This document shows, piece by piece, positions 1 to 64,000 of a stretch of 64,000 nucleotides of DNA (position 1 is the stretch's first letter; the number at the start of each line of letters is the position of its first letter). The notes beneath the pieces are model-generated. The model saw only the letters and a program-made list of their open reading frames with translations. It was not told where the DNA came from and did not search any database. The translations under genes were made by a program, and so were the position numbers. This DNA is from Escherichia coli phage vB_EcoS_Ace: the sequence record MT833283.1; one strand, written 5' to 3'.

Positions 1-39
1 TGTTATCATTACACAGTGTGACTATTTTATTTTTAATTG

Positions 40-774
40 TTAGGCAACTTTTAATTTATCAATGAATTGTTGCGGAGTGGTACTATATTCCGCGCGTTCT
101 TCCTCGGTCATACCTTCCCAACACATTTTTAAACGTTCGGCTAGGAATTGATAATCGTTATCATCATCAAGCGATTCATCAATAAAGGTTTCACCGATCA
201 ATGTTACGCCGATTGATAGGATATCATTAACGGCTTGAGCGTCCAGCGTTTTAAATCCAGCACTTGCCGCCGCCGATAATACACCTTTATGATCATCAAT
301 CATTGTAAAATCAGCGTTAGGATATAGCTGTTTAAACAGTTCAAAGTAATAAGATTTATATACAGCGTCTTTGCTGTGATATATTTCGCTAACCTTATTT
401 GCATCAAAGTATTTATGTAATGTATCGCGGGAAAATACGCGAATATTACTATTTCCGCGCCCTCGCAAGCCTTGTTTGCGTAAATAAAAATAATCGCTTT
501 TAGACATTAAGCGCGCGGTACAAATTATATTTAATGTATTTGCATCATTCATACATTGGCGCATATATTCAACCAACGGCAATAAAGAATCTTGCATAAT
601 TAAATCATGTTTGCAGGCTTCGCGGGAATACTTAACTAAATCTAAATTCCCGTTATCATCAAAGCAAGGTGCTACACGATGGAAAGAATTTATAATCGTT
701 CCGTCTAAATCCCAAATCATAACGCGGGAAATATGCGGGAAAGCGCGGGTAATATTCATGTTGACTTGATTCAT
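40..774 (-). CDS. dmp: 5'-deoxyribonucleotidase, HAD family (T5 Dmp-like)
   Basis: 244-aa ORF; HAD motif I (IWDLDGTI); position and size match T5 pre-early dmp as recalled. Confidence 0.75.
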   Translation of the reverse strand: MNQVNMNITRAFPHISRVMIWDLDGTIINSFHRVAPCFDDNGNLDLVKYSREACKHDLIMQDSLLPLVEYMRQCMNDANTLNIICTARLMSKSDYFYLRKQGLRGRGNSNIRVFSRDTLHKYFDANKVSEIYHSKDAVYKSYYFELFKQLYPNADFTMIDDHKGVLSAAASAGFKTLDAQAVNDILSIGVTLIGETFIDESLDDDNDYQFLAERLKMCWEGMTEEERAEYSTTPQQFIDKLKVA

Positions 775-861
775 TTGTTACATTCTCCATTTAAGGGATT
801 TAGGTTAATTCAATCTTGCCAGCTAATTATATTAGATTAGCTGGCAATGTTCAATTAACTA

Positions 862-1254
862 TTAGTTAGTGAGGCCATACGCTAGCGCGTCACCGATAAA
901 GGAAAGATCTTCACCATGTACGCTAGAACGGATACCCGCGCAAGTATAAACCATTGCGCTAGCTTCGGGATTGCAGACCGGACACGGCTTAACAACTGCA
1001 AACGCTAGACCTGATTTAAGCGCATCAATAATGATTGTTTGCACTGTCAAAGTATCAGCGTAAACGCCTTTTGCTTTCGTATGGCTTGCCACTTTGCCGG
1101 TATCATAAGCAAAGGTAGTAACCTGCAAAGCGTCGTTATAATTCAGCAAATCGAAATTAACTTGCCCCGCTTCGACGTGATAACGTTCGCCATTAGAGTA
1201 AACTAGAACGATGGAAGAAGTAGCGCGATCAAAAGGAATGTTTTGGTTTTTCAT
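862..1254 (-). CDS. hypothetical pre-early protein (130 aa)
   Basis: ORF in track; same strand and tight spacing with dmp/A1; no recognisable motif. Confidence 0.5.
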   Translation of the reverse strand: MKNQNIPFDRATSSIVLVYSNGERYHVEAGQVNFDLLNYNDALQVTTFAYDTGKVASHTKAKGVYADTLTVQTIIIDALKSGLAFAVVKPCPVCNPEASAMVYTCAGIRSSVHGEDLSFIGDALAYGLTN

Positions 1255-1290
1255 GTTTATGACTCCAGATTGTTTAATTACGGGATTAAT

Positions 1291-1569
1291 TTATTTATTG
1301 ACTTCTAAACTTACAACAAAGTTTAAATTTGTTTCTTTCCACACATCGGGAATATCTTGTTCCTGCAAATAATCCCTCGCTTCATAATCAGTTTCAAAGG
1401 AATAAAAATCCCCTGATTCAATTATATAAGAATGACCATTTATCGGATTTTGATAAATATAACAGTCACCATCTTTTATATTACGGTATACAGTGCCATG
1501 CCCGATATTATCAATGGCATATGTATCAGACATATTTTTACTAGATGGAAGATTAATTTTAATCGTCAT
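1291..1569 (-). CDS. hypothetical pre-early protein (92 aa)
   Basis: ORF in track directly downstream of A1 on the same strand. Confidence 0.5.
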   Translation of the reverse strand: MTIKINLPSSKNMSDTYAIDNIGHGTVYRNIKDGDCYIYQNPINGHSYIIESGDFYSFETDYEARDYLQEQDIPDVWKETNLNFVVSLEVNK

Positions 1570-1621
1570 TTAATTATCCTTTTATTAATGGCGGCATATT
1601 TCAACCGCCGATTAAATTTAA

Positions 1622-3286
1622 TTATGCAAAGAATTTACCGTTTTTGAAATCAATCAAAGTACGTTGCCCGTTTGCATAGGTAATTAAATGCGTTTGCGTC
1701 CAGCTTGACGCGCCCACGTTGTAGCCCATATCAAGGGAACCAGCAACGCCAGCGGTATAAACGCCGCCGTAAATGCTAGCCGTGTGAGTGTGACCAGTGT
1801 TAAGGCGTCCCAACTTTTTAAACTGCTTAGGATTGCCCCGACTGCCGTTAATGCCATTGTGACCATGTACGCCGCACTCAATGCCAGCGATTTTAAATGA
1901 CTGGTCAGTAGTCAGGAAAATGGCGTTAAATACACATCCTGCAACGTAGCGGAGGGCGTAATCCAATACGTTAAAGGTATCATTCTGTTTTGCAATTGCA
2001 GAGTAAATCGCAGCGTTTAAGCTGTGGTATAGTTCGGCGTTTGCGGGGTCGTCTTTAATGTTAGCGTTACGATCATCTAGCCAGCGTGAAAGAGCTAAAT
2101 CATGGTTAGATTCAACAATGATTGTTTGAGAGAAATCACGCTCCATTGATTCTAAAACGCGTCCAGTATCGATAAGATCATCTAAAACCTTGTCACGTCC
2201 TGCGGCGTACTGTTTAGCAAGGAATACACCACTTGCGCGGTTATGATGATTGCGGGATGTAAAATCGTGTACGTCATGGATAAACTGATATTTCGGTTTA
2301 AGAATATCAAGCAATGAATTTTCACTAGCCCATGACGCAATGGCGCATTCATCATCTAATTTTTCGGCGTGAATATCGCCATATTGCAGACCTAAAACAT
2401 GATCAGATGTTTCAAAACATCCGGTAGGCATAGCGCAAATATTCAAATCGTAGAACATCCCGCTTTCGTCCATTGTTTCAAGCTGGCGAACAAAAAATTC
2501 GCCGTCGTCGTCAAATTCTACTAATAAAGCGCCGTAATTATGCAGCGCCTCAGCTTTTTGACCTGCTTTCTGCTGAATATAGTTTTTAAGTGTAGCCGTT
2601 CCGGTGGAGTACATACGGCGTACTACTTCACCTTTTAACGCTGGCACACTTTCAGCGGTGATTTTAGCGTGACCAATTGCCAGACCTTCGATATTTAAAG
2701 CGGTGGCGGTTTCTGCGAATCCTGAAAGCGGATAATCAGCCGTTGGCAAAACGTTAATTTCAGCCATGAAAGCAAAGCGGCGGTTATTTAAAAATACGTT
2801 TTTATCACAAACATATTTATCAAATGCGGGATCGTATTTAATACCGTTTGCACCTTCCCCGTTCTGGAATCCATTTTTATTATAAATGAATTTACTGATT
2901 AGCAATTCAGCGCCGATATATTCAGCGAATTTTTCCAGACTTGCTAAAAAGTTTTTATGCGGGAAAGTATTATTTTGAACCGACGTTAGAATAAAACGGC
3001 GACCGGATTTAACTTCCCATTGTTCAACGGTACTAGAAACAATCCCCGCCGCTTCGGGGCGATCATCATTTTTAATCGCCTTTTCAGCTTTTGCCGCTTT
3101 CGGTTTCGCTGGCTTATTTGCTTCCAACCAGTCACAAATTGCGGTCGAATGTTTCGGCGTATCATAAACAGCTTTTGAAATATCGTCGCAAACTTCCAAT
3201 TTAGTAGCGCGTAAACGCTTACCGTAGAAGTTAAAATCTGCGGCCATTTTCAAAATTTGAGCTTGTTTTTCTGCGGAAATATTCAT
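1622..3286 (-). CDS. A1: A1-like pre-early protein with C-terminal calcineurin-like metallophosphoesterase (Mre11/SbcD-type nuclease) domain
   Basis: 554-aa ORF; motifs GDIHAE, VESNHD, GHNGINGSRGN, GHTHT in the order expected for metallophosphoesterases; size matches T5 A1 as recalled. Confidence 0.7.
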   Translation of the reverse strand: MNISAEKQAQILKMAADFNFYGKRLRATKLEVCDDISKAVYDTPKHSTAICDWLEANKPAKPKAAKAEKAIKNDDRPEAAGIVSSTVEQWEVKSGRRFILTSVQNNTFPHKNFLASLEKFAEYIGAELLISKFIYNKNGFQNGEGANGIKYDPAFDKYVCDKNVFLNNRRFAFMAEINVLPTADYPLSGFAETATALNIEGLAIGHAKITAESVPALKGEVVRRMYSTGTATLKNYIQQKAGQKAEALHNYGALLVEFDDDGEFFVRQLETMDESGMFYDLNICAMPTGCFETSDHVLGLQYGDIHAEKLDDECAIASWASENSLLDILKPKYQFIHDVHDFTSRNHHNRASGVFLAKQYAAGRDKVLDDLIDTGRVLESMERDFSQTIIVESNHDLALSRWLDDRNANIKDDPANAELYHSLNAAIYSAIAKQNDTFNVLDYALRYVAGCVFNAIFLTTDQSFKIAGIECGVHGHNGINGSRGNPKQFKKLGRLNTGHTHTASIYGGVYTAGVAGSLDMGYNVGASSWTQTHLITYANGQRTLIDFKNGKFFA

Positions 3287-3394
3287 AACTAAATCAACTC
3301 CTATAAAGGGATAAATATTAATACTGGCAATATTGCCAAATATAACGCCTTACCTGAAGTGAGGACAATTTAAAAGGCGTTATAATTTGCAATA

Positions 3395-3640
3395 TTATTC
3401 TAGAATTGGCATAAGACTAGAACTAAAACCGCAACTAATAGCCAGCGTTAAAAATATAATCGCTAGATATTTTTGTTTATTAGCTTGACGTTTAAACATA
3501 TCAGCGGCATAAGCTGAATTAATGCCGATAATAGAGATTATATATTTGCCGTAATTAAATATAAATATAGCGGCAACTATAAATAAACCTAAAATAAACG
3601 CTTCACTAGGGAAGAAGATCATTTTAATAACTCCGGTCAA
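3395..3640 (-). CDS. small hydrophobic membrane protein (81 aa)
   Basis: ORF in track; two predicted hydrophobic helices; between A1 and A2. Confidence 0.45.
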   Translation of the reverse strand: MTGVIKMIFFPSEAFILGLFIVAAIFIFNYGKYIISIIGINSAYAADMFKRQANKQKYLAIIFLTLAISCGFSSSLMPILE

Positions 3641-3680
3641 AGGGAAATTATAGCGGGGAATAATCCCCGCTAATTAAAAT

Positions 3681-4097
3681 TTATTCACCTGCGGCCTGTT
3701 TTACTTCCTCCGCTACGCCTAACAATTGCGCTACGGCTTCCAGCGTTTCCAGTTTTGCACTTTCCAGACTTGCCAGATCATCAGCGTCTTTGATAACGCC
3801 AGCATCAATGGCATGTTTAGCCATAACGCGCACATAGTGAGCTTTACGGACACTAGACCCGCCGCCAACTTTACGCGGTTTATCACTTTTCTGGTACGCT
3901 TTTGCGCTTGTCAGTTTAGAACGTACAGAAACAGGGCTTGCAGCGCCAACGGCGGCGGCAATTTCTTTCAGGCCGTCACTGTTAGCAAATTCAATTCCGC
4001 TTTTAGCGACCATTTCAGAATACATAGAAACAGCCTTTTCGGTGTTTTCTTCGTTCCAAGAGAATTTTGCGGTTTTTTCGGTTTTAACGTTAGACAT
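3681..4097 (-). CDS. A2: A2-like pre-early DNA-binding protein (138 aa)
   Basis: ORF size and position right of A1 match T5 A2 as recalled; Ala/Lys-rich; assignment by synteny only. Confidence 0.45.
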   Translation of the reverse strand: MSNVKTEKTAKFSWNEENTEKAVSMYSEMVAKSGIEFANSDGLKEIAAAVGAASPVSVRSKLTSAKAYQKSDKPRKVGGGSSVRKAHYVRVMAKHAIDAGVIKDADDLASLESAKLETLEAVAQLLGVAEEVKQAAGE

Positions 4098-4383
4098 AAT
4101 TTAATACTCCATTCAATTATTAATTAAGGGATTATGATTAACTAAATGTTAATCGCTATATATTCTATTAGCTAGAATATATAACGGAAACATTTTATTT
4201 TTATTTCCAGTTTCAAGCAGTTTATTAGTTCCCGAATATATTTATATTCTCACCTTATCCGGCTTGCCAGAGAATTAATAAGGCAACATTGTATTTATAC
4301 GCTGTTTATTATTCCGTTCACGCTAGGAATATTTCGAGTTATCTTTATTGCCTAACTAAGCATGATATGTAAGGCGCATTAAT

Positions 4384-4635
4384 TTATGCGATAGCTTGCC
4401 ATTTATCATCTTTCTGAATGATTTTTACAACGTCGCCAGATTTAACACGGACGTTATAAATAGGCTTGCCGTGGTTACTGCGTTCCGTTTCCGCATAGAC
4501 CGCTTCAATCTTATCAAAGGGATCAAGCGCCGCACCTTTAATACGTTCGGCTTTTCCGGTTAATTCATCCGTTTTAGTTACAAAAGGAATGAATACAGAT
4601 TGACCTACTTTCGGCGCGGTAATAACGTTTTGCAT
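4384..4635 (-). CDS. hypothetical protein (83 aa)
   Basis: ORF in track, minus strand, pre-early region. Confidence 0.45.
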   Translation of the reverse strand: MQNVITAPKVGQSVFIPFVTKTDELTGKAERIKGAALDPFDKIEAVYAETERSNHGKPIYNVRVKSGDVVKIIQKDDKWQAIA

Positions 4636-4767
4636 TTTTAATACTCCGGTTTATTGGGGATTATTCCACAATAGCGCCTCGATACTTTGAAACGCTATTA
4701 GATTATAATCCGCTAGGAGTTAGCCTAAACATTACCGTTATCCAAATTGTTAAAGAGCAGTTACTAT

Positions 4768-4790
4768 GGGGAACATCTTAAAACCTATCG
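4768..4790. repeat. inverted repeat arm (GGGAACATCTTAAAACCTATCGG)
   Basis: 22/23 match to reverse complement of 5051-5073. Confidence 0.6.
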
Positions 4791-4799
4791 GCTAGCGTG

Positions 4800-5018
4800 T
4801 CAAGCGTTTTTTAAACTTTTTTCGATTTGATGTGAGTTATATAAATCAATCATTATATTACGCCACACCATTTCCAGACCTTGCTGCTTACCTTTCTTGT
4901 ATTGCTTGAATCTGTATTTTACAGATCTTTGCGCTACTGTCAACAAATTTTTTGTTCTGCTATCCAGTGGGCTAGCAGGTTTTGCACTAATCACTAAAGC
5001 GTTTTTTGATTTGATCAT
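4800..5018 (-). CDS. small basic protein (72 aa), flanked by 23-bp inverted repeats
   Basis: ORF in track; Lys/Arg-rich; bracketed by IR 4768-4790 / 5051-5073. Confidence 0.4.
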   Translation of the reverse strand: MIKSKNALVISAKPASPLDSRTKNLLTVAQRSVKYRFKQYKKGKQQGLEMVWRNIMIDLYNSHQIEKSLKNA

Positions 5019-5050
5019 TATCGTCGATTCCTTATAATATCTAAGTTTAC

Positions 5051-5073
5051 CGCCGATAGGCTTTAAGATGTTC
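5051..5073. repeat. inverted repeat arm (CCGATAGGCTTTAAGATGTTCCC)
   Basis: partner of 4768-4790; the two arms bracket ORF 4800..5018. Confidence 0.6.
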
Positions 5074-5770
5074 CCTAATTTTTAAAGAGCATGGCAGGGT
5101 TTTGAAAGGTCAAACAGACTGTCAATCGCTGTTATCCCCGCCGTGTAGTTCGTCATTGCCGCCCTACGTGATAAATAATAGGAGAATACCGAGAAGGGCG
5201 CAAGCGTATTTTTGTAAAGAAACGTAAAGAAAACCACTACTCGCAAACTTCCAGCGGCGCATTAAATTTAATGAAACGGGCGCGCGAATAACACCAAAAC
5301 AACCATTTTAGCAAGTAATTTTTTCATTTATATCTGCTCTAGGGTACTTGACAAAATCTAAAATCCTCGTGGTGAGGTTTTCTCGGTGTACCCCTTATGA
5401 TTGCCTATCTTTTCCTTTGAGGCGCTTAGAATGCGTTACAGAGCGTTTTAGACCCTGTTAATAACTTATACAAAAAGCAAAAATGAAATTTAATGAGTTA
5501 TCCACTTGATTTTTCAAAAAAGTATTTTCTGCTGTTATTTTTCATTGACAAATAAGTCTGGACGTGCATCAGAGCATTAGCAGACTAATAATCGCTAGGA
5601 TGATAATCACGCTGGTGGATTGTAACAGCCGAAACAGTTAGTAGACTATTAATACTCTAAAAATCTATTAGCCAACTAACTATTTCATAATATATAATAT
5701 ACACATAAATTAATGAGAAATAATAACTATGAGAAACTATCGGGCTAAGTGAGAACCACTATCATTTAGG

Positions 5771-5840
5771 TTATGCACAAAGCTATCCACAGCACAAAAT
5801 AACTTGACGCAATAGGCGACGTTTTGGCGACTTATCCACA
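5771..5840. promoter_or_regulatory. cluster of DnaA-box-like 9-mers (TTATGCACA, CTATCCACA, TTATCCACA)
   Basis: three matches to TTATNCACA within 70 bp; further copies at 9460-9468 and 9521-9529. Confidence 0.5.
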
Positions 5841-5880
5841 GACTTATATACAGGTTATCCTACTGTATAAATATACAGGG
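5831..5880. repeat. left arm of ~50-bp inverted repeat carrying DnaA box TTATCCACA and LexA-box-like palindrome CTGT-N8-ACAG
   Basis: about 45/50 identity to reverse complement of 9421-9470. Confidence 0.7.
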
Positions 5881-6127
5881 TAGAATGGTAGCAGTAACAA
5901 CCGCAATCAAATTTAAGCGGCCTAGAACGCGCTACACGGCGTTTTCTCACTGCTACCCTTATTATAATAAAGCCTTGTGTACGCTTACAGAGAGCTAGAA
6001 ATAGAAAACGCGCGATTATCATAAAAATGGGCAGTAGGCAAGGAATAAAAAACCTTTTCTTTTTTCTTGCCCCTAGCGAACAATTATCTATATCATTCAC
6101 TCACCGATTAACGAGGGAGACAAAGAA

Positions 6128-7129
6128 ATGTCTACTGTAAGAATTGCAGTACCAGCAAACGCCACTATTATTAAGGGTAGTTTGCGCAACCTGATAGACG
6201 GATCAAGTCCAGCAAGCCTACAACATACGGCGGCAATGGTTGAAAAGATTCACTATGATATTTTAGATAATAATGATACTCATTATTCAGTCGATGATTT
6301 CACGCTATTACTAGACCAGACAAGGGCGCTAGTAATTTTCAACCGTGATTATCATATTTTCCGTAATAGTCGTGGAACTGATATTGATTTTATCATTGTT
6401 GGCTATAGTGAGTCTCATAGTGGTTACATTGCGCGATTATATAACGTGCAAGAAAAGGAGCAGGTAACAGCAACAAAAGTAAATAATATCCTGCTGGATA
6501 GTGTCGGATCGTTATTAAATAGTATCTGGCGTGAATTATCATCCAGTTATAAAGGTGCGGATAGTGACGCAATCGAAACAACTGGCGTATTGTGTTTTGA
6601 ACGCGCTAGCGGTAACATGTTGATTCCTAACGATTATTTAGAGAATGGGAATGAATCAAACGTTGTAAATGCTGGATTTACACTTTTACCGCTTGACATT
6701 GTAACAAAACAGGCTGTACAATCTCAAACTTCAAGCGCAAATGCGCAAACTACTGAAAATAAAGGAAATATTATGTCTAAAGTATCTTCTATCGTTGCCG
6801 CTAATAAATCCGCCGTTGTAAACGCTGCTAAACTGGAAGCAGGTAAAATTGCACTGACTCAAATCACAAAAGTAGCGGCGAAAAAAGCGCCGTTTATTAT
6901 CAAGGGTTATATTGATACGCCTATCGGTCGGGTAGTTATTGCTAACCTGCTGAGTGTAGCAGTTGACCAGTACGCCCCGAATAACGCGAAAGCAAAAGCG
7001 GTAGCAGGCGCGGCAATGGAAGCGGCAATGCTAGAAATGGTACAATCTTTTAACATCGCTGAAATGATCGACGAAATGGTAAAAGGTATTGACATTTCCA
7101 CCTTTACCCAAAACGCTGAAAGCGAATAA
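6128..7129 (+). CDS. hypothetical protein (333 aa), Ala-rich C-terminus
   Basis: ORF in track; GAGGGAG Shine-Dalgarno 6 nt upstream of ATG; first gene of the plus-strand block. Confidence 0.6.
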   Translation: MSTVRIAVPANATIIKGSLRNLIDGSSPASLQHTAAMVEKIHYDILDNNDTHYSVDDFTLLLDQTRALVIFNRDYHIFRNSRGTDIDFIIVGYSESHSGYIARLYNVQEKEQVTATKVNNILLDSVGSLLNSIWRELSSSYKGADSDAIETTGVLCFERASGNMLIPNDYLENGNESNVVNAGFTLLPLDIVTKQAVQSQTSSANAQTTENKGNIMSKVSSIVAANKSAVVNAAKLEAGKIALTQITKVAAKKAPFIIKGYIDTPIGRVVIANLLSVAVDQYAPNNAKAKAVAGAAMEAAMLEMVQSFNIAEMIDEMVKGIDISTFTQNAESE

Positions 7130-7183
7130 TAATATTTAGCGGGGATTATTTCCCCGCTTTCCCTTTTAGTTAGGAGACTAATT

Positions 7184-7678
7184 ATGTCGGAAGAAAAATA
7201 TGGCTTTTCGCTAGAAAGTGTGAGTGAAGCTAAACACGATATGATCGTTTTAGTTGATTGTCACACTGGCTATTGTGGAGAAAGGAACACTGAGGAACAT
7301 TTTGTTCCCGCTGGATGTGATCTGGACGCGTTCACACATGAAATGGCTATTGATAATGCTTCTAGTTTCGGTAGTGATGGCTATGAAGATGAAGAAACAG
7401 GGGAATGGATTGAAAATGATAATGTATATGCGAGTCTTTATCATTATCAATTGAGTAAGTCCGGCACTTATGTAAATGGCGGCGATCCTATTAATACCGT
7501 TATGAAACTAATTATTAAACACGGTGGCGCGGAAATAATTGGTAACAAGGCGTTATTATATGCAAATCGATTAAAACAGCTTGTTTATATTCCTGATAAT
7601 TCCCGTTGGGATGAATATGCCGTTTTACAGAAAGAACTAAAACGCTGTTTCAATATTGAAGCATTAGAAATAGTCTAA
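7184..7678 (+). CDS. acidic hypothetical protein (164 aa)
   Basis: ORF in track; AGGAG upstream; followed by hairpin plus T-run terminator at 7694-7720. Confidence 0.6.
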   Translation: MSEEKYGFSLESVSEAKHDMIVLVDCHTGYCGERNTEEHFVPAGCDLDAFTHEMAIDNASSFGSDGYEDEETGEWIENDNVYASLYHYQLSKSGTYVNGGDPINTVMKLIIKHGGAEIIGNKALLYANRLKQLVYIPDNSRWDEYAVLQKELKRCFNIEALEIV

Positions 7679-7693
7679 TGTAAAGTCTTGTAA

Positions 7694-7720
7694 AGGTCGC
7701 CTATGTTGGCGGCCTTTTTT
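7694..7720 (+). terminator. rho-independent terminator
   Basis: 8-bp GC-rich stem (AGGTCGCC/GGCGGCCT) followed by T6. Confidence 0.6.
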
Positions 7721-7786
7721 GTTATAATGCCTTTACACCGAAACGGTGGATTGAAAATTTTTCCCTGATTTCTAGGAGGCGTTAAA

Positions 7787-8014
7787 ATGGTATATTCATC
7801 ATCTTCTGCAATTTTTAACGGTATGGAATGGGTATCCGTTCCCGCTATTGTCAGCGTTATGGTTTCTGAATTTGGGATTGGTAAAACTTATGTTACCATT
7901 CAGGGGCTTTACGACAATGACAAGATTGATCAGCAAACCGCCGGATTTTTGCTGGATGAATTGAAAGCTAACCATTGCACTAAAAAGCAAGCGGCAAAAA
8001 TTGTTTTAATGTAA
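7787..8014 (+). CDS. hypothetical protein (75 aa)
   Basis: ORF in track; AGGAGG upstream of ATG. Confidence 0.5.
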   Translation: MVYSSSSAIFNGMEWVSVPAIVSVMVSEFGIGKTYVTIQGLYDNDKIDQQTAGFLLDELKANHCTKKQAAKIVLM

Positions 8015-8212
8015 TTATTAAAGGGGATATATTATCCCCTAATTTCTAGGAGCTAATAAAATGGTTATTTTTCGATCTATTCTGGCTAGTATCTTGGGCG
8101 CTATTTTATCGCTGTTTGTAATAGCTTTCGGCGTTCACGTGGTTATTATTGGAGCAGGTATCGCGGGGTTTTCTTACTTGTTAGGCTGTATGACTGGTAA
8201 AGGGGAATAAAA

Positions 8213-8425
8213 ATGTTAAAAAATGTAAGCCTTGCCCGTTCAAAAGGTTTTAAGCTGGTGGATGTTAACACGTTTGAGCGTACAGATTGTAAAATCGAAT
8301 ATGTACCGCGTAACAAAAACGCTTTCCGTGTTACAGAAAAGAAATTTGACAAGCGCGGAAATTTGGTAGCCGAAACGGTTAAACACTTTGCCACCTTTTA
8401 CGCTGCGTTTCGGGGAGTGTTATAA
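8213..8425 (+). CDS. hypothetical protein (70 aa)
   Basis: ORF in track; stop 1 nt before next ATG. Confidence 0.5.
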   Translation: MLKNVSLARSKGFKLVDVNTFERTDCKIEYVPRNKNAFRVTEKKFDKRGNLVAETVKHFATFYAAFRGVL

Positions 8426-8426
8426 A

Positions 8427-8771
8427 ATGGTAATTTACGAGGGCAATCGCTTTGTAACTAATTGCCGTCCGGCATTATTAGCAAACTATTTAAATCAGCT
8501 TTCACCAGTTTATAAAGGCGTGGTTAATATCTATGAGGGCAAAGCACATTATAAAATTTCTGCCGTTGTCGCCCGTGAACTAGCGTTTCAATTTTTAACT
8601 TTTGGGTCTTGTGACGTTCAGGTTATGGGGGAAGCGTTAATAGCGGAAAATGAAAATGAATTTATTGACATTTTCCGCAAAGTATGTACAGAGCGCCTGA
8701 TTATGAAAGGCGCGTATATTCAATCAACCGCTGAAAGTATCGAAACAGCGTTTCGAAAGGTGGCGCAATGA
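8427..8771 (+). CDS. hypothetical protein (114 aa)
   Basis: in-frame ATG at 8427 immediately after upstream stop; track ORF 8388..8771 trimmed to this ATG. Confidence 0.5.
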   Translation: MVIYEGNRFVTNCRPALLANYLNQLSPVYKGVVNIYEGKAHYKISAVVARELAFQFLTFGSCDVQVMGEALIAENENEFIDIFRKVCTERLIMKGAYIQSTAESIETAFRKVAQ

Positions 8772-9079
8772 CTAGAAATGAAGCTGTTAAAGCTATGTTA
8801 GAAGGTAAAAAAGTAACTCATCGTTATTTTTCCATGCATGAATATTTATTCATGAAATATGAAGTGATCACCACGGAGGATGGTTATAAATTTAATCATG
8901 AATTTTATAGCCGTGAAATGTTTAATGATGGCTGGTAGCTTTATTATGAATAGCTGGTGGCGAAAAACACAAAGCCATAAATCTAATAATACCGCTGGGA
9001 AACATTCCCAGCGTTTACGATTTGGTAATGGCTTCACAATGATATTGATAATCATTCTCATTCTAGGAGCAATGGCGTT

Positions 9080-9274
9080 ATGAGTGATAAAATTGTTGTA
9101 ACTAAAACTACTGTTACCGTTGATACTTTCTTTGTGCCTGATACGCTGGAAAATCGGCAAGCGGTGGAGCGTGGCGATTATGATAAAGTGATTTATGATA
9201 ACGATGGTTACTATCAACATTTGGTAGACTCCTACGGCGAAAGCGAAAAGATCACACATCGACTACCAGACTAA
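9080..9274 (+). CDS. hypothetical protein (64 aa)
   Basis: ORF in track; last gene of the plus-strand block, followed by terminator 9280-9308. Confidence 0.45.
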   Translation: MSDKIVVTKTTVTVDTFFVPDTLENRQAVERGDYDKVIYDNDGYYQHLVDSYGESEKITHRLPD

Positions 9275-9279
9275 TAATA

Positions 9280-9308
9280 ACGGGGCGCAACTATCGGCCC
9301 CGTCTTTT
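9280..9308 (+). terminator. rho-independent terminator closing the plus-strand block
   Basis: stem ACGGGGC/GCCCCGT followed by CTTTT. Confidence 0.6.
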
Positions 9309-9420
9309 CTGGCCTTCCTCAAATTTCCCCTTATTAAAATACCTCCCCCAAAAATAAACGCGTTCTAACGCGTTTGAGAGCGTTTTAGAGCTATATTAGA
9401 GTTATTCACTACGCAGGAAT

Positions 9421-9470
9421 ACTGTATAAATATACAGTAGAATAACCTGTTGATAAGTCTGTGGATAACG
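9421..9470. repeat. right arm of ~50-bp inverted repeat (TACTGTATAAATATACAGTA plus DnaA box TGTGGATAA)
   Basis: reverse complement matches 5831-5880. Confidence 0.7.
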
Positions 9471-9554
9471 CCTCAAAATCACTAGGATTTTGTCAAGTCA
9501 GATCGTGCTGTTAATAAACCTGTGGATAACTTAAATAACAGTGTTTCTCACTTC

Positions 9555-9700
9555 GCTTTGTAAATGCGAGTCATTCTCATTATCATTAGCGTTTCCCTTC
9601 CTAAATGCAAATCATTCTCATTCGTATTCCGGTAGTCAAATGATAACTGTTCTCATTCGCATTCAACTTCTCAAATGCGAATCATTCTCATTATCATTCG
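9555..9700. repeat. three direct copies of ~25-bp motif AAATGCRARTCATTCTCATT(ATCATT)
   Basis: copies near 9563, 9603 and 9672 plus a partial copy near 9640. Confidence 0.6.
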
Positions 9701-9735
9701 CATTTCGGCAGGCAGGGCAATTTGCCCTGCGCTTT

Positions 9736-10476
9736 TGTGCAAATCCGACATTTGCCCCCACGGATTACGTGCCAGTGTGCATGTGCGAATCCGACAATTT
9801 TTGGTAGTGTGCAAATCCGATGGGAAATATTTTTTATATGTGCGAATCCGACAATGAATTTTCCTAAAAACTCCAGCAATCCACAACTGCGATGCAATCC
9901 AGCTGGATTTACTAGAATATGTGCAAATACGACAAGTGTTAAGGTGTGCAAAACCGACAAGATTTTTGTGACTTCGATGAGAGGGTGTATGATTGTGTGA
10001 GTTTGGGGAGAAGTGCGAATCCGACGAGGTTTTTGGGAGGAACTATGGAGGGTGCAGCTGTGGTGGTGCTTCAGCACCGGTTTGCTGCGTTTTTGGGGAT
10101 AATGTGGGATGTTTTGGCTAGAATTGAGATTAGTGGAGATAAAGCGAAATTTTATTAGCAAAATGGGGCAAAATCGCTTGACAAGTGAAAATTCCTGTGG
10201 CTCTAAAAACTCAGGCAAATACGGGCCTTCGGCCCGAAATAATGCTGCTATTTTCAGTGTTCCTAAAAACTTTGGAGACTCCTATCAATGTGCAAATCCG
10301 ACCATAAATTTCTAGAAACATAGTGTGCAAATCCGACAGTAAAATCCAGAAATGTGTTTTGGAAAAATGTTGTCTAGAAATAACCGCCCTCCCCATAACC
10401 GCCCTGTATTAAACCGCCTATTGCTGGAGTTTCTAGGAACAGGAGAAACTGCCCTATAACATGGGCAAATACGACA
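9736..10476. repeat. iteron-like array, about 10 same-orientation copies of 15-bp motif TGTGCRAATCCGACA
   Basis: copies start near 9736, 9782, 9808, 9839, 9920, 9945, 10012, 10289, 10324, 10463; irregular spacing; interleaved TTCCTAAAAAC/TCTAGAAA motifs and three AACCGCC repeats at 10381-10420. Confidence 0.65.
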
Positions 10477-10813
10477 GGGTTTTCCTAGAAACTTAGGAGT
10501 CTACTAGAAAGTGTTGTGCCATCCTAGGAAGAGTGGCGGCAACAAGTGTATCATCTTGAATGTGAATTATGTGGTCAAAAGTTTTACCTTTAATTTAAGT
10601 ATAAGATCCCCAAGGATTGTGAGAGATGCTCCACCCCTGGGATACGAATTGCGTGAGATGGTACAAAACTTCTGAAGATTTCCCTAGCCCTCCGACGAGC
10701 TACGGGGGAAATAGAAGTTTCCCATCCACCATCCGTATCCGGGTGGATCTCTTTATTCTATGTTATTTCATAGAGTTATTATAACATGCAGAAATCATAA
10801 CGTCAAGTAGAGT

Positions 10814-11704
10814 TTATTCATCGAACATGAGGTTTCCTTTCATCCCCATCTCCGCATACTCCATGAGTTCTCCTAGGGATCTCACAGGGTAATCTACTTT
10901 ACTGAAGTTATCATAGATCTTACATGAACTCTCGTACAACTCGTTAGGTATCTGCAATTTGTTATCAGTTAGCTTCTCATAACGTGTAGAAGATTTTGTA
11001 CCTTCAAACAGAACTGCAATAACTGCGGCGATTTGTTTGGTAAGATCATCTGCTCCTAGAATTATTCTATTAATAGCAATCGTTACTTCATGCTTAGGTT
11101 TCACAGGTGGAAGGATAGGCTTGAGATCCTTAGGTAAAGGTTCTGTTCCTAGGAATCCTTCTTTTGTGCGGAACCAATAATTATCTAGATCAGATATTGT
11201 CTTAGACTTATTCCATATAGTGAAGCAAGGTTTATTTCCTTCACGATCTCTGTATTCACGAACTGGAAGATAATGATCAGGGAATGAGTTGAGTGCATCA
11301 TGCATTGGTGAGCCTGTCTTTTTAAATGACAAACCGTACAACTCATTATAATTCATAACTTCATCTTCATAAACATGGAAATCTTTATATGCTGGAAGAT
11401 TAAACCATTCCTGAAGTGAATGAACTGCAAAACGTTGTGCCCAAGCATGCATCACAAGAACTCTGTACTCTTTTACTTCATCTTTTGGAGAAGTACCTCT
11501 AACTGTTCTAGCTGACCGAATACAGAACATCTCAACAACACGTTTCTCGTTTAAAGAAAGCTCAGAGTAACAACGTTCATGGCAACCTTCTAGCATTTCT
11601 AGAAGTTCACATAGTTTCTCTACATCGACCGGTGGAAAAGGTCTCTCTTCCACCGCGAATTTACCAACTACACCTTTCGGCTTTCTATTACTATAAAATC
11701 CCAT
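10814..11704 (-). CDS. hypothetical protein (296 aa)
   Basis: ORF in track; stop/start overlap with next gene on same strand. Confidence 0.55.
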   Translation of the reverse strand: MGFYSNRKPKGVVGKFAVEERPFPPVDVEKLCELLEMLEGCHERCYSELSLNEKRVVEMFCIRSARTVRGTSPKDEVKEYRVLVMHAWAQRFAVHSLQEWFNLPAYKDFHVYEDEVMNYNELYGLSFKKTGSPMHDALNSFPDHYLPVREYRDREGNKPCFTIWNKSKTISDLDNYWFRTKEGFLGTEPLPKDLKPILPPVKPKHEVTIAINRIILGADDLTKQIAAVIAVLFEGTKSSTRYEKLTDNKLQIPNELYESSCKIYDNFSKVDYPVRSLGELMEYAEMGMKGNLMFDE

Positions 11705-12315
11705 TAACGACCTCTAGCCTTATCTGCATCAATAGCTTCGAATACTTTCGTTAACATTTCTTCAAGCTCACCTTCTTTGCTAGGATTGCTCAAACGAATT
11801 GTGTATGAGTTCCTAGAAACTCCGGAGTCTTCTTGTGCTCCGCGATCTTTTGCAAAGCCCATCATTGCAACGCCAGCTTTATTCCACTCGTCTACGCTAG
11901 ATGCTTCCCCAAATTTATATGATTGCGTATTGCTTACCACGCCACCACAAGGAACATTGTGCATATCCGACATTAATCTTTTATCGGAATTATTCAGCAT
12001 TGCGATTGGTCCTGACTGCCACGGATCCCGAATAGTCACTGGAGTACTAGGGCGATTCACCTCAGTCTTCACGAGTTTGTATCCAGCATCGATTAGTGCA
12101 TTAATTAGATTATCAGCCGGGATGCGAGCCGTGCCAAAGATAGCACGAGCATTCATGAGCTTAGCCTGAAATTCCTTGCAACCTTGAAGATCAGTGTGCA
12201 AAAACGACAGTTGCATAGATTTAAACTGTACTGTAGCAGTCAGATCTTTAAAGCTGTAATCCCATGTGTCGAGTTCATGATCTGCTACTACTTTAATGGT
12301 TTGTTGTGTAAACAT
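11704..12315 (-). CDS. hypothetical protein (203 aa)
   Basis: ORF in track. Confidence 0.55.
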   Translation of the reverse strand: MFTQQTIKVVADHELDTWDYSFKDLTATVQFKSMQLSFLHTDLQGCKEFQAKLMNARAIFGTARIPADNLINALIDAGYKLVKTEVNRPSTPVTIRDPWQSGPIAMLNNSDKRLMSDMHNVPCGGVVSNTQSYKFGEASSVDEWNKAGVAMMGFAKDRGAQEDSGVSRNSYTIRLSNPSKEGELEEMLTKVFEAIDADKARGR

Positions 12316-12420
12316 TATTTATTCTCCAGTTTATCTAACAGCTTACAAGCTGCGATATTGTGTTGTTTAATTTCTCGGTTAAGAATTTCATTTTCACTAT
12401 TTAATTCTAGATTCTTAACG

Positions 12421-12969
12421 TTAAGGCGACTGCAAATCAGTATCAGCCCCAGGATTGTCAGGAGTGACACGCCAAGTATTACTAGTAATAAGGTTTCCAT
12501 CGTTTTTCCTCAATTCTTGTTTTAACTTTTGATCTTTATTATACCAAATTATATGCTCACCGTCAACTACAAATTTGTGGAAAGGTGCTGGTACGGTGTA
12601 CACTCCATATTCTGTTAAGCGTGTTACAACTTTATGAGCACATAATCGGCAACCATGTCCTTCTAAGTGAGACCGTGCAGTTTGTAAGAAGTAACCATCG
12701 TGATCTGGGCAATAGATCTCAACCTGCTGTTGCATAGTTCTATACTTAACTCTTTCATATCCAAAGAACTTACCATGTGCTTCTACAGCTCTCCTAATAA
12801 AAATAAGATTAAGTGCATCTTGCTGGAAATCTGGATGAAGTTGTTTGAGCTTAGTTCTATTAATAGATCCATCTGATTTAGTGAATCTATTTATGGGGAA
12901 TTGTAATGCTTCCTCATAAAGTAATTCGTTTATTTTATCTCTCATAGTATACACGAAAGGCCAGAACAA
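12421..12969 (-). CDS. hypothetical protein (182 aa) with Cys/His cluster
   Basis: ORF in track; CPDHDG...HGCRLCAH cluster. Confidence 0.5.
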   Translation of the reverse strand: MFWPFVYTMRDKINELLYEEALQFPINRFTKSDGSINRTKLKQLHPDFQQDALNLIFIRRAVEAHGKFFGYERVKYRTMQQQVEIYCPDHDGYFLQTARSHLEGHGCRLCAHKVVTRLTEYGVYTVPAPFHKFVVDGEHIIWYNKDQKLKQELRKNDGNLITSNTWRVTPDNPGADTDLQSP

Positions 12970-12989
12970 TTAAGTCCTGGCCTCTAGGA

Positions 12990-13373
12990 TTAGTGAAGTT
13001 GCTTGCCGTTTAAGGCCATATCAGCAGTTTCCAGAAGAGATTCGGTAATCTCACGAGAAACTAGATATTCATCAATTGAGTGGCGGCGTTTATAGGCATA
13101 AGCATTAACAATCAGATCTAGAGCACCAAGAACATCATGAACAGTTACTTCTTCATTATTATCTAGCTCTTCTTGTGTAATCTCAATTAACTGGCCAACT
13201 GCCATTAAAAGCCCAAGAATATCTGCTGTTTCACCTGCCACCAGCGGATTAGCACATCCTACTGTAAGATCGAAAGCATGATTGACAATTGACTGTCCAT
13301 CAACGCTTCCTTCCTCAATCTGCTTCTCCAACTGCTTCATCTGCTCTAGCACTGGATTTTTCTTTTGTGTCAT
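12990..13373 (-). CDS. acidic hypothetical protein (127 aa)
   Basis: ORF in track; start may be an internal Met because of overlap with upstream ORF. Confidence 0.45.
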   Translation of the reverse strand: MTQKKNPVLEQMKQLEKQIEEGSVDGQSIVNHAFDLTVGCANPLVAGETADILGLLMAVGQLIEITQEELDNNEEVTVHDVLGALDLIVNAYAYKRRHSIDEYLVSREITESLLETADMALNGKQLH

Positions 13374-13782
13374 GGTAAAGATTTCCTGTATCAGTTGGAA
13401 GGAATGCCGACTGTGCCTTCGGCGGATGTTGTTTAGCGATCCAGTTGAGGATCAGTACACGGCTAGGAACGATATCAGTGTTATACCAGAAGTCATGAAC
13501 CCAATGTCGTGCATCTTCGAACTTACCGAACTTATACGCTTTCTTAAACAGTTCAAAACCAAAACAATCAGGTGCAAAATCTACATCACGATAAGGAATT
13601 ACCTTAGAACCGGTGAGATCTTGAATCGCAGCGTTAATCTCTGTATGCGAGAACTTCGTTTCATGGAAAGTATTAAAGAAGCGGTAATTAAAACGTCCGT
13701 TCGTTTCGACAAACAACTGGATGAATAAATCATTAAATTGGCCATCAAACCAGTAATTCTGTAATCTTTGCAGTGCTGTCAT
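13315..13782 (-). CDS. hypothetical protein (155 aa)
   Basis: ORF in track. Confidence 0.5.
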   Translation of the reverse strand: MTALQRLQNYWFDGQFNDLFIQLFVETNGRFNYRFFNTFHETKFSHTEINAAIQDLTGSKVIPYRDVDFAPDCFGFELFKKAYKFGKFEDARHWVHDFWYNTDIVPSRVLILNWIAKQHPPKAQSAFLPTDTGNLYHDTKEKSSARADEAVGEAD

Positions 13783-13979
13783 TTACGAACTCCATTTATT
13801 GCTGCGATAACGCCTTCATACATGAAAGGAAGAACTTGTGAAATGTGGAAATCTTGAACTGTCCAACCAGCTTCTTGATACATAATATTAATGATTGCAC
13901 AGCTTAGCATGAAGGCTGGCAGGATTATGAAGTAATCCCATGTTGCTTTTTGCAACCGAGGGTTATAAAAATTGATCAT
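13779..13979 (-). CDS. small hydrophobic protein (66 aa)
   Basis: ORF in track; overlapping stop/start with neighbour. Confidence 0.4.
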   Translation of the reverse strand: MINFYNPRLQKATWDYFIILPAFMLSCAIINIMYQEAGWTVQDFHISQVLPFMYEGVIAAINGVRK

Positions 13980-14079
13980 CTGTTTTTAAGTCTCCTTATT
14001 ACTTTGGCCTGCTCCACGATAATGAAAACGGCAACCACTAAACCGAAGACTAGGATTGCCGTAACAGTTGATAATTCAA

Positions 14080-14409
14080 TCACGGGAGGCGCCATTTGTA
14101 ATGGGCTGTCCAGAGGGTTTCTGGTTCATCGTCGTGGTGCATAACCAGAGAAGCTGGAGAATAGCTATCCGCGTACTCTTTACGGATCATTTCACGTTCT
14201 TCACCAGTCTCGATATCTTTAACAATTACCTTCAGTTGAAGTGGTGGTAATTCAGATAGTGGACGCCAGAAATCTTCCAACGTACCTTCTAGCTTTCCAC
14301 GAATCCGCCCGAGAACTTCGGTAGTTTGGGCATCTGTCTGGATGAAACCATCAGTAACAAAACCCAGGAACTCGTGCAGTAAAGTTGCTTCTAAGTGATT
14401 AAGCTTCAT
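14080..14409 (-). CDS. hypothetical protein (109 aa)
   Basis: ORF in track. Confidence 0.5.
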   Translation of the reverse strand: MKLNHLEATLLHEFLGFVTDGFIQTDAQTTEVLGRIRGKLEGTLEDFWRPLSELPPLQLKVIVKDIETGEEREMIRKEYADSYSPASLVMHHDDEPETLWTAHYKWRLP

Positions 14410-14644
14410 CTTTCAGGATATCCTCGATTAGGTCAGAAGATTGCTGGATTTCGTCGATAATACGTTTAACATTAGTCTTAGTGATCTTACCTGCAATCAT
14501 CGTGAGAACTAATGCAACGATAAGAACCGGAACTGGAATAATAAACAGTGCTACTTTCGCAACGTTCTTAATAGACCAAGTGTGGTACTTTTGAACCAGA
14601 ACCGCAGTAACAACAAGGTACATCGCTAGGAGGAACATAATCAT
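14399..14644 (-). CDS. membrane protein (81 aa)
   Basis: ORF in track; two hydrophobic segments. Confidence 0.5.
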   Translation of the reverse strand: MIMFLLAMYLVVTAVLVQKYHTWSIKNVAKVALFIIPVPVLIVALVLTMIAGKITKTNVKRIIDEIQQSSDLIEDILKDEA

Positions 14645-14922
14645 TTCTTAATCTCCGTAATAATCTGTGCGCGTAGTATTTTAACGGGCAGTTTAACGTT
14701 TCCAGCTAGGGATTCGATGTTTGTGAGCTTTTCTTTCAGAAGGTCTGAACGTCTTTGTGCGTCCTCAATATCCTTCTCAGCAGCTACATACTTCTCCCAG
14801 AGACCATTATTGGTAAGCTTCATAGCTTCCATATTTTTATTAGCATTAATAATGCCGATTATACCACCGATTGCTGCTATTGTTGTAATTACTAGCAATC
14901 CAATTAGAATTTCTGTTATCAT
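14641..14922 (-). CDS. membrane-anchored coiled-coil protein (93 aa)
   Basis: ORF in track; N-terminal TM segment. Confidence 0.5.
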   Translation of the reverse strand: MITEILIGLLVITTIAAIGGIIGIINANKNMEAMKLTNNGLWEKYVAAEKDIEDAQRRSDLLKEKLTNIESLAGNVKLPVKILRAQIITEIKK

Positions 14923-15152
14923 TTAACTACTCCATGACCACACTCAATATATGGGCTTATAGTTCTATAGAACGTGATTTTTTCTAAAGATTGGTCAATT
15001 GATTTACAAAATCTTTTGGCCTCTTCAATTTGATGCTTTATTTCTTCTAAATCCTTTAGAACATGCGCATCTTTTATTTCAGCACCTGAATATGCCGAGA
15101 GAGCTTTATCAAACTCTGCTTGATTAAGCACAAGGTTTGCTTCTGCGAGCAT
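14919..15152 (-). CDS. hypothetical protein (77 aa)
   Basis: ORF in track. Confidence 0.45.
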   Translation of the reverse strand: MLAEANLVLNQAEFDKALSAYSGAEIKDAHVLKDLEEIKHQIEEAKRFCKSIDQSLEKITFYRTISPYIECGHGVVK

Positions 15153-15316
15153 TTTATTACGTTCTGCCTGTGCTTTAATTTCAGGGCTAATATATACTTG
15201 TTTAAGAGCTTATTGCTTTTCACGTTGGTTGAGCATATAGTCTGTTACACCGAGCGTGATAGCTACAGAAACTAGGGCATTCAGCCCTAGTACAAGCAAG
15301 AATTTTCCGTTAGTCA

Positions 15317-15568
15317 TTATTTCTTACCTTTCAGTTGTTTAACTTCACGCTCAAAGGAAGCTGCACGACGTTCAGCAGTTGCCTGATGCTCTTTCGCAAA
15401 ACGTGCTTCTTGTTTAGCGAGATTGAATGCCATAGCGTTCTTGTTCAGAGAATCATACATCTTCTTCATTGCCGGAATGGACATCTTCATCAGCTGACCT
15501 TCCAGACCCTGCATATCCAGCAGGATAGCCAGTACGTTTGCCATTTCGTTTTTAGTCATGTTTTCCAT
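15317..15568 (-). CDS. hypothetical protein (about 83 aa)
   Basis: track ORF trimmed to ATG at 15568, which sits 6-8 nt after the GAGAGG Shine-Dalgarno of the promoter cassette at 15601-15629. Confidence 0.55.
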   Translation of the reverse strand: MENMTKNEMANVLAILLDMQGLEGQLMKMSIPAMKKMYDSLNKNAMAFNLAKQEARFAKEHQATAERRAASFEREVKQLKGKK

Positions 15569-15600
15569 GTTTGAATCCTCTCTCATTAATTTATGAAGCT

Positions 15601-15629
15601 ATTATACAGCATTCTGAAGCATCAAGCAA
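15601..15629 (-). promoter_or_regulatory. sigma70 promoter (-10 TATAAT, 17-bp spacer, -35 TTGCTT-like), T5 early-promoter type
   Basis: read on minus strand; followed by conserved leader and GAGAGG SD. Confidence 0.6.
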
Positions 15630-15646
15630 GTGAATTTTTAAATTAA

Positions 15647-16078
15647 TTACCAGTCATTCACAAAACCGGAGAACTCAGAAGCAAATACCATTTCAAACTT
15701 TTCCGCAATCTCAGGATAATCTTTGCAGATCAGTTCGATGCACTTCTCAGGTTCCATACCATCTTCTTCAGGATCACCGTAATACTTGTCCCAAAGATCA
15801 TCAGGTATAACTTGCTCAGCCAGATCTTGGAAGTTCACTAACTGATAGCGTGGAGTATCTTCATTAATAAAGATCTCGTGTAACTCCTCAGATACTTCTC
15901 CCTTATAATCGGAAATTAGCAGAGCATTACAAGCAAAACATTCCCACATCATCAAACGTTCAGAAATAGGGTTTGATTTGTCTTGAACATAGGTCTGGAA
16001 GACTGCTCTAAAAGTAGCTTTAACTTGTTCAAACTTATCTGCTGCTGCGATTAAAAGTGCTTTATCAACCTTTTGCAT
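15647..16078 (-). CDS. hypothetical protein (143 aa)
   Basis: ORF in track; promoter cassette immediately upstream. Confidence 0.55.
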   Translation of the reverse strand: MQKVDKALLIAAADKFEQVKATFRAVFQTYVQDKSNPISERLMMWECFACNALLISDYKGEVSEELHEIFINEDTPRYQLVNFQDLAEQVIPDDLWDKYYGDPEEDGMEPEKCIELICKDYPEIAEKFEMVFASEFSGFVNDW

Positions 16079-16108
16079 TTTGTTTCCTTCTCATCAATTT
16101 ATAAAGTA

Positions 16109-16137
16109 ATTATACAGAAATTAAGGCGTTTTAGCAA
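16109..16137 (-). promoter_or_regulatory. sigma70 promoter (TATAAT / TTGCTA)
   Basis: minus strand; 17-bp spacer. Confidence 0.6.
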
Positions 16138-16239
16138 GTGAAGTTTTAAAATAAAAGGCCTAATCCTAGGCCAGTAAAGAAAGAAATAAGAACTACTATT
16201 GCTATCGCAATAAATATTTCACGAGCCATTCCATCAAAA

Positions 16240-16830
16240 TCAAACATTCGTTTCACCTCGCAGTACAGCAGCCACATCTTCCCCTATTTGTAGAACTTCT
16301 CCAGTAGTGGCGTTAACCACTTTGTCATAGCTTGTAAACTTGCCAGACACGATATCTTCTAAGGGAATCGGTGTCTTACTCATTTCAAATGAGACGTTGA
16401 TATAACGTGGGTCACGCACAGAATTGGTGTGCACATGTCCATGAATGTTCAGCTTACCACGAAGTTCCTCTGGGTGTAAAGGACAATGTGACAGCCAAAA
16501 CTTCTTGCCACCACCTGTTTGCTTACCTAGAGCCTGAATATCATCATAAACGTCTATAAGATCTTTAATATGCAGACCCTGACGTTCAGCATCGTGGTTG
16601 CCCATAATAAGCTGGTTAGGAACGTTGTGGATAACCGACTTCAACTTGGCCAACCCTTCTCGCCCCACGGCACTATCTCCTAGCAGCACAAGTTTTGTAC
16701 GCTTGCCAATGTGCTTGGACAAAGTATCCAGAATATATTCGTCATGCTCTTTCATGTTCTTAAACCACGGACGGAAGCGAAGAGTTCCAGGGTGGTCTAA
16801 GTGCAACTCCGACCAGAATTTAACTTTCAT
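16240..16830 (-). CDS. calcineurin-like metallophosphoesterase (196 aa)
   Basis: motifs LGDSAVG, MGNHDAE, HGHVH. Confidence 0.65.
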   Translation of the reverse strand: MKVKFWSELHLDHPGTLRFRPWFKNMKEHDEYILDTLSKHIGKRTKLVLLGDSAVGREGLAKLKSVIHNVPNQLIMGNHDAERQGLHIKDLIDVYDDIQALGKQTGGGKKFWLSHCPLHPEELRGKLNIHGHVHTNSVRDPRYINVSFEMSKTPIPLEDIVSGKFTSYDKVVNATTGEVLQIGEDVAAVLRGETNV

Positions 16831-17036
16831 TATTTATTCCTTACACATGTGGATGTAATAGTATAACTATCGTAGAATATACCTTTTGTGAGTCCAATTT
16901 GAATACTGGAATAATCTAGCTCACCTCCAGCTACATCACATAAGTGTTTTGTATCTTCTGCAGTAAATCTCATATTATCATCGTAGGAATCACATCCAGC
17001 TAGTATTAGTACTGATAATAGTAGTAATCTCTTCAT
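16830..17036 (-). CDS. small lipoprotein (68 aa)
   Basis: signal peptide with lipobox ILAGC. Confidence 0.5.
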   Translation of the reverse strand: MKRLLLLSVLILAGCDSYDDNMRFTAEDTKHLCDVAGGELDYSSIQIGLTKGIFYDSYTITSTCVRNK

Positions 17037-17404
17037 TACAGAACTTCCTCCGCATATTTATTCCAACCCTGACAATAACTACTAATACCACGAAGTTTGA
17101 ATATTTCATCATAAACCTCATGGTGCTCTTTCGCTTCTTGATATCCTTTGTCAAGTTCTTCCTGTCGTGCTTGCTCAAAATCAACACGATTCTCTAGCAT
17201 TTTCCAGACTTCTTCGTACTCTGGCCAATCATGCTCTACCACGACGGTTTTGAGATCTTCTTTACCACGTTGTGCTCGACTATACCATAGTTTGGACAAG
17301 ATATGTTCCAAAGTGGTAAAGTTACTCTGAGTGATATGCCCTAATTCTAGGGCTTTCTCAATATCAGACAGCTTTATAACTACATAACGTTCTTCACGTT
17401 CCAT
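17036..17404 (-). CDS. hypothetical protein (122 aa)
   Basis: ORF in track. Confidence 0.5.
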   Translation of the reverse strand: MEREERYVVIKLSDIEKALELGHITQSNFTTLEHILSKLWYSRAQRGKEDLKTVVVEHDWPEYEEVWKMLENRVDFEQARQEELDKGYQEAKEHHEVYDEIFKLRGISSYCQGWNKYAEEVL

Positions 17405-18282
17405 TATAGAATCCTCTGTACACCACAGCTATCATCTTTGTCAGTGGTAAATGTCATAATCTTACCAGCTTCATCATTAACTTGCGCAACCGTCAACTGC
17501 CCGTTGAAAACACCGCCAGTATCGAGATAAACACGGTTCTTGTACAGAATTGGGTAAGGAACATCAGTGTGACCATGGAATACGAAATCTACACTTTCAA
17601 CTTCTGGCACTTCCACAGTCAGTTCATCTTTAAATCCTGCATAACGCTGGAAATAGGGGTGCTCTGCACCTTGCTTAGACAGATGAAAACCAATTTCCTG
17701 AATTACATCACGATCCCATAGATATGGCTCAATGTAATAACTAGGATGATCATTAGGATCATTTTCACTTGCAGCGATATGATCAATAATATCGTCCCAA
17801 TTAGGTGTATGTACATCGAATCCCGCATCTTTATATTGGAATGGTATTCCACCATGAACAACACCGTATTTCTTGCCACGATGGAGTACAGTCATGAATA
17901 CTGGCATTTTAACTGCCATATCTTCTGCGATACCTTTAATTGTATCGGTATCCAGATCATTCATTGCCCACATTCCACCATTATACATCCAGTTGGCATA
18001 GTCACCAGCAATCATAAACTGATCATGGTTGCCACGAACGCTACGGAAGCGTGGGTTATATAAGAATTTGGCTAGAACCTGTAAGTTCTGCGGGCCACGG
18101 TCAATTAGGTCGCCAACACAGACAACATAATCACGCTTCTCTTTATACCCTGCTAGTTTAAGAGCATCTTCCAGCATATCATTACAGCCGTGAATATCTC
18201 CTACGAAGAACAGGTTAACATCATCTGGTACTACTAACATTTCATGCAGGTTAAATTCTTTTTTCATTATCGAGTCATCCAA
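17404..18282 (-). CDS. Ser/Thr protein phosphatase (PPP family, lambda-PPase-like)
   Basis: motifs GDIHGC, GDLIDRG, RGNHD. Confidence 0.7.
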   Translation of the reverse strand: MDDSIMKKEFNLHEMLVVPDDVNLFFVGDIHGCNDMLEDALKLAGYKEKRDYVVCVGDLIDRGPQNLQVLAKFLYNPRFRSVRGNHDQFMIAGDYANWMYNGGMWAMNDLDTDTIKGIAEDMAVKMPVFMTVLHRGKKYGVVHGGIPFQYKDAGFDVHTPNWDDIIDHIAASENDPNDHPSYYIEPYLWDRDVIQEIGFHLSKQGAEHPYFQRYAGFKDELTVEVPEVESVDFVFHGHTDVPYPILYKNRVYLDTGGVFNGQLTVAQVNDEAGKIMTFTTDKDDSCGVQRIL

Positions 18283-18647
18283 TTAGTGTGTTTTTCAGCT
18301 TCTGTATCGTTTGGCTCAAAGACAACGTGACAGTCTACTGCTTCCCAGAAAGATTGACGGATGATAGCATTTTGTTCTGCAATATCCAACTCTTCCCATT
18401 CTTCAAGTGTTTCTAGATCTGTATCAACTTCGGTATCACAGCCCACCAGCCCCAGAGTAACAACAATAGTAACACGGCCTTCACGTTCTTCGGGATAAGC
18501 CTCAGCATATTCCCAAGCAGCTTGCTCAACATAATATTCTTGCTCCTTTTCAGGCAGTGACCTATATTTTTCTTCTGTGATTCCCATTTCTACAGCACGA
18601 GTACCACAGACCACGTTGTTATGTATTATAAGATATGCGTAATTCAA
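18267..18647 (-). CDS. hypothetical protein (126 aa)
   Basis: ORF in track; probable TTG start 7 nt after GAGAGGAG SD. Confidence 0.5.
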   Translation of the reverse strand: MNYAYLIIHNNVVCGTRAVEMGITEEKYRSLPEKEQEYYVEQAAWEYAEAYPEEREGRVTIVVTLGLVGCDTEVDTDLETLEEWEELDIAEQNAIIRQSFWEAVDCHVVFEPNDTEAEKHTNWMTR

Positions 18648-18678
18648 TGTGATACTCCTCTCATCAATTTATACATAT

Positions 18679-18707
18679 ATTATATCAAAATTTTTAGCAG
18701 AAAGCAA
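18679..18707 (-). promoter_or_regulatory. sigma70 promoter (TATAAT / TTGCTT)
   Basis: minus strand; 17-bp spacer. Confidence 0.6.
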
Positions 18708-18748
18708 GTAATAAAAAAGCCTAGTCAGCTAAGACTAGGCTTTGGGTA

Positions 18749-19039
18749 TTAATCTTCTGGATTATCTTCCAGGAAGTTTTTGATTGCATCGTGCATAGTT
18801 TCCTTACGAAGCTGACGACCAATCAGAATGTGGTTGGCTTCCACACGACCATTCGGGAGACGATCTGCTAGAACTACTACAGGAACCTGACGAACGCCAA
18901 ATTTCTGCATAAGTTCTGTGTTATCAGTCTCTTTATGAACTTCTAGACTGTAGTCCTGTACTACTTTATCAAATACAGGCTCGAACATTTTGCACGGATT
19001 GCAGGTAGATCCCTTTAATAGATATACTAATTTACTCAT
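18749..19039 (-). CDS. thioredoxin/glutaredoxin-like protein (96 aa)
   Basis: CxxC motif (CNPC) near N-terminus in a thioredoxin-like context. Confidence 0.5.
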   Translation of the reverse strand: MSKLVYLLKGSTCNPCKMFEPVFDKVVQDYSLEVHKETDNTELMQKFGVRQVPVVVLADRLPNGRVEANHILIGRQLRKETMHDAIKNFLEDNPED

Positions 19040-19442
19040 GTTTATTAATGGCCTCCAAAAATGCCTTCATCACTTTAACAGTTGCAGTGCTAAGATCTAA
19101 GGTAGCACCTAAGCACTCAGATACAGCAGCCTGATAAGGGGCTTTTAGCCTGCCTTCCGGTACTTGTACTTTCTTATAGGTTTTCTTTTTGACTTTATCC
19201 AGCATCGTTTCAAGAACATTGAGAGGCAACTTCTGACCTTCAATATTCACGCCAAGCTCTTCCATTAGCATGGTATTTAAGTCAATACGAGTAAGTTTCT
19301 TGCCATTGCTAGACATACGAATTCCCGCCTTTTTCTCAAGTTTTGCACGCTCTGGTGAATCGAGGTCACGTAATGCGATGTTCAATTCATACGGAGCCAT
19401 ATTGTAATGGTTAGCCATCTGAGTATAGTAACGATCTGACAT
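19032..19442 (-). CDS. hypothetical protein (136 aa)
   Basis: ORF in track; promoter cassette upstream. Confidence 0.5.
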   Translation of the reverse strand: MSDRYYTQMANHYNMAPYELNIALRDLDSPERAKLEKKAGIRMSSNGKKLTRIDLNTMLMEELGVNIEGQKLPLNVLETMLDKVKKKTYKKVQVPEGRLKAPYQAAVSECLGATLDLSTATVKVMKAFLEAINKHE

Positions 19443-19475
19443 TTGTGAAACTCCTCTGATTCAATTTATACAAAT

Positions 19476-19504
19476 ATTATATAAAAATTTCAGCGGAAAG
19501 TCAA
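19476..19504 (-). promoter_or_regulatory. sigma70 promoter (TATAAT / TTGACT)
   Basis: minus strand; 17-bp spacer. Confidence 0.6.
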
Positions 19505-19517
19505 CTACTTTTTTATA

Positions 19518-19934
19518 TTAGTGTGCTTGATGTGGGAATCTCTTCCTAACTAAGTACATAGTTATTGGATATATTGAATACATAAGTATAGGGGAGAAAA
19601 GGGTGAAATAAGCCGTGACTCCCCCAGCTAACATCAGTGGTATCAATGCTAGAGTAAGGGCCATAAGAATCATACCGAATGAGACAGCCAGGGCTACTGT
19701 GATGCAGTTCTCTAACTCCATCCAAAGCCAACAATATTTCGTATTCCTCTGGCAGTTGCATTTGCAAACGCCGAATGTGCCCATAATTATATACTCTAGC
19801 CCATGAACGACTTTCTTTAATGTATCATTTTGGGTAACTAGTGCGACAACAGTGAGAATTATCATTAAGATGAAAACTACTAGGCTTATTTTCCATATTC
19901 CTAGTAATATCATGGTGAATAGTTCTGCAAACAT
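19518..19934 (-). CDS. multi-pass membrane protein (138 aa)
   Basis: ORF in track; several hydrophobic helices. Confidence 0.5.
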   Translation of the reverse strand: MFAELFTMILLGIWKISLVVFILMIILTVVALVTQNDTLKKVVHGLEYIIMGTFGVCKCNCQRNTKYCWLWMELENCITVALAVSFGMILMALTLALIPLMLAGGVTAYFTLFSPILMYSIYPITMYLVRKRFPHQAH

Positions 19935-20009
19935 GGCTTTCTCCTATCATTAAGTTTTTAAAGCCCCCTTTGCTTTAAAAGGCGGGAATTACCCCGCCTT
20001 GATTTATTA

Positions 20010-20423
20010 TCAGACTAATTCTACGTGACCACCGTCGTAAGTACCACGATCGATCTCATCATGATAATCACCAGAACTATTCCAGTCGGCACCAAAACGA
20101 AGTTTGACACCAAGTTCCTTACCAGCTTGTTCAAAAGCCTTCTTAACAGCCCAAAATGCTTCCAGATCTTTCCAATCAATCTTACCATTAATATATGGTG
20201 CAAAATCGATAGCGTCTCCAGTTACATGCTTACTTTTGCTAGGGTCTTTCAAAAATGAAGTACCATTAGCAATGTTTTGGGCACTTTGTGCTACTGTACG
20301 AATACCTTGTACGATTGTGAAATCATATGGGGATAGTTCTAAAGCCCTACGAGCTACCTTTTGTAGCTCGGGCTTAACAGTTGCTAATTGTTTTTCGCTA
20401 TTTTTACCAAATTTAAAACTCAT
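20010..20423 (-). CDS. lys: endolysin (L-alanyl-D-glutamate peptidase-type, T5 Lys-like)
   Basis: 137-aa ORF matching T5 endolysin size and sequence as recalled; directly downstream of holin-like gene. Confidence 0.7.
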   Translation of the reverse strand: MSFKFGKNSEKQLATVKPELQKVARRALELSPYDFTIVQGIRTVAQSAQNIANGTSFLKDPSKSKHVTGDAIDFAPYINGKIDWKDLEAFWAVKKAFEQAGKELGVKLRFGADWNSSGDYHDEIDRGTYDGGHVELV

Positions 20424-21076
20424 ATAGATCTACCTAATGATCTTTGCTGCGGTGAGCAAAGCTTTGTTAAGTACTCCTTAAATTGTTCCGAGTCAGCTGT
20501 ATCTACGGGTTTATCCTTCCAGGCAATACCTATGTATCCAGCATAGATATTATTTAGGTTGAAATACGGACAAGTATAGACGTAATTAAAAGTAACGTTC
20601 TTAAACGCGGGTATATTTGACCCCATATATTTATTTACTTTTACACTTAAATCCGAAGCGTAGTTAAAGCCTTCCAGGTGACGTCTATAAAGTTCAGACG
20701 TCTTGTTTACTGCTTTATCGGCCAAGTCAGCCCTATCCAATTGCGCATTGCTTTCCCATGCAATAATGTTAGAATAATCGTTTATAGCATCGGGTTTATA
20801 CTTGACTACAAAAACAGCATCCGCACCCGTCTGAGAGAAAAGGACCATGCTCTTTTCTCGTGCTACATTAGGAAAGTTATCTATCCTTTGGGTTTGAACA
20901 TCCTGTAAAACCGCAGACGTGGAGAAAGTCTTTAAAAATGACATCACCTCGCTAGTGTTACTTACAAACAAGAAAATAATGACAGCAACTAAGATAGTTA
21001 GCAGACGTTTTAGTAGCGAAGCTGGATCTTTCGCTTCTTGGAGCAGTACCGTTAATAGTTGTAGAAACTTTTCCAC
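20420..21076 (-). CDS. hol: holin-like membrane protein (218 aa)
   Basis: N-terminal TM segment; ATGA overlap with endolysin gene; T5 holin-like size. Confidence 0.55.
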   Translation of the reverse strand: MEKFLQLLTVLLQEAKDPASLLKRLLTILVAVIIFLFVSNTSEVMSFLKTFSTSAVLQDVQTQRIDNFPNVAREKSMVLFSQTGADAVFVVKYKPDAINDYSNIIAWESNAQLDRADLADKAVNKTSELYRRHLEGFNYASDLSVKVNKYMGSNIPAFKNVTFNYVYTCPYFNLNNIYAGYIGIAWKDKPVDTADSEQFKEYLTKLCSPQQRSLGRSI

Positions 21077-21232
21077 TTGTAACCTCCTCTAACCATTACC
21101 ATTATACTAATTCTAGAGGAAAATTACAACGTGTTTTTAAAGATCACTTCTGGAGCATAATTTTTTGTCGTTGTCAAGAAGAATTTTAGGCAAAAGAAAA
21201 GCCAGAGTTGTTAAACTCTGGCTTAAAACTAC

Positions 21233-21832
21233 TTACACTTCTCCATGTTCTTCTGGATGCGGAGCTTGAGCTTTACTATATTGCTCTTTGCGATAATTCG
21301 CCAAAATTTCAATACGCTTATTGATTTCTTTGCTGTTGAGGTAGATATTCTTATTCTCTTTTACCATGTCCTCGATCTCGTCAATAGAGAAGAACGGGAA
21401 GTAAACATCGAGCATCATATCTTCTACAAACTGGTTGTAAGATTCATAGGCTTTCTTGATTTCTTGACCTTTCTCACAGAATCCGCCAGAGAACGTATGT
21501 CCCATAAGCGTAGCATGTGGATGTACAACCCAACCGTGGCAAGACAGGAAGATTGTGCAGTAAGCAGAAGCACTAGGACCGAGCAGGTGTCCAATAACCG
21601 TTCCACGACAGTTAGCGATTAGGTTAGATAGTTGTGCAGCAGTATCAACGTAACCACCAGGCCCATTAATCATCAGATTAATTTCATCATCTTCACCAGC
21701 CTGCATCAGTATCATGGATAGGTCACGATACTCATCCGGTGAGCCTAATTCTTCATCAAAGAAAAAGGTATATTCGTTAGATTGGCGAACAGTGTGAAAC
21801 AGGTTAGTCTTTTCTTCTTTCTTATTAGTCAT
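21233..21832 (-). CDS. ClpP-like serine protease (199 aa)
   Basis: ClpP-like core (NGPGGYV...LGPSASAY). Confidence 0.55.
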   Translation of the reverse strand: MTNKKEEKTNLFHTVRQSNEYTFFFDEELGSPDEYRDLSMILMQAGEDDEINLMINGPGGYVDTAAQLSNLIANCRGTVIGHLLGPSASAYCTIFLSCHGWVVHPHATLMGHTFSGGFCEKGQEIKKAYESYNQFVEDMMLDVYFPFFSIDEIEDMVKENKNIYLNSKEINKRIEILANYRKEQYSKAQAPHPEEHGEV

Positions 21833-21844
21833 AGTGATCCTTAA

Positions 21845-22597
21845 TTATCCAACTAGTGGTTCTAGCTCTAAGTCACAGAAGTGGTACACATCGGTACGAA
21901 GTGCATCAAGTCCGTTGAAGGTATTCTCAAATTTATGAGAAATGTATTTTTCAGGAATACCGCTTTCAGACGGATGATCTGTCTCGATGCGATACTTATT
22001 AGTAATACCAGATTCAACCTTAATAAGCATGGAATCCATATCTAGAGTATTGGTTTCCATGATTAGCTCTCCCTCATTGGGGAAACGCACATCGGTAACG
22101 ATTGCGACGTCTGGGTAGTCTTTATCGATGGATTGCTCCAGAATTATGAGCCAAATGCGTTCATGCACCAGCTGCCTTCCTAACTCAGTACCTACAAGCT
22201 GTAGCATTTTTCTTGGGGAGATAAATACGCTATACAGCGCATCATCAGCTTGCCCAATTAACTGCTGAGGATCAAGGTATTTTCCTTCAAATATCGGCCA
22301 AACGTACGAGAAGTCCTCAAACTTATCGATACCATACTTAAACCATACGTCTCTAGCTAGCTCCAATTGAGATTGTGTGACTGTAAACCATTGGTCAATC
22401 TCTTTTCCCCTGCGCTCTCCCAGAAACTCTGGAGTTACCCCGAGGATTACGGATGCAAGTTCGTAAACGGGTTTAGCAAAACTGTAACGACGGGATAAAC
22501 ACGTTGGGAACGTGTCATTACACCAGTCAATCATTAATTCTGCAACGGTATCTTTTCCCGCACCAGCCTCACCATGTAAACCGACTAATACTGACAT
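21845..22597 (-). CDS. dnk: deoxynucleoside monophosphate kinase (P-loop)
   Basis: Walker A GEAGAGKDT at N-terminus; 250 aa as for T5 dNMP kinase as recalled. Confidence 0.6.
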   Translation of the reverse strand: MSVLVGLHGEAGAGKDTVAELMIDWCNDTFPTCLSRRYSFAKPVYELASVILGVTPEFLGERRGKEIDQWFTVTQSQLELARDVWFKYGIDKFEDFSYVWPIFEGKYLDPQQLIGQADDALYSVFISPRKMLQLVGTELGRQLVHERIWLIILEQSIDKDYPDVAIVTDVRFPNEGELIMETNTLDMDSMLIKVESGITNKYRIETDHPSESGIPEKYISHKFENTFNGLDALRTDVYHFCDLELEPLVG

Positions 22598-22950
22598 TAA
22601 TCTTTCCTATTTGTAATGGGTGGATAGTAAACTAAGCAACGTTTTTCTTGTAAATCTTGACGATAGAAGCAAACCATACCGGTCAGTCGTGAAATGTAAG
22701 AGTAAACTGCTTCCTCGCATTTTGCTTTTGCATTCCAATCTTTGTAAGGTACAACAACTACTACGCCATCTTCACCATTTGTAGCTAATTTCTTTTCGAA
22801 TTTGAAATCAAAACTACAAGGCTGAAGTCCTTTAGGCCAATCGACATGAGCTTGCTTTAACTCATGGGATGGCTCTGGTTTTATTTCTTCTGCACAGCCT
22901 GTGATTGTGATTGCGGCTGCGAGCAGTACTCCAAGTTTCCAGTTAAACAC
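22597..22950 (-). CDS. lipoprotein (117 aa); candidate o-spanin
   Basis: lipobox ITGC after signal peptide; start embedded in the 3' end of the upstream TM/coiled-coil ORF. Confidence 0.4.
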   Translation of the reverse strand: MFNWKLGVLLAAAITITGCAEEIKPEPSHELKQAHVDWPKGLQPCSFDFKFEKKLATNGEDGVVVVVPYKDWNAKAKCEEAVYSYISRLTGMVCFYRQDLQEKRCLVYYPPITNRKD

Positions 22951-23330
22951 GCTAATCTTTCCTCGAACTCTTTATTCTGCTTTTTAGCAATTAATGTTAC
23001 CAATCCAGGCTTTGCAGCGATAACATCTTGACGATTAAGAGCTTTATCTAACTGCTTAATCTTTTTGTCTAGATCTGCTTGCGAAATATTATTCATTGTG
23101 AAATACTGGTTCATTCGAGTCTCCCGAAGTTCACTTTCAGTTTTCACCTTATTAAGGGAAGTCTCTAGAGAGGAGATCTTTTTAGCCGCAACTGCAAGAT
23201 CACCTGCTAGAGTCTCAACCTTATTTACTAAGTGATAAGCACCGAATCCGATGCCTATCGCTAGACCTGCTCCCAGGATATACCACTTACCTTGCCATAT
23301 TCCTGAAAGAAGTTTTTGTATCAAATCCAT
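22881..23330 (-). CDS. N-terminal TM plus coiled-coil protein (149 aa); candidate i-spanin
   Basis: single N-terminal TM helix followed by coiled-coil-like periplasmic region. Confidence 0.4.
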   Translation of the reverse strand: MDLIQKLLSGIWQGKWYILGAGLAIGIGFGAYHLVNKVETLAGDLAVAAKKISSLETSLNKVKTESELRETRMNQYFTMNNISQADLDKKIKQLDKALNRQDVIAAKPGLVTLIAKKQNKEFEERLACLTGNLEYCSQPQSQSQAVQKK

Positions 23331-23985
23331 GCGCTGCTAACCTGTCTTTATCTGATACGGTAATCATATCAGGCTCACCAGTTCCTAGTACACCGAAGAT
23401 ATACTGTTCGAGAACTTGGTGTAAACGGTATAAGTTACTTTCAATTTCCTGCCATGGAATACCTGACTGGTGGAAACGAATGTTTGTCTGAATTACGAAG
23501 TTACGAACATCATCGTTATCGTTTTTCTTAATACCTTTCACATATGCAATTGGTACGCGCAGTTCAGATAAGATACGTTCTGCTTTAGGTTTTGCTTCAA
23601 CCAACATATCTCGCATGGTTTCACGAACATCACCACGATTCTTGTCTAGTAAGTAAGAACGGGCATATAATCCCATTTCTTCCATTTTATCAAATACAGC
23701 ATCGATGTTGAACGTTTTGAAACTGAATGCCGGATGCCAGCAGGACAGCTCATGTAACCAGTAAACTTCACCTGCAATAAACAGCGGATTTACTGAGTAT
23801 TCGAAATCACCACGGAAGGATAAGGAACCTTCACGAAACACCTGACGATTATGAACAATATTCTTTTCTACATCGTCGGTTACTTTTACTAGCAGCTCTT
23901 CAGTTTTACGCTCCCAGACACGATCTGGATCAAATAAACTATTCTGCAAATCGTATACATCATTGAACTTTGAAATGATTCTCAT
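23287..23985 (-). CDS. hypothetical protein (232 aa)
   Basis: ORF in track; promoter-like cassette 24017-24045 upstream. Confidence 0.55.
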   Translation of the reverse strand: MRIISKFNDVYDLQNSLFDPDRVWERKTEELLVKVTDDVEKNIVHNRQVFREGSLSFRGDFEYSVNPLFIAGEVYWLHELSCWHPAFSFKTFNIDAVFDKMEEMGLYARSYLLDKNRGDVRETMRDMLVEAKPKAERILSELRVPIAYVKGIKKNDNDDVRNFVIQTNIRFHQSGIPWQEIESNLYRLHQVLEQYIFGVLGTGEPDMITVSDKDRLAAHGFDTKTSFRNMAR

Positions 23986-24016
23986 AAATTATCCTTTTGC
24001 CTCAATCTATAAACAT

Positions 24017-24045
24017 ATTATACAATACTTGTGGCATCTGAGCAA
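24017..24045 (-). promoter_or_regulatory. sigma70 promoter (TATAAT / TTGCTC)
   Basis: minus strand; 17-bp spacer. Confidence 0.5.
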
Positions 24046-24130
24046 CTGAAATTTTATTACAAAAATAGCCCAGTCGCAAAATTGCAGGCTGGGCTTTGTC
24101 ATTATTATTCTTGCTAGGAGGTGATTATCA

Positions 24131-24520
24131 TCACTCTTGTTTACTTAATTCTCTAGCACGACGTAGCGATCCAGCGGTTCTCCATAGTTTAATGTCGTCA
24201 ACAACTTCTTTGTAGGGAGCAATAGTAAGACCTAGCGGCCCCGCTACCAACAGTCCAAAGAAACCAATTACACGCATGTAAAGCAAGCATTCTTTGGGAG
24301 TCATTGACTGGACAGCCTGTCTTTCCTCAGCACTGTCGAACTCGTGTTCTCGATCGTCTAAACGTAGGTACTTAATAAACCATTCAGCAGAATATTCATC
24401 CAGATGACGAATAACTGCAATAGCATAGCCTAAACCAATAATAAACCATGCTGCTACAATGAATAAAATAAAGCTCATGATATCTCCAGTTAAAGTTGAG
24501 GTCAGCGACCAACTCACCAC
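24131..24520 (-). CDS. membrane protein (129 aa)
   Basis: ORF in track; hydrophobic helices. Confidence 0.5.
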   Translation of the reverse strand: MVSWSLTSTLTGDIMSFILFIVAAWFIIGLGYAIAVIRHLDEYSAEWFIKYLRLDDREHEFDSAEERQAVQSMTPKECLLYMRVIGFFGLLVAGPLGLTIAPYKEVVDDIKLWRTAGSLRRARELSKQE

Positions 24521-24595
24521 TTACCGCACTAAAGGGGCACGACTCCCTTATCCGTAACAGTTGCAGGTGACGCAACTCGGTCCTACGCGAGTTCT

Positions 24596-24880
24596 TTACT
24601 TGCTCTGCATTTCAGCGCGAAACTTTTTCATCTTACGAGTTTTACGGAAGAAGAAGTAAGTAGCTACTGGCCCGAACAAGGTGTCCATGATAAGCATACC
24701 TGACATAATGAATTTGAACATCTTTTCATTGTCAAATTCTGCTAATTCTGGTGGACGATATTTGTTTATAACATAAAGAATAACATCTTTATTTTTAGAG
24801 ATATACAGATCATCAATCAGGCTGTAAATCGCGACAACTGCACCAATAACAAACCACAAAGCAAATGGAGAGATAATCAT
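24596..24880 (-). CDS. membrane protein (94 aa)
   Basis: ORF in track. Confidence 0.5.
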   Translation of the reverse strand: MIISPFALWFVIGAVVAIYSLIDDLYISKNKDVILYVINKYRPPELAEFDNEKMFKFIMSGMLIMDTLFGPVATYFFFRKTRKMKKFRAEMQSK

Positions 24881-25170
24881 TTAAGATCCTTTTCATCAAT
24901 TAGAATAGTAACAAACAATGGTACACAACCTGGGCACAAATCTTTACCAAACTTTTCCATCACATCCCAAAGTGGTAAAGTAATCACACCATTCTTAACT
25001 CTAGGATCTGTATACTCAGCTATTCGTTTATTTGCAAAATCAGTAGCTAAATCTGAGTTATGCTCGTAGCTATAATCAGTCCAGAATTTAACATGATCCT
25101 TTCTAAGATATTCTAGTACAGCATCAGTTGCTGGAATCTGTACTAGACTGTTGAGATTTAGCTCTTTCAC
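24877..25170 (-). CDS. hypothetical protein (97 aa)
   Basis: ORF in track. Confidence 0.5.
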   Translation of the reverse strand: MKELNLNSLVQIPATDAVLEYLRKDHVKFWTDYSYEHNSDLATDFANKRIAEYTDPRVKNGVITLPLWDVMEKFGKDLCPGCVPLFVTILIDEKDLK

Positions 25171-25621
25171 GTTCTTCTCTCCGACGTTTGCGTTCTTTCA
25201 TCATGTAAGCTGCTACAACTTCATGATAGTAGTCATTAATGTTATCTTCTGGCAAGAAATGTTTAATTGTTTCTAGCTGACAGATAACACGGTAAAGATG
25301 TTTATTTGGTAGACATAGTTTCATGCCCATAACAAATCCAGAGAAGCCTGGAACACTGAACATGGGTTGGGCTTCTACGTTGCCCTCTGGATTGATACTA
25401 AGTTCAATCGAGATGCCCATTTTCATGCTATAAAGCTGACAGCCTTCACCATTGCCAAATCTTGACCAAACAGTGAAGTCCTCATCTATCTGATCTTGGA
25501 TTTCTTCGACTGCATGTTTAATTCTAGGGTCTAAATTACTCATCTTCACCTTCAAAGCCGCAGTCATAACGGCAAGTAAAAGAATCAGAACTATTAGTAC
25601 GTTGAGTAGTGATTTCACCAC
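25124..25621 (-). CDS. hypothetical protein (165 aa), N-terminal hydrophobic segment
   Basis: ORF in track. Confidence 0.45.
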   Translation of the reverse strand: MVKSLLNVLIVLILLLAVMTAALKVKMSNLDPRIKHAVEEIQDQIDEDFTVWSRFGNGEGCQLYSMKMGISIELSINPEGNVEAQPMFSVPGFSGFVMGMKLCLPNKHLYRVICQLETIKHFLPEDNINDYYHEVVAAYMMKERKRRREERERAKSQQSSTDSSN

Positions 25622-25835
25622 GTTTACTAACAGTAACAGCCGGAGTAGAGAAGTTTTTATTAGTATATATTTCTACTTTGCCATTACGTTCTTTTACATC
25701 ACGTACTTTACCATATTCGGTGGTAATGCCATTCTGCTGAACTTTAACATTACCATTTTTCATAGAAACTTTGGTAGATGCCAGAGAACCGAAACTAACT
25801 GCTGAAATTACTAGAGCAATAATAAACTTATTCAT
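25536..25835 (-). CDS. secreted protein (99 aa)
   Basis: N-terminal signal peptide. Confidence 0.45.
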   Translation of the reverse strand: MNKFIIALVISAVSFGSLASTKVSMKNGNVKVQQNGITTEYGKVRDVKERNGKVEIYTNKNFSTPAVTVSKRGEITTQRTNSSDSFTCRYDCGFEGEDE

Positions 25836-26107
25836 TATTCTTCTCCTTCACAATCGGAACAGTAGGAACCTTCTTCAGAACGATCATGCTCTGGACACCA
25901 CCAATTACAGTTACCACACTGGAAGACTTCAGCACTACTACAAGTTTCCATTAGAAGATCTTCAATTTCAGTATCTTCCATATGTACGCCTTTCTCGGCT
26001 AACATTTCCTGAAATACTATAGCAGACTCGAATAAACTATTGCAACTGCCTTGCATATAGGAAACGATGAATATTCTAGCCATTTCATTAATTTCTGCTT
26101 CTTTCAT
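25835..26107 (-). CDS. Cys-rich protein (90 aa)
   Basis: CGNCNWWC...CSDC cluster; promoter cassette upstream. Confidence 0.5.
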   Translation of the reverse strand: MKEAEINEMARIFIVSYMQGSCNSLFESAIVFQEMLAEKGVHMEDTEIEDLLMETCSSAEVFQCGNCNWWCPEHDRSEEGSYCSDCEGEE

Positions 26108-26137
26108 TTCAAAGCCCTCTCATCAATTTATATAAAT

Positions 26138-26166
26138 ATTATATCAAAAGGAGAGGGTTTTAGCAA
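26138..26166 (-). promoter_or_regulatory. sigma70 promoter (TATAAT / TTGCTA)
   Basis: minus strand; 17-bp spacer. Confidence 0.6.
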
Positions 26167-26183
26167 ATGAATTATTTACGAAA

Positions 26184-26579
26184 TTAGTCGTAGCACCACC
26201 ATAACCCACGCTTACGCAGATCATGATCGCGATTATAGTCGTAATTTTCTGGATCTTTCATCACACGATGAAGTTCGCGATGGTTTCCCTGACGAACCAT
26301 TTTGTTAGAATGCCACTTAACATTCCTACTAACAGAATCCCACCAGTGCCCATCTTTCTTCTCGTTACGGATGATATTTTCCTGAATCTCCTTCTCAATT
26401 TCATCCCAAGTTTTAGCCCATGCTTCATTGGATCGAACTTGATAATACTTCCACTGCTTACCCTCCCTATCCGTGTAGATATACGGAATACGGATATTAG
26501 TGCTATGAAAATTATAAGTAGAACGATGTGCATCACGCCAGTGACGATCACCAGATTGTTTACGATATGTACGGCTCAT
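26184..26579 (-). CDS. basic Trp-rich protein (131 aa)
   Basis: ORF in track. Confidence 0.5.
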   Translation of the reverse strand: MSRTYRKQSGDRHWRDAHRSTYNFHSTNIRIPYIYTDREGKQWKYYQVRSNEAWAKTWDEIEKEIQENIIRNEKKDGHWWDSVSRNVKWHSNKMVRQGNHRELHRVMKDPENYDYNRDHDLRKRGLWWCYD

Positions 26580-26637
26580 ATTACCTCCATTAAGTCTTTT
26601 AAATTAACTTAATGTGGGCGAACTTCAAAATATAACA

Positions 26638-26823
26638 TCAGTAATCTCCGTTGTCGTTGTATACTACCACACCACTCGGGAGTTCTTCTACTGTCACATC
26701 CTCGAATTCTATAGAACTTCTATGGTTTCTAGCCAGTTCGATTGCTTCTTCTGCAGTTTCTGCAACGACAATAGCTGTACCACCTAACCACGGGCCGCTA
26801 TAGTTCACTTTAAAAATTTTCAT
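26638..26823 (-). CDS. hypothetical protein (61 aa)
   Basis: ORF in track. Confidence 0.4.
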   Translation of the reverse strand: MKIFKVNYSGPWLGGTAIVVAETAEEAIELARNHRSSIEFEDVTVEELPSGVVVYNDNGDY

Positions 26824-26888
26824 TTCGAAAATCCTACATACAAGAAAACCCCAGACTACCTATTCAATAGCTGGGGGTTTATTATTAA

Positions 26889-27188
26889 TTAGATAATTTC
26901 GACAATATCCTGAGTTACAAAACTGTCGAATTCATCAGAGATACCACCTGTAAAGGTGATGCCCATAATCATTGCATCCATCTTTTTAATCTCCGAGATT
27001 TTCATACCTGCTTTACTATTCTTATAGTATTTGCGAGGATTCCCACACATCCAACAAGAACAGATGCAAGGAGTGGTAGTGATAATGCCTAACCGCTTAG
27101 GACTTTCTTCATGTGGGAAGACTGTCCAATACTTTTTGCGATTGTTTTTCACACGTTGCCGGTGATGGCGTCTTAATGCTCGATCCAC
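26889..27188 (-). CDS. Cys-rich protein (99 aa)
   Basis: CICSCWMCGNP motif. Confidence 0.45.
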   Translation of the reverse strand: MDRALRRHHRQRVKNNRKKYWTVFPHEESPKRLGIITTTPCICSCWMCGNPRKYYKNSKAGMKISEIKKMDAMIMGITFTGGISDEFDSFVTQDIVEII

Positions 27189-27269
27189 ACATTTCTCCTA
27201 AAACTTGGGAGATAAATGGAGTTTGCTCGACTACCTTGCGTAGCTGGGAGAAATCGTATCCAAACCCCA

Positions 27270-27638
27270 TTATATCGCCTGAGTAAATGTACGACTAATA
27301 ACGTCGTTCTGTTGTTCACGCGTCAATGCGTTAAATCGAACAGCATAGCCAGAGACACGGATGGTCAACTGAGGATATTTTTCAGGATGTTTCTGTGCAT
27401 CCAAAAGCTGATCACGGCTTAACACATTGACATTTAGGTGCTGACCACCCTCGACTTGAGGAACCACTTCCACATCTACAATGCGAAAGGCCTCAGGGTC
27501 AAAGTGAGGTGTGATACCTTCTAGATCTTCGACTAGAACTTTCTGTTTAAGTTCACCATCTTTAGAATATAGTTGAATGATCTGATTGTTATGAACAATG
27601 TTAATTACGCCAGACTTAAGACTTTGATATGCTTTCAT
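27270..27638 (-). CDS. grcA: autonomous glycyl-radical cofactor (GrcA/YfiD-like)
   Basis: C-terminal block [11 protein letters not shown]...[20 protein letters not shown] nearly identical to E. coli YfiD as recalled, including glycyl-radical motif RVSGY. Confidence 0.7.
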
Positions 27639-28000
27639 TAGATCTCCCTGATGTTAGAATTTGGCTCAGCTTTTTGTTAACCCAGAAGCAAGATAAAAAC
27701 TGGAAGGCAGGCTTGCTTATTATCTAATCACTAGCTACTGTTGGGGTGCTAGCATTCCGGTGAGATTGATGGTCTCGATTAGATAAATAAGCACTGGAAC
27801 TTTGATTTTAACGTTGCGATCTTCCAGGTCTGTTGCAACTACGTGATTGCTCACGCTAAGACAATGGCTATCTAAAGTCCTAGCTTCTACATTTATACTC
27901 CTGGATAGCATGGAGTTGCAGTCTACTTCCTGCTGTCACGCCCGGCCATTTATAGAATGTGGACTCTCTTCTCAGCAGGATCTGGTACAATGACCTGATC

Positions 28001-28073
28001 CTCTGTTTAGTAGTTAGTAGTGGATTTGAACCACTGTAGTCACTCCATATGAAGGAGGTGCATAACCACTCTG
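28001..28073 (-). tRNA. tRNA-Met or Ile-lysidine (anticodon CAU)
   Basis: cloverleaf by hand; acceptor AGTTAGT/ACTAACT; T-loop TTCAAAT; anticodon loop TTCATAT; CCA not encoded. Confidence 0.6.
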
Positions 28074-28079
28074 CCAACT

Positions 28080-28155
28080 AACTATAATTTGGTACTCCGA
28101 CTTGGGATCGAACCAAGATTTGACGATTATCGGTCGCCTGTTCTAACCTGTTGAA
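28080..28155 (-). tRNA. tRNA-Ile (GAU)
   Basis: cloverleaf by hand; anticodon loop CCGATAA; T-loop TTCGATC; CCA encoded. Confidence 0.65.
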
Positions 28156-28166
28156 CTATCAGAGCA

Positions 28167-28460
28167 TTACATCATTTCATCTAAGTAAGAAGTATACTGG
28201 TATTTAGCTTCACCAGTCTTATCTACTTCTACCTCAGTTCGTGGTACTTTACGAACTAGACCGTGAATCATCTTATAGTTAATAGACTTAGATGGTTCGT
28301 GATCTTTTGGAAAGACTTGTTTAACCGTTACTACTTTGAAGCCTTCACGAGGTGTTAATACAACAACTTGATCACCTTCTTTAATTTTCCAGGACTCAGG
28401 AAATTCATAAGTGTAGCGTTGACCACCCGTTTGGAATACGACAGAAAGATAACGTTTCAT
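28167..28460 (-). CDS. hypothetical protein (97 aa)
   Basis: ORF in track; promoter cassette upstream. Confidence 0.5.
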   Translation of the reverse strand: MKRYLSVVFQTGGQRYTYEFPESWKIKEGDQVVVLTPREGFKVVTVKQVFPKDHEPSKSINYKMIHGLVRKVPRTEVEVDKTGEAKYQYTSYLDEMM

Positions 28461-28490
28461 TTGGTTTCCCTCTCATTAATTTATATAAAT

Positions 28491-28519
28491 ATTATAACAA
28501 GAAATAAGAGAGAAGGCAA
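28491..28519 (-). promoter_or_regulatory. sigma70 promoter (TATAAT / TTGCCT)
   Basis: minus strand; 17-bp spacer. Confidence 0.55.
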
Positions 28520-28534
28520 ATGAATTTTTAAATT

Positions 28535-28609
28535 TGGTGCTCCCACCAGGAATCGAACCCGGTTCAGATGCTTACAAGGCAACTGCATCGCCAGCAATGC
28601 TTTAGGAGC
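28535..28609 (-). tRNA. tRNA-Thr (UGU)
   Basis: cloverleaf by hand; anticodon loop CTTGTAA; one mismatch in anticodon stem. Confidence 0.55.
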
Positions 28610-28776
28610 AATAAACCCATTATTTCAACGGGATTTCTTTTTCATATACAGGAGACTTATATGATATTACTGTCATAGCCAACTGCTGTAGAAATTCGAA
28701 TGAGAGTTTTAAACGCTCTTCTCCTAACCCAACCTCAACGCACTTCATTCGTTTATCTACTTTTAGCTTTAGATTA

Positions 28777-28998
28777 TCAGCCATCTTTGGATTCTCTTTG
28801 CTCAGCTATTGCTAGCCAGTCTGGTAAAAGAAACTTAGTACGAAATTCTTCATATGTTTCTTCTGGATGAAAGCTATAGCCTTGCTTTTCATCATTTAAT
28901 AAAACCGAACCATCTTCTTGCTCATAAGCTCTATATGTTTCACCAATAATTAAAACTCGTCTATTGGGGTTTTTATTACGAAACTCAAAAACGTCCAT
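28777..28998 (-). CDS. hypothetical protein (73 aa)
   Basis: ORF in track, between tRNA genes. Confidence 0.4.
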   Translation of the reverse strand: MDVFEFRNKNPNRRVLIIGETYRAYEQEDGSVLLNDEKQGYSFHPEETYEEFRTKFLLPDWLAIAEQRESKDG

Positions 28999-29014
28999 AA
29001 CGTTTCCTTATATT

Positions 29015-29089
29015 TGGTGCGGGATACGAGAGTCGAACTCGTGTCTACTGGTTGGAAGCCAGTTATTCTAGCCACTGAACTAATCACGC
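29015..29089 (-). tRNA. tRNA-Gly (UCC)
   Basis: cloverleaf by hand; anticodon arm ACTGG-CTTCCAA-CCAGT. Confidence 0.6.
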
Positions 29090-29095
29090 ATAAAT

Positions 29096-29171
29096 TGGCT
29101 GGAGAAGGAGGAATCGAACCTACCATTAACGGAGTCAAAGGCCGTTGTGCTAACCGTTACACTACTCTCCA
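29096..29171 (-). tRNA. tRNA-Gln (UUG)
   Basis: cloverleaf by hand; U1-A72, G73; anticodon loop CTTTGAC. Confidence 0.55.
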
Positions 29172-29177
29172 ATTGTT

Positions 29178-29253
29178 TGGCTGGGATGCCACGGATCGAA
29201 CGTGGAACCTTCGGAGTCAGAGGCCGACGATCTGCCAATTGATCTACATCCCA
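29178..29253 (-). tRNA. tRNA-Gln (CUG)
   Basis: cloverleaf by hand; U1-A72, G73; anticodon loop CTCTGAC. Confidence 0.55.
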
Positions 29254-29260
29254 ATAATTT

Positions 29261-29461
29261 TTATTCTACAGGAACCGTGGCAATTGGATCTGGTTCTTCT
29301 AGACGTTTACCATTATGGTCAACACGAATAATACCACAACCTTCACAGATTACAACAGCACCATAGCCTTCTTTAACTTCGGCTTCTGTAATCAGACCAG
29401 AAAGATCACCAGTATCTTTGCCCCACATATCGATAGAGCATTCTTTGCAGAAATCAGCCAT
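29261..29461 (-). CDS. Cys-rich small protein (66 aa)
   Basis: CKEC...CEGC pairs. Confidence 0.4.
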   Translation of the reverse strand: MADFCKECSIDMWGKDTGDLSGLITEAEVKEGYGAVVICEGCGIIRVDHNGKRLEEPDPIATVPVE

Positions 29462-29485
29462 ATTTTAGTTCCTGTATAAGTTAAT

Positions 29486-29560
29486 TGGTGCATCCTCAGG
29501 GAATCGAACCCCGATCGTAAAGTTCGTAGCTTTACATTCTTTCCGTTGAAATAAGGACGC
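29486..29560 (-). tRNA. tRNA-Arg (ACG)
   Basis: cloverleaf by hand; anticodon arm GTAAAG-CTACGAA-CTTTAC. Confidence 0.6.
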
Positions 29561-29565
29561 ATATT

Positions 29566-29642
29566 TGGGGTGGCTAGTGGAATTCGAATCCACATAGGCC
29601 TGATTCACAATCAGGATCATTAACCAATTATGATATAGCCAC
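29566..29642 (-). tRNA. tRNA-His (GUG)
   Basis: cloverleaf by hand; anticodon arm CCTGA-TTGTGAA-TCAGG; discriminator C. Confidence 0.6.
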
Positions 29643-30007
29643 AATTGAAAACTCGCAGGGTTAGCGAAACCATCCTCAAATAGCATTTTCTAGAATACTA
29701 ATCAAGTTATCTCCTATTGCACGCAGCTCAAGACGAGTACGAATTTTCAATTGTGGCGGCTCTCCGAAACTCTTCTACTCTAGCCTTAGCAGCTTACTCC
29801 CGAACGCATGTCGGGAAAGTCTTACTAAGAGCATCAAATAGCACCGTTACTCTTTGAGCCATTGAATATCAAGAAGCAGAAGGACTTGAACCTTCACGAG
29901 ATAGACCATTTATCTCAGCCTCGTTTTCGGGTATCTTATGAGGAGTGGATGTTCCCCTTACGCCCTTTAGGAAGCCCCGTCTACCGATTCCGGCATACTT
30001 CAAGATT

Positions 30008-30097
30008 TGGCAGAAGATAATGGAGTCGAACCATCACCATATCACTACAGCGGGCCGGTTTTCAAGACCGGTTACGTACCACTACGTCCTATCTTCT
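30008..30097 (-). tRNA. tRNA-Ser (UGA), class II
   Basis: long variable arm; anticodon arm CCGGT-CTTGAAA-ACCGG; acceptor AGAAGAT/ATCTTCT. Confidence 0.6.
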
Positions 30098-30452
30098 ATT
30101 GTTCGTATATTACAAAGTTTACAGATTCAGAGTAATAACCATTACTAGAACCATGCCATTTAACGGTTACACAGCCTTTAGCTGTGGCAAACTTATACCA
30201 TGTATGGGTTACTGAATCCCAATCTTCTGTAGCGTGTGTGATTACTTCCTCTGCTTCTATGATTGGATAACCTAAAAGGTCATGTAAATCACCAATAATA
30301 TCATCTATATGAACATCTTCACAGCAGTCCTGCTCATGATAAAACTTATAGTTCTTACCATCAGTACAAATGAAGATAAGAGTATCCTGGTCTTGGCATA
30401 CACTAGTAAAAATTTTGCCAAGCATTTCATTATAGATTGTCACTTCTGACAT
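30096..30452 (-). CDS. hypothetical protein (118 aa)
   Basis: ORF in track. Confidence 0.45.
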   Translation of the reverse strand: MSEVTIYNEMLGKIFTSVCQDQDTLIFICTDGKNYKFYHEQDCCEDVHIDDIIGDLHDLLGYPIIEAEEVITHATEDWDSVTHTWYKFATAKGCVTVKWHGSSNGYYSESVNFVIYEQ

Positions 30453-30474
30453 ATTAGTTTCCTAGTAAGTTGTT

Positions 30475-30566
30475 TGGCGGAAGAAGAGAGATTCGAACTC
30501 TCAAGCCTGCTTTCACAAGTCAGCCACTTTCCAAGCGGTTTTCGTCACCTATCGATTTGCTCTTCC
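30475..30566 (-). tRNA. class II tRNA, probably tRNA-Ser (GGA)
   Basis: acceptor and T-arm clear; anticodon arm assignment (loop TTGGAAA) tentative; atypical D-arm. Confidence 0.4.
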
Positions 30567-30745
30567 GTAGATCTCAGGATTAAATCATAAACTTCATTAG
30601 CGGATACTGGAAGTATGAGATTATACATCTTTTGGTCATACCTCTGACCATACTCTATAAACACATACTCTTTAGTTAATGTATTAACAGCTAACCAGAT
30701 ATCAGTTATAGGAGTTATAGGAGTTTTCATCATGAGTTGATCCAA
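30545..30745 (-). CDS. hypothetical protein (66 aa)
   Basis: ORF in track. Confidence 0.4.
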   Translation of the reverse strand: MDQLMMKTPITPITDIWLAVNTLTKEYVFIEYGQRYDQKMYNLILPVSANEVYDLILRSTEEQIDR

Positions 30746-30749
30746 TGTT

Positions 30750-30830
30750 TGGTAGGGATGGAGGGACTCGAACCCACACCCGAAGACTAGAACCTAAATC
30801 TAGCGCGTCTGCCAATTTCGCCACATCCCC
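30750..30830 (-). tRNA. tRNA-Leu (UAG) with short UUCG-type variable hairpin
   Basis: anticodon arm CTAGA-TTTAGGT-TCTAG; A73; 81 nt. Confidence 0.5.
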
Positions 30831-30837
30831 ATTTGTT

Positions 30838-30913
30838 TGGTGGAGTCACTCAGAATTGAACTGAGTTCCACTGCTTGCAAGGCAGTAAGTTTAACCAAAT
30901 AACCTATGACCCC
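30838..30913 (-). tRNA. tRNA-Ala (UGC)
   Basis: G3-U70 wobble; anticodon loop CTTGCAA. Confidence 0.6.
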
Positions 30914-30918
30914 GAATT

Positions 30919-30997
30919 TGGTGGAGAATAAGAGATTCGAACTCTTCTGATATCCTCGGTGCAAGCGAGGTGTCCACTCCAAGCAGACCCATTCCCC
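30919..30997 (-). tRNA. second tRNA-Ala (UGC)-like
   Basis: G3-U70; anticodon arm CCTCG-CTTGCAC-CGAGG; 7-nt variable loop. Confidence 0.45.
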
Positions 30998-31006
30998 AAA
31001 ATTTAT

Positions 31007-31270
31007 TTATTCTCTATACATATCGAGAACAGTTGCTACAATCTGAGCTTCTAGCCTAGCAATATCTTTATTCACTATATCAGATTCTACTACTAAGTGA
31101 TTATATATTGCTTCAGTTTTAGCAAGATCTACATCAGATAGTTTATTAAGACTATTATAATACTTAGCATTATTGCAACGTTTCTTCGTATCGGAAACTC
31201 GTTTATGGAGTGTTCTTTGTTGATAACGTTGCGACATTAGTTTCTTAGCCATATCTTTAAGATCAAACAT
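31007..31270 (-). CDS. hypothetical protein (87 aa)
   Basis: ORF in track; fed by promoter 31513-31541 through a ~235-nt leader. Confidence 0.45.
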   Translation of the reverse strand: MFDLKDMAKKLMSQRYQQRTLHKRVSDTKKRCNNAKYYNSLNKLSDVDLAKTEAIYNHLVVESDIVNKDIARLEAQIVATVLDMYRE

Positions 31271-31512
31271 AGATATTCCTTCTAGTTTACTAAGGCTATT
31301 AGCTCGGTGTGCGTATTACCCTCAGACATTAGCCAGTAGAGTATAACCGCTCTTCACAAACCCGATACACTATTCAGTTGCCACTGAATCTAGTGGACTA
31401 ATCTAGAACTTCTCCCAAGTCGTAGGGATCGTGCTTTTGGCAGCCAGCCCTAGGTCGAGCTAATACCTTAGTGAACTTTGATGAGGATTTCTCCTCATCA
31501 ATTTATATAAAT

Positions 31513-31541
31513 ATTATAACAAGAAATTAAGCATCAAGCAA
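31513..31541 (-). promoter_or_regulatory. sigma70 promoter (TATAAT / TTGCTT)
   Basis: minus strand; 17-bp spacer; overlaps 3' end of ORF 31534..31893. Confidence 0.55.
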
Positions 31542-31893
31542 GTACATTTTTAGCAATTTCTTGTAGTTCCTTAACGTCGCTAACGAAAAGGTAATCAGAG
31601 CTTCCAGAGTGCATACTCTGCATAACCACACCATCCTCTGGTGCATCTTCCTTCAAAGTAAGTCCTAACCAGAACTCGGCAAAACTAGGTGTTACCTCAC
31701 CTTGACTTGCCTTGAACACATCACCTTCTGTGATCTCTTGACCAGTAGAGAGTCCCATGTATGGTACGTTCAGATCAATATCTTTGTAGAATTCAGCTAG
31801 ATCTTGTTCGAAGTCCCAACCTTTAGAGATAGCGAACTCCATTGTTACATGACCGAAATAGCCTTGAACCTTGCTTGATAATTGCATTTGCAA
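31534..31893 (-). CDS. hypothetical protein (119 aa)
   Basis: ORF in track. Confidence 0.5.
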   Translation of the reverse strand: MQMQLSSKVQGYFGHVTMEFAISKGWDFEQDLAEFYKDIDLNVPYMGLSTGQEITEGDVFKASQGEVTPSFAEFWLGLTLKEDAPEDGVVMQSMHSGSSDYLFVSDVKELQEIAKNVLA

Positions 31894-31911
31894 TTCCTTA
31901 TTTTGAGTTAA

Positions 31912-31985
31912 TTGGTACTCGGTGATAGAATCGAACTATCGCAACCGCCGTGTAAAGACGGGGTTCTACCATTAAACTAACCGAG
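31912..31985 (-). tRNA. tRNA-Val (UAC)
   Basis: cloverleaf by hand; anticodon loop TTTACAC. Confidence 0.6.
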
Positions 31986-31989
31986 CAAT

Positions 31990-32067
31990 TTGGTGGATTG
32001 CCTGGGATTCGAACCCAGAACTGACGGATTAAAGGTCCGCTACTCTTATCCAGTTGAGCTAGCAATC
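31990..32067 (-). tRNA. tRNA-Lys (UUU)
   Basis: anticodon loop CCTTTAA (C at position 33). Confidence 0.55.
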
Positions 32068-32700
32068 CAATTTTTCTACTAATAATTTAAAAGCATCTAG
32101 TACAGGTACTTCAAACCACTCTCCAGATACTCTATAATCTTTAAGAAGATTATGTAATTCTTTCTCTGTACGTCTTTTATCCGACGAAAATCTGAAATGG
32201 TATAGCTTGTAGTCTCTATTAGGTGAATAAGTTTGATAACTTGCTAACCTCTCATTCACATCTATAGTCATACCTATTTTATACATGCCTGGCCATGCTG
32301 GATTACCAATTACATATATAAAACCTTCCGTTATAGGTATTTTATGCTCCCTTTTATACTTTAAGAGATTTAAGGCTGCCATTCGATAACAGAATCTAAA
32401 CTCTGAAGTTTTTAACTTACCTTCTTTACCCGAAATTTCGTTATATTTGCTCATATAAGCTCTTATGAGCTTATCATCTATAATGAAGTTATCAGGAAGG
32501 TTTAAGGCAGCTAAAACTTTATTAATTAGCATAGACTTCCTTAATAGAGTATCCTTAATAGAGTAGACTTTCAAGTAAGGATGATTGATTCCTAATTCCG
32601 CCATCACTTCGTTTTTATCTTTACCGTAATGGGCTAGTGGATACTTCTTACGATCTTTGCTAGATCGTAGATCACTTACCTTTAAACGAAATAATTTCAT
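32059..32700 (-). CDS. T5orf172-domain protein (GIY-YIG-like), putative homing endonuclease
   Basis: GFIYVIGN...YKIGMT motif; paralog of ORF 35847..36377; embedded in tRNA cluster. Confidence 0.6.
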   Translation of the reverse strand: MKLFRLKVSDLRSSKDRKKYPLAHYGKDKNEVMAELGINHPYLKVYSIKDTLLRKSMLINKVLAALNLPDNFIIDDKLIRAYMSKYNEISGKEGKLKTSEFRFCYRMAALNLLKYKREHKIPITEGFIYVIGNPAWPGMYKIGMTIDVNERLASYQTYSPNRDYKLYHFRFSSDKRRTEKELHNLLKDYRVSGEWFEVPVLDAFKLLVEKLDC

Positions 32701-32721
32701 TTCGAAATCCTTCTATTAAAT

Positions 32722-32799
32722 TGGAAGCGGGTGTAGGAATCGAACCTACCTCTTTCTAGCTTATGAGACTAGCGATCTCTACCAAAGATCTAACCCGCA
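32722..32799 (-). tRNA. tRNA-Met (CAU), possibly initiator-like
   Basis: anticodon loop CTCATAA; U1-U72 mismatch at top of acceptor stem. Confidence 0.55.
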
Positions 32800-32805
32800 A
32801 TTGTT

Positions 32806-32882
32806 TGGTCTCCAATGAAGGACTCGAACCTTCAACCCCACCGCCCCAAACGGTGTACTCTAGCCAATTGAGCTAATCGGAG
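32806..32882 (-). tRNA. tRNA-Pro (UGG)
   Basis: anticodon arm CACCG-TTTGGGG-CGGTG. Confidence 0.6.
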
Positions 32883-32891
32883 AATATTATT

Positions 32892-33089
32892 TTATTGTGG
32901 TGGAATATTAATATTCCGTCCATCTATGCAGTAAATGGTACTAGGAATTGTAGAGTGTATACTGAAGTTTTGTATTTTACTCTCTCCACCACAGAAATTT
33001 TTTGCAAATTCATACTCCTTGTTAATGGTTGAATCAAATTTAAAGCAACCAGTGAGTAAGAATACAGATAGTAACATAACTTTTTTCAT
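32892..33089 (-). CDS. small lipoprotein (65 aa)
   Basis: signal peptide with lipobox LTGC. Confidence 0.45.
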   Translation of the reverse strand: MKKVMLLSVFLLTGCFKFDSTINKEYEFAKNFCGGESKIQNFSIHSTIPSTIYCIDGRNINIPPQ

Positions 33090-33121
33090 TTTGCTTTCCT
33101 TCTCAACACTTTATAAGATAT

Positions 33122-33150
33122 ATTATACAGAGAATTAAGCAAAATAGCAA
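33122..33150 (-). promoter_or_regulatory. sigma70 promoter (TATAAT / TTGCTA)
   Basis: minus strand; 17-bp spacer. Confidence 0.6.
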
Positions 33151-33408
33151 ATGAATTTTTAATAAATTTACTTATTGCGTAGGCCACCTGGAGGGTTCAA
33201 GCCCCACGTCTGACAAAGAAGTTTGCGAGACTTCTCTTAAACGCCAGAATAGACCCGCCGATCTATCGGAACCTACTCAATAAGTAAACTTTCGTTTACC
33301 TACACCTACCTGGTCGGGAGGATTTTCAGCTACTAGAACCGGCCGGAAACTCATCGCCTTGTTTACCTTGTAGTCCCACTATAAGTGACGCGACCTACAA
33401 AGATTTTG

Positions 33409-33479
33409 TGCGGTCGGAGGGAATCGAACCCTCAACTTCTGGTTGGCAACCAAAAATTATACCTTTTAACTACGAACGC
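33409..33479 (-). tRNA. tRNA-Gly (GCC)
   Basis: anticodon arm TTTGG-TTGCCAA-CCAGA; one acceptor mismatch; CCA not encoded. Confidence 0.5.
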
Positions 33480-33692
33480 ATAATGAGTCAATCTAGGTAG
33501 GACTTGAACCTACTATCACTTGTGCGGATTTACGAGAACCATTCTTTCACTCGAATCGAACGAGCTTCTACCCTCGGCAAGCTGGTGTCCCCTCTCCACC
33601 ACGCTAGAATGATAATTAATGCCTGCTCCTTTGAATCAAGAAGTCCACCCCGGACTTTGGGTCTTTGCAGTACATCACGCTGCTCTGATGTT

Positions 33693-33769
33693 TGGTACAC
33701 CCACTAGGACTTGAACCTAGAACCTACCGCTTAAGAGGCGGTAGCTCTAACCAATTGAGCTATGGATGT
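33693..33769 (-). tRNA. tRNA-Lys (CUU)
   Basis: anticodon arm ACCGC-CTCTTAA-GCGGT. Confidence 0.6.
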
Positions 33770-33775
33770 ATAATT

Positions 33776-33850
33776 TGGCGGTACTAAGGGTAATCGAAAC
33801 CCTACCTCTCCCGTGACAGGGGAGTATCCTAACCGTTAGACTATAGTACC
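33776..33850 (-). tRNA. tRNA-Asp (GUC)
   Basis: anticodon arm CTCCC-CTGTCAC-GGGAG. Confidence 0.65.
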
Positions 33851-34371
33851 TTTAACTTTTTAAGTTCTTTAGGATTGCCTCCTAAAGAAGTGTATCTTTT
33901 ACGCAACCCATTATCTGAATAACTTAACTTTCTCCCTGCACCTGACCAGCCTAGCTCTCTTACTGTAACCTCGATTATTTCTTTAGTTATAGAGATATCT
34001 TTTGGTTTATGTGAAGAGCACTCCTGACATTTTTCAGCTTTTAAAGAAATAGCTTTACCACAATCCTTACAACAATTATCATGGTTTAGTTTACTAAATC
34101 CTTTATCTTTTAAAGTCTTTTCTAGATGCTGCTCTTTTGTGAGCACTTGTAAGTTATTAAGACCCCAATAAGTAATGTCTGTGTTAATATGGTCAACTTC
34201 TAGTTCAGAGTCTAGACTTGGTAATTTCTTAAATGCACATGCTAAAATCCTATGTACACCAGTATTTCTCTGTTGACCATTTTTATGGAGACGTATAGAT
34301 AAGTATCCGTAATTACTGGTTATTGGGGTTAGTATTTTGTTTGATTTGATACTAAATACTAACCCATCCAA
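33841..34371 (-). CDS. HNH homing endonuclease (176 aa)
   Basis: HNH motif (VHRILACAF...EVDHIN...N...H); within tRNA cluster, as for T5 F-Tfl endonucleases as recalled. Confidence 0.65.
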   Translation of the reverse strand: MDGLVFSIKSNKILTPITSNYGYLSIRLHKNGQQRNTGVHRILACAFKKLPSLDSELEVDHINTDITYWGLNNLQVLTKEQHLEKTLKDKGFSKLNHDNCCKDCGKAISLKAEKCQECSSHKPKDISITKEIIEVTVRELGWSGAGRKLSYSDNGLRKRYTSLGGNPKELKKLKVL

Positions 34372-34425
34372 ACTTACTAAGTACTTCTCAAACCCTGGAA
34401 TGGGTAAGGATATTCAGTGCATAAT

Positions 34426-34611
34426 TTACTCAGTTTTGAGTTTTTCGATAGCTTCCTCAACCTCTTTTAGAGCTTCACGACGCTCTACTTGACCTTGAAG
34501 TTCTTCAAGAAGTTCAGCTTTCAGAGCCTTAATAATATTACCACGAACCTTAATATTATTAATCAGATTATCACGATCAGCTTCTAGTCGAGCAATTGCA
34601 CGAGTTGTCAT
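34426..34611 (-). CDS. coiled-coil protein (61 aa)
   Basis: ORF in track. Confidence 0.35.
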   Translation of the reverse strand: MTTRAIARLEADRDNLINNIKVRGNIIKALKAELLEELQGQVERREALKEVEEAIEKLKTE

Positions 34612-34714
34612 ATCTATTTCCTCAGTTGTTAATGAAAAATGGTATCTGTGACTGAATTCGATATCAGCAATGATAGCTGGTTGGCTACCGGTTTACTTAA
34701 CTCTACACAGAATA

Positions 34715-34797
34715 TGGCGGGCCGTGTAGGATTCGAACCTACGTTGTCTTTCGACATGGATTAACAGTCCACCGCCAAACCGCTTGGCTAACGACCC
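34715..34797 (-). tRNA. class II-like tRNA with anticodon GUU (Asn)
   Basis: 3-bp D-stem and 13-nt variable hairpin (Tyr-like scaffold) but anticodon loop CTGTTAA and discriminator G. Confidence 0.45.
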
Positions 34798-34804
34798 TAA
34801 AATT

Positions 34805-34880
34805 TGGACGACCGCATGAGATTCGAACTCACATAAGGAGGTTTTGCAGGCCTCCGCCTAAGCCATTCAGCCAACGGTCG
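34805..34880 (-). tRNA. tRNA-Cys (GCA)
   Basis: anticodon loop CTGCAAA. Confidence 0.55.
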
Positions 34881-35058
34881 ATTTATCTTGCTTTTCGAGA
34901 TTAGTAAACTCTAGATCTATAGAATGTCCTATAGATCTAGCATAATAGCCATCTCCAGCATCATAGCCTGACTTACCACACTCACACATCTTAAACTCTC
35001 TATAACGAGTGAAAATATGTTCAGAACCACAACACTTAAATTTAACTAACATTTTCAT
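34867..35058 (-). CDS. Cys-containing small protein (63 aa)
   Basis: ORF in track; CC...CEC motif. Confidence 0.4.
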   Translation of the reverse strand: MKMLVKFKCCGSEHIFTRYREFKMCECGKSGYDAGDGYYARSIGHSIDLEFTNLEKQDKSTVG

Positions 35059-35297
35059 TTAACACGCTCCGGTAAATCTTCGAGTTTATATTGAGTAGCC
35101 ACATTAGCAGCATCTAGTAACAAACCCATATGTTTAAGAATCCTAGTGATAGCCTCGCCTTCTGCTTCTTCTACAAAAGTGCGTAGTTGAATGAAGTCAA
35201 TACCACCATCCATACCAGAGAAAATGTTAAGTAAGCGAAGCATTACCAGCTTACGTTCTTTCAGTTCTTGTTCTATCATGTTGCTTCTCCAGTTCAA
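35055..35297 (-). CDS. hypothetical protein (80 aa)
   Basis: ORF in track; promoter cassette upstream. Confidence 0.5.
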   Translation of the reverse strand: MNWRSNMIEQELKERKLVMLRLLNIFSGMDGGIDFIQLRTFVEEAEGEAITRILKHMGLLLDAANVATQYKLEDLPERVK

Positions 35298-35308
35298 TTT
35301 ATGTAATA

Positions 35309-35337
35309 ATTATACAGAACTTTAAGGATTTAAGCAA
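35309..35337 (-). promoter_or_regulatory. sigma70 promoter (TATAAT / TTGCTT)
   Basis: minus strand; 17-bp spacer. Confidence 0.6.
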
Positions 35338-35668
35338 CTACATTTTTCAGAAATTTGATGCCTTTCTTACACTTCTTATACCACCACGTCTTAGAGTTTT
35401 GTCGATTATGAACGCTTGAGATCTTCGCCTCATTAAAGTGCTTCAAAAGCATATAATCAGCCCCTAATTGCTCAAGTGGAATGTGATCTCCACTAGAATC
35501 ATAAACATAAGGCCGTTGATTAGCTCTGTAGTGATATACCTTATTAATCCGGCGTTTAAGCAAAGGACTAGTACAGTATATAAAGAAGTTTTTAGGATGC
35601 ATCAGCATCTCCTTCAAAATTGGTGCACCCCGTTGGTAACGATCCAACCTCTCAAGCTCTTCAGGCAA
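35330..35668 (-). CDS. hypothetical protein (112 aa)
   Basis: ORF in track. Confidence 0.45.
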   Translation of the reverse strand: MPEELERLDRYQRGAPILKEMLMHPKNFFIYCTSPLLKRRINKVYHYRANQRPYVYDSSGDHIPLEQLGADYMLLKHFNEAKISSVHNRQNSKTWWYKKCKKGIKFLKNVVA

Positions 35669-35786
35669 GCGCTAATCCATCTCAGCTAAAGGTGCAAATA
35701 TTGGCAAACCTACTAGGACTCGAACCTAGACCGTACGGTTTTGGAGACCGACATGCTGTCCAGTAACACTCTAGGAATGCAGAAAT

Positions 35787-35861
35787 TGGTATTCTCACAC
35801 GGATTCGAACCGAGATTTCTGGAGTGAAGTTCCAGTGACCTAACCATTAGTCGATGAGAAC
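35787..35861 (-). tRNA. tRNA-Glu (UUC)
   Basis: anticodon arm CTGGA-ACTTCAC-TCCAG; one T-stem mismatch. Confidence 0.5.
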
Positions 35862-36377
35862 ATTATATTCTTTTGCTTTCTCTAATTTTAGAAAAGACTT
35901 TAATTCTTCTAAGTTAATTATATTAAACCATTCACCTTCTAGTGCAAAAGGTTTAAGAAACTTATGTATTTTTGATTCTACCGCACGTCTATCGGAGTAG
36001 AATTGATAGTGCTCCAGAGTAAAATCTCTGTAAGGACTATATGTTTGATATGACCTCAGTCTTTCATGGACATTTACTGTCATACCTATTTTGTAACAAT
36101 TAGGCCATGCTTTATTGCCAATAACATATACCATACCTTCATACACAGGTAATTTATGCGCTTGTTTATACTGAATAAGATTTAAAGCAGAAATTCTATC
36201 ATACTGCATTATTCTTTTAGTATTCTTCTTTTCAGTACAAGTACCTTTTATCTCATTATAGATTTCTCGATATTTAGCAAGTAAATCTACATCAATAACA
36301 AAAGGTATAGTAGGAGAGATAATATCTCTTTCCTCCATAGCGCTAATTACTATTTTTGGTATATCTGGTATTGCCAT
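35847..36377 (-). CDS. T5orf172-domain protein (GIY-YIG-like), putative homing endonuclease
   Basis: EGMVYVIGN...YKIGMT...GEWF motifs; paralog of 32059..32700. Confidence 0.6.
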   Translation of the reverse strand: MAIPDIPKIVISAMEERDIISPTIPFVIDVDLLAKYREIYNEIKGTCTEKKNTKRIMQYDRISALNLIQYKQAHKLPVYEGMVYVIGNKAWPNCYKIGMTVNVHERLRSYQTYSPYRDFTLEHYQFYSDRRAVESKIHKFLKPFALEGEWFNIINLEELKSFLKLEKAKEYNVLID

Positions 36378-36398
36378 TTTTAGACCTTAGTTAAATTT

Positions 36399-36486
36399 GG
36401 TGGGCGTTAATGGAGTCGAACCACTCGAGTCGCAATGACCAGGGATTTACAATCCCCTCCGCTACCACTTACGGAATAAACGCCCA
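36399..36486 (-). tRNA. tRNA-Tyr (GUA), class II
   Basis: long variable arm; anticodon arm GGGGA-TTGTAAA-TCCCT; A73. Confidence 0.6.
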
Positions 36487-36616
36487 TATTTAGAAGTATT
36501 CAAAAAATTCTCATTTAAACACTTTTAAATATGTTTCCAAATTAGATAACTATTATATCAAGTTTTATGGCACTGAGCAAGTCAGATTTTAAAGAACTTG
36601 CTCAGTGCTGTATTAG

Positions 36617-36892
36617 TTAGTCGAACTTAGGAGTGACAGTTAAGGAGAACGGAAGTTCAAAAACTTCTTCACCCTCATCACTAACAGTGATTACCCGACC
36701 CTCTAACTTATTCATGCTAATCTCAACATCAGCCGTAGCATCTGGAGCCATGCCAGCTTCAACACATTTAGCTTTAATTTCCGGCAGAAGTTCTACATCA
36801 TAGAAATAAAGCCATTCAATCTCACCTTCCCAGCCTTCCCAGGATTTACAGATTGCACTTTCAATACCAGTTGTTATAACACGATTTTGCAT
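36617..36892 (-). CDS. hypothetical protein (91 aa)
   Basis: ORF in track; promoter cassette upstream. Confidence 0.5.
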   Translation of the reverse strand: MQNRVITTGIESAICKSWEGWEGEIEWLYFYDVELLPEIKAKCVEAGMAPDATADVEISMNKLEGRVITVSDEGEEVFELPFSLTVTPKFD

Positions 36893-36922
36893 TCGTTAAC
36901 TCCTTCATCAATTTATATAACT

Positions 36923-36952
36923 ATTATAACAGAAATCTTAAGTAAAAAGCAA
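36923..36952 (-). promoter_or_regulatory. sigma70 promoter (TATAAT / TTGCTT, 18-bp spacer)
   Basis: minus strand. Confidence 0.55.
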
Positions 36953-36982
36953 GTACATTTTTAAAATTTCTGCTTGGAGGAG

Positions 36983-37255
36983 TTAAACTCCTGATTCTTC
37001 AGCCAGATCAAGCCCAACCAACGTGATTGCCATAATAGCCGCGCCATGTTCCTTCTCTCCTAGCTCTTTAGCTTGAGTGAGAATATTGAGGAATTGCTTT
37101 TGAAAATCTGTAACTTCTTCTGTCATGCCTGCTTCAGCAATAATTCCTTTCAGCATAAAGCGTTGTGCCGTAATTTCAGGATTAGCCATTTGTTTTCTCC
37201 AGTTATTTAGAATGTAAGCCAAACTTAGGATCATAGCGATCATAAGTCGTACCAT
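36983..37255 (-). CDS. hypothetical protein (90 aa)
   Basis: ORF in track. Confidence 0.45.
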   Translation of the reverse strand: MVRLMIAMILSLAYILNNWRKQMANPEITAQRFMLKGIIAEAGMTEEVTDFQKQFLNILTQAKELGEKEHGAAIMAITLVGLDLAEESGV

Positions 37256-37341
37256 TAGTTGAAGCCTTGATGCTATGAAAACGACAGTACATAAATTTAC
37301 GTAGTGCTTTATTAATAGCTTTCATTTTATTTCCTTTTATT

Positions 37342-37418
37342 TGGTAGGGGTGGTGGGATTCGAACCCACAAAACCTGAATTTTAAGTCCAGTACCTATGC
37401 CAATTCGATTACACCCCC
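37342..37418 (-). tRNA. tRNA-Leu (UAA)-like with class I architecture
   Basis: anticodon arm CTGGA-CTTAAAA-TTCAG; A73; only 4-nt variable loop; D-arm atypical. Confidence 0.4.
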
Positions 37419-37426
37419 ATGTAATC

Positions 37427-37768
37427 TTAGCGAATCTCTAAACCCTGGAAATATCGAGGGAATGGAGAGCCAACTTCAAAATTAATACCCCAATTAAGTT
37501 CAACGAGTTCAGATTTATTAAGATCCAGACCATTACCTTCAAAGATATAGCCGTAAACCGCAGGGAACATAGCTGCTAGATCTTCCATATCGGAATGAGC
37601 ATTGTGTTCTTCACGAAACTGCTCAAACTCTTCAAAGAACTTTTCTAGGAAGAACTCTGGTACAATGAACGTTACTACATCTGTGGTATCATCAATACGA
37701 TAGATGGTAGCTTGGAATAGACCTACACCTAAAAGGTTGACTGCCGGAGTTGTAAAAATATCCATTTT
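37427..37768 (-). CDS. acidic hypothetical protein
   Basis: track ORF 37427..37876 trimmed to internal Met that overlaps the upstream stop. Confidence 0.4.
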   Translation of the reverse strand, partial: KMDIFTTPAVNLLGVGLFQATIYRIDDTTDVVTFIVPEFFLEKFFEEFEQFREEHNAHSDMEDLAAMFPAVYGYIFEGNGLDLNKSELVELNWGINFEVGSPFPRYFQGLEIR

Positions 37769-37952
37769 AGCCTCGCTCAATATCAAAAGAAATTGCATAA
37801 TTAGGGTTAATGCCAGAACCTTTACAGGTAGGACATTCCCATTCGTTATAGAAAATGTCCCCAGGTTCAGCATCATTTTGAGTGCCAGAACCCCAACATT
37901 CAGTACACATACATTCTTCTAGCTCTTGAGCAATTTCTCGAAAGCGTGACAT
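37767..37952 (-). CDS. zinc-ribbon protein (61 aa)
   Basis: CxxC...CxxC (CTEC, CPTC). Confidence 0.45.
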   Translation of the reverse strand: MSRFREIAQELEECMCTECWGSGTQNDAEPGDIFYNEWECPTCKGSGINPNYAISFDIERG

Positions 37953-37969
37953 ATAGTCTCCTAATTAAT

Positions 37970-38047
37970 TGGTGGCTCCCGGAGGATTCGAACCTACCTA
38001 CCTTTCGCTTATGAGGCGACGGCTCATACCAAATGAGCTTGAGAACC
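37970..38047 (-). tRNA. tRNA-Met or Ile-lysidine (CAU)
   Basis: anticodon loop CTCATAA; D-arm GCTCA...TGAGC. Confidence 0.55.
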
Positions 38048-38052
38048 AAATC

Positions 38053-38146
38053 TGGAGGAAGATGCCAGATTCGAACTGGCACACCGTGTTTCCACAGCTA
38101 CTGGCTGTTTAGCAAACAGCTCCCTTACCATTAGGGTTAATCTTCC
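38053..38146 (-). tRNA. tRNA-Ser (GCU), class II
   Basis: anticodon arm GCTGT-TTGCTAA-ACAGC; long variable arm; acceptor GGAAGAT/ATCTTCC. Confidence 0.65.
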
Positions 38147-38160
38147 GAATTTATGAATAT

Positions 38161-38189
38161 ATTATACAGAAAATTTCGACATTAAGCAA
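38161..38189 (-). promoter_or_regulatory. sigma70 promoter (TATAAT / TTGCTT) reading into tRNA cluster
   Basis: minus strand; 17-bp spacer; next downstream genes are tRNA-Ser(GCU) and tRNA-Met. Confidence 0.6.
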
Positions 38190-38197
38190 GTGAAATT

Positions 38198-38494
38198 TTA
38201 CTGAACCTTGCACTGATATACTTGTTTGATACGTGTCACTGACTTCTTAGTTGGATTGATAGAAGAACCCTGCCACCAACGTGATTCTGAGCTGAGAACA
38301 GTACCAGGAACAGCTTGTTCTTTTGGCAGAACAATATCAAAACACTGTTCACCCATATTATCTTTAATGTGCGACCAAATGTCTAGAGTAAATCGTTCTA
38401 GCTTATTACAAACTTGAACTTGACAAAGTTCCTGTTGTGGAGCAGCAAATACAGAAGTAGATACTAGAGTCAATGCAAGTACAATGCGTTTCAT
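38198..38494 (-). CDS. secreted protein
   Basis: track ORF trimmed to Met after SD; N-terminal signal peptide. Confidence 0.5.
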   Translation of the reverse strand: MKRIVLALTLVSTSVFAAPQQELCQVQVCNKLERFTLDIWSHIKDNMGEQCFDIVLPKEQAVPGTVLSSESRWWQGSSINPTKKSVTRIKQVYQCKVQ

Positions 38495-38524
38495 ATTTGA
38501 TTCCTCTCTCAAATTTATAAATAT

Positions 38525-38553
38525 ATTATACAGAAATTTTCTATATTAAGCAA
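38525..38553 (-). promoter_or_regulatory. sigma70 promoter (TATAAT / TTGCTT)
   Basis: minus strand; 17-bp spacer. Confidence 0.6.
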
Positions 38554-38571
38554 GTGAAAATTTCTGTATAA

Positions 38572-38591
38572 TAGCCCTCGCTTAGAGGGCT
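38572..38591 (-). terminator. GC hairpin, possible terminator after pnuC
   Basis: stem AGCCCTC/GAGGGCT immediately 3' of pnuC stop; U-tract weak. Confidence 0.35.
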
Positions 38592-38600
38592 ATAGCTACT

Positions 38601-39293
38601 TTATTTGTTAACGCGTACAAAGTATCCTTTATATGCCCCAAGAATAGAGTTACCTAAAAATACTAGCCACATTGCTAGGATTGCATAAGATGCACCTGTA
38701 GATTGAGCAGTTACAAGCCAAATGTATACAGTACCAATGTTAATAGCAATCCAGATCAGCCACTGCTCGGCATACTGCTTAACCATAAGCCACATAGCGA
38801 TCACACTACCTACCGCAGTAAATGCATCCAACATTGGGAATGGATCAGCCGTAGTAGTTAAGAAACTACCATACCCTAACGTGGCTACTGCTAGAATCCC
38901 TAGAGTCAGCAGAGCTTGGACTTTAGTCAGAATCTTAGTTGGAACATCTGGCAGATTACTTGGCTTATTTTTATGCCATAAGTACATTCCATAAAACTGC
39001 ATAGGAACGTAGTATAGCAGGTTTAGTGCAGCGTTACCATAAAGATCTTCGTTTAAAGCTGTAATACCATAGGTAAGAACACCAACTAAGCCCCAAATAT
39101 AGTTAGAAACACGTCCTTTAGCAACCAAAATAACACAAACTACGTTGGTTATCGCAGTAGCCCAATCTAGAGGTGTACCATTATAGTTAGCTAAACTAAT
39201 GAAGGCAACCGCTATGAACAGCCACAGATATTCCAGAGGTTTCCAGTTTTTAAAGTCATTTACGAGATAGTTAGTCATATTAAAACTCTCCAA
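38601..39293 (-). CDS. pnuC: nicotinamide riboside transporter (PnuC family)
   Basis: 230-aa multi-pass membrane protein with PnuC-like conserved blocks; immediately downstream of NadR-like gene. Confidence 0.6.
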   Translation of the reverse strand: MESFNMTNYLVNDFKNWKPLEYLWLFIAVAFISLANYNGTPLDWATAITNVVCVILVAKGRVSNYIWGLVGVLTYGITALNEDLYGNAALNLLYYVPMQFYGMYLWHKNKPSNLPDVPTKILTKVQALLTLGILAVATLGYGSFLTTTADPFPMLDAFTAVGSVIAMWLMVKQYAEQWLIWIAINIGTVYIWLVTAQSTGASYAILAMWLVFLGNSILGAYKGYFVRVNK

Positions 39294-39903
39294 CGTTAAA
39301 GTGATGAATCAGCCAGTCTACTGCGTTTACTGCTTCGTCCATACGAACTTTGTAGTCCGGGGAGTCGATGTACACAGTACGCCCTTCAGGGAACTGATTT
39401 GGAAATTCTTTCTTCATCTGCTCGAACAGTTCAGAAGTAATTGAACGATCGGAGTTAATACGTAAACCATCATCTACCCACTTGACAGTGGGCGCTAGAA
39501 CAATTACTAAATCGTAATGTTCTTCTTTTGCAATTGCTGTAACCACAGGGTTCTTACGATGTTCATAAAGTCTGTGGTAGAACTCAGTAATAAAAGCATT
39601 TGTATCCACAAACATGATCTTATTTGCAGTACGTTCTGCCTCAAACTCTAGCTCTTTGTGTCTGAACGCAATTTTACTATAATCTTCGCTGGTAAGCAGA
39701 TTTTCGTTACCAACTAGATCAACTTCACAATACGTTCGACCATATTCTTCTACCCACGAAGTGTTGTATAGCTTCGCAAGGTATTTTGTTAAAGTAGTCT
39801 TTCCTGAGCTTTCAGTCCCAATGATTACAACCCTACGCACGTAATCTTTACGAACTACGCTAGGAAGAAACTCCCAATACTTCATAAGATCATTACGAAT
39901 CAT
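39280..39903 (-). CDS. nadR: NadR-like protein, C-terminal ribosylnicotinamide kinase domain (part after in-frame TAG)
   Basis: Walker A GTESSGKTT; collinear with E. coli NadR C-terminal domain; same frame as 40117..40335 across a single TAG. Confidence 0.6.
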   Translation of the reverse strand: MIRNDLMKYWEFLPSVVRKDYVRRVVIIGTESSGKTTLTKYLAKLYNTSWVEEYGRTYCEVDLVGNENLLTSEDYSKIAFRHKELEFEAERTANKIMFVDTNAFITEFYHRLYEHRKNPVVTAIAKEEHYDLVIVLAPTVKWVDDGLRINSDRSITSELFEQMKKEFPNQFPEGRTVYIDSPDYKVRMDEAVNAVDWLIHHFNVGEF

Positions 39904-40116
39904 TGTAGCTGAGATTGGAACACGAGTCCGATCAGAATCTACAATATAATGACCAAACTTCGGCAGATATTTCTTATATTCTGCATCATAGTCTAGTTCG
40001 CTAGAGAAAATGGTGATCTCAGGTAAATGTCCGTAATTTTCATTAAGGATTCTAGCATATTCCGGCCAACCATTCGGATATTCAGGAATATCATCTTCAA
40101 TAATATACTCTACCTA

Positions 40117-40335
40117 AACGTGCTCAATATCCGCGTAAGTTTGTTCTAACCAACGAAGACGATTCTTTAACTGTAATACTTCCTGATCACGTGTGTTCTG
40201 CTTATCCAGCCAACGATTATCATGACTAACTACAATAATAACTCGTTCACACATAGTTGCTGCTGTATTTATTAGGTTAATATGGCCACGCGTTAAGGGT
40301 GCGAACTTACCAATTACTAGACCAGTCTTAATCAT
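40117..40335 (-). CDS. nadR: NadR-like protein, N-terminal NMN adenylyltransferase segment ending at in-frame TAG
   Basis: nucleotidyltransferase motif GKFAPLTRGHINLI; start set at Met after SD because the track ATG at 40386 lies inside the promoter. Confidence 0.55.
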
Positions 40336-40365
40336 GTTTGATTCCTCTCTCAAATTTATAAATAT

Positions 40366-40394
40366 ATTATACAGAGAATTTAGCATTCAAGCAA
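40366..40394 (-). promoter_or_regulatory. sigma70 promoter (TATAAT / TTGCTT) for nadR-like/pnuC
   Basis: minus strand; 17-bp spacer. Confidence 0.6.
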
Positions 40395-40598
40395 ACGAAT
40401 TTTTAAACTTTTTAGTGGAAAAATCTCAGGGCATTTAATGGTAGCACGTTGTTGCAGCAACAATAGTATGCGATTCTAAAGAATTAAATACTAAAGACCT
40501 TAGTTGAATAACTTATGGGCTTTTCTTTTGCCTTAAATACAGAAAAGCCCGCGCTCTCGGAGGGAACGCGGGCTTGGTTCGAAGATTACGTGTAACTA

Positions 40599-41543
40599 TT
40601 ACTTGTTACGCATATCCATGATCATTTGACCATCGTAGCCAGTACCAACAACAGTCTGCGGTACACCACCTTGGTATTTTTCAGCACGAAGCATTTCAAC
40701 TTCCAGCTGCTTCCAACGAATCATTTCAGGAGTAATGGTACGTTGCAGCGCGGCGTTAGCTTCAGCTTCTTTCTTAGCTGCGTACAGTTTAGCATCTGCG
40801 TCACGTTCGTTAGCTACTGCCATGTTTTCACGAGCAGAACGATCAGCTTCAGCTTGCTTAACTTTCTGCTGTGCTTCTTGTTCAACACGAGCCAATTCAG
40901 CTTTTGCAGCGTTAACTTGTTCTTCACGAACTTTAGTGTTCTGTACCTGTTCCATGATTACCGGTGGCAGAGTAATATCCTGAAGGAATACTTGCTTAAC
41001 CGTGTAACCATAAGGACGCGCGTACTCTTCTACCTCTTGCTGAATAGCAGTTTGCAGTTGAGCCTGAATCTTAGCGTCGAACAGATCTTGTGCTTTTGGT
41101 ACGGACTTACCAAACTCACGAATCGTAGACAGCATCTTCTCTTCAACGTACTTGTTCAGAGCTTGATCCTGAGTACCTGCGTTAACACGGTTCATAGGAG
41201 CTTTAGCACCATCAAACTGCAACATAACGGTAATGTCAACAGTAGACTTAAACTTATCCTGGCTAGGAACCTGAAGTTTATCCAGTTTCATGGAAATATC
41301 TTTCGTACTAAAAGTATCAAAAGAAGCAAATGGGTTAACAATATGGAAGCCTGGCAGTACAGGGTTCGGGCTAACTTTACCCAGGAAGGTCTGAGTCTTT
41401 ACAGTACCATCCTGAACAACTGTGTAGGAATTGAGAGCCAGAATAAGAGCACCAAGACCAACTACAGCACCAACACCCCAACGTTTAATAGTACGAATTA
41501 CTTTTTGCTCAGAAGTCAGTTCTTTAGTGTTTTTAGTAAACAT
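40599..41543 (-). CDS. SPFH/band-7 (prohibitin/HflK-like) membrane protein
   Basis: N-terminal TM, SPFH-like core, long Ala/Glu/Gln-rich coiled-coil C-terminus. Confidence 0.6.
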   Translation of the reverse strand: MFTKNTKELTSEQKVIRTIKRWGVGAVVGLGALILALNSYTVVQDGTVKTQTFLGKVSPNPVLPGFHIVNPFASFDTFSTKDISMKLDKLQVPSQDKFKSTVDITVMLQFDGAKAPMNRVNAGTQDQALNKYVEEKMLSTIREFGKSVPKAQDLFDAKIQAQLQTAIQQEVEEYARPYGYTVKQVFLQDITLPPVIMEQVQNTKVREEQVNAAKAELARVEQEAQQKVKQAEADRSARENMAVANERDADAKLYAAKKEAEANAALQRTITPEMIRWKQLEVEMLRAEKYQGGVPQTVVGTGYDGQMIMDMRNK

Positions 41544-41554
41544 ATATTTCCTTA

Positions 41555-41755
41555 TTATTTAGAAGAGTTAGCTACTACAGTTACTTTAGTTGCAGAAATA
41601 AACAGGCCAGCATCCACAGCAAATTCAGGAGCTTTGATATCTCCATTATGAAATATGACTATACCGGAGATTACCTCAAATGCTAGTGCTGTAACATCGG
41701 TGGTATTTACTTGTGAATGTTCACCTACTACTTTTACTATATATCGTGTTTTCAT
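41555..41755 (-). CDS. hypothetical protein (66 aa)
   Basis: ORF in track. Confidence 0.4.
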   Translation of the reverse strand: MKTRYIVKVVGEHSQVNTTDVTALAFEVISGIVIFHNGDIKAPEFAVDAGLFISATKVTVVANSSK

Positions 41756-41781
41756 TTTATTTTCCTAACAGTTAATAAAAT

Positions 41782-41856
41782 TGGCCGAGGTGACAGGATT
41801 TGAACCTGCATAAAGGAATTTAGAAGACTCCTGCCTATCCCTTAGACTACACCCCG
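41782..41856 (-). tRNA. tRNA-Arg (UCU)
   Basis: anticodon arm AGGAGT-CTTCTAA-ATTCCT; isolated from main cluster. Confidence 0.55.
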
Positions 41857-41864
41857 AAAGTTAA

Positions 41865-42374
41865 TCATTTAATGACTTTATTCAATTTAGTTTGACTTTC
41901 AACAGCTTCTTTAGCAGATTTCTCAGCATTTTTAGCTGCACGTTGTGCTTTAGAGTCAATCAATAGCTTGTCATACTTGATATTAACGAACTCTTTAATA
42001 TCGTGGTAGAAACGTTGATGTGCCATGTATTCTTGTGCATCTGCGTCATAACAGCGCATATAGAAGTAATCACTAGGCTCTCCGCGAAGTGTACTCTCTA
42101 GAATCTGCGGGCGATAACGACGTAATGTATCTTTCGCCATTTTTACTTCATCAGTTTCTTCACCAAGCTGAACTAGGTGATAAAGACGAGTATTGTCGAT
42201 GTAATCCAAAGCTACGCTAAAGTATTCACCTTCTCGAAGATTATATCCTGTAATCTCACTCATTTTCTCGCGAGCTTGATCAAGTGTCAATCGTTCAGAG
42301 AAATGTGCTATATGCAGAATACGAGGGCAACACATTTCTTGAAGATCAAAGATACAAGTTGTTCCTAGATTCAT
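41865..42374 (-). CDS. hypothetical protein (169 aa)
   Basis: ORF in track; lies downstream of the ~870-nt ORF-free transcribed region. Confidence 0.5.
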   Translation of the reverse strand: MNLGTTCIFDLQEMCCPRILHIAHFSERLTLDQAREKMSEITGYNLREGEYFSVALDYIDNTRLYHLVQLGEETDEVKMAKDTLRRYRPQILESTLRGEPSDYFYMRCYDADAQEYMAHQRFYHDIKEFVNIKYDKLLIDSKAQRAAKNAEKSAKEAVESQTKLNKVIK

Positions 42375-43247
42375 ATTGATTCCTTTTGTTAGGTATTTTT
42401 AAGAACTCTCGAAAAAGCTCTTAAAGATACCCGGCGGTAGGTAGGGTCAGCCCCCTCAGATTAAGCTCTGCAGCCCTTCCGTCAGACAATATCCTCCAGT
42501 TTAAGTCAGGGTGACTTTGTGGTTATGTTCTCCGTATGTGAAGAACTCGGTTAGGCTTAGGTCATGACTCCCAGCCTACTGCTGCCACTCAACAGGAATT
42601 ATCGCGAATTACCTGTACTATTGGGCACCATTAGTGACATCTCTCATGCCAGCATTTCCCACTCTCATATTCACGCGGTCTGGTAGAATCACACCTCCGA
42701 TTTTCGATGCGAAGCTGGATGCCTAGTCTCTATGTTAAACGGGGCACACACTAGGCAGTGATCCCGAGTTCCGAGTTTGGTTGAGGCCGTCAGGTTTCCT
42801 CGTGGTTTAGCTGTTTCGATTCTAACCTAATACTGATCAGGCGGCGTACCTCCTGAACCGTCATAGTATGTACTCCAGCAGCGAATGCTTATCCGGTATA
42901 AGCCCGAGTTATCCGATTCTTTCCGACCGCAGGATTCGAACCTGCATCTTCCACCAGTTACGGTTTAATATTACCGTTTATACTAGGACGGCAGTGTTAT
43001 CACATAAGTCAGTTCGACACCCCACTAACATAAACTAGAGAAGAGTTTACGAGATTTCGGGACAGCTCCCGTGTTTTCCGCAGATTTTCAGTTCCCTATC
43101 AATAGCAATAAGCGTTAGCTCGTAGCCTCTCTCAGAGTACTTACTAGTCTCCAACTCACCGACTCTATTCAGTGGAATAGCTATCCTAGTAGGAATCACT
43201 AAACTCACTCAGCGTAATCGGCTCGCTGTTCTCTACTTTATGAATTT

Positions 43248-43276
43248 ATTATACAGAATTTTGAAGCGTTTAGCAA
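43248..43276 (-). promoter_or_regulatory. sigma70 promoter (TATAAT / TTGCTA) reading into ORF-free region 42375-43247
   Basis: minus strand; 17-bp spacer; no SD/ATG follows. Confidence 0.6.
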
Positions 43277-43284
43277 ACCAATTT

Positions 43285-43728
43285 TTAATTAAATTCGCCA
43301 GCAACCTGAGCAGCAATGCCACCGTCGTAACGACCAGGAAACTCTTCCTTAATCGCTTTCATCAGCATACCCTTTGTAATCCCAGGATTCAGCTTAACTA
43401 ATTCTGCGAAGTATTTGCGAATCTCAGTAGGAGATAACTGAGGCGGCAGATACTGCTGTAGCCATTTGTTCAGTATATACTCATACTGAGCAGACTGCAA
43501 GCTATAATTATCGAGGTCTTGACCGTGAAGTTTAGCTTTCGTATGATTAATGCTTTTCAGTTGAGCTTTTAGATAAGATACAAACTGTTCAGAAGTTATG
43601 AAGTCTTTATCAATACGCTGAAGATCTCCGATTATGGTCTGGTAGCTTTTAGCTACTTCTTTATCAGAACCATCAACCTTAGATTCCTGCAAAACTCTAC
43701 GCAAAACAGATAGAATATTCTCTTCCAT
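43285..43728 (-). CDS. GatB/YqeY-domain protein (147 aa)
   Basis: C-terminal GMLMKAIKEEFPGRYDGGIAAQVAGEF resembles YqeY signature. Confidence 0.5.
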   Translation of the reverse strand: MEENILSVLRRVLQESKVDGSDKEVAKSYQTIIGDLQRIDKDFITSEQFVSYLKAQLKSINHTKAKLHGQDLDNYSLQSAQYEYILNKWLQQYLPPQLSPTEIRKYFAELVKLNPGITKGMLMKAIKEEFPGRYDGGIAAQVAGEFN

Positions 43729-43898
43729 TATTTAATTTCCAGTGCTTGGTTAAAAGATTGTTCTGTCATAACTGCTGAGACTTTGGCGAAATCAAACTTC
43801 TTAGGGTTTGTAGTAATTTCAGCAACGTTAGTAGTTTTAACTGTTTTCGTAGTACGGATACCACGAGTATTAACACCAATAATTACAACTGATTTCAT
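43728..43898 (-). CDS. small protein (56 aa), not in ORF track
   Basis: ATG 6 nt after GAGAGGAAG SD of promoter cassette 43930-43958; stop overlaps next ATG (TAATG). Confidence 0.45.
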   Translation of the reverse strand: MKSVVIIGVNTRGIRTTKTVKTTNVAEITTNPKKFDFAKVSAVMTEQSFNQALEIK

Positions 43899-43929
43899 AT
43901 TTCGCTTCCTCTCATTAATTTATGAAAGT

Positions 43930-43958
43930 ATTATACAGAAATTTAAGGCTTTAAGCAA
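43930..43958 (-). promoter_or_regulatory. sigma70 promoter (TATAAT / TTGCTT)
   Basis: minus strand; 17-bp spacer. Confidence 0.6.
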
Positions 43959-43966
43959 TCGAATTT

Positions 43967-44467
43967 TTAAGTTTTCTTAACCACAGGCTTGTAGAACGTA
44001 TGGCCTTGAATCTTCGTTGTTTTCTTAAACTTCTTTGTCCAGTACGGTTTATCTTTACCACTATGGAAGTATAACGCTCCATGTGTTGGATCTTGTGGTA
44101 AATCAACGTAGTATATCACTCTAGCTAAATTCTTAGCAACTTGCCAAGCCTCATCGGTTTTATCAACTTTTGGTCTCTTGGCCACCCAAGAGAACTGGTT
44201 AGACTGATATACTACTTTACAGTAAGAATCAGGAAAAGTACCAGAGTTAACACGATTTTTAGTAACCTGTGCAACTGCGATCATTCCTTTAGTGCCCTCA
44301 CCACGACTCTCAAAATAGATGTTTTTTGCAATACAGTCTATCTCTTTAGCATCATGTGTGGCATAAGCAGGTAAGCTACTTATAGTAGTGGCCAGCAGGA
44401 GTAATACTTTCAACATAGTATCACTCCTTATACGGCTGGTATAGGGCAAATTCACCGAATAGGTCAA
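43967..44467 (-). CDS. SleB/CwlJ-like cell-wall hydrolase with signal peptide
   Basis: blocks NIYFESRGE, AVAQVTKNRV, SYCKVVYQ..QFSW. Confidence 0.55.
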   Translation of the reverse strand: MTYSVNLPYTSRIRSDTMLKVLLLLATTISSLPAYATHDAKEIDCIAKNIYFESRGEGTKGMIAVAQVTKNRVNSGTFPDSYCKVVYQSNQFSWVAKRPKVDKTDEAWQVAKNLARVIYYVDLPQDPTHGALYFHSGKDKPYWTKKFKKTTKIQGHTFYKPVVKKT

Positions 44468-44945
44468 ACCTTAAATCATTTGCTACATCTACCGCTTCTT
44501 TTAGACTAAGAAAGGTTCCGCCCTCTATAGGCTTTTTATCTTTCTTTACAATAACCCTCCACCCTTGAGGTGTTTTATACACATTTTTATAGCCAGAAGT
44601 ATTGGCCTTCCCAATATCTTTATTAGCATTATTTTGTGAATGAGTGGCGTCTCTGAGATTTTCTATTTTATCGCAGAAAGGATTAGTGTCATGCCTAGTC
44701 CTATCTTTATGATCAACTTGTACTGGTAAGTATCCTTTATGATATAAAAATACTAATCTATGGTGTCTGTATGATTTATTATCAATGGACACTACTATTG
44801 ATTTCCCATCTTTAGCCCCAGCAGGCTTATCCGCCCATTTGGCATTCCATGCAGGGGCTTTATTGGGATTAGCTTTCCAGTACAATCTACCTTCCTCACT
44901 ATTGTAGTGAAATAAGGATAATAGGTTTTCCTGGGTTATTTCCAT
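44421..44945 (-). CDS. HNH endonuclease with AP2-like DNA-binding domain
   Basis: HNH motif (HHRLV...VDHKDR...N...H) plus AP2-like C-terminus; 3' end overlaps SleB-like gene start. Confidence 0.6.
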   Translation of the reverse strand: MEITQENLLSLFHYNSEEGRLYWKANPNKAPAWNAKWADKPAGAKDGKSIVVSIDNKSYRHHRLVFLYHKGYLPVQVDHKDRTRHDTNPFCDKIENLRDATHSQNNANKDIGKANTSGYKNVYKTPQGWRVIVKKDKKPIEGGTFLSLKEAVDVANDLRFDLFGEFALYQPYKE

Positions 44946-44949
44946 TTAT

Positions 44950-45267
44950 TTACTCCTGCCAATCGTACTCAATACGATTGGGGTTTTCTTGATAACCAGC
45001 TGTTTTTAACTGTTGGCGCATATTTTCTGCAGCAACAGAATTGCTGGTGACTAAAACCACCTTTTTAGGGTACAAATCTTTATCTTCTAGGATACGACTT
45101 AACAAATGGTGGCCTTCTACTTTACTACCCATGTCATTATCTAAATAAAGATAATTACCCTGGAGTTGTAACTGATAGAGCATTTCGTACGCTACATCAG
45201 GGTTTCTGATGATGATATCCATTCCATTTAAGTCACGTACATCATCAAACAAAATATGTAAAGTCAT
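44950..45267 (-). CDS. hypothetical protein (105 aa)
   Basis: ORF in track; promoter cassette upstream. Confidence 0.5.
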   Translation of the reverse strand: MTLHILFDDVRDLNGMDIIIRNPDVAYEMLYQLQLQGNYLYLDNDMGSKVEGHHLLSRILEDKDLYPKKVVLVTSNSVAAENMRQQLKTAGYQENPNRIEYDWQE

Positions 45268-45295
45268 AGGAGCCTCGTCTCATCAATTTAAAAAT

Positions 45296-45324
45296 ATATT
45301 ATACAGATAATTAAACTGTTTTGC
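45296..45324 (-). promoter_or_regulatory. sigma70 promoter (TATAAT / TTGCAA)
   Basis: minus strand; 17-bp spacer. Confidence 0.55.
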
Positions 45325-45711
45325 AAATACATTTTTAGATTGAGAGAACTAGTAAACCGATAAACAGCCTAGAGGCGCCACAGGCCATATCTTATGAGCC
45401 ATGTACCTTTGATCTAGGGTTTGAATCATCAACGAATACTTTGCATCTTTTAGCTTTAGAAGGTTAGAAGTTTGAGTGCTTTTAACTTTTCAGCTTTCAT
45501 ACTTGAGCGTTGATCTTTGAAGTTGTGTTGGTACTACCAACGACCTTTTGTTTTTACGTGTCAGATTAAATGTCTGATGTAATAAACATAATCTCCAATA
45601 GATTATACTTTATAGTATGGTCAGCGGTCTTATTTAACCTCGTATTTCAACCGCTGCTGCGAGGTAAGATGCTTGGGCTTTCGTCTACCGATTTACTAGT
45701 CTTTTAAATTA

Positions 45712-46350
45712 TTACTCTACTTCGATAAAAGTAGAGGCGTTGGACTCAGACAGAACAAAGTCAACGTTAGTTGCAAAGTCCTGGTACTCTTCGTCGTGTT
45801 GCTTGATCAGCTTTTCCAGCTCCAGCGGATCGATCAGGAACGGAGTGTTCTTGAGTTCCAGCAGGTTAAGCTGCATCTTAACTTCATCCTCGGAAGTCTT
45901 CTTGTCGCGGGTAGCCATGGTATCCTGCAAACGCTCATACTTAGCATCAAACTGAGCTTTCTGAGTGTTAAACTTAACAGTAGCAGCATGGAACTGCTTA
46001 CGCATGTTAGCCAGCAACTGAGCTTTGAGTTCCATAGAACGCTTAGCTTCGATTGCTTCCGCAACAGTCATAGAGCGAGAACCGATCTCTACAACAGTTT
46101 CAGCATTGCTCTTGATCAGCGCAGCTTTCAGACTATCACGCTGGGACATCATATCCAACAGAGACTGGAAATCAGTCTTAATACGAGTAGACAGAGCATC
46201 TACTTCGATTGCAGCGCCAACTACAACTTGGTTCTTATCCTTACCTTCACCAACAGCAATCAAAAGCTGTTGTTCAGTAGCTTTACGGATTTTAGCTTCT
46301 AGAGACTTGATAGTTGCCAGAGCACGAGTTTTAGAGATACGAGTAGTCAT
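45712..46350 (-). CDS. hypothetical protein (212 aa)
   Basis: ORF in track. Confidence 0.55.
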   Translation of the reverse strand: MTTRISKTRALATIKSLEAKIRKATEQQLLIAVGEGKDKNQVVVGAAIEVDALSTRIKTDFQSLLDMMSQRDSLKAALIKSNAETVVEIGSRSMTVAEAIEAKRSMELKAQLLANMRKQFHAATVKFNTQKAQFDAKYERLQDTMATRDKKTSEDEVKMQLNLLELKNTPFLIDPLELEKLIKQHDEEYQDFATNVDFVLSESNASTFIEVE

Positions 46351-46403
46351 TATTTCTTCCTTATATGAAGTTTGAGATTTGAATTTGTTTTAAAAATGGT
46401 CTA

Positions 46404-46586
46404 TTACAGACCGATTGCCAGCAGAGTGCGCAGAACAGTATCAGAACTGTTATCAATATTCGGGTTGGCGCGATTCAGCACATTAAAGATTTTCTGGATG
46501 CCGGACTGACGCTCAGCCATACGACGCAGACCCAGGTTACGTTTTGCTACTTTACCATTTTTACGGACGTTTTTAGATACTGGCAT
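46404..46586 (-). CDS. small basic protein (60 aa)
   Basis: ATG directly after SD of promoter cassette. Confidence 0.5.
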   Translation of the reverse strand: MPVSKNVRKNGKVAKRNLGLRRMAERQSGIQKIFNVLNRANPNIDNSSDTVLRTLLAIGL

Positions 46587-46626
46587 AATTATTTTCCTTT
46601 TGTTGTTCTCTCAAATTTATGAATAT

Positions 46627-46655
46627 ATTATACAGAATTTTGGAGCTGAAAGCAA
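46627..46655 (-). promoter_or_regulatory. sigma70 promoter (TATAAT / TTGCTT)
   Basis: minus strand; 17-bp spacer. Confidence 0.6.
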
Positions 46656-46656
46656 A

Positions 46657-47358
46657 TCAAATTTTGATTTTTTTGATCATGACGGCTACACAATAACTTT
46701 CAACTAAAGCATCAAATGCTGGATCATGCTTCACAGGATAGATTCCATAACGAATGGTGTCCATCTTTTCCATTTTAGCTTTTGCCCAGCTAGCACCTTC
46801 GGCTTCTAGATCTTTATAGCTATAACCAGCTTGCATCCACTGATTACGGAAAGATCGAACGTTACCTAAGTTCCAGAATTTCCACGGAACTATTTCTTCA
46901 TGGGTTCCGGCATGGAACGTATTTGCAGAGTAGATTGTCATATCAAACTCTGGGCCATTGCCGTAATACAGAGCATTATCTCCTAGAGACAATTCCATAA
47001 TGTTCTGAGCCATAGAGAAGGCAGCATAATTAGAGCCTACGTCATTAGTGCAGTGATGCTTACCATCACGGAAGGCAATTAGTTTAGGATTACGACCATT
47101 TAGAGCCTCCATAATATGGAGCGCAGATGGACTGTTTTTAGCTTGATCCATCCAGAATGCAATAGTAGAGGCAGTTACCTTAGCACCCGCATTAAGCTGA
47201 TCTTGAACGTCTAGAGTAACGAATACCAGATCAGGATCTTTATCAATTCCGTGCATCGCTACAAAAGCGAAAGAAGGCATTGCAATATGAGTAGTACCGC
47301 AATTTCCTGGAGTACCTAGAGATTCAATGTCCAGCATACCAAAGGGCTTGAATTTCAT
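46657..47358 (-). CDS. putative DnaQ-like 3'-5' exonuclease (233 aa)
   Basis: LDIESLG (Exo I-like) near N-terminus and H-x4-D (HDPAFD) near C-terminus; tentative. Confidence 0.4.
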   Translation of the reverse strand: MKFKPFGMLDIESLGTPGNCGTTHIAMPSFAFVAMHGIDKDPDLVFVTLDVQDQLNAGAKVTASTIAFWMDQAKNSPSALHIMEALNGRNPKLIAFRDGKHHCTNDVGSNYAAFSMAQNIMELSLGDNALYYGNGPEFDMTIYSANTFHAGTHEEIVPWKFWNLGNVRSFRNQWMQAGYSYKDLEAEGASWAKAKMEKMDTIRYGIYPVKHDPAFDALVESYCVAVMIKKIKI

Positions 47359-47388
47359 AATTATGTCCTTTATTGTTGTAGAAAACTA

Positions 47389-47601
47389 TTAAAGAGCTGT
47401 CTCTTTAATAGACTCCCACTGTTTGGGGTCTTTCAGAGGAAGTTCCTCTTCTTCAAACAGGTCTGTTCCATTTTCACTAACATCCCAGTTTTCTTCCATG
47501 ATTTCTTCTAGAAGCTCATGTTTAGAAAGACGAGTGTAGTCTCTAGCAGACTTGTGAGTGCTAGCACGGTTAAAATCATTCTTTGCAACGAAGTTACGCA
47601 T
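47389..47601 (-). CDS. hypothetical protein (70 aa)
   Basis: ORF in track. Confidence 0.45.
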   Translation of the reverse strand: MRNFVAKNDFNRASTHKSARDYTRLSKHELLEEIMEENWDVSENGTDLFEEEELPLKDPKQWESIKETAL

Positions 47602-47642
47602 AGTTTCTCCAAATAAGAGGGGCTTTCGCCCCCTGATTTAAA

Positions 47643-47858
47643 TTACTTGCCCAGCAGTTTAAGGATATTTTCCTTAATAGTTTGAGCAGATTTTTCACTC
47701 TTATTGGTTTCAGCCAGTTTCAGAGCGAGTTCTTCCTGCTGTTTCTGAATATCAGCAGCAGTTTTCTGGTCAGCTTCAATACGAGCTTGAAGTTCATCAG
47801 TAATAGTGGTAAAGGAAGCAACGATTTCAGTAACGGAACGTGGTTTCTTAGAGAACAT
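47643..47858 (-). CDS. hypothetical coiled-coil protein (71 aa)
   Basis: ORF in track. Confidence 0.45.
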   Translation of the reverse strand: MFSKKPRSVTEIVASFTTITDELQARIEADQKTAADIQKQQEELALKLAETNKSEKSAQTIKENILKLLGK

Positions 47859-47919
47859 AAAAATATCCTTGATTAGTCAGAGAAAGAGTTAGTATATGGG
47901 GCTTTCGCCCCCTCAATCA

Positions 47920-48435
47920 TTACTTCGCTTTACGCTTACGAGTAGGTTTAGCGGATTTACGATCAGAAGCACCAGTAAACTTAATACCGATACCGTAGCA
48001 CAGAGCGCGAACGTTGTCACGGCTATACTCTACACCTAAAATATTCGGTTTAACGGAGCCAAACTGTCCACGGGATTCACGCATTACGTCAGCCATTGGC
48101 TTACGCTTCTGATTGACTGCTTTTTCGTAGTCTTTCAGAGCCATACCGTTGCGGGCGAACATCTCAGCACCGCCGTTAAAGCTCAGAGTTACAGGTACAG
48201 ACTTATGACCTTCACCCTTGATGAACACAACCTGCTTAGCAGTTGCGCGAGTAGAGTTCTTGGCCTTCGGCTTCTGGCGAACCGGAGCCGCAGACTTCAG
48301 GGCAGTCTGAGCCTGAGCATCAGTAGGATGCTTACGCAGATGACGTTCCAGACGAGCCTTACGATTGGCCTCGGTCTGAGCGAAAGTTTTAACTGCCGGA
48401 GCTGCCTGAGTTTTTGCGTTTTTCTGCTTAGCCAT
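47920..48435 (-). CDS. basic Ala/Lys-rich protein (171 aa)
   Basis: ORF in track; promoter cassette upstream. Confidence 0.55.
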   Translation of the reverse strand: MAKQKNAKTQAAPAVKTFAQTEANRKARLERHLRKHPTDAQAQTALKSAAPVRQKPKAKNSTRATAKQVVFIKGEGHKSVPVTLSFNGGAEMFARNGMALKDYEKAVNQKRKPMADVMRESRGQFGSVKPNILGVEYSRDNVRALCYGIGIKFTGASDRKSAKPTRKRKAK

Positions 48436-48473
48436 TATTTGTTTTCCTTTTTGTTGATCAATTTATGAGATAT

Positions 48474-48502
48474 ATTATACGAAATTTTGAAGCGTTTAGC
48501 AA
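48474..48502 (-). promoter_or_regulatory. sigma70 promoter (TATAAT / TTGCTA)
   Basis: minus strand; spacer nearly identical to promoter at 43248-43276. Confidence 0.6.
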
Positions 48503-48518
48503 ATGAATTTTTTAAAAA

Positions 48519-48797
48519 TTATCTGCCGATCATCTTAGCTTGTTCCTCACTGGAAACGTACTGATAACCACCCTTGTTATATGCAGGAGCAGTACACAGT
48601 TTCTTGCGCTCAATTTCTTCTTGAGCTTTGCGTTCCCTTTCGGCTAATTCTTCATCTAGATAAACTAGACGCTGCTCCGGAGGTGGTGGAAGCCTAGTTT
48701 CTGGCTCACCAATATTTGCCTTTCTGATCTGACGCGGAGATTGTGCGCGTTTTCTCAAAGGTTTAAATCCTAATGAATTTGAGTTGTAAATTCGCAT
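48519..48797 (-). CDS. hypothetical protein (92 aa)
   Basis: ORF in track; promoter cassette upstream. Confidence 0.5.
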   Translation of the reverse strand: MRIYNSNSLGFKPLRKRAQSPRQIRKANIGEPETRLPPPPEQRLVYLDEELAERERKAQEEIERKKLCTAPAYNKGGYQYVSSEEQAKMIGR

Positions 48798-48824
48798 AAA
48801 GCCCTCCTCACTTTCAATACGAAT

Positions 48825-48853
48825 ATTATACTAAATTCGAGGGCTTTAAGCAA
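48825..48853 (-). promoter_or_regulatory. sigma70 promoter (TATAAT / TTGCTT)
   Basis: minus strand; 17-bp spacer. Confidence 0.6.
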
Positions 48854-48873
48854 GTGAATTTTTAAATTATTTA

Positions 48874-49362
48874 TTACATCTCAGCAAGTTCTTGCTCAGT
48901 AATTACAGTATTGCATAGAGCATCAACTTCTTCATTACCACGAATACCTGAGTGACCTTTAACCTTAACAAAGGTTGGATTGGTATCATGGAAGTTAATA
49001 TACTGTTGAGTTAGTTTAAATGCTTCTTGCCAGAGTTCTAGATTAAGAGGAGTTTCACCATCTCCCTTCTTCCAGCCTTTCTTCTGCCAAGACCACATCC
49101 AGCTTTCCATACCATTTTTGCAGTAAGCAGAATCAGTGTAGATAATTACTGGACGATTATCTTTCTTAGTAGACCAACGAAGAACTTCTACAATTGCAGT
49201 AAGTTCCATTTCGTTATTAGTAGTTTTAGGGCTGAAGCCAGATTTAGAGCCAATACGATCATCATTATCATTATAGACAACGAATCCCCACGCACCTAAA
49301 CCAGGATTGCCTTTACATGCACCATCTGTATATATGTGGAAAACCGACATTATTTGCTCCAA
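48874..49362 (-). CDS. rnh: ribonuclease H (RnhA-like)
   Basis: YTDGACKGNPG, ELTA, DS.Y, HSG..GNE.D motifs. Confidence 0.75.
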   Translation of the reverse strand: MEQIMSVFHIYTDGACKGNPGLGAWGFVVYNDNDDRIGSKSGFSPKTTNNEMELTAIVEVLRWSTKKDNRPVIIYTDSAYCKNGMESWMWSWQKKGWKKGDGETPLNLELWQEAFKLTQQYINFHDTNPTFVKVKGHSGIRGNEEVDALCNTVITEQELAEM

Positions 49363-49619
49363 TCAATTTCAAGCCAAAAACCTTCACGTTGCTCATACTT
49401 AGCTTCCACAACATAACCTAGTTTGCTAAGTTTTTGCATGACGCTATTTCTAGCGTTTTCTGAGTATTCAGTTAATCCCTGGATGTGACAATTAAATTCT
49501 TTATCTTTAATAGCTTTGTCAATCTCTACGGCAATAAGTGATTCTAGGTCAATTACTTCCTTTTTAATGCTAGCAATAGTATTTTGTTTTGCTTCTAGAG
49601 CAGATAAAAGAATAGACAT
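49350..49619 (-). CDS. hypothetical protein (89 aa)
   Basis: ORF in track. Confidence 0.45.
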   Translation of the reverse strand: MSILLSALEAKQNTIASIKKEVIDLESLIAVEIDKAIKDKEFNCHIQGLTEYSENARNSVMQKLSKLGYVVEAKYEQREGFWLEIDWSK

Positions 49620-49621
49620 AT

Positions 49622-50200
49622 TTATTCTCCAATTACTAAAACATCATGTTGAGAAGATACACCACACATATAATCTGCACAATGCGTAAAAGCCAGATCA
49701 ATGATTTCAAATATATCATCTACATCTAAATCTGTGGCTCGACAATACGCAATAGCTAAACCTGTACGAATACTGGAAAGTACATCTTCTCCTCCACAGC
49801 CTACACCGGCATATTCAACTTCTAGAATAGAAGCATTAGATTGGAAAATAAAGATTCTTCCTTTGTAGAGCATAATAAATTGTCCCAGATTAGGTTCAGC
49901 ATATTTTTCATTTTTCTTTTCGCCAAAATCTTTCTGGTTAAACATATCACGTAATTTAGGTACTATTTCCGTGTATAAATATTTATCATCAGAAATATCT
50001 GCTAAACGTGGTGGTACAGTAAAGCTATGCTCTAGTAATTGTCCCATGTAGAAGGAACTAGTGTATCCGAAGTACAAATCATCAGAGATTTTGAATACTT
50101 TCGGATTTTTAACCAGCAGTTTCGTATAGCCATTAGAACCCATACGATCACCAGCTAAGTATACTTTATCTTTATATTTAAATGCTACTATGGCTGTCAT
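49622..50200 (-). CDS. Ntn-hydrolase, HslV/proteasome-beta-like (192 aa)
   Basis: N-terminal MTAIVAF...VYLAGDRMGS pattern resembling HslV; tentative. Confidence 0.4.
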   Translation of the reverse strand: MTAIVAFKYKDKVYLAGDRMGSNGYTKLLVKNPKVFKISDDLYFGYTSSFYMGQLLEHSFTVPPRLADISDDKYLYTEIVPKLRDMFNQKDFGEKKNEKYAEPNLGQFIMLYKGRIFIFQSNASILEVEYAGVGCGGEDVLSSIRTGLAIAYCRATDLDVDDIFEIIDLAFTHCADYMCGVSSQHDVLVIGE

Positions 50201-50230
50201 TATTAAATCCTTCTGTCAAATTAGAAGTAT

Positions 50231-50259
50231 ATTATATTTAAATTTCACTCAGTAAGCAA
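50231..50259 (-). promoter_or_regulatory. sigma70 promoter (TATAAT / TTGCTT)
   Basis: minus strand; 17-bp spacer. Confidence 0.55.
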
Positions 50260-50277
50260 ATGAAATTTAAATATAAT

Positions 50278-50295
50278 AGCCCCGAAGGGCTATTT
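50278..50295 (-). terminator. GC hairpin, possible terminator
   Basis: AGCCCCGAAGGGCT hairpin (GAAG tetraloop-like) between two minus-strand genes. Confidence 0.4.
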
Positions 50296-50298
50296 GAA

Positions 50299-50652
50299 TT
50301 AGATTATAATCAAGATTATTAGGGCGTATGTCAGATAATGCAGTAACTGATCAAATCCTAAAGCTATCCAAAACTTAGCATCGCTTATAGCGTATTTACA
50401 GCGTTGTGCTTTCCAATAATCTATAATAAAGTGTAGAATTAATTCCATAATAGCTAAAGCTATAGACATTCCTGGTGATGTGAATAGGATTAGAATTGCA
50501 AATGTTAATCCAGCATGTACTAGCGAATGGGTTAATAATGGAAGTTTCCACCCTATTTTATGCGTCTTTCTTAGCATATATGGTGTTTGGAGTGGATAAT
50601 CGGCCATAAAATGTTTTAGAAATAATATGACAAATAATAGTATAATTAACAT
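50299..50652 (-). CDS. multi-pass membrane protein (117 aa)
   Basis: ORF in track; strongly hydrophobic. Confidence 0.5.
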   Translation of the reverse strand: MLIILLFVILFLKHFMADYPLQTPYMLRKTHKIGWKLPLLTHSLVHAGLTFAILILFTSPGMSIALAIMELILHFIIDYWKAQRCKYAISDAKFWIALGFDQLLHYLTYALIILIII

Positions 50653-50655
50653 ATG

Positions 50656-51510
50656 TTACACCGTAAATGGATATGCAATAGCAGGATGGTGTTCATAGCC
50701 ACGAACAGTAAAATCATCCTTACTTACCCACGTTAATACATCATCCAAAGTTCTAATATTTGGATTGATTTCTAAAGTAGGAGGTGCAAAAGGTTCACGA
50801 TCGAATTGCTTGTGCTCCATCAGAACATTATACTGATCTTCATAGATATGAAGATTAATAATCTTTTGACGAGCAATACCTGGCTTAAGACCTGTAATCT
50901 GTGCCATAATAGCTAGAAGTGCATAGCATTGCACCATATTAAATACTTGGCCCAGCAAGAAATCATTAGACCTCTGGAAAGAGTTTAGGTATAGTGTATC
51001 ACCTAAAATAGAGAATTGATGGGTATGCATACACGGACGTAGGCATCCTTTACGAAATTCCCCAGGGTTCCAAAAAGTTAAAATTTCTCCACGATCGTCA
51101 ATCCCTCTTTTCAAATTATGATAGACTTTGGCTAACTGATCAAATACCATACCATCAGAATTAGTCCAATGACGTCCTTGAACACCATAAACTCGTCCCA
51201 TATCATCCTCGCCTTTACGGAATGGATTACCTAGCCAGGCAATATTTTCATTTGCATTAGCATTCCATGTATTAACACCAATAGCGCGGAATTGTGCTGC
51301 TGAGTCGTACCCACGGAGATATCCGATCATTTCCATTATTGCTTGTTTAGCAAATGCTTTACGAGTAGTTACTAGCGGCAGTTCTCCTGCTCCTACGTTA
51401 AAGGTAAAGTCTGCATCAATAATGGTTAGGCAACGAACCCCTGTTCTAGGATTCGTTACCCATACACCCTCTTCAAGAATACGTTTTCCAGTTTCAATAT
51501 ATTGCTTCAT
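50656..51510 (-). CDS. thyA: thymidylate synthase (ThyA family)
   Basis: 284 aa; ThyA-like blocks including catalytic Cys region (RPCMHTHQF). Confidence 0.7.
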
Positions 51511-52037
51511 TTAAATATCACCAATTCTTGTAAGAATGAAAGCGTTTTATCTGCATTCTGTCCTGCCACATAGTCCATTCTAGTTGCCATTGAATTAGTT
51601 AAAGTAATATGATGATGCAGATGTACATCAGCAGATAATGGTGTGGCTGAAGTAATAGTAGAGATATACGCCATATCTAGATGATTTTTGACATACATTT
51701 CAAGAAGCAGAGTTGCTCCCCCTAATACTACAGTTACCTCTTCCTTGAGAAAATCAGGCAGACGGTATCCAATGTTGCTTATGCGTGTAGCTGATCCTAC
51801 AGAGTTAGGTAGTGGTCTATTTGCATAAATAAATAGGTCAGAATCTCCTAGTATTCTTTTTTGCAGAGTCTCAGGGAAGGCTAACCAAGTTCCTGCTCCT
51901 ACAATAATATTATCAGGTGCTAGAGAATCCAAAGTAGCATAGAAAGTATTTAGTTCTTCTTTGAAAGAACCCCAAGGGAGTTTACCATTGAGGCCGAACT
52001 CCCCATTCGGCCCAGTTGCATAGATTGCTGCTATCAT
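51507..52037 (-). CDS. frd: dihydrofolate reductase
   Basis: 176 aa; N-terminal MIAAI...GKLPW motif; overlapped stop/start with thyA and nrdB. Confidence 0.65.
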
Positions 52038-53182
52038 TAGAACATGCCCTCAAATTCGTTACCCAGATCTTTCAGGGTATCAGCAGAAGTTTCAGTTACC
52101 TGACCCACACGATATGCTGCACCAATCTGGATTTCTTGTGGGGCAGGCTGTAAGGAAGTAGTATCCAGCCAGTTCATAATCCACGGAATAGGGTTCTTAG
52201 TAATTACAGGTAAGTGGCTTGGCCATTCTACACCAATGTGCATAAATGCGTTACGTCCTACAAAGTAAAGGTATTCTTCAAGCAGTTCTGCGTTCAAACC
52301 AATCAGACTACGGCCTTTAAAGATAAAGTGACCCCATTCAATCTCAGTTTTCAGAGTTTTTAGGAGTTGTGTTGGTGCTTTAGCTAATGCTTCATCTACC
52401 AGATCTTTATCAAACTGCTGGAACATAATCTGGATGATAGCTTTAGACATTTGAGTATGTAGAGCTTCATCTTTAGCGATTAATTGCAGGTTCTTAGCAA
52501 TACCTTGCAGAATATCGTTCTCTGCTAGAGCAAAGGTACATGCAAAGGATGCGTAGAACTGCATTGCTTCTAGACCGTAGATTGCAAAGTAAGCGTCTAA
52601 CAGTTTAGCCTGAGTTTCACGTTTAACTTCAGGGAACTCAGTTTCTGGATAAGTATTATCACCACGATGATCACGTACTGCAAGGAAATACTGGCCTAAC
52701 AGATACAATTCATCAAACAGTTCAACAGAATCTGCGATACGTGCAAATGCTTCTTGGTTTTTAGTTACAGAATCAATAAATTCTGCTGGATCAGTCAGAA
52801 CGTTACGAATAATGTTACTATATGCACGGCTATGCAGATCTTCGAAGTAGCTCCACTGCTTGAGCATACCCTCCAATTCAGGACGGCTTACAAGCGGCAT
52901 AATAGCTGCTTCAGGAGCACGGCTAATGAAAGAATCTGTTTGGGTCTGCCATGCTAAGTTCAGGAGAGTAATTTCCTGAATATCACGCGGAAGGTTTGGC
53001 CATTGTTTCTTATCAGCTTCCAGACTGATTTCAGTTTCAGTCCAAAATTGAGAACGTTGCAGAAGTGCTAGACGCTCAAGTTCAGGATGTGCTACACGAA
53101 CGTAATCTGCGATACCAAGAGAATCGCCCAGGAAAAGGTCAGCGTTAGTATGATCCCAATTCAGGTTTAGTAAAGTAGTCAT
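52037..53182 (-). CDS. nrdB: ribonucleotide reductase small subunit (NrdB)
   Basis: 381 aa with class Ia R2-like conserved regions. Confidence 0.75.
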   Translation of the reverse strand: MTTLLNLNWDHTNADLFLGDSLGIADYVRVAHPELERLALLQRSQFWTETEISLEADKKQWPNLPRDIQEITLLNLAWQTQTDSFISRAPEAAIMPLVSRPELEGMLKQWSYFEDLHSRAYSNIIRNVLTDPAEFIDSVTKNQEAFARIADSVELFDELYLLGQYFLAVRDHRGDNTYPETEFPEVKRETQAKLLDAYFAIYGLEAMQFYASFACTFALAENDILQGIAKNLQLIAKDEALHTQMSKAIIQIMFQQFDKDLVDEALAKAPTQLLKTLKTEIEWGHFIFKGRSLIGLNAELLEEYLYFVGRNAFMHIGVEWPSHLPVITKNPIPWIMNWLDTTSLQPAPQEIQIGAAYRVGQVTETSADTLKDLGNEFEGMF

Positions 53183-53213
53183 TGATTTTCCTCTTTCTCA
53201 CTATTTCAGGAAT

Positions 53214-53242
53214 ATTATAGCAAATCTGGTAGCGATTAGCAA
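53214..53242 (-). promoter_or_regulatory. sigma70 promoter (TATAAT / TTGCTA) for nrdB-frd-thyA
   Basis: minus strand; 17-bp spacer. Confidence 0.6.
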
Positions 53243-53260
53243 GTAAAATTTCAAAGAAAA

Positions 53261-53287
53261 AGGAGACCCGAAGATCTCCTTGTTTTT
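53261..53287. terminator. bidirectional hairpin terminator downstream of nrdA
   Basis: stem AGGAGA/TCTCCT with A-run on one side and T-run on the other. Confidence 0.55.
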
Positions 53288-53288
53288 A

Positions 53289-55619
53289 TTATAGGTTACA
53301 ACCACCGGATGCACAACCTGCTGCTTCTTCACCAGCTCCACCACCATTTTCAGTGTTGAAGTTAGCGTAGTACCAAGTTTTCCAACCGTACTTAACAGCA
53401 GTCATGAAATCACGAACTACTACTGGACCAGGAATGATTTCATTCTCAAACTTGGTGTAGTCATAGTACATATTCGTACTGATAGACTGACTGAAAAATT
53501 TCTGCATGGTTGCTACCCATTTGATCCACTCGATACGATCTACATCATAAGCCAGTTTATAGCTCATTAATATATCCCAATCGGTTGCACCTGGAGCAAT
53601 TGCAATTACTTTATTCACTGCACTACCCTTGATAGATACAATCTTACGAGGTGGTTCAATAGAGTTAGTAACACCTAGCAGTACAGAGGAACTTTCACCC
53701 GGCATCTGAGCAGTCAGAACAGAGTTACGCATACCGTATTTCAGGATATCTGCACGCAGAGATTCCCAATCCATTTCTAGACCTACGGTTACCAGTTCAT
53801 CAACAGTTTTCTTGTACGTGTCGATTACCAGAGTTCCTTTGGATGGCTTAGTACGATTAAACCAGTCACATGCACCTTGTTCTTTAGCCAGACGTACAGA
53901 TGCTTTGTGCAGGAAGTAAGACAGTTTTTCAGCTTCACGGTGAATCCAGTTACGAGCTTCAACACCTTCGTAAGCCAAACCTTCTGCTGCCATTGCACCT
54001 GCTGCGTTCATCAGGCCAATACCAACGTTTCGACGTTTCTTAGCCGTGTATTCCATAGTTGGGAATGGGTAATCCTGAATCTCGATGATTGTATCAACTA
54101 ATTTCAGAAGGATGTAGCAAGTTTTCTCCCATTCAGCCAGAGATTCCATGCGGCCTAGTACAACACCACCTAAGTTACACAGAGATACTTCACCAATATC
54201 TTCTGGACGCATATCGTCTAACTGATCTTGGGTTTTATACAGTTCCGTAATGTGATGGAATGGACGGGTTGGCTGAGTAATTTCAACACAAAGGTTGGTC
54301 ATACGAATCGGGTCAAGGAAGTTACCATGACGGTTAGATTCACCAATGTGATGAGCATACATACGCCCTGTTTCCATACGGATACGTAACCAAGTATCTA
54401 GGATTTCTTTTGCAGAGATTCTAGGAGCTGCTGGAATTGTTTTTCCTTCGTGGTCGGTCTTTGTAAGAGATGCCACACGTTTCTCCGCTGCCACGTAGAT
54501 TTCTTCAAACTTAGCCTCATCTTCACCATAAAACGCTTCATGAACTTCTGGTGCGTAGAAGTAGGACATTAGCGTAATATCTTCGTTTTTCAGGTAACGT
54601 TTTAACAGAAGGTTGTTAAAGCTCAGAGAATAATCCATCTTATCGATTTTATTCTCGTCTGTAGCACGTTGCTGCTTAACCTGCATCAACTGAATGATTT
54701 CAGGATCGAAGTATGGATAAGACACAGTAGCAGAACCGCCACGGGTTTGCTGAGTGTTAGCTTTTACTGAACGGTCAATGTGTCTATAATATGGCAGTTT
54801 TCCGGAATGCGGGAATGCCCCATTTCGCACCGGATCAGCAATTGATCGGCTTTCAAGATGATACCCGATTCCCGCTCTGGCTGCGACCATTTTGAAGACG
54901 ATATGCTCGGCTGTGTCGATTGAATCGAGGGTATCAGTACTATCAACAAGACAACAAGAAGCAAAACCGCGGTCGCTGCTCCTAAGACCCACGAGAGGTG
55001 GAGTAGGAACGTTGATTTTGTGGAGCGACATTGCATTGTAGAGGTCGATTGCATCTAGAATTGTCCAGTTAGGTTGAGATAACATCGCCATTGCCATACC
55101 CATGTAAGCAAACTGCGGGGTTTCATAAATTTCACCAGTTGCAATATTACGACGGGAATACTTGTCGAAGAACTGTTTCAGCCCACCACTGGTGAATAAA
55201 CGATCGCGATCATGATCAATAACTTGATTCAGAGCATCAAACTGATCATCGCTAATCCATGCACTCATGTCTTCCCAAGCTCCAACACTAACCATATGAT
55301 CGTGGAAGAAACGCAGAGAAGGAGGCTCGAAGGAGTCATATAGACGTTTACGCATCTGCGCAAGACGTAATTCCTTAGCTGGCACATCATATGCTGGGTT
55401 ATCTTTGATAAGACCTTCAGCGGCTTTAATTAACGCATCCATTAGGGTGTCGGAGTCTACAACACCTTTAGGTAGAGTTTTTTGAGCAGCCATAGTGATG
55501 GATGACCAGCTTACATCAACTGTTTTGCAGCCATACACTGCCCAACCATTGAGTTTTTCAGGAGCAAAGTCTTCTACAGTACCGTCACGTTTGATTACTT
55601 TTTCTATGCGATGGCTCAT
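53289..55619 (-). CDS. nrdA: ribonucleotide reductase large subunit (NrdA)
   Basis: class I RNR alpha with ATP-cone (VIKRDGT) and C-terminal Cys pair; start set at ATG 55619 after AAGGAAAG SD rather than the longer track ORF. Confidence 0.75.
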   Translation of the reverse strand: MSHRIEKVIKRDGTVEDFAPEKLNGWAVYGCKTVDVSWSSITMAAQKTLPKGVVDSDTLMDALIKAAEGLIKDNPAYDVPAKELRLAQMRKRLYDSFEPPSLRFFHDHMVSVGAWEDMSAWISDDQFDALNQVIDHDRDRLFTSGGLKQFFDKYSRRNIATGEIYETPQFAYMGMAMAMLSQPNWTILDAIDLYNAMSLHKINVPTPPLVGLRSSDRGFASCCLVDSTDTLDSIDTAEHIVFKMVAARAGIGYHLESRSIADPVRNGAFPHSGKLPYYRHIDRSVKANTQQTRGGSATVSYPYFDPEIIQLMQVKQQRATDENKIDKMDYSLSFNNLLLKRYLKNEDITLMSYFYAPEVHEAFYGEDEAKFEEIYVAAEKRVASLTKTDHEGKTIPAAPRISAKEILDTWLRIRMETGRMYAHHIGESNRHGNFLDPIRMTNLCVEITQPTRPFHHITELYKTQDQLDDMRPEDIGEVSLCNLGGVVLGRMESLAEWEKTCYILLKLVDTIIEIQDYPFPTMEYTAKKRRNVGIGLMNAAGAMAAEGLAYEGVEARNWIHREAEKLSYFLHKASVRLAKEQGACDWFNRTKPSKGTLVIDTYKKTVDELVTVGLEMDWESLRADILKYGMRNSVLTAQMPGESSSVLLGVTNSIEPPRKIVSIKGSAVNKVIAIAPGATDWDILMSYKLAYDVDRIEWIKWVATMQKFFSQSISTNMYYDYTKFENEIIPGPVVVRDFMTAVKYGWKTWYYANFNTENGGGAGEEAAGCASGGCNL

Positions 55620-55740
55620 TTGGCTTTCCTTTTTGTAGTTATCAGGATTTAGGAAATAGTTTACTTTATTCTCAGTCATTTGGCAAATAAAATTTTCTGA
55701 TAGAAAAGGCCCGAGTATTTTCATACCCAGGCCTTCTATA

Positions 55741-55983
55741 TTACCAGTCTAGTTTTTCGGCTTGATTAATTACTTTTGCTTTCGCATTCGCCCTCAGAAG
55801 AATATCTACTGATGTTGAAAGTTCATTATAATTAAAAGGCCGATTTGGATTAGAGGCTACAATTTTCCACGCTAGGGTAGTCTTAGGACTTTCTTCCCCT
55901 TCCTTACGTGTAATCATATTAGCAGCACTCAGTGAAGTACGGTGGATCTTAGTTTTGCGGTGCAGATGTACGACGTTTCCCAT
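55741..55983 (-). CDS. hypothetical protein (80 aa)
   Basis: ORF in track between phoH and nrdA. Confidence 0.4.
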   Translation of the reverse strand: MGNVVHLHRKTKIHRTSLSAANMITRKEGEESPKTTLAWKIVASNPNRPFNYNELSTSVDILLRANAKAKVINQAEKLDW

Positions 55984-55984
55984 A

Positions 55985-56746
55985 TTACACCTTCCCCATA
56001 TCCTTAAAGATATCGTAGAATGCTTTAGACTCTGGTGAGCGAACGTTGTCGATCAGTTCGATCATAGAGAAAGGAGAGTTTTCATACTTCTCATAGACTT
56101 CCATAAGAAGTGCTAGACCTGAATCACCCTTGATGTCTTTCTGAGCTATATCTCCACAGATAATTAAACGACAATCTTGTCCTACACGAGTCAAAAGACA
56201 GATCATTGCTTCAACGGAGATATTCTGAGCTTCATCGACAATTACATAGGAGTTGTTGAAAGTTCGGCCACGGGCATGTTCGATAGCCAGGAATTTGATT
56301 TTCTGACGTTCGACATATCCTTTGTAGGCATGATCACCGATTGCCCATTTCATACCATCGGCTATTGGTTCCAACCAAGGCTCTAGCTTTTCTGCTAGAT
56401 CACCTGGGAGCATACCAAGAGATTTACCTAGAGGTTCGTTCGGACGCACGAGGATCACTTGCTCAATATCTGAGTGAATGTCTACGAGTTCCTGAGCTGC
56501 AAGAACGGATGGAATAAAGGTTTTACCAGTACCTGGTTCACCTATACCCACAGTCACTGTGTTGTTCTTGATCATATTGATATATGATTTTTGCTCACGG
56601 TTTTTACCAACTAGGGATTTAGCAACTGGATTGGCGTAATCACCAGAGAAATCTGCTTGAATTACGTTACTCTCGTACTTGTTGCCACGCTTTCTTGAAC
56701 CATTGCGGTTCTCTCTTTTTTGACGTGCTTTTCCCATAAATAACAC
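55985..56746 (-). CDS. phoH: PhoH-like ATPase
   Basis: Walker A GEPGTGKTF and PhoH-like core. Confidence 0.75.
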   Translation of the reverse strand: MLFMGKARQKRENRNGSRKRGNKYESNVIQADFSGDYANPVAKSLVGKNREQKSYINMIKNNTVTVGIGEPGTGKTFIPSVLAAQELVDIHSDIEQVILVRPNEPLGKSLGMLPGDLAEKLEPWLEPIADGMKWAIGDHAYKGYVERQKIKFLAIEHARGRTFNNSYVIVDEAQNISVEAMICLLTRVGQDCRLIICGDIAQKDIKGDSGLALLMEVYEKYENSPFSMIELIDNVRSPESKAFYDIFKDMGKV

Positions 56747-56810
56747 TCCTATAGTGTACTTCGCTAACAGAGGATCAACAAAAAGATCTTGTTTATCAAC
56801 TTACAAATAT

Positions 56811-56839
56811 ATTATACCAATATATACGGGAGAAAGCAA
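56811..56839 (-). promoter_or_regulatory. sigma70 promoter (TATAAT / TTGCTT) for phoH
   Basis: minus strand; 17-bp spacer. Confidence 0.6.
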
Positions 56840-57030
56840 CTACAATTTTAAATAAGCCTATGATATTGCATTTAAATAAAAAATTTGCTTGCTTTTATTG
56901 GGAAATGTATGGTACTAGATAATCATTTTATATCGCGTACACGGGTGCGTGATTATACTATTTTTAGTAGAGGTTGGCAAATAAAATTTTTTGACTCAGA
57001 TCAATTTACAGAATGTTATAGTAAAATATT

Positions 57031-57059
57031 GTTGACATCCGCCTTCGAATGAGTTATAA
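57031..57059 (+). promoter_or_regulatory. consensus sigma70 promoter (TTGACA-17-TATAAT) for nrdD
   Basis: plus strand; perfect hexamers with 17-bp spacer, 30 bp upstream of nrdD SD. Confidence 0.7.
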
Positions 57060-57089
57060 TAGTAGTCTTAGTTAGAGAAGGAGAGTATA

Positions 57090-58964
57090 ATGAATCGCAA
57101 TGAAGAACTAAAGTATAAAGGAATGCAGTCCTTGATTCGAAACTGCAAAGAAATTATCGAAGGTTCAGCAGATGAAGAGCTGCTGTTTAATAATGCCAAT
57201 AAGCCCTCAGAACGTTTCCCTACACAAAGGGATATGCTTGCAGGGGAATTGAGTAAATATCTGATTCTGGAAGAAATGCCAATCCAGATTCGAAATGCTC
57301 ACATGATTGGTGATATTCACTTCCATGATGCTGATTACGCTGCATTAGGTATGACTAACTGTTGCCTGGTTGCTTTGGAAGATATGTTGAAAAACGGTAT
57401 GAAGGTTGGTAATGCTGAAATCAGTACGCCAAACTCCATTACTACTGCGGCTGCTATTACAGCTCAGATTATTACTCAGGTTAGCTCCCATCAATATGGT
57501 GGTACTTCTGTAGACCGATTAGATGAAGTACTGGCTCCTTATGTTCGTAAGTCTTATGATAAGAATCATGCGTTTGCAAAACGTTGGACTAAGGATGAAG
57601 CCAAAGCATCTGTAATGGCTACGGAAATGACTGAGAAAGAAGTTTACGATGCCTGTCAGGGCCTGGAGTATGAAATCAATACGATGTTCAACTCTAATGG
57701 TCAAAGTCCGTTTATTACCTTTGGGTTTGGTCTAGGAACTTCTTGGGAAGCACGTCTTGTACAGAAAGCAATCCTAGAAGTGCGTATGGATGGTTTGGGT
57801 ATCAATAAACGTACAGCTATCTTCCCTAAACTGGTATTTGTTTTGCGTGATGGCGTAAACATGAAACCTGGTGATGTTAACTATGATATCAAGAAGTTAG
57901 CTATGAAATGTACTGCTGAACGTATGTATCCTGACTACATCAGTTATGATAAGGTTGTAGAAGTTACGGGAGACTACAAAGTCTCTATGGGCTGTCGTTC
58001 ATTCCTGGCTGCTGCGGAAGATGGTGAAACTTCTGGTCGTAACAACTTAGGCGTTGTTTCCGTAAACCTTCCTCGAATCGCTATCGAAGCGGAAGGAAAT
58101 ATTGATCTATTCTTCGATCTACTTGAGCTGCGTGTGGATACCGCGTTAAAAGCATTGGAGTGGAGGGTTGATCGCTTAAAATACATTCAAGCTAAAGCTG
58201 CGCCCATCCTCTATATGTCAGGAGCCTTTGGATTACGTCTGGGGCCAGATGAATATGTATTTGATCATTTCTACAAGCGTGCTTCCGTATCTCTAGGATA
58301 TATTGGTTGCCACGAAATGTTGCAGCTCATGTTTGGTAAAGATGTAGATACAATGTCTGAGTCTTGTATCAAGTTCGTTCAACGTGTGCTACAATATATG
58401 CGTGATCGTGCTGATCAGAAGAAGGAAGAGACTCAGTTAGGTTATAGTCTGTATGCTACACCATCTGAATCTCTGTGTGATCGCTTCTGTCGTCTAGACC
58501 GTGAGTACTTCCCAGAGCATGAGGATATTCTGGCTAAAGGATATTACACTAACTCCCATCACCTTGATGTAGAACGTAAGGTTGCTCCAAATGTGAAATT
58601 TGATTATGAGTCTAACTTTACTCCTATTGCTTCTGGTGGGTGCATTTCCTACGTGGAATTACCTGACATGAAGAAATTCCCAGATGCCCTAGAATGGGTA
58701 ATTAACTATGCTGCAAGTAAAGTTCACTACTTTGGTATTAATACTCCAGTTGATTCTTGTGGTGAGTGTGGATTCTTAGGCGAAACAATTGCTTCTGAAG
58801 ATGGATTTAAATGCCCAATTTGTGGCAACCATGATCCTGAGACTCTTGAGGTAACACGTCGTGTTTGTGGGTACCTTGGTAATCCAGGTGCACGCCCATT
58901 TAACCCAGGTAAACAGCATGAGGTTATGGGACGAATCAAGCATGCAGATGTAAGAGCTAAATAA
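57090..58964 (+). CDS. nrdD: anaerobic ribonucleoside-triphosphate reductase (NrdD)
   Basis: 624 aa; C-terminal Cys cluster and glycyl-radical motif RVCGYLG; consensus promoter and SD upstream. Confidence 0.8.
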   Translation: MNRNEELKYKGMQSLIRNCKEIIEGSADEELLFNNANKPSERFPTQRDMLAGELSKYLILEEMPIQIRNAHMIGDIHFHDADYAALGMTNCCLVALEDMLKNGMKVGNAEISTPNSITTAAAITAQIITQVSSHQYGGTSVDRLDEVLAPYVRKSYDKNHAFAKRWTKDEAKASVMATEMTEKEVYDACQGLEYEINTMFNSNGQSPFITFGFGLGTSWEARLVQKAILEVRMDGLGINKRTAIFPKLVFVLRDGVNMKPGDVNYDIKKLAMKCTAERMYPDYISYDKVVEVTGDYKVSMGCRSFLAAAEDGETSGRNNLGVVSVNLPRIAIEAEGNIDLFFDLLELRVDTALKALEWRVDRLKYIQAKAAPILYMSGAFGLRLGPDEYVFDHFYKRASVSLGYIGCHEMLQLMFGKDVDTMSESCIKFVQRVLQYMRDRADQKKEETQLGYSLYATPSESLCDRFCRLDREYFPEHEDILAKGYYTNSHHLDVERKVAPNVKFDYESNFTPIASGGCISYVELPDMKKFPDALEWVINYAASKVHYFGINTPVDSCGECGFLGETIASEDGFKCPICGNHDPETLEVTRRVCGYLGNPGARPFNPGKQHEVMGRIKHADVRAK

Positions 58965-58970
58965 TGAATC

Positions 58971-59001
58971 AGCCAGGTCGCTAGTCGATCTGGCTTTTAT
59001 T
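58971..59001 (+). terminator. rho-independent terminator downstream of nrdD
   Basis: stem AGCCAG/CTGGCT followed by TTTTATTTT. Confidence 0.55.
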
Positions 59002-59005
59002 TTAC

Positions 59006-59034
59006 TTGCTTTCTAGCTAAAACTTATGTATAAT
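59006..59034 (+). promoter_or_regulatory. sigma70 promoter (TTGCTT-17-TATAAT) with plus-strand copy of the early leader/SD cassette
   Basis: followed by TGATTTATAAATTTGAGAGGAG and ATG at 59064. Confidence 0.6.
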
Positions 59035-59063
59035 TGATTTATAAATTTGAGAGGAGAAAACGA

Positions 59064-59282
59064 ATGGCAAAAGTACCACAAGAATTTACGGATGGAATTA
59101 AGGCAGATCTAGATGTAATGCTAATGGCCCAATGGGAGTCTGGCTTCCGAGATGGAATTGATTGTTGTGTGGCCGTGCTCGATACTATTAGTTGGCAGCT
59201 TATTCAATCTGGAAATGATGCAGAAGGCAACCTTCTAGCTAACCTTTCTAAACAAATTAGGGAAATGAAATGCGCAGATTAA
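59064..59282 (+). CDS. hypothetical protein (72 aa)
   Basis: ATG after GAGAGGAGAAAACGA leader of plus-strand promoter cassette; overlaps start of next gene. Confidence 0.45.
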   Translation: MAKVPQEFTDGIKADLDVMLMAQWESGFRDGIDCCVAVLDTISWQLIQSGNDAEGNLLANLSKQIREMKCAD

Positions 59283-60112
59283 TTATTGTTAGTGGTGCAG
59301 GTTTGAGTGTAGATAGTGGTGTTCGTGCTTTCCGTACTGATACTGCTAGTGGGAAATCCTTGTGGGATGAGTACGATCTAGAGGAAGTATGTAGCTTGCC
59401 TAACTTTGAAGCTGGCTTCCGTCGCTTCTGTGGTGAAGATGATCCTAACTACTTCAGTGCTCGTTTCCCTGGCATTGATGAAGATGGTAACGATCTGTAT
59501 CTCAAGACTCATGAGTTCTACAACATGCGTCGTCAGGAATTACAGACTGTTGAGCCTAACATTGCCCATCTGCGAATTGCAGAATGGTTCCAGCGTTATG
59601 ATGCGGATAGCGTGAAGAACTTCACTACTAACGTTGATGACCTTCTGGAACGTGCTGGTATCCCTCGTGATGAAATCATTCACGCTCACGGGTACTTGAA
59701 AGAGGTGATCTATCGTCAGGGTCGCAATCAAATCATCGAAGATGTTGGGTATACTGCGATTGCCCCTGAAGATTACGAATGGGTAAAACCAAACGTAACA
59801 TTCTTTGGTGAGACGGCTCCGTGGTATATGGGTCAGATTAACCTGTTTGATACGCTTACTAGCAATGATATGGTTATTGTGGTAGGTTGTAGCAACCAAG
59901 TGATTGACTTCAACTGGGAACTATTCCCTGCTGTATGTCGTGGAACTAAGATGATGGTTGTTAACCCTCAAGTTCGCTATGATGAACAGCTTGAATATGA
60001 GAAACGTGGTGTTACTGTATGGCGGGCTGGAGCTGCCGAAGTTTTTGGTAACAAGCATTTCATTGGTCAAGTAGAAGCCTTTATGGAAGGAACTATTTAT
60101 GTCGCATCCTAA
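59270..60112 (+). CDS. Sir2-family (sirtuin-like) protein
   Basis: GAGLSVDSGVRAFR, TTNVDDLLERAG, HAHG, VTFFGE, VVGCS blocks; no Zn-ribbon Cys pairs seen. Confidence 0.6.
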   Translation: MRRLIIVSGAGLSVDSGVRAFRTDTASGKSLWDEYDLEEVCSLPNFEAGFRRFCGEDDPNYFSARFPGIDEDGNDLYLKTHEFYNMRRQELQTVEPNIAHLRIAEWFQRYDADSVKNFTTNVDDLLERAGIPRDEIIHAHGYLKEVIYRQGRNQIIEDVGYTAIAPEDYEWVKPNVTFFGETAPWYMGQINLFDTLTSNDMVIVVGCSNQVIDFNWELFPAVCRGTKMMVVNPQVRYDEQLEYEKRGVTVWRAGAAEVFGNKHFIGQVEAFMEGTIYVAS

Positions 60113-60314
60113 TAAGGGTAAAATGGGAGATATGGGATCAGACCCCCGATTTTACAAATCGCCTAAAAGACACCCTGATGATATAATTGTATGGCCAGAT
60201 AAAACATGGTGCTATCGTGAAGAGTTGTGGGAAATGGATTATATGTCAGATGATTTCTGTGTAATCTATATCGACACACCGGAACATAAAGCGTTCCTAG
60301 AGGAGAACGAATGA
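60099..60314 (+). CDS. hypothetical protein (71 aa)
   Basis: ORF in track. Confidence 0.4.
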   Translation: MSHPNKGKMGDMGSDPRFYKSPKRHPDDIIVWPDKTWCYREELWEMDYMSDDFCVIYIDTPEHKAFLEENE

Positions 60315-60496
60315 TAAAGAAGATTTTTAAGGGTATCTGGAAAGGTCTAGTATGGTTTGTCAACCTAATCGGTATGATTACCATTTATTCTCTGTTCCTA
60401 TCTGTTATGTGGGGTAAAGGTGAATTGAAGGTTCCGGTTCCTTTTACTGAGGAAGTTAAAGTCTGGACGTGGGATGCTACTGGTGGAAATAAGTAA
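60311..60496 (+). CDS. small membrane protein (61 aa)
   Basis: ORF in track; hydrophobic. Confidence 0.4.
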   Translation: MIKKIFKGIWKGLVWFVNLIGMITIYSLFLSVMWGKGELKVPVPFTEEVKVWTWDATGGNK

Positions 60497-60989
60497 TACT
60501 CCTGTGATTTTCCTGGATATTGATGGGGTGCTCAATTCGAGCATCTCTCACCATCATGCTCCAGACAGTGAAAAGCTGTTCTTTGGCAGTGATTGGGTTT
60601 ATAAGCCATTACTCCAGGCTTTTCAGAACTTTCTTAAACCCTCCCCAATAATGATTGTTGGGGTCTCTTCATGGTTTTCTGTACGAAATGAAATGGAGAA
60701 CGTTCAGATTATGACCGGACTCGGTTTGATCGATCGTTTCCTTGGTACAACAGATTTTACTGGAGGTGGTTTATCTCGGGGTAATTCTGTTTTACGTTTC
60801 GTCGAAAAATATAAGCTCAAGCATTGGTGTGTCCTAGATGATGCTGGTGCTATGATGTACCAATTCCCTACTGTTATTGTAAATGGCAGGACTGGAATAA
60901 ACCTTCAAGATTTAAATGCTATCAGCTATATGCTGGAGTTTAGTCCAGATCTTGAAATGTGTAAGGCTCTTCAGAAACTTAAGGTGTAA
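60474..60989 (+). CDS. HAD-superfamily phosphatase-like protein
   Basis: HAD motif I FLDIDGVLN; start codon uncertain. Confidence 0.5.
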   Translation: MLLVEISNTPVIFLDIDGVLNSSISHHHAPDSEKLFFGSDWVYKPLLQAFQNFLKPSPIMIVGVSSWFSVRNEMENVQIMTGLGLIDRFLGTTDFTGGGLSRGNSVLRFVEKYKLKHWCVLDDAGAMMYQFPTVIVNGRTGINLQDLNAISYMLEFSPDLEMCKALQKLKV

Positions 60990-60991
60990 AT

Positions 60992-61420
60992 ATGTTCGAT
61001 AATCTTTTCATGAAAGAGGTAAACCCTATGCTCCTCAACTTCTGGCGTTCTCTCCCTAATGGTATGTATAATGAAACCATCAATCTGCTTAAGATTTGGT
61101 GTGAGAATAACGATATCTTCCTATCCTTTAAAGGCCCACTAGAGGAAGCTCCATGTATTGGAGTTAGCGTGGATTTAGGTGAGGGAGTAGAAGAAATTGT
61201 AGACTGGAAAGAACTCGATGAAATGGGTCTGGTTTTTGCCTTGAACCATAAGCTGTTTATGCCTGCAAATCACCGTCTTATTGTAAACTATCGCACTGGT
61301 GAAGCTCCTGCTTTCCAGGTAAATGAACGTGAGGGCTGGTCATATTCGCCCAAAGAAGTAAATGAGGGGATTCAGAAACTTCGTCGTTTCGGGTATATGA
61401 TCCCAGGTTTAACTGCTTAA
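60992..61420 (+). CDS. hypothetical protein (142 aa), paralog of 61430..61825
   Basis: shared C-terminal block (W.EL..MGL..ALN...F.P......TGE.P...V......Y......E....L.R.G...PGL). Confidence 0.55.
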   Translation: MFDNLFMKEVNPMLLNFWRSLPNGMYNETINLLKIWCENNDIFLSFKGPLEEAPCIGVSVDLGEGVEEIVDWKELDEMGLVFALNHKLFMPANHRLIVNYRTGEAPAFQVNEREGWSYSPKEVNEGIQKLRRFGYMIPGLTA

Positions 61421-61429
61421 GGAGGCAGA

Positions 61430-61825
61430 ATGGAACAAGTATTTTGGCGTCAGATAGATCCTAGTTTGGTAGAGCGTGCTGAAGGGCTCCTTGCACGTTG
61501 GTTGGGGGTTGACAAGGTTAGTGTAACATTTCCGTTTACTTCTGTAACAGACCCTAGTGTAGGTGTCTTTGTGGACGAAGATGAAGATGATGGTTGGGAA
61601 GCTGACTGGAATGAATTGTCCAGTATGGGCTTGATTGTTGCCCTCAACTTCTCTATATTCCATCCACGTGGCTTAGCCATTACACGTGACCCCGAAACTG
61701 GTGAATCCCCTTATCTTTTGCAAGTAGAAGATGATATTTGGGAGTACACCGAAGATATTCTCGAAGAAGCTAAAGGTCAATTAAATCGCATTGGGATCTA
61801 TGTTCCAGGCCTAAATGATGATTGA
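61430..61825 (+). CDS. hypothetical protein (131 aa), paralog of 60992..61420
   Basis: tandem duplicate; GGAGG SD upstream. Confidence 0.55.
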   Translation: MEQVFWRQIDPSLVERAEGLLARWLGVDKVSVTFPFTSVTDPSVGVFVDEDEDDGWEADWNELSSMGLIVALNFSIFHPRGLAITRDPETGESPYLLQVEDDIWEYTEDILEEAKGQLNRIGIYVPGLNDD

Positions 61826-61916
61826 TTTTCATTAGTCCAATCCTGATTACCGAGTCATTTTGGCTCGGTTTTCTCTGTGCTCAAAGACACTGATAGCACC
61901 TTCGGAAAAATTTTAC

Positions 61917-61945
61917 TTGCAGGATGCTCAAAATCTTGATATAAT
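61917..61945 (+). promoter_or_regulatory. sigma70 promoter (TTGCAG-17-TATAAT) heading a ~500-nt ORF-free leader
   Basis: plus strand; A-tract upstream; no start codon follows the leader. Confidence 0.5.
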
Positions 61946-62438
61946 ATTTATATTGAATTGAGAGACATTAGTAAAAATTGATTTTGCTAATTTTTCTTGT
62001 TTACAATCCGCAATACGGAACAGTTAGGCTGCCCCATTAAGGGTTGTTTTAACTATTACTAGTGTTTATACTGCATTAGTTAATTATCAATTAAGTGATC
62101 TGCGTACCCTGAATTCGGAAAGGTAAATCCAAACCGTGCATATTTAGCTCGTTATATAGGCAGAGCTTTATATGGGGGTGCGAACGAAAAGAGCAGCGAA
62201 TGGTGACACGTCCAGTAGCCACCTACCAATAGGATAGTGAGGGCAATCAGAATAGGCTTAGCGGCCAATGACCTAGGTTCTGATCTGGATAAGAGTTAAG
62301 AGAGCGCAGCACTGAGGTATGATAACTTATTCATACTGCTTGATGATTAATGTTTGTGTAAATGGTAGTAATAGTTGTTCTATTCTTTTGAATAGTCCTA
62401 AAGAAAGATATCCGAATAACCAACATAGGAGTATTGTT

Positions 62439-64000
62439 GTGTTCTCAATCCTACAAGGTCACGCAGGATTTTCCAGAGATAAAGCCACTGGCATCTGGAA
62501 AGAGATCAAAGTGGAAGATTACACCTTTGCAAAGCGATTCTCTAAAGAGCATCCAGAAGGTAAACCAGCTTCCATGCCCTTCAAATTTGATGTACTTGAA
62601 GAACTTGACCCGCAAAACCTTGCTGAAATGTTACCTATCATGCGTCGTCTTACCAAAGACCCGCATATTGTAGCTATTCGTGGTAAATGTCTAGCTCCAA
62701 AAGATAATGTGCGTCGTACCAGAGGAAACTTTAACGTATCCAATCCTAGTCATATTATCGCTATGGACGTGGATGGTATTGTAGATACTGGTGGCTATGA
62801 CAAGTTTAATCTTGTTGGCATGGCACGTCATATTATTAAGATGTTGAATAGTATTAGTGAGGATATGTTTCCTCTTGATGCAGGGTTTATTGCTCATGCA
62901 TCGTCTTCGGCTGGATTAAAACCAGGTATCCGAATGCACTTAATGCTAGAATCTAATGTCAAGGTAACGCAGGGGCAATTAAAATTCTTATTTACATCCA
63001 TCAATGACAGTAGTAAGCAAAAGTATGGCTTTGATATTGCTGACTTAGCTTATTATTCTTCTGTTCAGCTTCACTATTTCGCAGATCCCTTATTTGATGA
63101 TGGTATAGTCGATCCGTTTAAAGCGGAGAATAAACCACGTCTTGTGTATGTTAAGGGTTCGAAAGTGAATCTACCCAATAACCTAGTTGACTTTGAAACA
63201 ACTAGAGGTGAGTTTAAAGAAGAATTCTACTCCTTACTTGACCAAATTAAAGGCAAGAAGGCTGCATCTGATAAAGTGGAAGAAACCATCAGCGAACTAG
63301 AAGAAGCTGAGGATGGGGTGTACCTGCGTATTATCCCAAAACTTTATCACAGAGCGTTAGAAGATGGTGTTGACTTTACGTGGTTAGAACGTGAGATTAA
63401 ACCAGCTTTATCTGAATATATTGCAACTAAAGATAATAGTCGTAATATTCAAGATTACTTTAATAACGGTCGTAAGCAGGCTCTAAAAGCCTTTGTGAAT
63501 AACTCCAAACGTGAGATTCCACCCAACTTAAAAGGTGTACCACTAAAGCGTCTGGACACAGATTCACCGCCAGAAGTTCCATACTTGAAGATTAACATTG
63601 TACCCCCAAAAGGACATTTAACATTTGTTAAGGCAAGTCTTGGTACAGGTAAAACCACAGCAGTAACTAAGTGGCTAGATGCAGGTGTTCTTCCAGGAAA
63701 CTTTATTGCAATCACGAATACTAGGGCACTTGTATCTTCAAACGCGAAGAAATTCGGTGCTGGTCAGTATGATAAGTCAGTTGATATGCTGAACTTCAAA
63801 CGTGGTGCTATTGATCGTATGTCTTCAACTATTCACTCTATCCATAAGTTCAAGAGCTTTGTGGGTCAGATTGATACGATCTTTATTGATGAATGTGACG
63901 CAGTAATGAATGATCTGTTATTCGCCCCGGTTGTTAAAAACCGTCGTGAATGTATTCAGGTTCTTCGCGATATTCTTATTACTGCAAAAACGGTTATCTT
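62439..64000 (+). CDS. putative replicative helicase-like P-loop NTPase, 5' partial (runs off window)
   Basis: open frame from GTG at 62439 (AGGAG 7 nt upstream) to window end; Walker A LGTGKTT and IFIDECD (Walker B/DExx); not in ORF track because it has no stop. Confidence 0.55.
   Translation, partial: MFSILQGHAGFSRDKATGIWKEIKVEDYTFAKRFSKEHPEGKPASMPFKFDVLEELDPQNLAEMLPIMRRLTKDPHIVAIRGKCLAPKDNVRRTRGNFNVSNPSHIIAMDVDGIVDTGGYDKFNLVGMARHIIKMLNSISEDMFPLDAGFIAHASSSAGLKPGIRMHLMLESNVKVTQGQLKFLFTSINDSSKQKYGFDIADLAYYSSVQLHYFADPLFDDGIVDPFKAENKPRLVYVKGSKVNLPNNLVDFETTRGEFKEEFYSLLDQIKGKKAASDKVEETISELEEAEDGVYLRIIPKLYHRALEDGVDFTWLEREIKPALSEYIATKDNSRNIQDYFNNGRKQALKAFVNNSKREIPPNLKGVPLKRLDTDSPPEVPYLKINIVPPKGHLTFVKASLGTGKTTAVTKWLDAGVLPGNFIAITNTRALVSSNAKKFGAGQYDKSVDMLNFKRGAIDRMSSTIHSIHKFKSFVGQIDTIFIDECDAVMNDLLFAPVVKNRRECIQVLRDILITAKTVI

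What the first reader, a model, noticed from the sequence alone, without database searches (positions are those of the whole stretch)
9540..10520. About 1 kb non-coding array of several direct-repeat families next to DnaA boxes
About ten same-orientation copies of TGTGCRAATCCGACA, three copies of a 25-bp AAATGCRARTCATTCTCATT motif, repeated TTCCTAAAAAC/TCTAGAAA units and three AACCGCC repeats lie in a region with no convincing ORF, directly after two DnaA boxes (9460-9468, 9521-9529). Iterons plus DnaA boxes are typical of replication origins or protein-loading sites. In T5-type phages this position (about 8-9% from the left end) is also where the first-step-transfer stop and the terminal-repeat boundary are expected from established knowledge.
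Basis: partly seen in the sequence, partly recalled or inferred. Interest (0 to 1): 0.6.

Follow-up and report, generated by a model that had tools for sequence, protein, structure and literature searches.

The report
T5-type injection-stop / terminal-repeat junction region
This is the well-described non-coding repeat region at the inner end of the left terminal repeat of a T5-like phage, where DNA injection pauses and the terminal repeat ends; the repeats are real and conserved, but already catalogued, and their mechanism is still unsolved.

Summary
Window 9540-10520 holds ten same-strand copies of TGTGCRAATCCGACA (13 window-wide at <=2 mismatches against 0.08 expected), the AAATGCRARTCATTCTCATT palindromes, a YCTARAAACTY family, three AACCGCC units and two consensus DnaA boxes, with no conserved ORF. 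The window is the left end of a T5-like phage (dmp and A1 present). The region is collinear, element by element, with T5 'Repeat Region 3'. T5's GenBank record AY587007 already annotates these families: direct repeat D, direct repeat C, IRD'/IRC' with DnaA boxes, nick 1 and the LTR end. [quoted passage not shown] Annotated LTR ends of T5, Sw2, SIY1lw and Spc35 all project to window 10203|10204, inside the array. The replication-origin reading is not supported; the FST-stop and terminal-repeat-boundary reading is. I add four points. The LTR end lies inside one YC|TARAAACTY unit, beside the best-conserved block. D repeats flank that end in every lineage examined. DnaA boxes keep their sequence in a Vibrio relative while the other two families change there. 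The C palindrome is Fur-box-like, but probably not a Fur site. Verdict: already known, mechanism open, modest interest.

The parts
5744..5878 (+). IRC-spacer-IRD, the distal inverted partner ('Repeat Region 2') of the DnaA-box module. It carries four DnaA or DnaA-like boxes at 5771, 5783, 5832 and 5844.
   Evidence: A 135-nt inverted repeat, 75% complementary to 9422-9556. Boxes located. T5 features 'inverted repeat C/D'.
9279..9303 (+). palC, a rho-independent terminator that closes the last pre-early operon.
   Evidence: Projection of the T5 annotation. The hairpin plus T-run is visible.
9420..9556 (-). palD plus IRD'-spacer-IRC'. Two pairs of DnaA boxes (9448/9460 and 9509/9521) are separated by 3 bp within each pair, and the pairs lie 61 bp apart.
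   Evidence: Panel identity is 0.86-0.97. The same module occurs in Pectobacterium phage My1 and Vibrio phage VCPH.
9558..9699 (+). These are imperfect palindromes of the type AAATGAGAAT-C-ATTCTCATT. The T5 shear point projects to about 9680.
   Evidence: Folded as single-stranded DNA the block gives z = -4.9.
9712..9732 (+). palJ hairpin, overlapping the homologue of T5 'major single-stranded nick 1, 7.9%' (CCCTGCGC, 9725-9732).
   Evidence: Scored as terminator-like. Seabear's PhageTerm 'repeat end' projects exactly to 9732.
9736..10026 (+). Direct repeat D copies 1-7 (TGTGC-R-AATCCGA-Y), inside the LTR. The copy at 10012 is degenerate in T5.
   Evidence: The 46/26/31/81/25 spacing is identical in T5 and five other enteric relatives (Kenya-K18, pork29, AKFV33, Sw2, Seabear).
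10090..10128 (+). G/T-rich direct repeat A copies 2 and 3 (TTTTGGGGA type).
   Evidence: Projection of the T5 annotation. Analogous TTGGGGA runs occur in VCPH.
10140..10203 (+). The most conserved block (GGGGCAAAA..TTGACAAGTGAAAA..CTGTGGCTC), ending at the predicted right end of the LTR (10203|10204). This corresponds to the physical right end of the virion DNA.
   Evidence: Panel identity is 0.93-0.98. LTR ends of T5, Sw2 (PhageTerm), SIY1lw and Spc35 project here. The My1 end falls within about 3 nt of the homologous point.
10202..10212 (+). The YC|TARAAACTY unit that contains the LTR end. Other units of this family lie at 9863, 10262, 10427(-) and 10484.
   Evidence: 8 copies in the window against 0.53 expected.
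10222..10236 (+). Conserved hairpin CGGGCCTTCGGCCCG, just outside the LTR.
   Evidence: for the sequence. Invariant in alignment A1. Panel identity 0.92.
10289..10476 (+). Direct repeat D copies 8-10 (T5 copies 7-9). They lie in unique DNA to the right of the LTR end.
10381..10419 (+). Three AACCGCC units spaced 15 bp apart.
   Evidence: Conserved in T5 and My1.
11958..11972 (+). Outlying D-repeat copy inside the second early gene (T5 'direct repeat D copy 10'). A further copy lies at 12195.

Best explanation
The flagged array is the T5-family 'Repeat Region 3'. It is a roughly 1.5-kb untranslated, cis-acting stretch between the last pre-early gene and the first early gene, and it spans the junction between the left terminal repeat and unique DNA.

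It is modular. From left to right it holds:
- a terminator;
- palD and two pairs of DnaA boxes, which have an inverted partner 3.5 kb upstream;
- four palindromic C repeats;
- a hairpin that carries the 7.9% nick site;
- seven same-strand D repeats;
- G/T-rich A repeats;
- a very conserved block that ends at the terminal-repeat end (10203);
- a further hairpin;
- three more D repeats;
- AACCGCC units.

How it most likely works:
- Left module (about 9420-9730). This is the injection-stop signal. After about 8% of the genome has entered, transfer halts here until the pre-early proteins A1 and A2 are made. Host DnaA bound at the box pairs is the leading candidate for the anchor.
- Right module (9736-10480). 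The D iterons are binding sites for a protein that reads at least 13 bp. That protein most likely acts on the DNA end that forms at 10203, or on the restart of transfer.

Shown here: identity with the T5 region, the order of elements, their conservation, the position of the repeat end, and the absence of coding.

Inferred: which proteins bind, and every mechanistic step.

The confidence figure refers to the identification and to the general role as cis-acting sites for DNA transfer and end formation. For individual steps my estimates are: iss lies in the left module, about 0.6; DnaA is the anchor, about 0.3; the D repeats bind a phage-encoded protein and not a host protein, about 0.6.
For: Taxonomic placement:
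- 518-541 T5-like phage records match this stretch.
- dmp and A1 are present at the left end of the window.

Identity with T5 Repeat Region 3:
- The region is collinear with T5 9179-10870, and every annotated T5 feature maps onto a window counterpart.
- The full set of eight DnaA boxes, in pairs 3 bp apart, is present as Davison 2020 describes.

Conservation:
- The D array has 8-12 copies, all on one strand, in 11 relatives including Klebsiella phages.
- Both halves of the 15-mer are nearly invariant across 114 copies.
- D1-D6 spacing is identical in window, T5 and five other enteric relatives (Kenya-K18, pork29, AKFV33, Sw2, Seabear).
- Pectobacterium phage My1 and Vibrio phage VCPH keep the same order of modules.

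Terminal-repeat end:
- Four annotated LTR ends project to 10203, and the My1 end falls within about 3 nt of the homologous point.

Literature that identifies the region as the iss: Davison 2020 (10.1101/866236); the BF23 paper PMC10644984; PMC13250531, which cites Heusterspreute 1987, Gene 52:155; and the 2026 T5 preprint.
Against: - No experiment has shown that any of these repeats binds a protein or stops DNA transfer. [quoted passage not shown]
- The T5 stop point comes from blender shearing and 1970s length measurements, so it is known only to within a few hundred bp.
- The right end of this genome is not in the window, so the boundary at 10203 rests on homology.
- Other public records place the LTR end elsewhere: their annotations project to 9732, about 9994, 10102 and 10150.
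- In the enteric panel the D columns are only modestly better conserved than the spacers (0.85 against 0.81).
Confidence: 0.9

Rival explanations
1. The D-repeat array, together with the conserved block at 10140-10203, is the recognition site for terminase or for whatever machinery forms the terminal repeat. It would resemble a pac or cos site, and would not be part of the injection stop. In the replicating concatemer the cut that creates the virion's right end falls at 10203|10204. The left end is injected first, so it should be packaged last, which means packaging should start at this cut. The D iterons on both sides would then load the small terminase subunit. This rival is compatible with the left module still being the iss.
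For: - The annotated repeat end lies in the middle of the D array: 7 copies to the left and 3 to the right in the window, 6 and 3 in My1.
- The 60 bp before the cut are the most conserved stretch of the whole region (0.93-0.98). Part of this block is recognisable in another subfamily.
- The cut lies inside a repeated YC|TARAAACTY unit.
- D copies 8-10 lie outside the terminal repeat, well to the right of the stop point, so they are hard to explain as part of a stop signal.
- Davison 2020 assigns no role to the D repeats.
Against: - No terminase-binding data exist.
- The direction of packaging is inferred only from the general rule that the last DNA packaged is the first ejected.
- The other repeat boundary in T5 (111613|111614) shares no motif with this one.
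- D copies also occur 1.7-2 kb away inside an early gene.
- Public annotations of the repeat end disagree by up to 470 bp.
Confidence: 0.3
2. The D repeats are loading sites for the pre-early A1/A2 proteins (A2 is a DNA-binding dimer). These proteins would restart transfer, either by pulling or ratcheting the DNA as successive sites emerge, or by cutting to the right of the block as Davison proposes.
For: - The array begins immediately to the right of the projected stop point and nick.
- All copies face the same way, which suits a directional process.
- A1 and A2 are required for second-step transfer, and A2 binds DNA (Davison 2020).
- The motif changes in the Vibrio relative, as expected if a phage-encoded binder co-evolves with it.
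Against: - No sequence-specific binding by A2 has been reported.
- This reading does not explain the copies beyond the repeat end, the copy inside an early gene, or the strong conservation at the cut site.
Confidence: 0.25
3. The region is a replication origin: a DnaA-box cluster plus iterons at which an initiator assembles.
For: - Two consensus and two near-consensus DnaA boxes lie in ordered pairs.
- Ten same-orientation iterons follow.
- The 5' 9-mer of the D repeat is itself a DnaA box with one mismatch, in the same orientation as the consensus boxes. The chance of that for a random 15-mer is about 0.017.
Against: - Transcription converges on the region, and cumulative GC skew has a local maximum here, not a minimum.
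- G+C is 0.40-0.42, no lower than the window average, so there is no AT-rich unwinding element.
- The flanking genes match no initiator family.
- T5 origins were mapped near the centre of the genome, and the replication genes are not yet in the cell when this DNA enters (Davison 2020).
- The 3' half of the D repeat is as conserved as the DnaA-like half.
Confidence: 0.05
4. The C palindromes are Fur boxes, which would tie the region to host iron regulation. T5 uses the ferrichrome receptor FhuA.
For: - C units match the 19-bp Fur consensus at 13-16 positions.
- T5 copy 3 contains TGAGAATCATTATCA, 14 of 15 against the 7-1-7 consensus TGATAATnATTATCA.
- A C-like site at window 9041 matches 17 of 19.
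- Davison 2020 never mentions Fur.
- A sub-threshold Rfam hit to the Fur-regulated sRNA PrrF overlaps the block.
Against: - The family consensus differs from the Fur motif symmetrically, at position 4 of each half-site (G in place of T). From memory, that position is invariant in Fur-family boxes.
- All copies are one repeat family, so the resemblance counts as a single observation in AT-rich DNA.
- In Vibrio phage VCPH the module is replaced by GTTGCGGTRGCAACT units that are not Fur-like, although (from general knowledge) vibrios have Fur with the same box.
- The PrrF hit scores 27 bits against a gathering score of 90.
Confidence: 0.07
5. The region hides small protein genes or an sRNA. Several public records annotate 'hypothetical proteins' inside it.
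For: - Some relatives carry annotated ORFs here, for example Sw2, Seabear, pork29 and KPP2018.
- The window has a 174-aa open frame.
- Weak promoter-like hexamers lie inside the C units, and palJ looks like a terminator.
Against: - Segment lengths differ modulo 3 between relatives, and all frames carry stops in most of them.
- The annotated ORFs differ from record to record.
- There is no Pfam or PHROG match.
- No Rfam family reaches threshold.
- The number of C units varies between close relatives.
Confidence: 0.04

Closest known systems
Phage T5 'Repeat Region 3' / injection-stop signal (iss) region (Heusterspreute et al. 1987, Gene 52:155; features of GenBank AY587007.1; Davison 2020, bioRxiv 10.1101/866236)
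   Same: [quoted passage not shown]
- It has the same elements in the same order: palC, palD, IRD'-spacer-IRC' with paired DnaA boxes, direct repeats C, palJ with the nick site, direct repeats D, direct repeats A, the LTR end, and further D repeats.
- It has the same distal inverted partner.
- Spacing of D1-D6 is identical.
   Different: - The window has one extra D copy (10012) that is degenerate in T5.
- The C units differ in sequence detail and layout: T5 carries about 30 bp more DNA between C1 and C2.
- The window lacks a 34-bp T5 insertion after the last D copy.
- The two share about 80% identity.

These are differences between species of one family, not differences in kind.
Terminase recognition regions with repeated binding sites around the cut (lambda cosB R sites, SPP1 pacL/pacR, T7 repeat arrays next to its terminal repeat). 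Recalled from established knowledge, not tested here.
   Same: Short repeated sites lie on both sides of the point where the virion DNA end is made, next to a strongly conserved block.
   Different: - No terminase binding is known for T5.
- The array is much longer (about 750 bp).
- All sites point the same way.
- The region also contains the transfer stop, which those systems lack.
oriC-type and iteron-type replication origins
   Same: Ordered DnaA boxes, and direct repeats in a single orientation.
   Different: - There is no AT-rich unwinding element.
- No initiator gene lies adjacent.
- Transcription converges on the site, and the GC skew is terminus-like.
- T5 origins were mapped elsewhere.

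Membership tests
T5-type Repeat Region 3 / iss region | Lies at the right end of the left terminal repeat of a phage that has dmp, A1 and A2 at the left end. | tested here: met
   dmp lies at 40-774 (-), aligned to T5 dmp. A1 lies at 1622-3286 (-), 99% identical to an annotated A1 protein. A 138-aa ORF at 3681-4097 (-) is the presumed A2, but I did not check it separately.
T5-type Repeat Region 3 / iss region | IRD'-spacer-IRC' of about 131 bp, with DnaA or DnaA-like boxes in pairs 3 bp apart. | tested here: met
   The module spans 9422-9552. Boxes lie at 9448/9460 and 9509/9521. The spacer is the same length as in T5 by the annotated coordinates.
T5-type Repeat Region 3 / iss region | An inverted partner (IRC-spacer-IRD) a few kb upstream, with four more boxes. 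| tested here: met
   5744-5878 is 75% complementary to 9422-9556. Boxes lie at 5771, 5783, 5832 and 5844.
T5-type Repeat Region 3 / iss region | Direct repeats C (DRE/DRC), followed by about nine same-strand direct repeats D. | tested here: met
T5-type Repeat Region 3 / iss region | The terminal repeat ends inside the region, which overruns into unique DNA by about 270 bp. | tested here: inconclusive
   The right end of this genome is not in the window. By homology the end is at 10203, with D copies up to 10476, an overrun of 273 bp. Other records' annotations project to 9732-10150.
T5-type Repeat Region 3 / iss region | DNA transfer pauses here until A1 and A2 are made. | not testable with these tools
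   This needs a blender-shear or sequencing assay on infected cells.
Replication origin (DnaA-dependent or iteron type) | A cluster of DnaA boxes. | tested here: met
Replication origin (DnaA-dependent or iteron type) | An adjacent AT-rich unwinding element. | tested here: not met
   G+C is 0.40-0.42 in 9-11 kb, against 0.36-0.42 elsewhere in the first 24 kb.
Replication origin (DnaA-dependent or iteron type) | A cumulative GC-skew minimum, or genes diverging from the site. | tested here: not met
   There is a local skew maximum at 10-11 kb, and the gene blocks converge.
Replication origin (DnaA-dependent or iteron type) | A cognate initiator gene next to the iterons. | tested here: inconclusive
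   The flanking proteins match only PHROGs and a DUF of unknown function.
pac/cos-type terminase recognition site | Contains the site where the virion DNA end is cut. | tested here: inconclusive
   Met only by homology to the annotated ends of T5, Sw2 (PhageTerm), SIY1lw, Spc35 and My1.
pac/cos-type terminase recognition site | Repeated protein-binding sites next to the cut. | tested here: met
   D repeats lie on both sides of the cut, and YCTARAAACTY units include the cut itself. That these are binding sites is inferred.
pac/cos-type terminase recognition site | Bound by the small terminase subunit. | not testable with these tools
   This needs biochemistry.
Fur box | A close match to GATAATGATAATCATTATC / TGATAATnATTATCA. 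| tested here: inconclusive
   The match is 13-16 of 19 in the C units and 17 of 19 at 9041. The family consensus departs symmetrically from the Fur motif at position 4 of each half-site.
Fur box | Retained in relatives whose hosts have the same Fur box. | tested here: not met
   Vibrio phage VCPH has an unrelated 15-bp palindrome array at this position. Only one distant genome was examined.

The most novel reading that the evidence does not exclude
The region combines two functions that have been lumped together as 'the iss'.

- A host-factor module. The DnaA-box pairs keep their sequence even in a Vibrio phage.
- A phage-specific module. The D iterons, the YC|TARAAACTY units and the conserved block at 10140-10203 would direct formation of the long terminal repeat's end and initiation of packaging, a pac-like site for the T5 family.

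If correct, this would identify the long-unknown cis site for generating the ends of T5-type genomes. It would also narrow the true stop signal to about 300 bp (9420-9730).
Probability: 0.25. Interest if true: 0.55.

Novelty: already known. Interest (0 to 1): 0.25.

Why it matters
Why T5 pauses after injecting 8% of its DNA, and how it resumes, has been an open question since the 1960s. This region is the accepted location of the cis signal.

The finding itself adds nothing to what is already annotated in T5's GenBank record and compared across 25 relatives by Davison. The comparative results obtained here do sharpen what to test:
- which module is conserved across hosts (the DnaA boxes);
- which modules change with the phage lineage (the C and D repeats);
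- the fact that the terminal-repeat end sits inside the array, next to its most conserved block.

There is also a practical consequence. Many public T5-like records annotate spurious small ORFs here, and they place the repeat end inconsistently.

Tried and rejected
- Coding. I tested every open frame of at least 60 codons across 12 genomes. None is conserved, and the 174-aa frame has no family match.
- Structured RNA. Rfam at a permissive threshold gave only PrrF (27 bits against a gathering score of 90) and a snoRNA hit. I rejected both as chance.
- Promoters. Only weak 9-of-12 matches lie inside the array.
- Fur boxes. The resemblance is real, but it is weakened by the symmetric departure at position 4 of each half-site and by the replacement of the module in the Vibrio relative.
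- D repeat as a DnaA site. The 5' 9-mer is one mismatch from the box, with a chance probability of about 0.017. The 3' half is equally conserved, so DnaA alone does not explain the motif.
- The D-like site at 49335, with a nearby Fur-like site at 49257. It lies in the first codons of a gene, so it is chance.
- A motif shared by the two repeat boundaries in T5. None was found.
- The D signature outside the family. An IMG/VR scan found it only in contigs of about 100-123 kb, or in fragments.
- T5 tail length. I looked for a citable figure, to test whether the DNA to the right of the stop would sit in the tail tube during the pause. I found none and dropped the idea.
- Davison 2015 could not be retrieved.
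Full report
**What is there**

I read window 9000-11200 and confirmed each repeat family.

- The 15-mer TGTGCRAATCCGACA occurs ten times on the + strand between 9736 and 10476. Window-wide there are 13 matches at two or fewer mismatches, against 0.08 expected from shuffles.
- The motif AAATGCRARTCATTCTCATT has three exact copies (9562, 9603, 9673), a degenerate copy near 9638, and a further relative at 9043.
It has eight copies against 0.53 expected, and five of them lie in 9863-10494.
- Three AACCGCC units lie 15 bp apart.
- Two consensus DnaA boxes lie at 9460 and 9521 on the - strand. Each has a one-mismatch partner box 3 bp away.
- The non-coding stretch is larger than flagged. It runs from about 9275 to 10813, between a + strand gene block that ends at 9274 and a - strand block that ends at 10814.

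**Which genome**

- The stretch matches 518-541 records of T5-like phages (Demerecviridae). The best match is Salmonella phage STK8t at 97.5%.
- The window starts at or near the physical left end. It begins TGT like T5, and window 32-492 aligns with T5 116-576, which holds dmp.
- A1 lies at 1622-3286 on the - strand.

**It is T5 'Repeat Region 3'**

T5's GenBank record AY587007.1 annotates the following between 9194 and 10409:
- palindromes C to J;
- inverted repeats D' and C';
- direct repeats B, C (four copies), D (nine copies) and A;
- 'major single-stranded nick 1, 7.9%';
- the end of the left terminal repeat at 10139.

A four-genome alignment is collinear throughout, and every T5 feature projects onto a window counterpart:

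| T5 feature | Window coordinates |
|---|---|
| IRD' | 9422-9462 |
| IRC' | 9514-9552 |
| C repeats | 9558-9699 |
| palJ | 9712-9730 |
| nick site CCCTGCGC | 9725-9732 |
| D1-D6 | 9736-9959 |
| A repeats | 10090-10128 |
| D7-D9 | 10289-10474 |

The inverted partner of the DnaA-box module lies at 5744-5878. The window therefore has the complete set of eight boxes that Davison describes.

**Terminal-repeat end**

- The annotated LTR ends of T5, Sw2 (determined with PhageTerm), SIY1lw and Spc35 all project to the same junction, CTGTGGCTC|TAAAAACTC, at window 10203|10204.
- Other records disagree. Seabear's PhageTerm boundary projects to 9732, which is exactly the nick site and is probably an artefact of the nick. 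pork29 and cott162 project to about 9994, Kenya-K18 to 10102, and the end of the 100268_sal2 record to 10150.
- In Pectobacterium phage My1, which belongs to a different subfamily, the annotated end lies within about 3 nt of the homologous point. It follows the conserved block GGGGCAAAA..TTGACAARTGAAAA.
- The right end of this genome is not in the window, so 10203 remains a prediction from homology.

**Conservation and anatomy**

- The D array has 8-12 copies, all on one strand, in each of 11 relatives. This holds even in Klebsiella phages, where only about a third of the region aligns by BLAST.
- Across 114 copies the motif is TGTGC-R-AATCCGA-Y, with both halves nearly invariant.
- The D1-D6 spacing (46, 26, 31, 81, 25) is identical in the window, T5, Kenya-K18, pork29, AKFV33, Sw2 and Seabear.
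- In the enteric panel the whole region is conserved, so D columns exceed the spacers only modestly (0.85 against 0.81). In the Klebsiella pair the contrast is larger (0.58 against 0.39).
- The best-conserved stretch is 10140-10260, around the repeat end (0.92-0.98). Next come the DnaA-box module and the D copies.
- The repeat end falls inside one YC|TARAAACTY unit.
- No open frame is conserved.
- No RNA family reaches threshold.
- The C/palJ block is strongly self-complementary when folded as single-stranded DNA (z = -4.9).

**Distant relatives**

- My1 keeps the same order and nearly the same motifs: DnaA-box pairs 61 bp apart, then C units, then six D copies to the left and three to the right of its repeat end, with AACCGCC units also present.
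- Vibrio phage VCPH keeps palD and the two DnaA-box pairs (62 bp apart) almost unchanged. After them comes an array of about ten tandem 15-bp palindromic units (GTTGCGGTRGCAACT) where the C repeats would be. Diverged D-like units (AGTGCGAAATCTA, AGTGCGAAACCGAC) follow, and then TTGGGGA runs like the A repeats.
- So the host-factor sites (DnaA boxes) are stable, while the other two families change with the lineage. That pattern fits binders that co-evolve with the phage. Only one genome at that distance was read.

**Mechanism**

What is established in the literature is positional.
- The leftmost 7.9% of T5 DNA enters first.
- The shear point is about 9618, which projects to about window 9680.
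- A1 and A2 are needed for the rest of the DNA to enter.

No binding or deletion experiment exists for these repeats (Davison 2020; BF23 paper; 2026 papers). Davison proposes that membrane-bound DnaA anchors the box pairs, and that A1/A2 cut to the right of the block. He assigns no role to the D repeats.

My best reading is modular.
- The left part (9420-9730) is the stop signal.
- The right part (the D iterons, the YC|TARAAACTY units and the conserved junction block) acts on the DNA end made at 10203, or on the restart of transfer.

The packaging version rests on three observations and one inference. The observations are that the cut lies inside the array, that D copies lie on both sides of it in two subfamilies, and that the junction block is the most conserved part. 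The inference is that, because the left end is injected first, packaging should begin at this cut. All of this is inference, and the restart version (A1/A2 loading) is about equally likely.

**Origin hypothesis**

- Evidence for it: the DnaA-box pairs and the iterons. In addition, the 5' 9-mer of the D repeat is one mismatch from a DnaA box, in the same orientation as the consensus boxes (chance about 0.017).
- Evidence against it:
  - transcription converges on the region;
  - cumulative GC skew has a local maximum here, and there is no AT-rich element;
  - the neighbouring genes are not recognisable initiators;
  - the 3' half of the D repeat is equally conserved;
  - T5 origins map near the genome centre, and the replication genes arrive only with the second step.

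I rate this reading at 0.05.

**Side leads**

- The C palindrome resembles a Fur box. The match is 13-16 of 19 in the C units, 14 of 15 to the 7-1-7 form in T5 copy 3, and 17 of 19 at window 9041, just upstream of ORF 9080-9274. The Davison preprint never mentions Fur. The family consensus departs from the Fur motif symmetrically, and the module is replaced in the Vibrio relative, so I rate this at 0.07.
- The D-like site at 49335 is coding and is a chance match.
- The D-like copy at 11958 is already annotated in T5 as copy 10.
- The two-copy D signature occurs in IMG/VR only in T5-sized contigs or fragments of them.

**Verdict**

The feature has been known since 1987 and is annotated in the T5 reference record. 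Interest is modest (0.25). The mechanism is a genuine, long-standing open question, but the finding as reported does not go beyond what is published. The most novel reading my evidence leaves open is that the D-repeat half is the family's end-formation and packaging site (probability about 0.25).

Noticed in passing
window 9041-9065: GATATTGATAATCATTCTC matches the 19-bp Fur consensus at 17 of 19 positions and shares the ATCATTCTCATT core of the C repeats. It lies just upstream of the ribosome-binding site of the last pre-early ORF (9080-9274). It could be an operator for that gene.
   Followed up: partly
window 9725-9732, and locus L005 (Seabear) position 1539: Seabear's PhageTerm 'repeat region' ends exactly at the homologue of the T5 7.9% nick site (CCCTGCGC|TTTT). 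The nick probably mimics a DNA end in the read-start statistics. Public LTR-end annotations for T5-like phages project to five different window positions between 9732 and 10203.
   Followed up: partly
window 11958-11972 and 12195-12209: Two further D-repeat copies lie on the + strand, 237 bp apart, inside the - strand early gene 11704-12315. They are conserved in Sw2 and SIY1lw. T5 annotates the first as 'direct repeat D copy 10'. Their role is unknown. A YCTARAAACTY unit also lies at 11812.
   Followed up: partly
window 9594-9739 (+): A sub-threshold Rfam hit to PrrF, a Fur-regulated sRNA (26.9 bits, gathering score 90, E = 0.056). It starts just after a weak promoter-like site (9558-9586) and ends at the palJ hairpin plus T-run. 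It is probably chance, and the number of C units varies between close relatives.
   Followed up: partly
locus L012 2652-2800 (Vibrio phage VCPH, AP014889.1): About ten head-to-tail 15-bp palindromic units (GTTGCGGTRGCAACT) occupy the place of the C repeats, directly after conserved DnaA-box pairs. The repeat region runs across the end and the start of the record, which suggests that the record is split inside this region.
   Followed up: partly
window 9694-10218 (-), and loci L006 and L010: A 174-aa open frame, annotated as a 'hypothetical protein' of about 177 aa in pork29 and KPP2018, spans the D repeats. It is not conserved in frame, so it is probably a product of G/T-rich strand composition. 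Several records also annotate differing small ORFs in this region.
   Followed up: yes
one search hit list (MG065642.1 and the Listeria-labelled records): Records labelled 'Campylobacter phage A148' and several 'Listeria' phages carry this enteric T5-like region at up to 94% identity. Their host labels look doubtful.
   Followed up: no
window 10179-10212: A perfect TTGACA hexamer lies 19 bp before the predicted repeat end. It is conserved in T5, My1 and the whole panel. No matching -10 hexamer was scored, so it may be part of the cut-site recognition block and not a promoter.
   Followed up: partly
window 16626-16634 (-): A fourth consensus DnaA box (TTATCCACA) lies outside the two repeat modules. 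I did not examine it.
   Followed up: no

What the first reader, a model, noticed from the sequence alone, without database searches (positions are those of the whole stretch)
22597..23330. Candidate embedded spanin pair located ~1.5 kb away from holin/endolysin
ORF 22881..23330 encodes an N-terminal TM helix followed by a coiled-coil-like region (i-spanin-like). ORF 22597..22950 starts inside its 3' end and encodes a lipoprotein with lipobox ITGC (o-spanin-like, although longer and less Pro-rich than typical Rz1). This architecture is characteristic of Rz/Rz1-type outer-membrane disruption genes.
Basis: inference. Interest (0 to 1): 0.45.

Follow-up and report, generated by a model that had tools for sequence, protein, structure and literature searches.

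The report
Known T5-type overlapped spanin gene pair

Summary
Both ORFs exist exactly as described: 22881..23330(-) encodes 149 aa and 22597..22950(-) encodes 117 aa. They share 70 nt in different frames, so the arrangement is "overlapped", not "embedded". The window is a T5-like phage (Demerecviridae, Epseptimavirus), 99% identical in DNA to Salmonella phages bux, Stitch and Seabear. Stitch and Seabear annotate the same coordinates as i-spanin and o-spanin. The proteins match PHROG 739 (2.6e-37) and PHROG 812 (4.2e-30), the same families that T4 PseT.3 and PseT.2 match. They are 90-91% identical to T5.045 and T5.044. Kongari et al. 2018 list a "T5 family" of overlapped spanins with a 70-bp overlap that includes Stitch and EPS7. 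There is no detectable similarity to lambda Rz/Rz1. The two C-terminal cysteines that are essential in T4 PseT.2 are conserved here as C94 and C105. T5-like phages add a second cysteine pair in the o-spanin and a CX7C motif at the i-spanin C-terminus. Both genes show purifying selection, and the shared stretch is unusually conserved. The pair sits in a transcription unit with dNMP kinase, 1.5 kb upstream of a separately promoted holin-endolysin unit. Verdict: real, correctly interpreted, already known.

The parts
22881..23330 (-). i-spanin gene (149 aa). It encodes an N-terminal TMD (residues about 17-35), a helical periplasmic domain with a heptad-periodic first helix (38-72), the conserved AAKPGLV motif, and a C-terminal C128-X7-C136 motif.
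   Evidence: The ORF is listed. It matches phrog_739 at 2.6e-37, and T4 PseT.3 matches the same PHROG at 1.3e-37. BLASTP against T4 PseT.3 gives 5e-06. It is 90% identical to T5.045 and 100% identical to the annotated bux i-spanin. Hydropathy is and heptad analysis. The low-confidence AF2 model is all-helical, H2-79, H84-106, H108-129.
22597..22950 (-). o-spanin gene (117 aa precursor, 99 aa mature lipoprotein). GTG start, lipobox ITGC with Cys19, Ala at +2, and periplasmic Cys45, Cys78, Cys94 and Cys105.
   Evidence: The ORF is listed. It matches phrog_812 at 4.2e-30, and T4 PseT.2 matches the same PHROG at 5e-42. BLASTP against T4 PseT.2 gives 2e-07, with T4 C87/C98 aligned to C94/C105. It is 91% identical to T5.044 and identical to the annotated Stitch o-spanin. 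The low-confidence AF2 secondary structure is linker, beta, alpha, beta hairpin.
22881..22950 (-). 70-nt dual-coding overlap. It encodes i-spanin residues C128-K149 plus the stop, and in the +1-shifted frame o-spanin residues 1-23 (signal peptide, lipobox and first four mature residues). The TG of the o-spanin start codon is the first two bases of the i-spanin Cys128 codon.
   Evidence: The codon map is. Only 3 of 70 nt differ from T5, against 93 of 640 in the flanking spanin sequence (Fisher P = 0.015). The same 70-bp overlap is reported for T5 in PMC6139136.
22951..22965 (-). Shine-Dalgarno-like GAGGAAAG upstream of the o-spanin GTG start, lying inside the i-spanin coding sequence.
   Evidence: The sequence is. 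Stitch and Seabear annotate an RBS at the equivalent position.
21199..21224 (-). Terminator-like hairpin ending the transcription unit that carries the spanin genes (232-aa ORF, i-spanin, o-spanin, dnk, Clp-like protease).
   Evidence: An 11-bp stem followed by a T-run. A terminator is annotated at the equivalent place in T5 and Stitch.
21101..21129 (-). Promoter-like site (TTGTAA-17-TATAAT) directly upstream of the holin gene. It starts a separate holin-endolysin unit.
   Evidence: 10 of 12 matches. A promoter is annotated at the equivalent place in T5.
20420..21076 (-). T4 T-type holin, a functional partner in lysis.
   Evidence: PF11031 at 1e-114; phrog_860 holin.
20010..20423 (-). M15-family endolysin (T5-type L-alanyl-D-glutamate peptidase), a functional partner in lysis.
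   Evidence: PF13539 at 8.6e-06; phrog_465 endolysin at 4.8e-54; T5 lys lies at the syntenic position.

Best explanation
The two ORFs are the two-component spanin of a T5-like phage, orthologues of T5.045/T5.044 and distant homologues of T4 PseT.3/PseT.2.

Targeting (inferred from sequence signals): the 149-aa protein inserts into the inner membrane through its N-terminal TMD and projects a mostly helical domain into the periplasm. The 117-aa protein is exported, lipidated at Cys19 and sorted by Lol to the inner leaflet of the outer membrane, because Ala rather than Asp follows the Cys.

Action (inferred by homology with the experimentally studied T4 and lambda systems): the C-terminal regions of the two proteins bind across the periplasm. 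The complexes are held inactive by the peptidoglycan meshwork. Once the T-type holin releases the M15 endolysin and the wall is degraded, the complexes oligomerise and collapse, fusing inner and outer membranes and removing the last barrier to virion release.

Disulfides: the o-spanin keeps the two C-terminal cysteines (C94, C105) that are essential in T4 PseT.2, where an intramolecular disulfide is thought to isomerise into two intermolecular links. T5-like phages add a second o-spanin Cys pair (C45, C78) and an i-spanin C-terminal CX7C. These probably give extra disulfide stabilisation or homodimer links; this is inference.

Expression: the pair is transcribed with dNMP kinase and a Clp-like protease, not with holin and endolysin. 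The o-spanin is translated from an internal GTG preceded by its own SD inside the i-spanin gene.
For: Sequence and annotation evidence:
- DNA is 99.1% identical to Salmonella phage bux and 98.6% to Stitch.
- Stitch and Seabear annotate the same ORFs as i-spanin and o-spanin.
- T5.045 and T5.044 are 90% and 91% identical and are annotated as Rz-like spanins with notes of similarity to T4 PseT proteins.
- The proteins match phrog_739 and phrog_812 at 2.6e-37 and 4.2e-30. T4 PseT.3 and PseT.2 match the same two PHROGs.
- Direct BLASTP to T4 PseT.2 and PseT.3 gives 2e-07 and 5e-06.
- The TMD, lipobox ITGC and +2 Ala are present, with heptad periodicity in helix 1 only.

Conservation across relatives:
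- The lipobox Cys, the H-x-x-WP motif, the C(F/Y)YR...E..C motif and AAKPGLV are invariant or nearly invariant across window, T5, Klebsiella, Pectobacterium and Enterobacter phages and T4.
- The order i-spanin, o-spanin, dnk, protease, holin, endolysin is conserved across Demerecviridae.
- dN/dS against T5 is 0.07-0.23, and the overlap is hyper-conserved.

Literature (PMC6139136):
- It lists a T5 spanin family (T5, EPS7, Stitch, SPC35 and others) that is overlapped by 70 bp.
- It reports that T4 pseT.3/pseT.2 complement lambda Rz-am/Rz1-am.
- It reports that PseT.2 C87 and C98 are essential.
Against: No experiment on a T5-type spanin was found in the searchable literature, so function rests on homology to T4 (about 30% identity) and on targeting signals. 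Pfam and NCBIfam have no model that matches either protein. No solved structure exists for a relative. The single-sequence AF2 models are low-confidence, with pLDDT 62 and 54, so the secondary-structure statements are only indicative. The i-spanin hydrophobic segment is Gly/Ala-rich and its 19-residue hydropathy of 1.55 falls just under the classic 1.6 threshold.
Confidence: 0.93

Rival explanations
1. The lipoprotein is a superinfection-exclusion or receptor-masking lipoprotein (in the manner of T5 Llp or lambdoid Cor), and the upstream TM protein is an unrelated membrane protein. The overlap would be mere gene packing.
For: T5-like phages are known, from general knowledge, to encode a small exclusion lipoprotein (Llp). 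The pair is transcribed with early-type metabolic genes rather than with holin and endolysin.
Against: Both proteins match the same PHROG families as T4 PseT.3 and PseT.2, and those T4 proteins were shown to complement lambda spanin mutants (PMC6139136). The essential T4 Cys pair is conserved. The two genes co-occur, adjacent or overlapping, in every Demerecviridae locus examined. T4 also keeps its spanins away from its holin and endolysin genes t and e (Fig. 8 legend of PMC6139136).
Confidence: 0.03
2. The pair is a true PseT.3/PseT.2 homologue but has been re-purposed, or is dispensable, in T5-like phages. Outer-membrane disruption would then be carried out by another factor.
For: No direct experiment on T5 spanins was found. 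The extra cysteines and the C-terminal i-spanin extension differ from T4.
Against: Strong purifying selection acts on both genes. The pair is conserved across two subfamilies of Demerecviridae that infect five host genera. The Cys motif is retained even when a homing endonuclease splits the pair in Shivani. No other candidate was examined that would replace it. The ORF next to the endolysin is a four-TMD protein according to the T5.039 annotation. The window was not systematically screened for other lipoproteins.
Confidence: 0.04
3. One or both ORFs are chance open frames and are not expressed.
For: None beyond the weak SD (AGG) in front of the i-spanin ATG and the non-ATG start of the o-spanin.
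Against: PHROG E-values are 1e-30 to 1e-37. dN/dS is 0.07-0.23. Homologues are found in more than 500 phage genomes down to 26% identity.
Confidence: 0

Closest known systems
T5 spanin family (T5.045 i-spanin / T5.044 o-spanin; Kongari et al. 2018, PMC6139136), including Stitch, EPS7 and SPC35
   Same: The proteins are 90% and 91% identical to T5.045 and T5.044. The o-spanin is 100% identical to that of Stitch, and the i-spanin is 100% identical to that of bux. The 70-nt overlap, the flanking dnk gene and the position about 1.5 kb upstream of holin-endolysin are all the same.
   Different: The o-spanin starts with GTG here and ATG in T5. T5 has the HNH homing endonuclease hegF between the upstream 232-aa ORF and the i-spanin. 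Here that gene is absent and the two ORFs overlap by 44 nt. The first 10 or so residues of the i-spanin differ.
T4 PseT.3 / PseT.2 two-component spanin
   Same: Both proteins match the same PHROG families as the T4 pair (739 and 812), with significant pairwise BLASTP. Shared features are the KPGLV motif, the H-x-x-WP motif and the essential C-terminal Cys pair. The o-spanin is long, Pro-poor and predicted to be structured. Only the first i-spanin helix is coiled-coil-like (PMC6139136). The genes lie away from holin and endolysin and next to nucleotide-metabolism genes.
   Different: Identity is only about 29-32%. T4 is scored as 'separated' in PMC6139136, whereas here the genes overlap by 70 nt. 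The T4 i-spanin has no periplasmic Cys, while this one has C128 and C136 in a C-terminal extension of about 30 aa. The o-spanin here has an additional Cys pair, C45 and C78.
Lambda Rz / Rz1
   Same: It is the same functional class: a type II inner-membrane protein plus an outer-membrane lipoprotein, with the lipoprotein gene in a different frame overlapping the i-spanin gene. The i-spanin carries periplasmic cysteines.
   Different: There is no detectable sequence similarity. The PHROGs differ, 13 and 3198, and no Pfam family matches at E<=0.01. Lambda is fully embedded, with Rz1 inside Rz, whereas here the genes are overlapped. Rz1 is 60 aa and, from general knowledge, Pro-rich and unstructured. 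This o-spanin is 117 aa with 7 Pro. Lambda's spanin genes are contiguous with S and R, whereas here they lie in another transcription unit.
P2 LysB / LysC (prototype of the 'overlapped' architecture)
   Same: It has the same genetic architecture class, in which the o-spanin gene starts inside the 3' end of the i-spanin gene and extends beyond it (definition in PMC6139136).
   Different: In the spanin census the two fall into separate families. No sequence comparison was run here.

Membership tests
Two-component spanin (functional class, as defined in PMC6139136) | i-spanin with a single N-terminal transmembrane domain and a periplasmic C-terminal domain | tested here: met
   The only hydrophobic segment is at residues 17-35, and the rest of the protein is hydrophilic and helical. 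The N-in/C-out topology itself is inferred.
Two-component spanin (functional class, as defined in PMC6139136) | o-spanin with an outer-membrane lipoprotein signal: signal peptide, lipobox, and no Lol-avoidance Asp at +2 | tested here: met
   MFNWKLGVLLAAAITITG|CAE has lipobox ITGC, Cys19 and +2 Ala. The Cys is invariant in 7 homologues.
Two-component spanin (functional class, as defined in PMC6139136) | i- and o-spanin genes adjacent, embedded or overlapped on the same strand | tested here: met
   Same strand, with a 70-nt overlap in different frames.
Two-component spanin (functional class, as defined in PMC6139136) | At least one periplasmic cysteine available for homotypic intermolecular disulfide bonds | tested here: met
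   There are 2 Cys in the i-spanin periplasmic domain and 4 in the mature o-spanin beyond the lipidated Cys. The bonding pattern was not tested.
Two-component spanin (functional class, as defined in PMC6139136) | Required for outer-membrane disruption; complements lambda Rz-am/Rz1-am | not testable with these tools
   No experiment on T5-type spanins was found. It has been shown for the T4 homologues (PMC6139136).
T5 spanin family (grouping rule of PMC6139136: at least 40% identity over at least 40% of length) | At least 40% identity over at least 40% of length to T5 i- and o-spanins | tested here: met
   90% identity over 139 of 149 aa, and 91% over 117 of 117 aa.
T5 spanin family (grouping rule of PMC6139136: at least 40% identity over at least 40% of length) | Overlapped architecture with a 70-bp shared region (majority of members) | tested here: met
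   22881..22950 is 70 nt. The paper states that the T5 spanins overlap by 70 bp.
T4 PseT.3/PseT.2 superfamily (phrog_739 / phrog_812) | Significant profile match to the families that contain T4 PseT.3 and PseT.2 | tested here: met
   The window proteins score 2.6e-37 and 4.2e-30. The T4 proteins score 1.3e-37 and 5e-42 against the same PHROGs.
T4 PseT.3/PseT.2 superfamily (phrog_739 / phrog_812) | Two conserved C-terminal cysteines in the o-spanin (T4 C87 and C98, both essential) | tested here: met
   C94 and C105 align with T4 C87 and C98 and are invariant in all 7 sequences aligned.
T4 PseT.3/PseT.2 superfamily (phrog_739 / phrog_812) | Cys-free i-spanin and separated gene architecture. These are typical of the T4 family in the narrow sense, not of the superfamily. 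| tested here: not met
   The i-spanin has C128 and C136, and the genes overlap by 70 nt. The pair is therefore filed under the T5 family, not the T4 family in the narrow sense.
Lambda Rz / Rz1 (phrog_13 / phrog_3198) | Sequence or profile similarity to Rz and Rz1 | tested here: not met
   No Pfam family matches at E<=0.01. BLASTP gives E 4.6 and 0.038, the latter confined to the signal peptide. The lambda proteins map to different PHROGs.
Lambda Rz / Rz1 (phrog_13 / phrog_3198) | Embedded architecture, with the o-spanin gene wholly inside the i-spanin gene | tested here: not met
   The o-spanin gene extends 284 nt beyond the i-spanin stop. In lambda, Rz1 lies inside Rz.

The most novel reading that the evidence does not exclude
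T5-type spanins may use a hybrid covalent-linkage scheme. The i-spanin C-terminal CX7C is absent from T4 PseT.3, is conserved across Demerecviridae, and is retained in Shivani even where the gene overlap has been destroyed. It could form lambda-Rz-like homodimer disulfides. The o-spanin combines the T4-type isomerising Cys pair (C94, C105) with an extra structural disulfide (C45-C78). Because the CX7C motif is encoded by the same nucleotides as the o-spanin start codon and signal peptide, the overlap may be evolutionarily locked by two independent functional constraints.
Probability: 0.3. Interest if true: 0.25.

Novelty: already known. Interest (0 to 1): 0.07.

Why it matters
It matters little as a discovery. 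The gene pair is annotated in near-identical genomes and listed in the published spanin census.

Its practical value lies in annotation quality. Among the sampled near-identical T5-like records, many leave the o-spanin ORF unannotated or label it 'hypothetical', 'i-spanin' or even 'endonuclease'. In one Klebsiella phage it is truncated to 51 aa. A correct call here would allow consistent annotation.

The conserved extra cysteines are a modest lead for researchers studying how disulfide links drive spanin-mediated membrane fusion.

Tried and rejected
- Pfam and NCBIfam scans found no spanin family for either protein. The only hits were sub-threshold FtsL-like and HetF-like coiled-coil noise for the i-spanin.
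- A PDB sequence search found no relative with a solved structure; all hits had E > 0.1.
- BLASTP against lambda Rz and Rz1 showed no homology. The 0.038 hit covers only the signal peptide and lipobox.
- Single-sequence AlphaFold2 models of both proteins were low-confidence, with pLDDT 62 and 54. I used them only as a secondary-structure hint and did not send them to fold search.
- I deliberately did not spend the large protein-database searches (search for homologous proteins, the search of protein representatives) or the metagenome scans, because identity and family were already settled by annotated phage genomes and the literature.
- The literature search for direct experiments on T5 spanins returned only the 2018 census.
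- I considered and rejected the chance-ORF reading, the Llp-like exclusion lipoprotein reading and the 'embedded' architecture.
Full report
**1. Observation**

The ORF list and the sequence confirm both ORFs on the minus strand.
- ORF 22881..23330 starts with ATG and encodes 149 aa.
- ORF 22597..22950 starts with GTG and encodes 117 aa.
- They share 22881..22950, 70 nt, in different reading frames.

The 149-aa protein has a single hydrophobic segment at residues 17-35 (YILGAGLAIGIGFGAYHLV), followed by a Lys/Leu/Ala/Gln/Glu-rich domain. The 117-aa protein starts MFNWKLGVLLAAAITITG|CAE. This gives a basic n-region, a hydrophobic core, lipobox ITGC with Cys19, and Ala at +2, so there is no Lol-avoidance signal.

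A heptad test shows a/d hydrophobic occupancy of 0.70 for residues 38-72, against 0.42 in shuffles (P about 0.002). Residues 84-126 show no such signal.

The o-spanin stop lies 1521 nt from the holin start. The holin (PF11031, 1e-114) and the M15 endolysin are at 20420..21076 and 20010..20423.

The lipoprotein gene runs 284 nt past the i-spanin stop, which is the "overlapped" class as defined in PMC6139136.

**2. What the window is**

The 2.3-kb stretch around the finding is 99.1% identical to Salmonella phage bux. It is 98.6-98.8% identical to Stitch, Seabear and several Escherichia phages. All are Demerecviridae, Markadamsvirinae, Epseptimavirus, that is, T5-like.

Stitch and Seabear were annotated by the Center for Phage Technology. 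They carry CDSs of exactly the same lengths and the same overlap, labelled i-spanin and o-spanin, each with an annotated RBS.

In T5 itself the orthologues are T5.045 and T5.044. They are 90% and 91% identical to the window proteins. They are annotated as Rz-like spanins, with notes recording similarity to T4 PseT proteins.

**3. Family assignment**

- PHROGs places the two proteins in phrog_739 (2.6e-37) and phrog_812 (4.2e-30), both named "Rz-like spanin".
- T4 PseT.3 and PseT.2 fall in the same two PHROGs (1.3e-37 and 5e-42). Lambda Rz and Rz1 fall in phrog_13 and phrog_3198.
- Direct BLASTP gives 2e-07 against PseT.2 and 5e-06 against PseT.3.
- BLASTP gives nothing meaningful against lambda Rz or Rz1.
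- Pfam and NCBIfam have no matching model, and no relative has a solved structure.

Kongari et al. 2018 (PMC6139136) list a "T5" i-spanin family and a "T5" o-spanin family. Members include T5, EPS7, Stitch, SPC35, AKFV33, FFH1, DT57C and My1, plus the separated variants phiR201 and Shivani. The paper states that the T5 spanins overlap by 70 bp. The finding is therefore an already catalogued gene pair.

**4. Evidence that both frames are real genes**

Against T5, dN/dS is 0.07-0.11 for the o-spanin and 0.22-0.23 for the i-spanin.

The 70-nt shared stretch has 3 differences from T5. The remaining aligned spanin sequence has 93 differences in 640 nt (Fisher P = 0.015). This is expected if both frames are constrained.

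tblastn finds homologues in 554 phage records for the o-spanin and 540 for the i-spanin. They infect Salmonella, Escherichia, Klebsiella, Proteus, Pectobacterium, Providencia and Aeromonas. The weakest o-spanin hit is an annotated pseT.2 of a T4-like Edwardsiella phage.

The gene order i-spanin, o-spanin, dNMP kinase, Clp-like protease, holin, endolysin is kept in T5, a Klebsiella phage, Pectobacterium phage DU_PP_V (a different subfamily) and Enterobacter phage KKP_3711.

**5. Anatomy and conserved features**

I aligned seven sequences of each protein: window, Stitch, T5, Klebsiella, Pectobacterium, Enterobacter and T4.

- **o-spanin, invariant in all seven:** the lipobox G-C, an H-x-x-W-P motif, a P-Y/F, and a C-terminal C-(F/Y/T)-Y-R...E-x-x-C motif. 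The two cysteines of that motif (C94 and C105 here) align with T4 C87 and C98. The 2018 paper showed both to be essential for lysis.
- **o-spanin, Demerecviridae only:** all Demerecviridae sequences have a further Cys pair (C45, C78) that T4 lacks.
- **i-spanin:** it shares the (A/H)KPGLV motif with T4. In Demerecviridae it carries a C-terminal extension with ERL(A/S)C-x7-C (C128, C136). T4 PseT.3 has no periplasmic cysteine.
- **Dual coding:** the CX7C motif is encoded inside the overlap. The TG of the o-spanin start codon is the first two bases of the Cys128 codon, and Cys136 overlaps Leu9/Leu10 of the signal peptide.
- **Shivani:** a homing-endonuclease-like gene separates the two spanin genes, yet the i-spanin still ends ...ERLACLSGSLEYC.... 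The motif is therefore kept for its own sake, not as a by-product of the overlap.

The single-sequence AlphaFold2 models are low-confidence, with pLDDT 62 and 54. They suggest an almost entirely helical i-spanin with a disordered tail. For the o-spanin they suggest a disordered linker followed by beta strands, a helix and a beta hairpin. This agrees with the beta-alpha-beta organisation predicted for T4 PseT.2 in PMC6139136.

**6. Expression context**

A terminator-like hairpin lies at 21224..21199 (-). A promoter-like site, TTGTAA-17-TATAAT, lies at 21129..21101 (-). Both sit between the Clp-like protease gene and the holin gene. T5 has an annotated terminator and promoter at the same place, and a promoter upstream of T5.047.

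The spanin genes therefore most likely belong to a transcription unit with the 232-aa ORF, dnk and the protease gene. Holin and endolysin form their own unit.

The o-spanin has a GAGGAAAG Shine-Dalgarno-like sequence upstream of its GTG. Its stop shares a base with the dnk start (TAATG), which suggests translational coupling.

Spanins made before holin triggering are harmless in the accepted model, because the peptidoglycan restrains them. T4 likewise keeps pseT.3/pseT.2 away from t and e (PMC6139136).

**7. Mechanism**

- **Shown here:** the targeting signals, homology to T4 PseT.3/PseT.2, conservation of the essential Cys pair, purifying selection and synteny.
- **Shown elsewhere for homologues:** T4 pseT.3/pseT.2 complement lambda Rz-am/Rz1-am, and C87 and C98 are required (PMC6139136).
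- **Inferred:** the window's proteins form an inner-membrane-to-outer-membrane bridging complex. It is activated after endolysin action and fuses the two membranes. The extra Cys pairs add disulfide stabilisation or i-spanin homodimer links.

No direct experiment on a T5-type spanin was found.

**8. Rivals**

- A chance ORF is excluded by the conservation data.
- An Llp-like exclusion lipoprotein is very unlikely, given the PHROG membership, the conserved essential cysteines and the obligatory pairing with the TM protein.
- A re-purposed or dispensable spanin homologue cannot be formally excluded without genetics, but nothing supports it.

**9. Novelty and score**

The finding is already known. 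The proteins are identical to annotated spanins of Stitch and bux, and the family is described in the literature, including its 70-bp overlap.

The only mildly new observations are the Demerecviridae-specific cysteines and the coincidence of the i-spanin CX7C motif with the o-spanin start and signal peptide. Interest is low.

Noticed in passing
window 28010..41856 (- strand): There is a cluster of 29 tRNA genes, all on the minus strand, covering most amino acids. This is the T5-type tRNA region.
   Followed up: no
window 23287..23330; L004 (T5) 4246..4743: The i-spanin start overlaps the upstream 232-aa ORF (23287..23985, phrog_4243, unknown function) by 44 nt. In T5 an HNH homing endonuclease gene (hegF) sits between these two genes. 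It is absent here and in Stitch.
   Followed up: partly
L008 (Salmonella phage Shivani) 7383..8828: In Shivani a 232-aa ORF annotated only as 'hypothetical protein' splits the i- and o-spanin genes, giving the 'separated' variant. [quoted passage not shown] The i-spanin keeps its C-terminal CX7C, and the o-spanin acquires a different N-terminus (MHKIKLG...).
   Followed up: partly
window 21199..21224 and 21101..21129 (- strand): A terminator-like hairpin followed by a near-consensus promoter-like site lies between the Clp-like protease gene and the holin gene. This splits the lysis functions into two transcription units. The same is annotated in T5.
   Followed up: partly
window 21233..21832 (- strand): A Clp-protease-like gene (PF00574 at 3.4e-07; phrog_1827 'ATP-dependent protease' at 5e-89) lies between the spanin/dnk genes and the holin. 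Its role in a T5-like phage is unclear.
   Followed up: no
window 22597: The o-spanin stop and the dNMP kinase start share one base (TAATG), which suggests translational coupling of dnk to the o-spanin.
   Followed up: no
public records matched: Annotation of the o-spanin ORF is inconsistent across near-identical T5-like genomes. It is unannotated in 1-29, STG2 and T5_ev212. Only an 'i-spanin' feature lies under the match in bux, BD13, misterkot and smaug. The feature under the match is 'endonuclease' in Shigella phage SHSML-45. It is truncated to 51 aa in Klebsiella phage vB_Kpn_K7_rec7, where the full 109-aa lipoprotein ORF starts at L005:3001.
   Followed up: partly
window 18749..19039 (- strand): A 96-aa thioredoxin-like ORF carries a C-N-P-C motif and is annotated as thioredoxin in Stitch and Seabear. 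No link to the cysteine-rich spanins was tested.
   Followed up: no
window 19518..19934 (- strand): A 138-aa multi-TM ORF (phrog_5944, unknown function) lies just downstream of the endolysin. The T5.039 annotation describes it as having 'four transmembrane domains'. It might be a lysis-associated membrane protein such as an antiholin or a lysis-inhibition factor.
   Followed up: no

Follow-up and report, generated by a model that had tools for sequence, protein, structure and literature searches.

A GrcA-like glycyl radical protein of a T5-like phage as a probable spare part for host pyruvate formate-lyase

The DNA analyzed here, a 64,000-nucleotide stretch of Escherichia coli phage vB_EcoS_Ace (record MT833283.1) that we call the window, encodes a small protein resembling host GrcA (YfiD) as well as the glycyl-radical enzyme NrdD. 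A sequence-only reading of this DNA had proposed that the small protein is a repair module for NrdD, or that its gene is a recent acquisition from the host. Which enzyme would such a protein serve, and how long have phages carried its gene? In the account given in PMC8683613, which cites Wagner et al. (2001) for the phage protein, the only validated spare parts are YfiD and T4 Y06I; both are radicalized by the pyruvate formate-lyase (PFL) activase, PFL-AE, and rescue oxygen-cleaved PFL.

Family and domain organization

ORF calling placed the coding sequence at 27270..27638 on the minus strand, with an ATG start and 122 encoded residues in a stop-to-stop frame of 128 codons. The protein is standalone, lacks a catalytic barrel and falls within the size range of the family (~115-130 aa). 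Reading the sequence revealed an exact RVSGYAV glycyl-radical motif at residues 94-100 (27339-27359, minus strand), in which Gly97 (codon 27348-27350, minus strand) is the predicted radical site and the predicted equivalent of GrcA G102 and PFL G734. The motif is invariant across an 80-sequence family alignment, and the phage protein keeps every residue that is invariant in the GrcA family, among them the radical glycine with its flanking residues. Pfam Gly_radical (PF01228) matched with E=4e-18, the phage family PHROG 1209 covered the protein end to end (E=7e-47), and the best PDB match was E. coli GrcA (6owr; E=2e-29), followed by PflB (~1.6e-26). These matches bear out the proposed membership in the GrcA/YfiD family. 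Scores against three bacterial equivalog models fell below their cutoffs: 118.3 bits for NCBIfam TIGR04365 (GrcA; cutoff 170 bits), with only residues 54-121 matched, 90.1 bits for GrcA2 (cutoff 145) and 116 bits for GrcA3 (cutoff 158). Judged by sequence, the gene product is a phage-lineage representative of the GrcA/YfiD/Y06I autonomous glycyl radical cofactors, with a divergent GrcA N-terminal region (residues 1-62) and a PFL-type glycyl-radical domain (residues 63-122).

The C-terminal 60 residues had been described as nearly identical to E. coli GrcA. Alignment to the host protein upheld the RVSGYAV motif but not the near-identity: 48 of the 60 residues (80%) match E. coli K-12 GrcA, including an unbroken run of 21, whereas only 16/57 match over the N-terminal 60 residues. 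The same C-terminal residues are 78% identical to PflB (47/60) and 85% identical to TdcE (51/60), the closest of the three E. coli proteins. From the radical glycine to the C-terminal end, 24 of 26 residues match TdcE, compared with 19-20 for GrcA and PflB. E. coli GrcA, PflB and TdcE are themselves mutually identical at 47-52 of these 60 positions.

The glycyl-radical domain shares both fold and sequence identity with PflB and TdcE, but these are 760-aa enzymes with a catalytic barrel, while the phage protein is the detachable radical module alone. In size, domain order and radical motif it is like E. coli GrcA. T4 Y06I is also a small standalone phage protein of ~120 aa with a PFL-type RVSGYAV domain and belongs to the same PHROG; the two share N-terminal MKAYQ... 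and DPE.F motifs, although their overall identity is only ~50%. In three IMG/VR contigs (L097, L109 and L111), the glycyl-radical domain ends a stop-to-stop frame of ~766 codons, the size of full-length PFL, and PHROG 21327 likewise has 760 positions. Such frames may represent PFLs carried by phages, or else DNA of bacteria or prophages.

When the N-terminal 62 residues were compared with the E. coli GrcA N-terminus by BLASTP, residues 51-62 alone aligned, and similarity of residues 1-50 was undetectable in this pairwise comparison. Profile alignment with hhalign of T5-like N-termini to the N-termini of bacterial and other-phage GrcAs gave 95.5% probability (E=1.4e-8, 55 columns). This makes residues 1-62 a homologue, at profile level, of the N-terminal region of GrcA. 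The idea that this region is a recognizable copy of PFL ~630-700 was unsupported, as BLASTP of the N-terminal 62 residues against the PflB pre-radical region found nothing.

An AF2 model based on the 80-sequence alignment (mean pLDDT 76.8) has a helix, a beta-hairpin and a helix in the glycyl-radical domain. A Foldseek search with the C-terminal domain of this model returned the YfiD NMR structure 6owr and PFL crystal structures (2pfl) as top PDB matches. Residues 2-36 are predicted to form a four-strand beta-meander (pLDDT 83-90). By NMR, the N-terminus of YfiD lacks order, but binding to cleaved PFL, and activation, require YfiD residues 1-60 (PMC8683613). Since the phage N-terminus is predicted to be ordered, in contrast to that of YfiD, PFL-binding behavior may differ between the two proteins.

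Distribution, ancestry and selection

The 3 kb around grcA are 97.8% identical at the nucleotide level to Salmonella phage bux (Demerecviridae, Epseptimavirus), in which an identical protein is encoded and labeled "glycyl radical cofactor" in GenBank. T5 carries the orthologue T5.056, labeled "putative acetyltransferase-related protein". T5.056 and annotated orthologues in bux, beppo, PECP14, VSe12 and other phages are 90-100% identical to the window protein and occupy the same position after tRNA-Met and tRNA-Ile, with the difference that the gap between tRNA-Met and grcA is 370 nt in the window and 13 nt in T5. Across GenBank, names range from "glycyl radical cofactor" through "pyruvate formate-lyase", "2-ketobutyrate formate-lyase" and "acetyltransferase-related" to "ribonucleotide reductase subunit".

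Homologues were detected by tblastn in 1583 phage records. Of these, ~439 are at least 80% identical and are T5-likes, and ~1100 further records hold more distant T4-like and jumbo-phage homologues; ~867 records fall below 60% identity, most of them T4-likes, where the gene is vs.6. In a search of 5.8 billion proteins, all full-length matches were T5-like phage proteins, with identities of 86% or more and scores of no less than 226 bits. Below these came a drop to ~126 bits, with jumbo-phage proteins next, and bacterial GrcAs matched just the C-terminal 56-60% of the query, none of them full length. For the C-terminal 60 residues, the nearest sequences outside the T5-likes were also phage proteins, at 51-52/60 compared with 48/60 for E. 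coli GrcA. The 12 positions that differ from E. coli GrcA are all fixed across the T5-likes.

Over the last 60 codons, the phage gene matches E. coli grcA at 128 of 180 nucleotides (71%) and pflB and tdcE at 133/180 each, and 24 of the 48 residues conserved with GrcA use a different codon. A blastn search of 5426 E. coli genomes matched only nucleotides 184-369, at ~75%, with pflB and tdcE as the best hits. At 40.7%, the GC content of the phage gene is phage-like (window, 39.6%; E. coli grcA, 47.9%), and its GC3 of 0.33 is within the 0.27-0.38 found for seven long genes of the window. A codon-preference log-likelihood based on phage usage did not discriminate, as E. coli grcA outscored the phage gene, so we relied on nucleotide identity, synonymous differences and GC/GC3 instead.

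Selection was estimated from 29 unique T5-like nucleotide sequences, which specify 17 different proteins. Whole-gene dN/dS was 0.072 at a dS of 0.38, with values of 0.11 for codons 1-60 and 0.02 for codons 61-122. Both halves of T5-like grcA are under purifying selection.

Could the gene nonetheless be a recently captured host grcA, a passenger without a phage-specific role? Its resemblance to GrcA is what such a capture predicts, and T4-type phages do carry a C-terminal half identical to that of the host. However, nucleotide identity to host genes is only 71-75% and restricted to the 3′ half, full-length matches stop at the T5-likes with the jumbo-phage proteins next in score, base composition is inside the range of the phage's other genes, and the gene is present in T5 and ~440 relatives with a dN/dS of 0.07. 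We regard host capture as having almost no chance of being correct, and these data refute the earlier suggestion of a recent acquisition. T5-like grcA is an old phage lineage, with phage rather than host ancestry.

The T4-type gene differs in this respect. In phage RB10 (L005:3001-3363), the last 60 codons of vs.6 encode a segment identical to E. coli GrcA (60/60 residues) and match grcA at 177 of 180 nucleotides, compared with 128 for the T5-like gene. Because of this nucleotide identity, T4-type vs.6 looks like the product of a recent exchange with the host, by recombination or gene conversion. The N-terminal half of RB10 vs.6 is diverged. A near-identical, recently acquired gene thus fits the T4-likes and not the T5-like gene.

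The phage NrdD and the client enzyme

As had been proposed, the phage encodes NrdD, a class III (anaerobic) ribonucleotide reductase. Its gene, at 57090..58964 on the plus strand, specifies 624 residues that include RVCGYLG and end in ...TRRVCGYLGNPG, and it matches Pfam NRDD with E=5e-172. This catalytic subunit has the RVCGY motif and a Zn-ribbon at its C-terminus. Its alignment with E. coli NrdD covers residues 113-705 of the latter at 54% identity and, starting as it does at residue 113, shows that the ATP-cone is missing. Among solved structures the phage protein is near the NrdDs 9d3x and T4 1h78, and it keeps the E. coli-type GRNNLG motif of formate-dependent enzymes. NrdD of the E. coli type uses formate as its reductant (PMC11226230), and by homology with the E. 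coli and T4 enzymes the phage NrdD would also be formate-dependent.

A perfect sigma-70 promoter (TTGACA-17-TATAAT, 57033-57061) precedes nrdD, which is followed at ~300 nt by a Sir2-family protein gene (59270-60112, plus strand; Pfam SIR2 E=1e-21). An FNR-like box, TTGACTCAGATCAA (1 mismatch), lies in 56991-57061, ~30 nt upstream of the promoter. Scanning for TTGAT-N4-ATCAA with at most two mismatches found 80 boxes genome-wide where 62±8 were expected, and the number of such boxes is not above chance.

We found no activase for NrdD. With E. coli NrdG and PflA as tblastn queries, nothing better than E=2 was obtained in the window or in positions 64001-114000 of Sw2, the other 50 kb of a closely related phage genome. 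A six-frame scan for CxxxCxxC revealed no credible activase candidate in either region, and none is annotated in this part of Sw2. These searches agree with the sequence-only reading, which had seen no NrdG-like activase in the window, and extend the result to the remainder of a relative's genome; a cognate NrdG with CxxxCxxC was not found. Absence of NrdG is an already published T5 trait: many phages are nrdD-only, and T5, EPS7 and SPC35 have phoH between their nrd genes (Dwivedi et al., 2013; PMC3653736), the arrangement seen in the window (nrdB, nrdA, phoH, nrdD). T4, unlike the T5-likes, encodes its own NrdG. Since the phage lacks NrdG, dependence on host NrdG, raised before as a possibility, is reasonable to infer. 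Over the final 32 residues, the segment with the radical glycine, NrdD of the phage matches E. coli NrdD at 24 positions and that of T4 matches it at 18; the phage value is consistent with use of host NrdG.

PFL and its activase are, by comparison, available in the same cell from the host. E. coli K-12 encodes pflA and pflB, the phage encodes neither, and the hosts of its relatives are Salmonella and E. coli.

A survey of grcA neighborhoods covered 85 loci of other phages, some of them with gene calls. It placed grcA within nrd operons in no fewer than four further phage lineages (L044:6185-9163; L043:2214-5513; L129:9718-12195; L046:4656-8372; also L076, L077, L079 and L095), and every copy has the PFL-type RVSGYAV, not the NrdD-type motif. 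The order is nrdD-grcA-DUF4326-nrdG in the jumbo phages K64-1, RaK2, Serratia BF and Yersinia fHe-Yen9, and nrdA-nrdB-x-nrdD-nrdG-grcA-nrdC-nrdH in Aeromonas Ah1 and a 65-like contig, with a 4-nt overlap between grcA and the nrdG stop. Aeromonas BUCT695 (Grimontviridae) has nrdD followed after 10 nt by grcA, and Vibrio D479 has nrdA-nrdB-grcA. Two further candidates were rejected. In BUCT695, grcA is followed by a 152-aa gene that is not NrdG, since its product lacks CxxxCxxC and looks macro-domain-like, and vs.6 of RB43-type phages does not adjoin nrdD, since nrdAB is 6.5-8 kb away. No nrd gene was found within 10 kb of grcA in the T5-likes or T4-likes, and the two genes are 29 kb apart in the window.

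These data bear on the proposal that the phage protein is a spare part for the phage's own NrdD, in which it would replace the cleaved glycyl-radical segment so that host NrdG could reactivate the enzyme. The co-occurrence of grcA and nrdD in a phage without NrdG is in line with such a role, as is the adjacency of grcA to nrdD and/or nrdG in the jumbo Klebsiella, Serratia and Yersinia phages, Ah1, the 65-like contig and BUCT695, and the authors of PMC8683613 speculate on spare parts for other glycyl radical enzymes. However, a BLASTP comparison of the phage's GrcA with its NrdD detected no similarity (best E=4.9), whereas identity to the PFL-type domains of PflB and TdcE is 78-85%. The phage GrcA has the PFL-AE type RVSGYAV rather than RVCGYLG and lacks a Zn-ribbon. 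Even copies located between nrdD and nrdG stay PFL-type, and in sequence the phage GrcAs resemble host PFL/GrcA rather than the NrdD of their own genome: vs.6 tracks E. coli grcA at all but three of 180 nucleotides, and the C-terminal 60 residues of the BUCT695 protein differ, when the two sequences are compared by eye, at few positions from Aeromonas GrcA (P0083). T4 Y06I also acts on PFL, as reported in PMC8683613. We consider direct repair of NrdD very unlikely, and the corresponding part of the sequence-only reading does not hold.

Instead, the evidence argues that the protein, a phage-adapted GrcA, would quite probably act as a spare part for oxygen-damaged host PFL. The likely client is host PFL (PflB, perhaps TdcE) and the likely activase host PflA, because BLASTP similarity to the phage NrdD is undetectable, the domain and its RVSGYAV motif are of the PFL type, Y06I and YfiD provide a precedent, and phage copies track host PFL/GrcA. 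That the T5-like protein would itself be radicalized by PFL-AE and rescue PFL we infer from YfiD and Y06I only (PMC8683613).

Within this family of roles, the main client could be TdcE, the 2-ketobutyrate formate-lyase, or the protein could serve PflB and TdcE alike. TdcE is the closest E. coli match, most clearly from the radical glycine onward, tdcE is among the best blastn hits, and the 12 fixed differences from GrcA leave room for TdcE, or another protein, as the preferred partner. But the distinction comes down to a few residues in a 60-aa domain over which the E. coli paralogues differ from one another to a similar extent (47-52/60 identical), and PflB is abundant, constitutive and the proven client of both YfiD and Y06I. 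We therefore judge a TdcE-directed or dual-purpose role to be unlikely, if less so than repair of NrdD.

The protein might also be a decoy or inhibitor that binds PFL-AE or cleaved PFL without restoring activity, thereby redirecting pyruvate or SAM/radical capacity, for example to free reducing power for NrdG. A divergent N-terminal half, possibly folded in the AF2 model, and the fixed lineage-specific C-terminal substitutions could be read in this way. A decoy, though, would not need an intact radical site held at a dN/dS of 0.02, and all GrcA-family invariant residues are kept, radical glycine and flanks among them. The T4 homologue restores PFL activity in the experiments summarized in PMC8683613. 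We give inhibition as little credence as repair of NrdD and retain the PFL spare part as the preferred reading.

How, then, could the recurrent placement of grcA beside nrd genes be explained? Metabolic coupling through formate would be the simplest reading compared with direct NrdD repair, on the basis of the synteny in other phages. A GrcA that secures formate for NrdD would account for the repeated retention of grcA beside nrd genes. The original intuition that GrcA and NrdD form a pair may thus have been apt in an indirect sense, as the nrd-operon synteny elsewhere suggests. For the T5-likes we propose tentatively, as a possibility short of an even chance, that GrcA and NrdD form a dispersed module for anaerobic dNTP supply, in which PFL is kept active after host shut-off and provides formate, the obligatory reductant, to a formate-type NrdD. 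Within the library that was searched, literature searches returned nothing connecting phage GrcA to formate supply for NrdD, and nothing on T5-like phages and formate-lyase.

Transcription unit, proposed mechanism and significance

The grcA start codon is preceded, five bases upstream, by the Shine-Dalgarno sequence GGGAG (27644..27648, minus strand; read from sequence), and the stretch AGGAGATCTAATG at this site is identical in an alignment with T5. A scan identified a sigma-70 promoter-like sequence, TTGCCT-17-TATAAT with an extended -10 TG, at 28491..28519 (minus strand), which aligns with the annotated T5 promoter P11. This P11-like promoter is the probable start of the unit containing grcA. 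From the T5 alignment and annotation, the order is P11-like promoter, 97-aa ORF, tRNA-Ile, tRNA-Met, grcA, 99-aa Cys-rich ORF and terminator. The tRNA-Met and tRNA-Ile genes (28010..28165, minus strand; ARAGORN and Rfam), in the same order as in T5, lie between promoter and grcA and are probably co-transcribed with it. Rfam detected only tRNAs near grcA. The unit is closed by a rho-independent terminator (CCCCAG...CTGGGG followed by TTTT; 26845..26877, minus strand) conserved with the annotated T5 terminator.

Several features of this region were noted. The window has 29 tRNA genes at 28010-41856, all on the minus strand and interspersed with small ORFs, and grcA is the first protein gene past the last tRNA pair of the cluster. 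In the 370 nt between tRNA-Met and grcA (27639-28009), ARAGORN and Rfam detected nothing and no gene is annotated; the interval holds only a 58-aa ORF (27735-27911, minus strand). Directly downstream of grcA in the same unit is the basic, Cys-rich 99-aa ORF (26889..27188, minus strand), the orthologue of T5.055, which contains TTPCICSCWMCGNPRKYY and has no Pfam match. We rejected this ORF (CICSCWMC) as an activase since it is too short and lacks a Pfam match. Upstream of grcA there is just one weak FNR-like site, with two mismatches, which does not support FNR control of the gene. The phage gene thus differs from E. coli grcA in lying in a tRNA-containing transcription unit and in lacking a convincing upstream FNR site.

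A model that accommodates these observations begins in a micro-oxic infected enterobacterial cell, where oxygen would cleave host PflB, and possibly TdcE, at the radical glycine. Phages of the T5 type break down the host's DNA and halt expression of its genes. As a result of this DNA loss and shut-off, the infected cell would be unable to make new PFL or host GrcA, and the phage would bring its own copy, expressed from the early tRNA-containing transcription unit. The 14-kDa phage protein would dock on cleaved PFL, with its N-terminal half aiding binding, and its C-terminal domain would substitute for the lost glycyl-radical loop. Host PflA (PFL-AE) would then place a radical on Gly97 of RVSGYAV, restoring the conversion of pyruvate and CoA to acetyl-CoA and formate. 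A likely benefit is sustained production of ATP and acetyl-CoA. A second likely benefit would be sustained formate, the reductant for the phage's formate-type NrdD, itself activated by host NrdG.

Parts of this picture were in place before. Family function was demonstrated in T4 in 2001, according to PMC8683613, identical proteins are already labeled in GenBank, and the recurrent nrd synteny elsewhere is the one moderately novel lead. Overall, the observation behind the sequence-only reading is confirmed, and its interpretation was right for the family, for NrdD and for the lack of NrdG, but not for a recent acquisition or an NrdD repair module; the sequence of the gene points to PFL, not NrdD. 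The T5-like branch is an old phage lineage and not a fresh host capture, and a single name, GrcA-like, could replace the divergent GenBank labels. Repeated placement of grcA in the nrd operons of other phages offers a testable hypothesis, that PFL is protected to feed formate to the anaerobic reductase. As an auxiliary metabolic gene, grcA would allow a virulent phage to keep host PFL fermentation going as oxygen fluctuates, for example in the gut.
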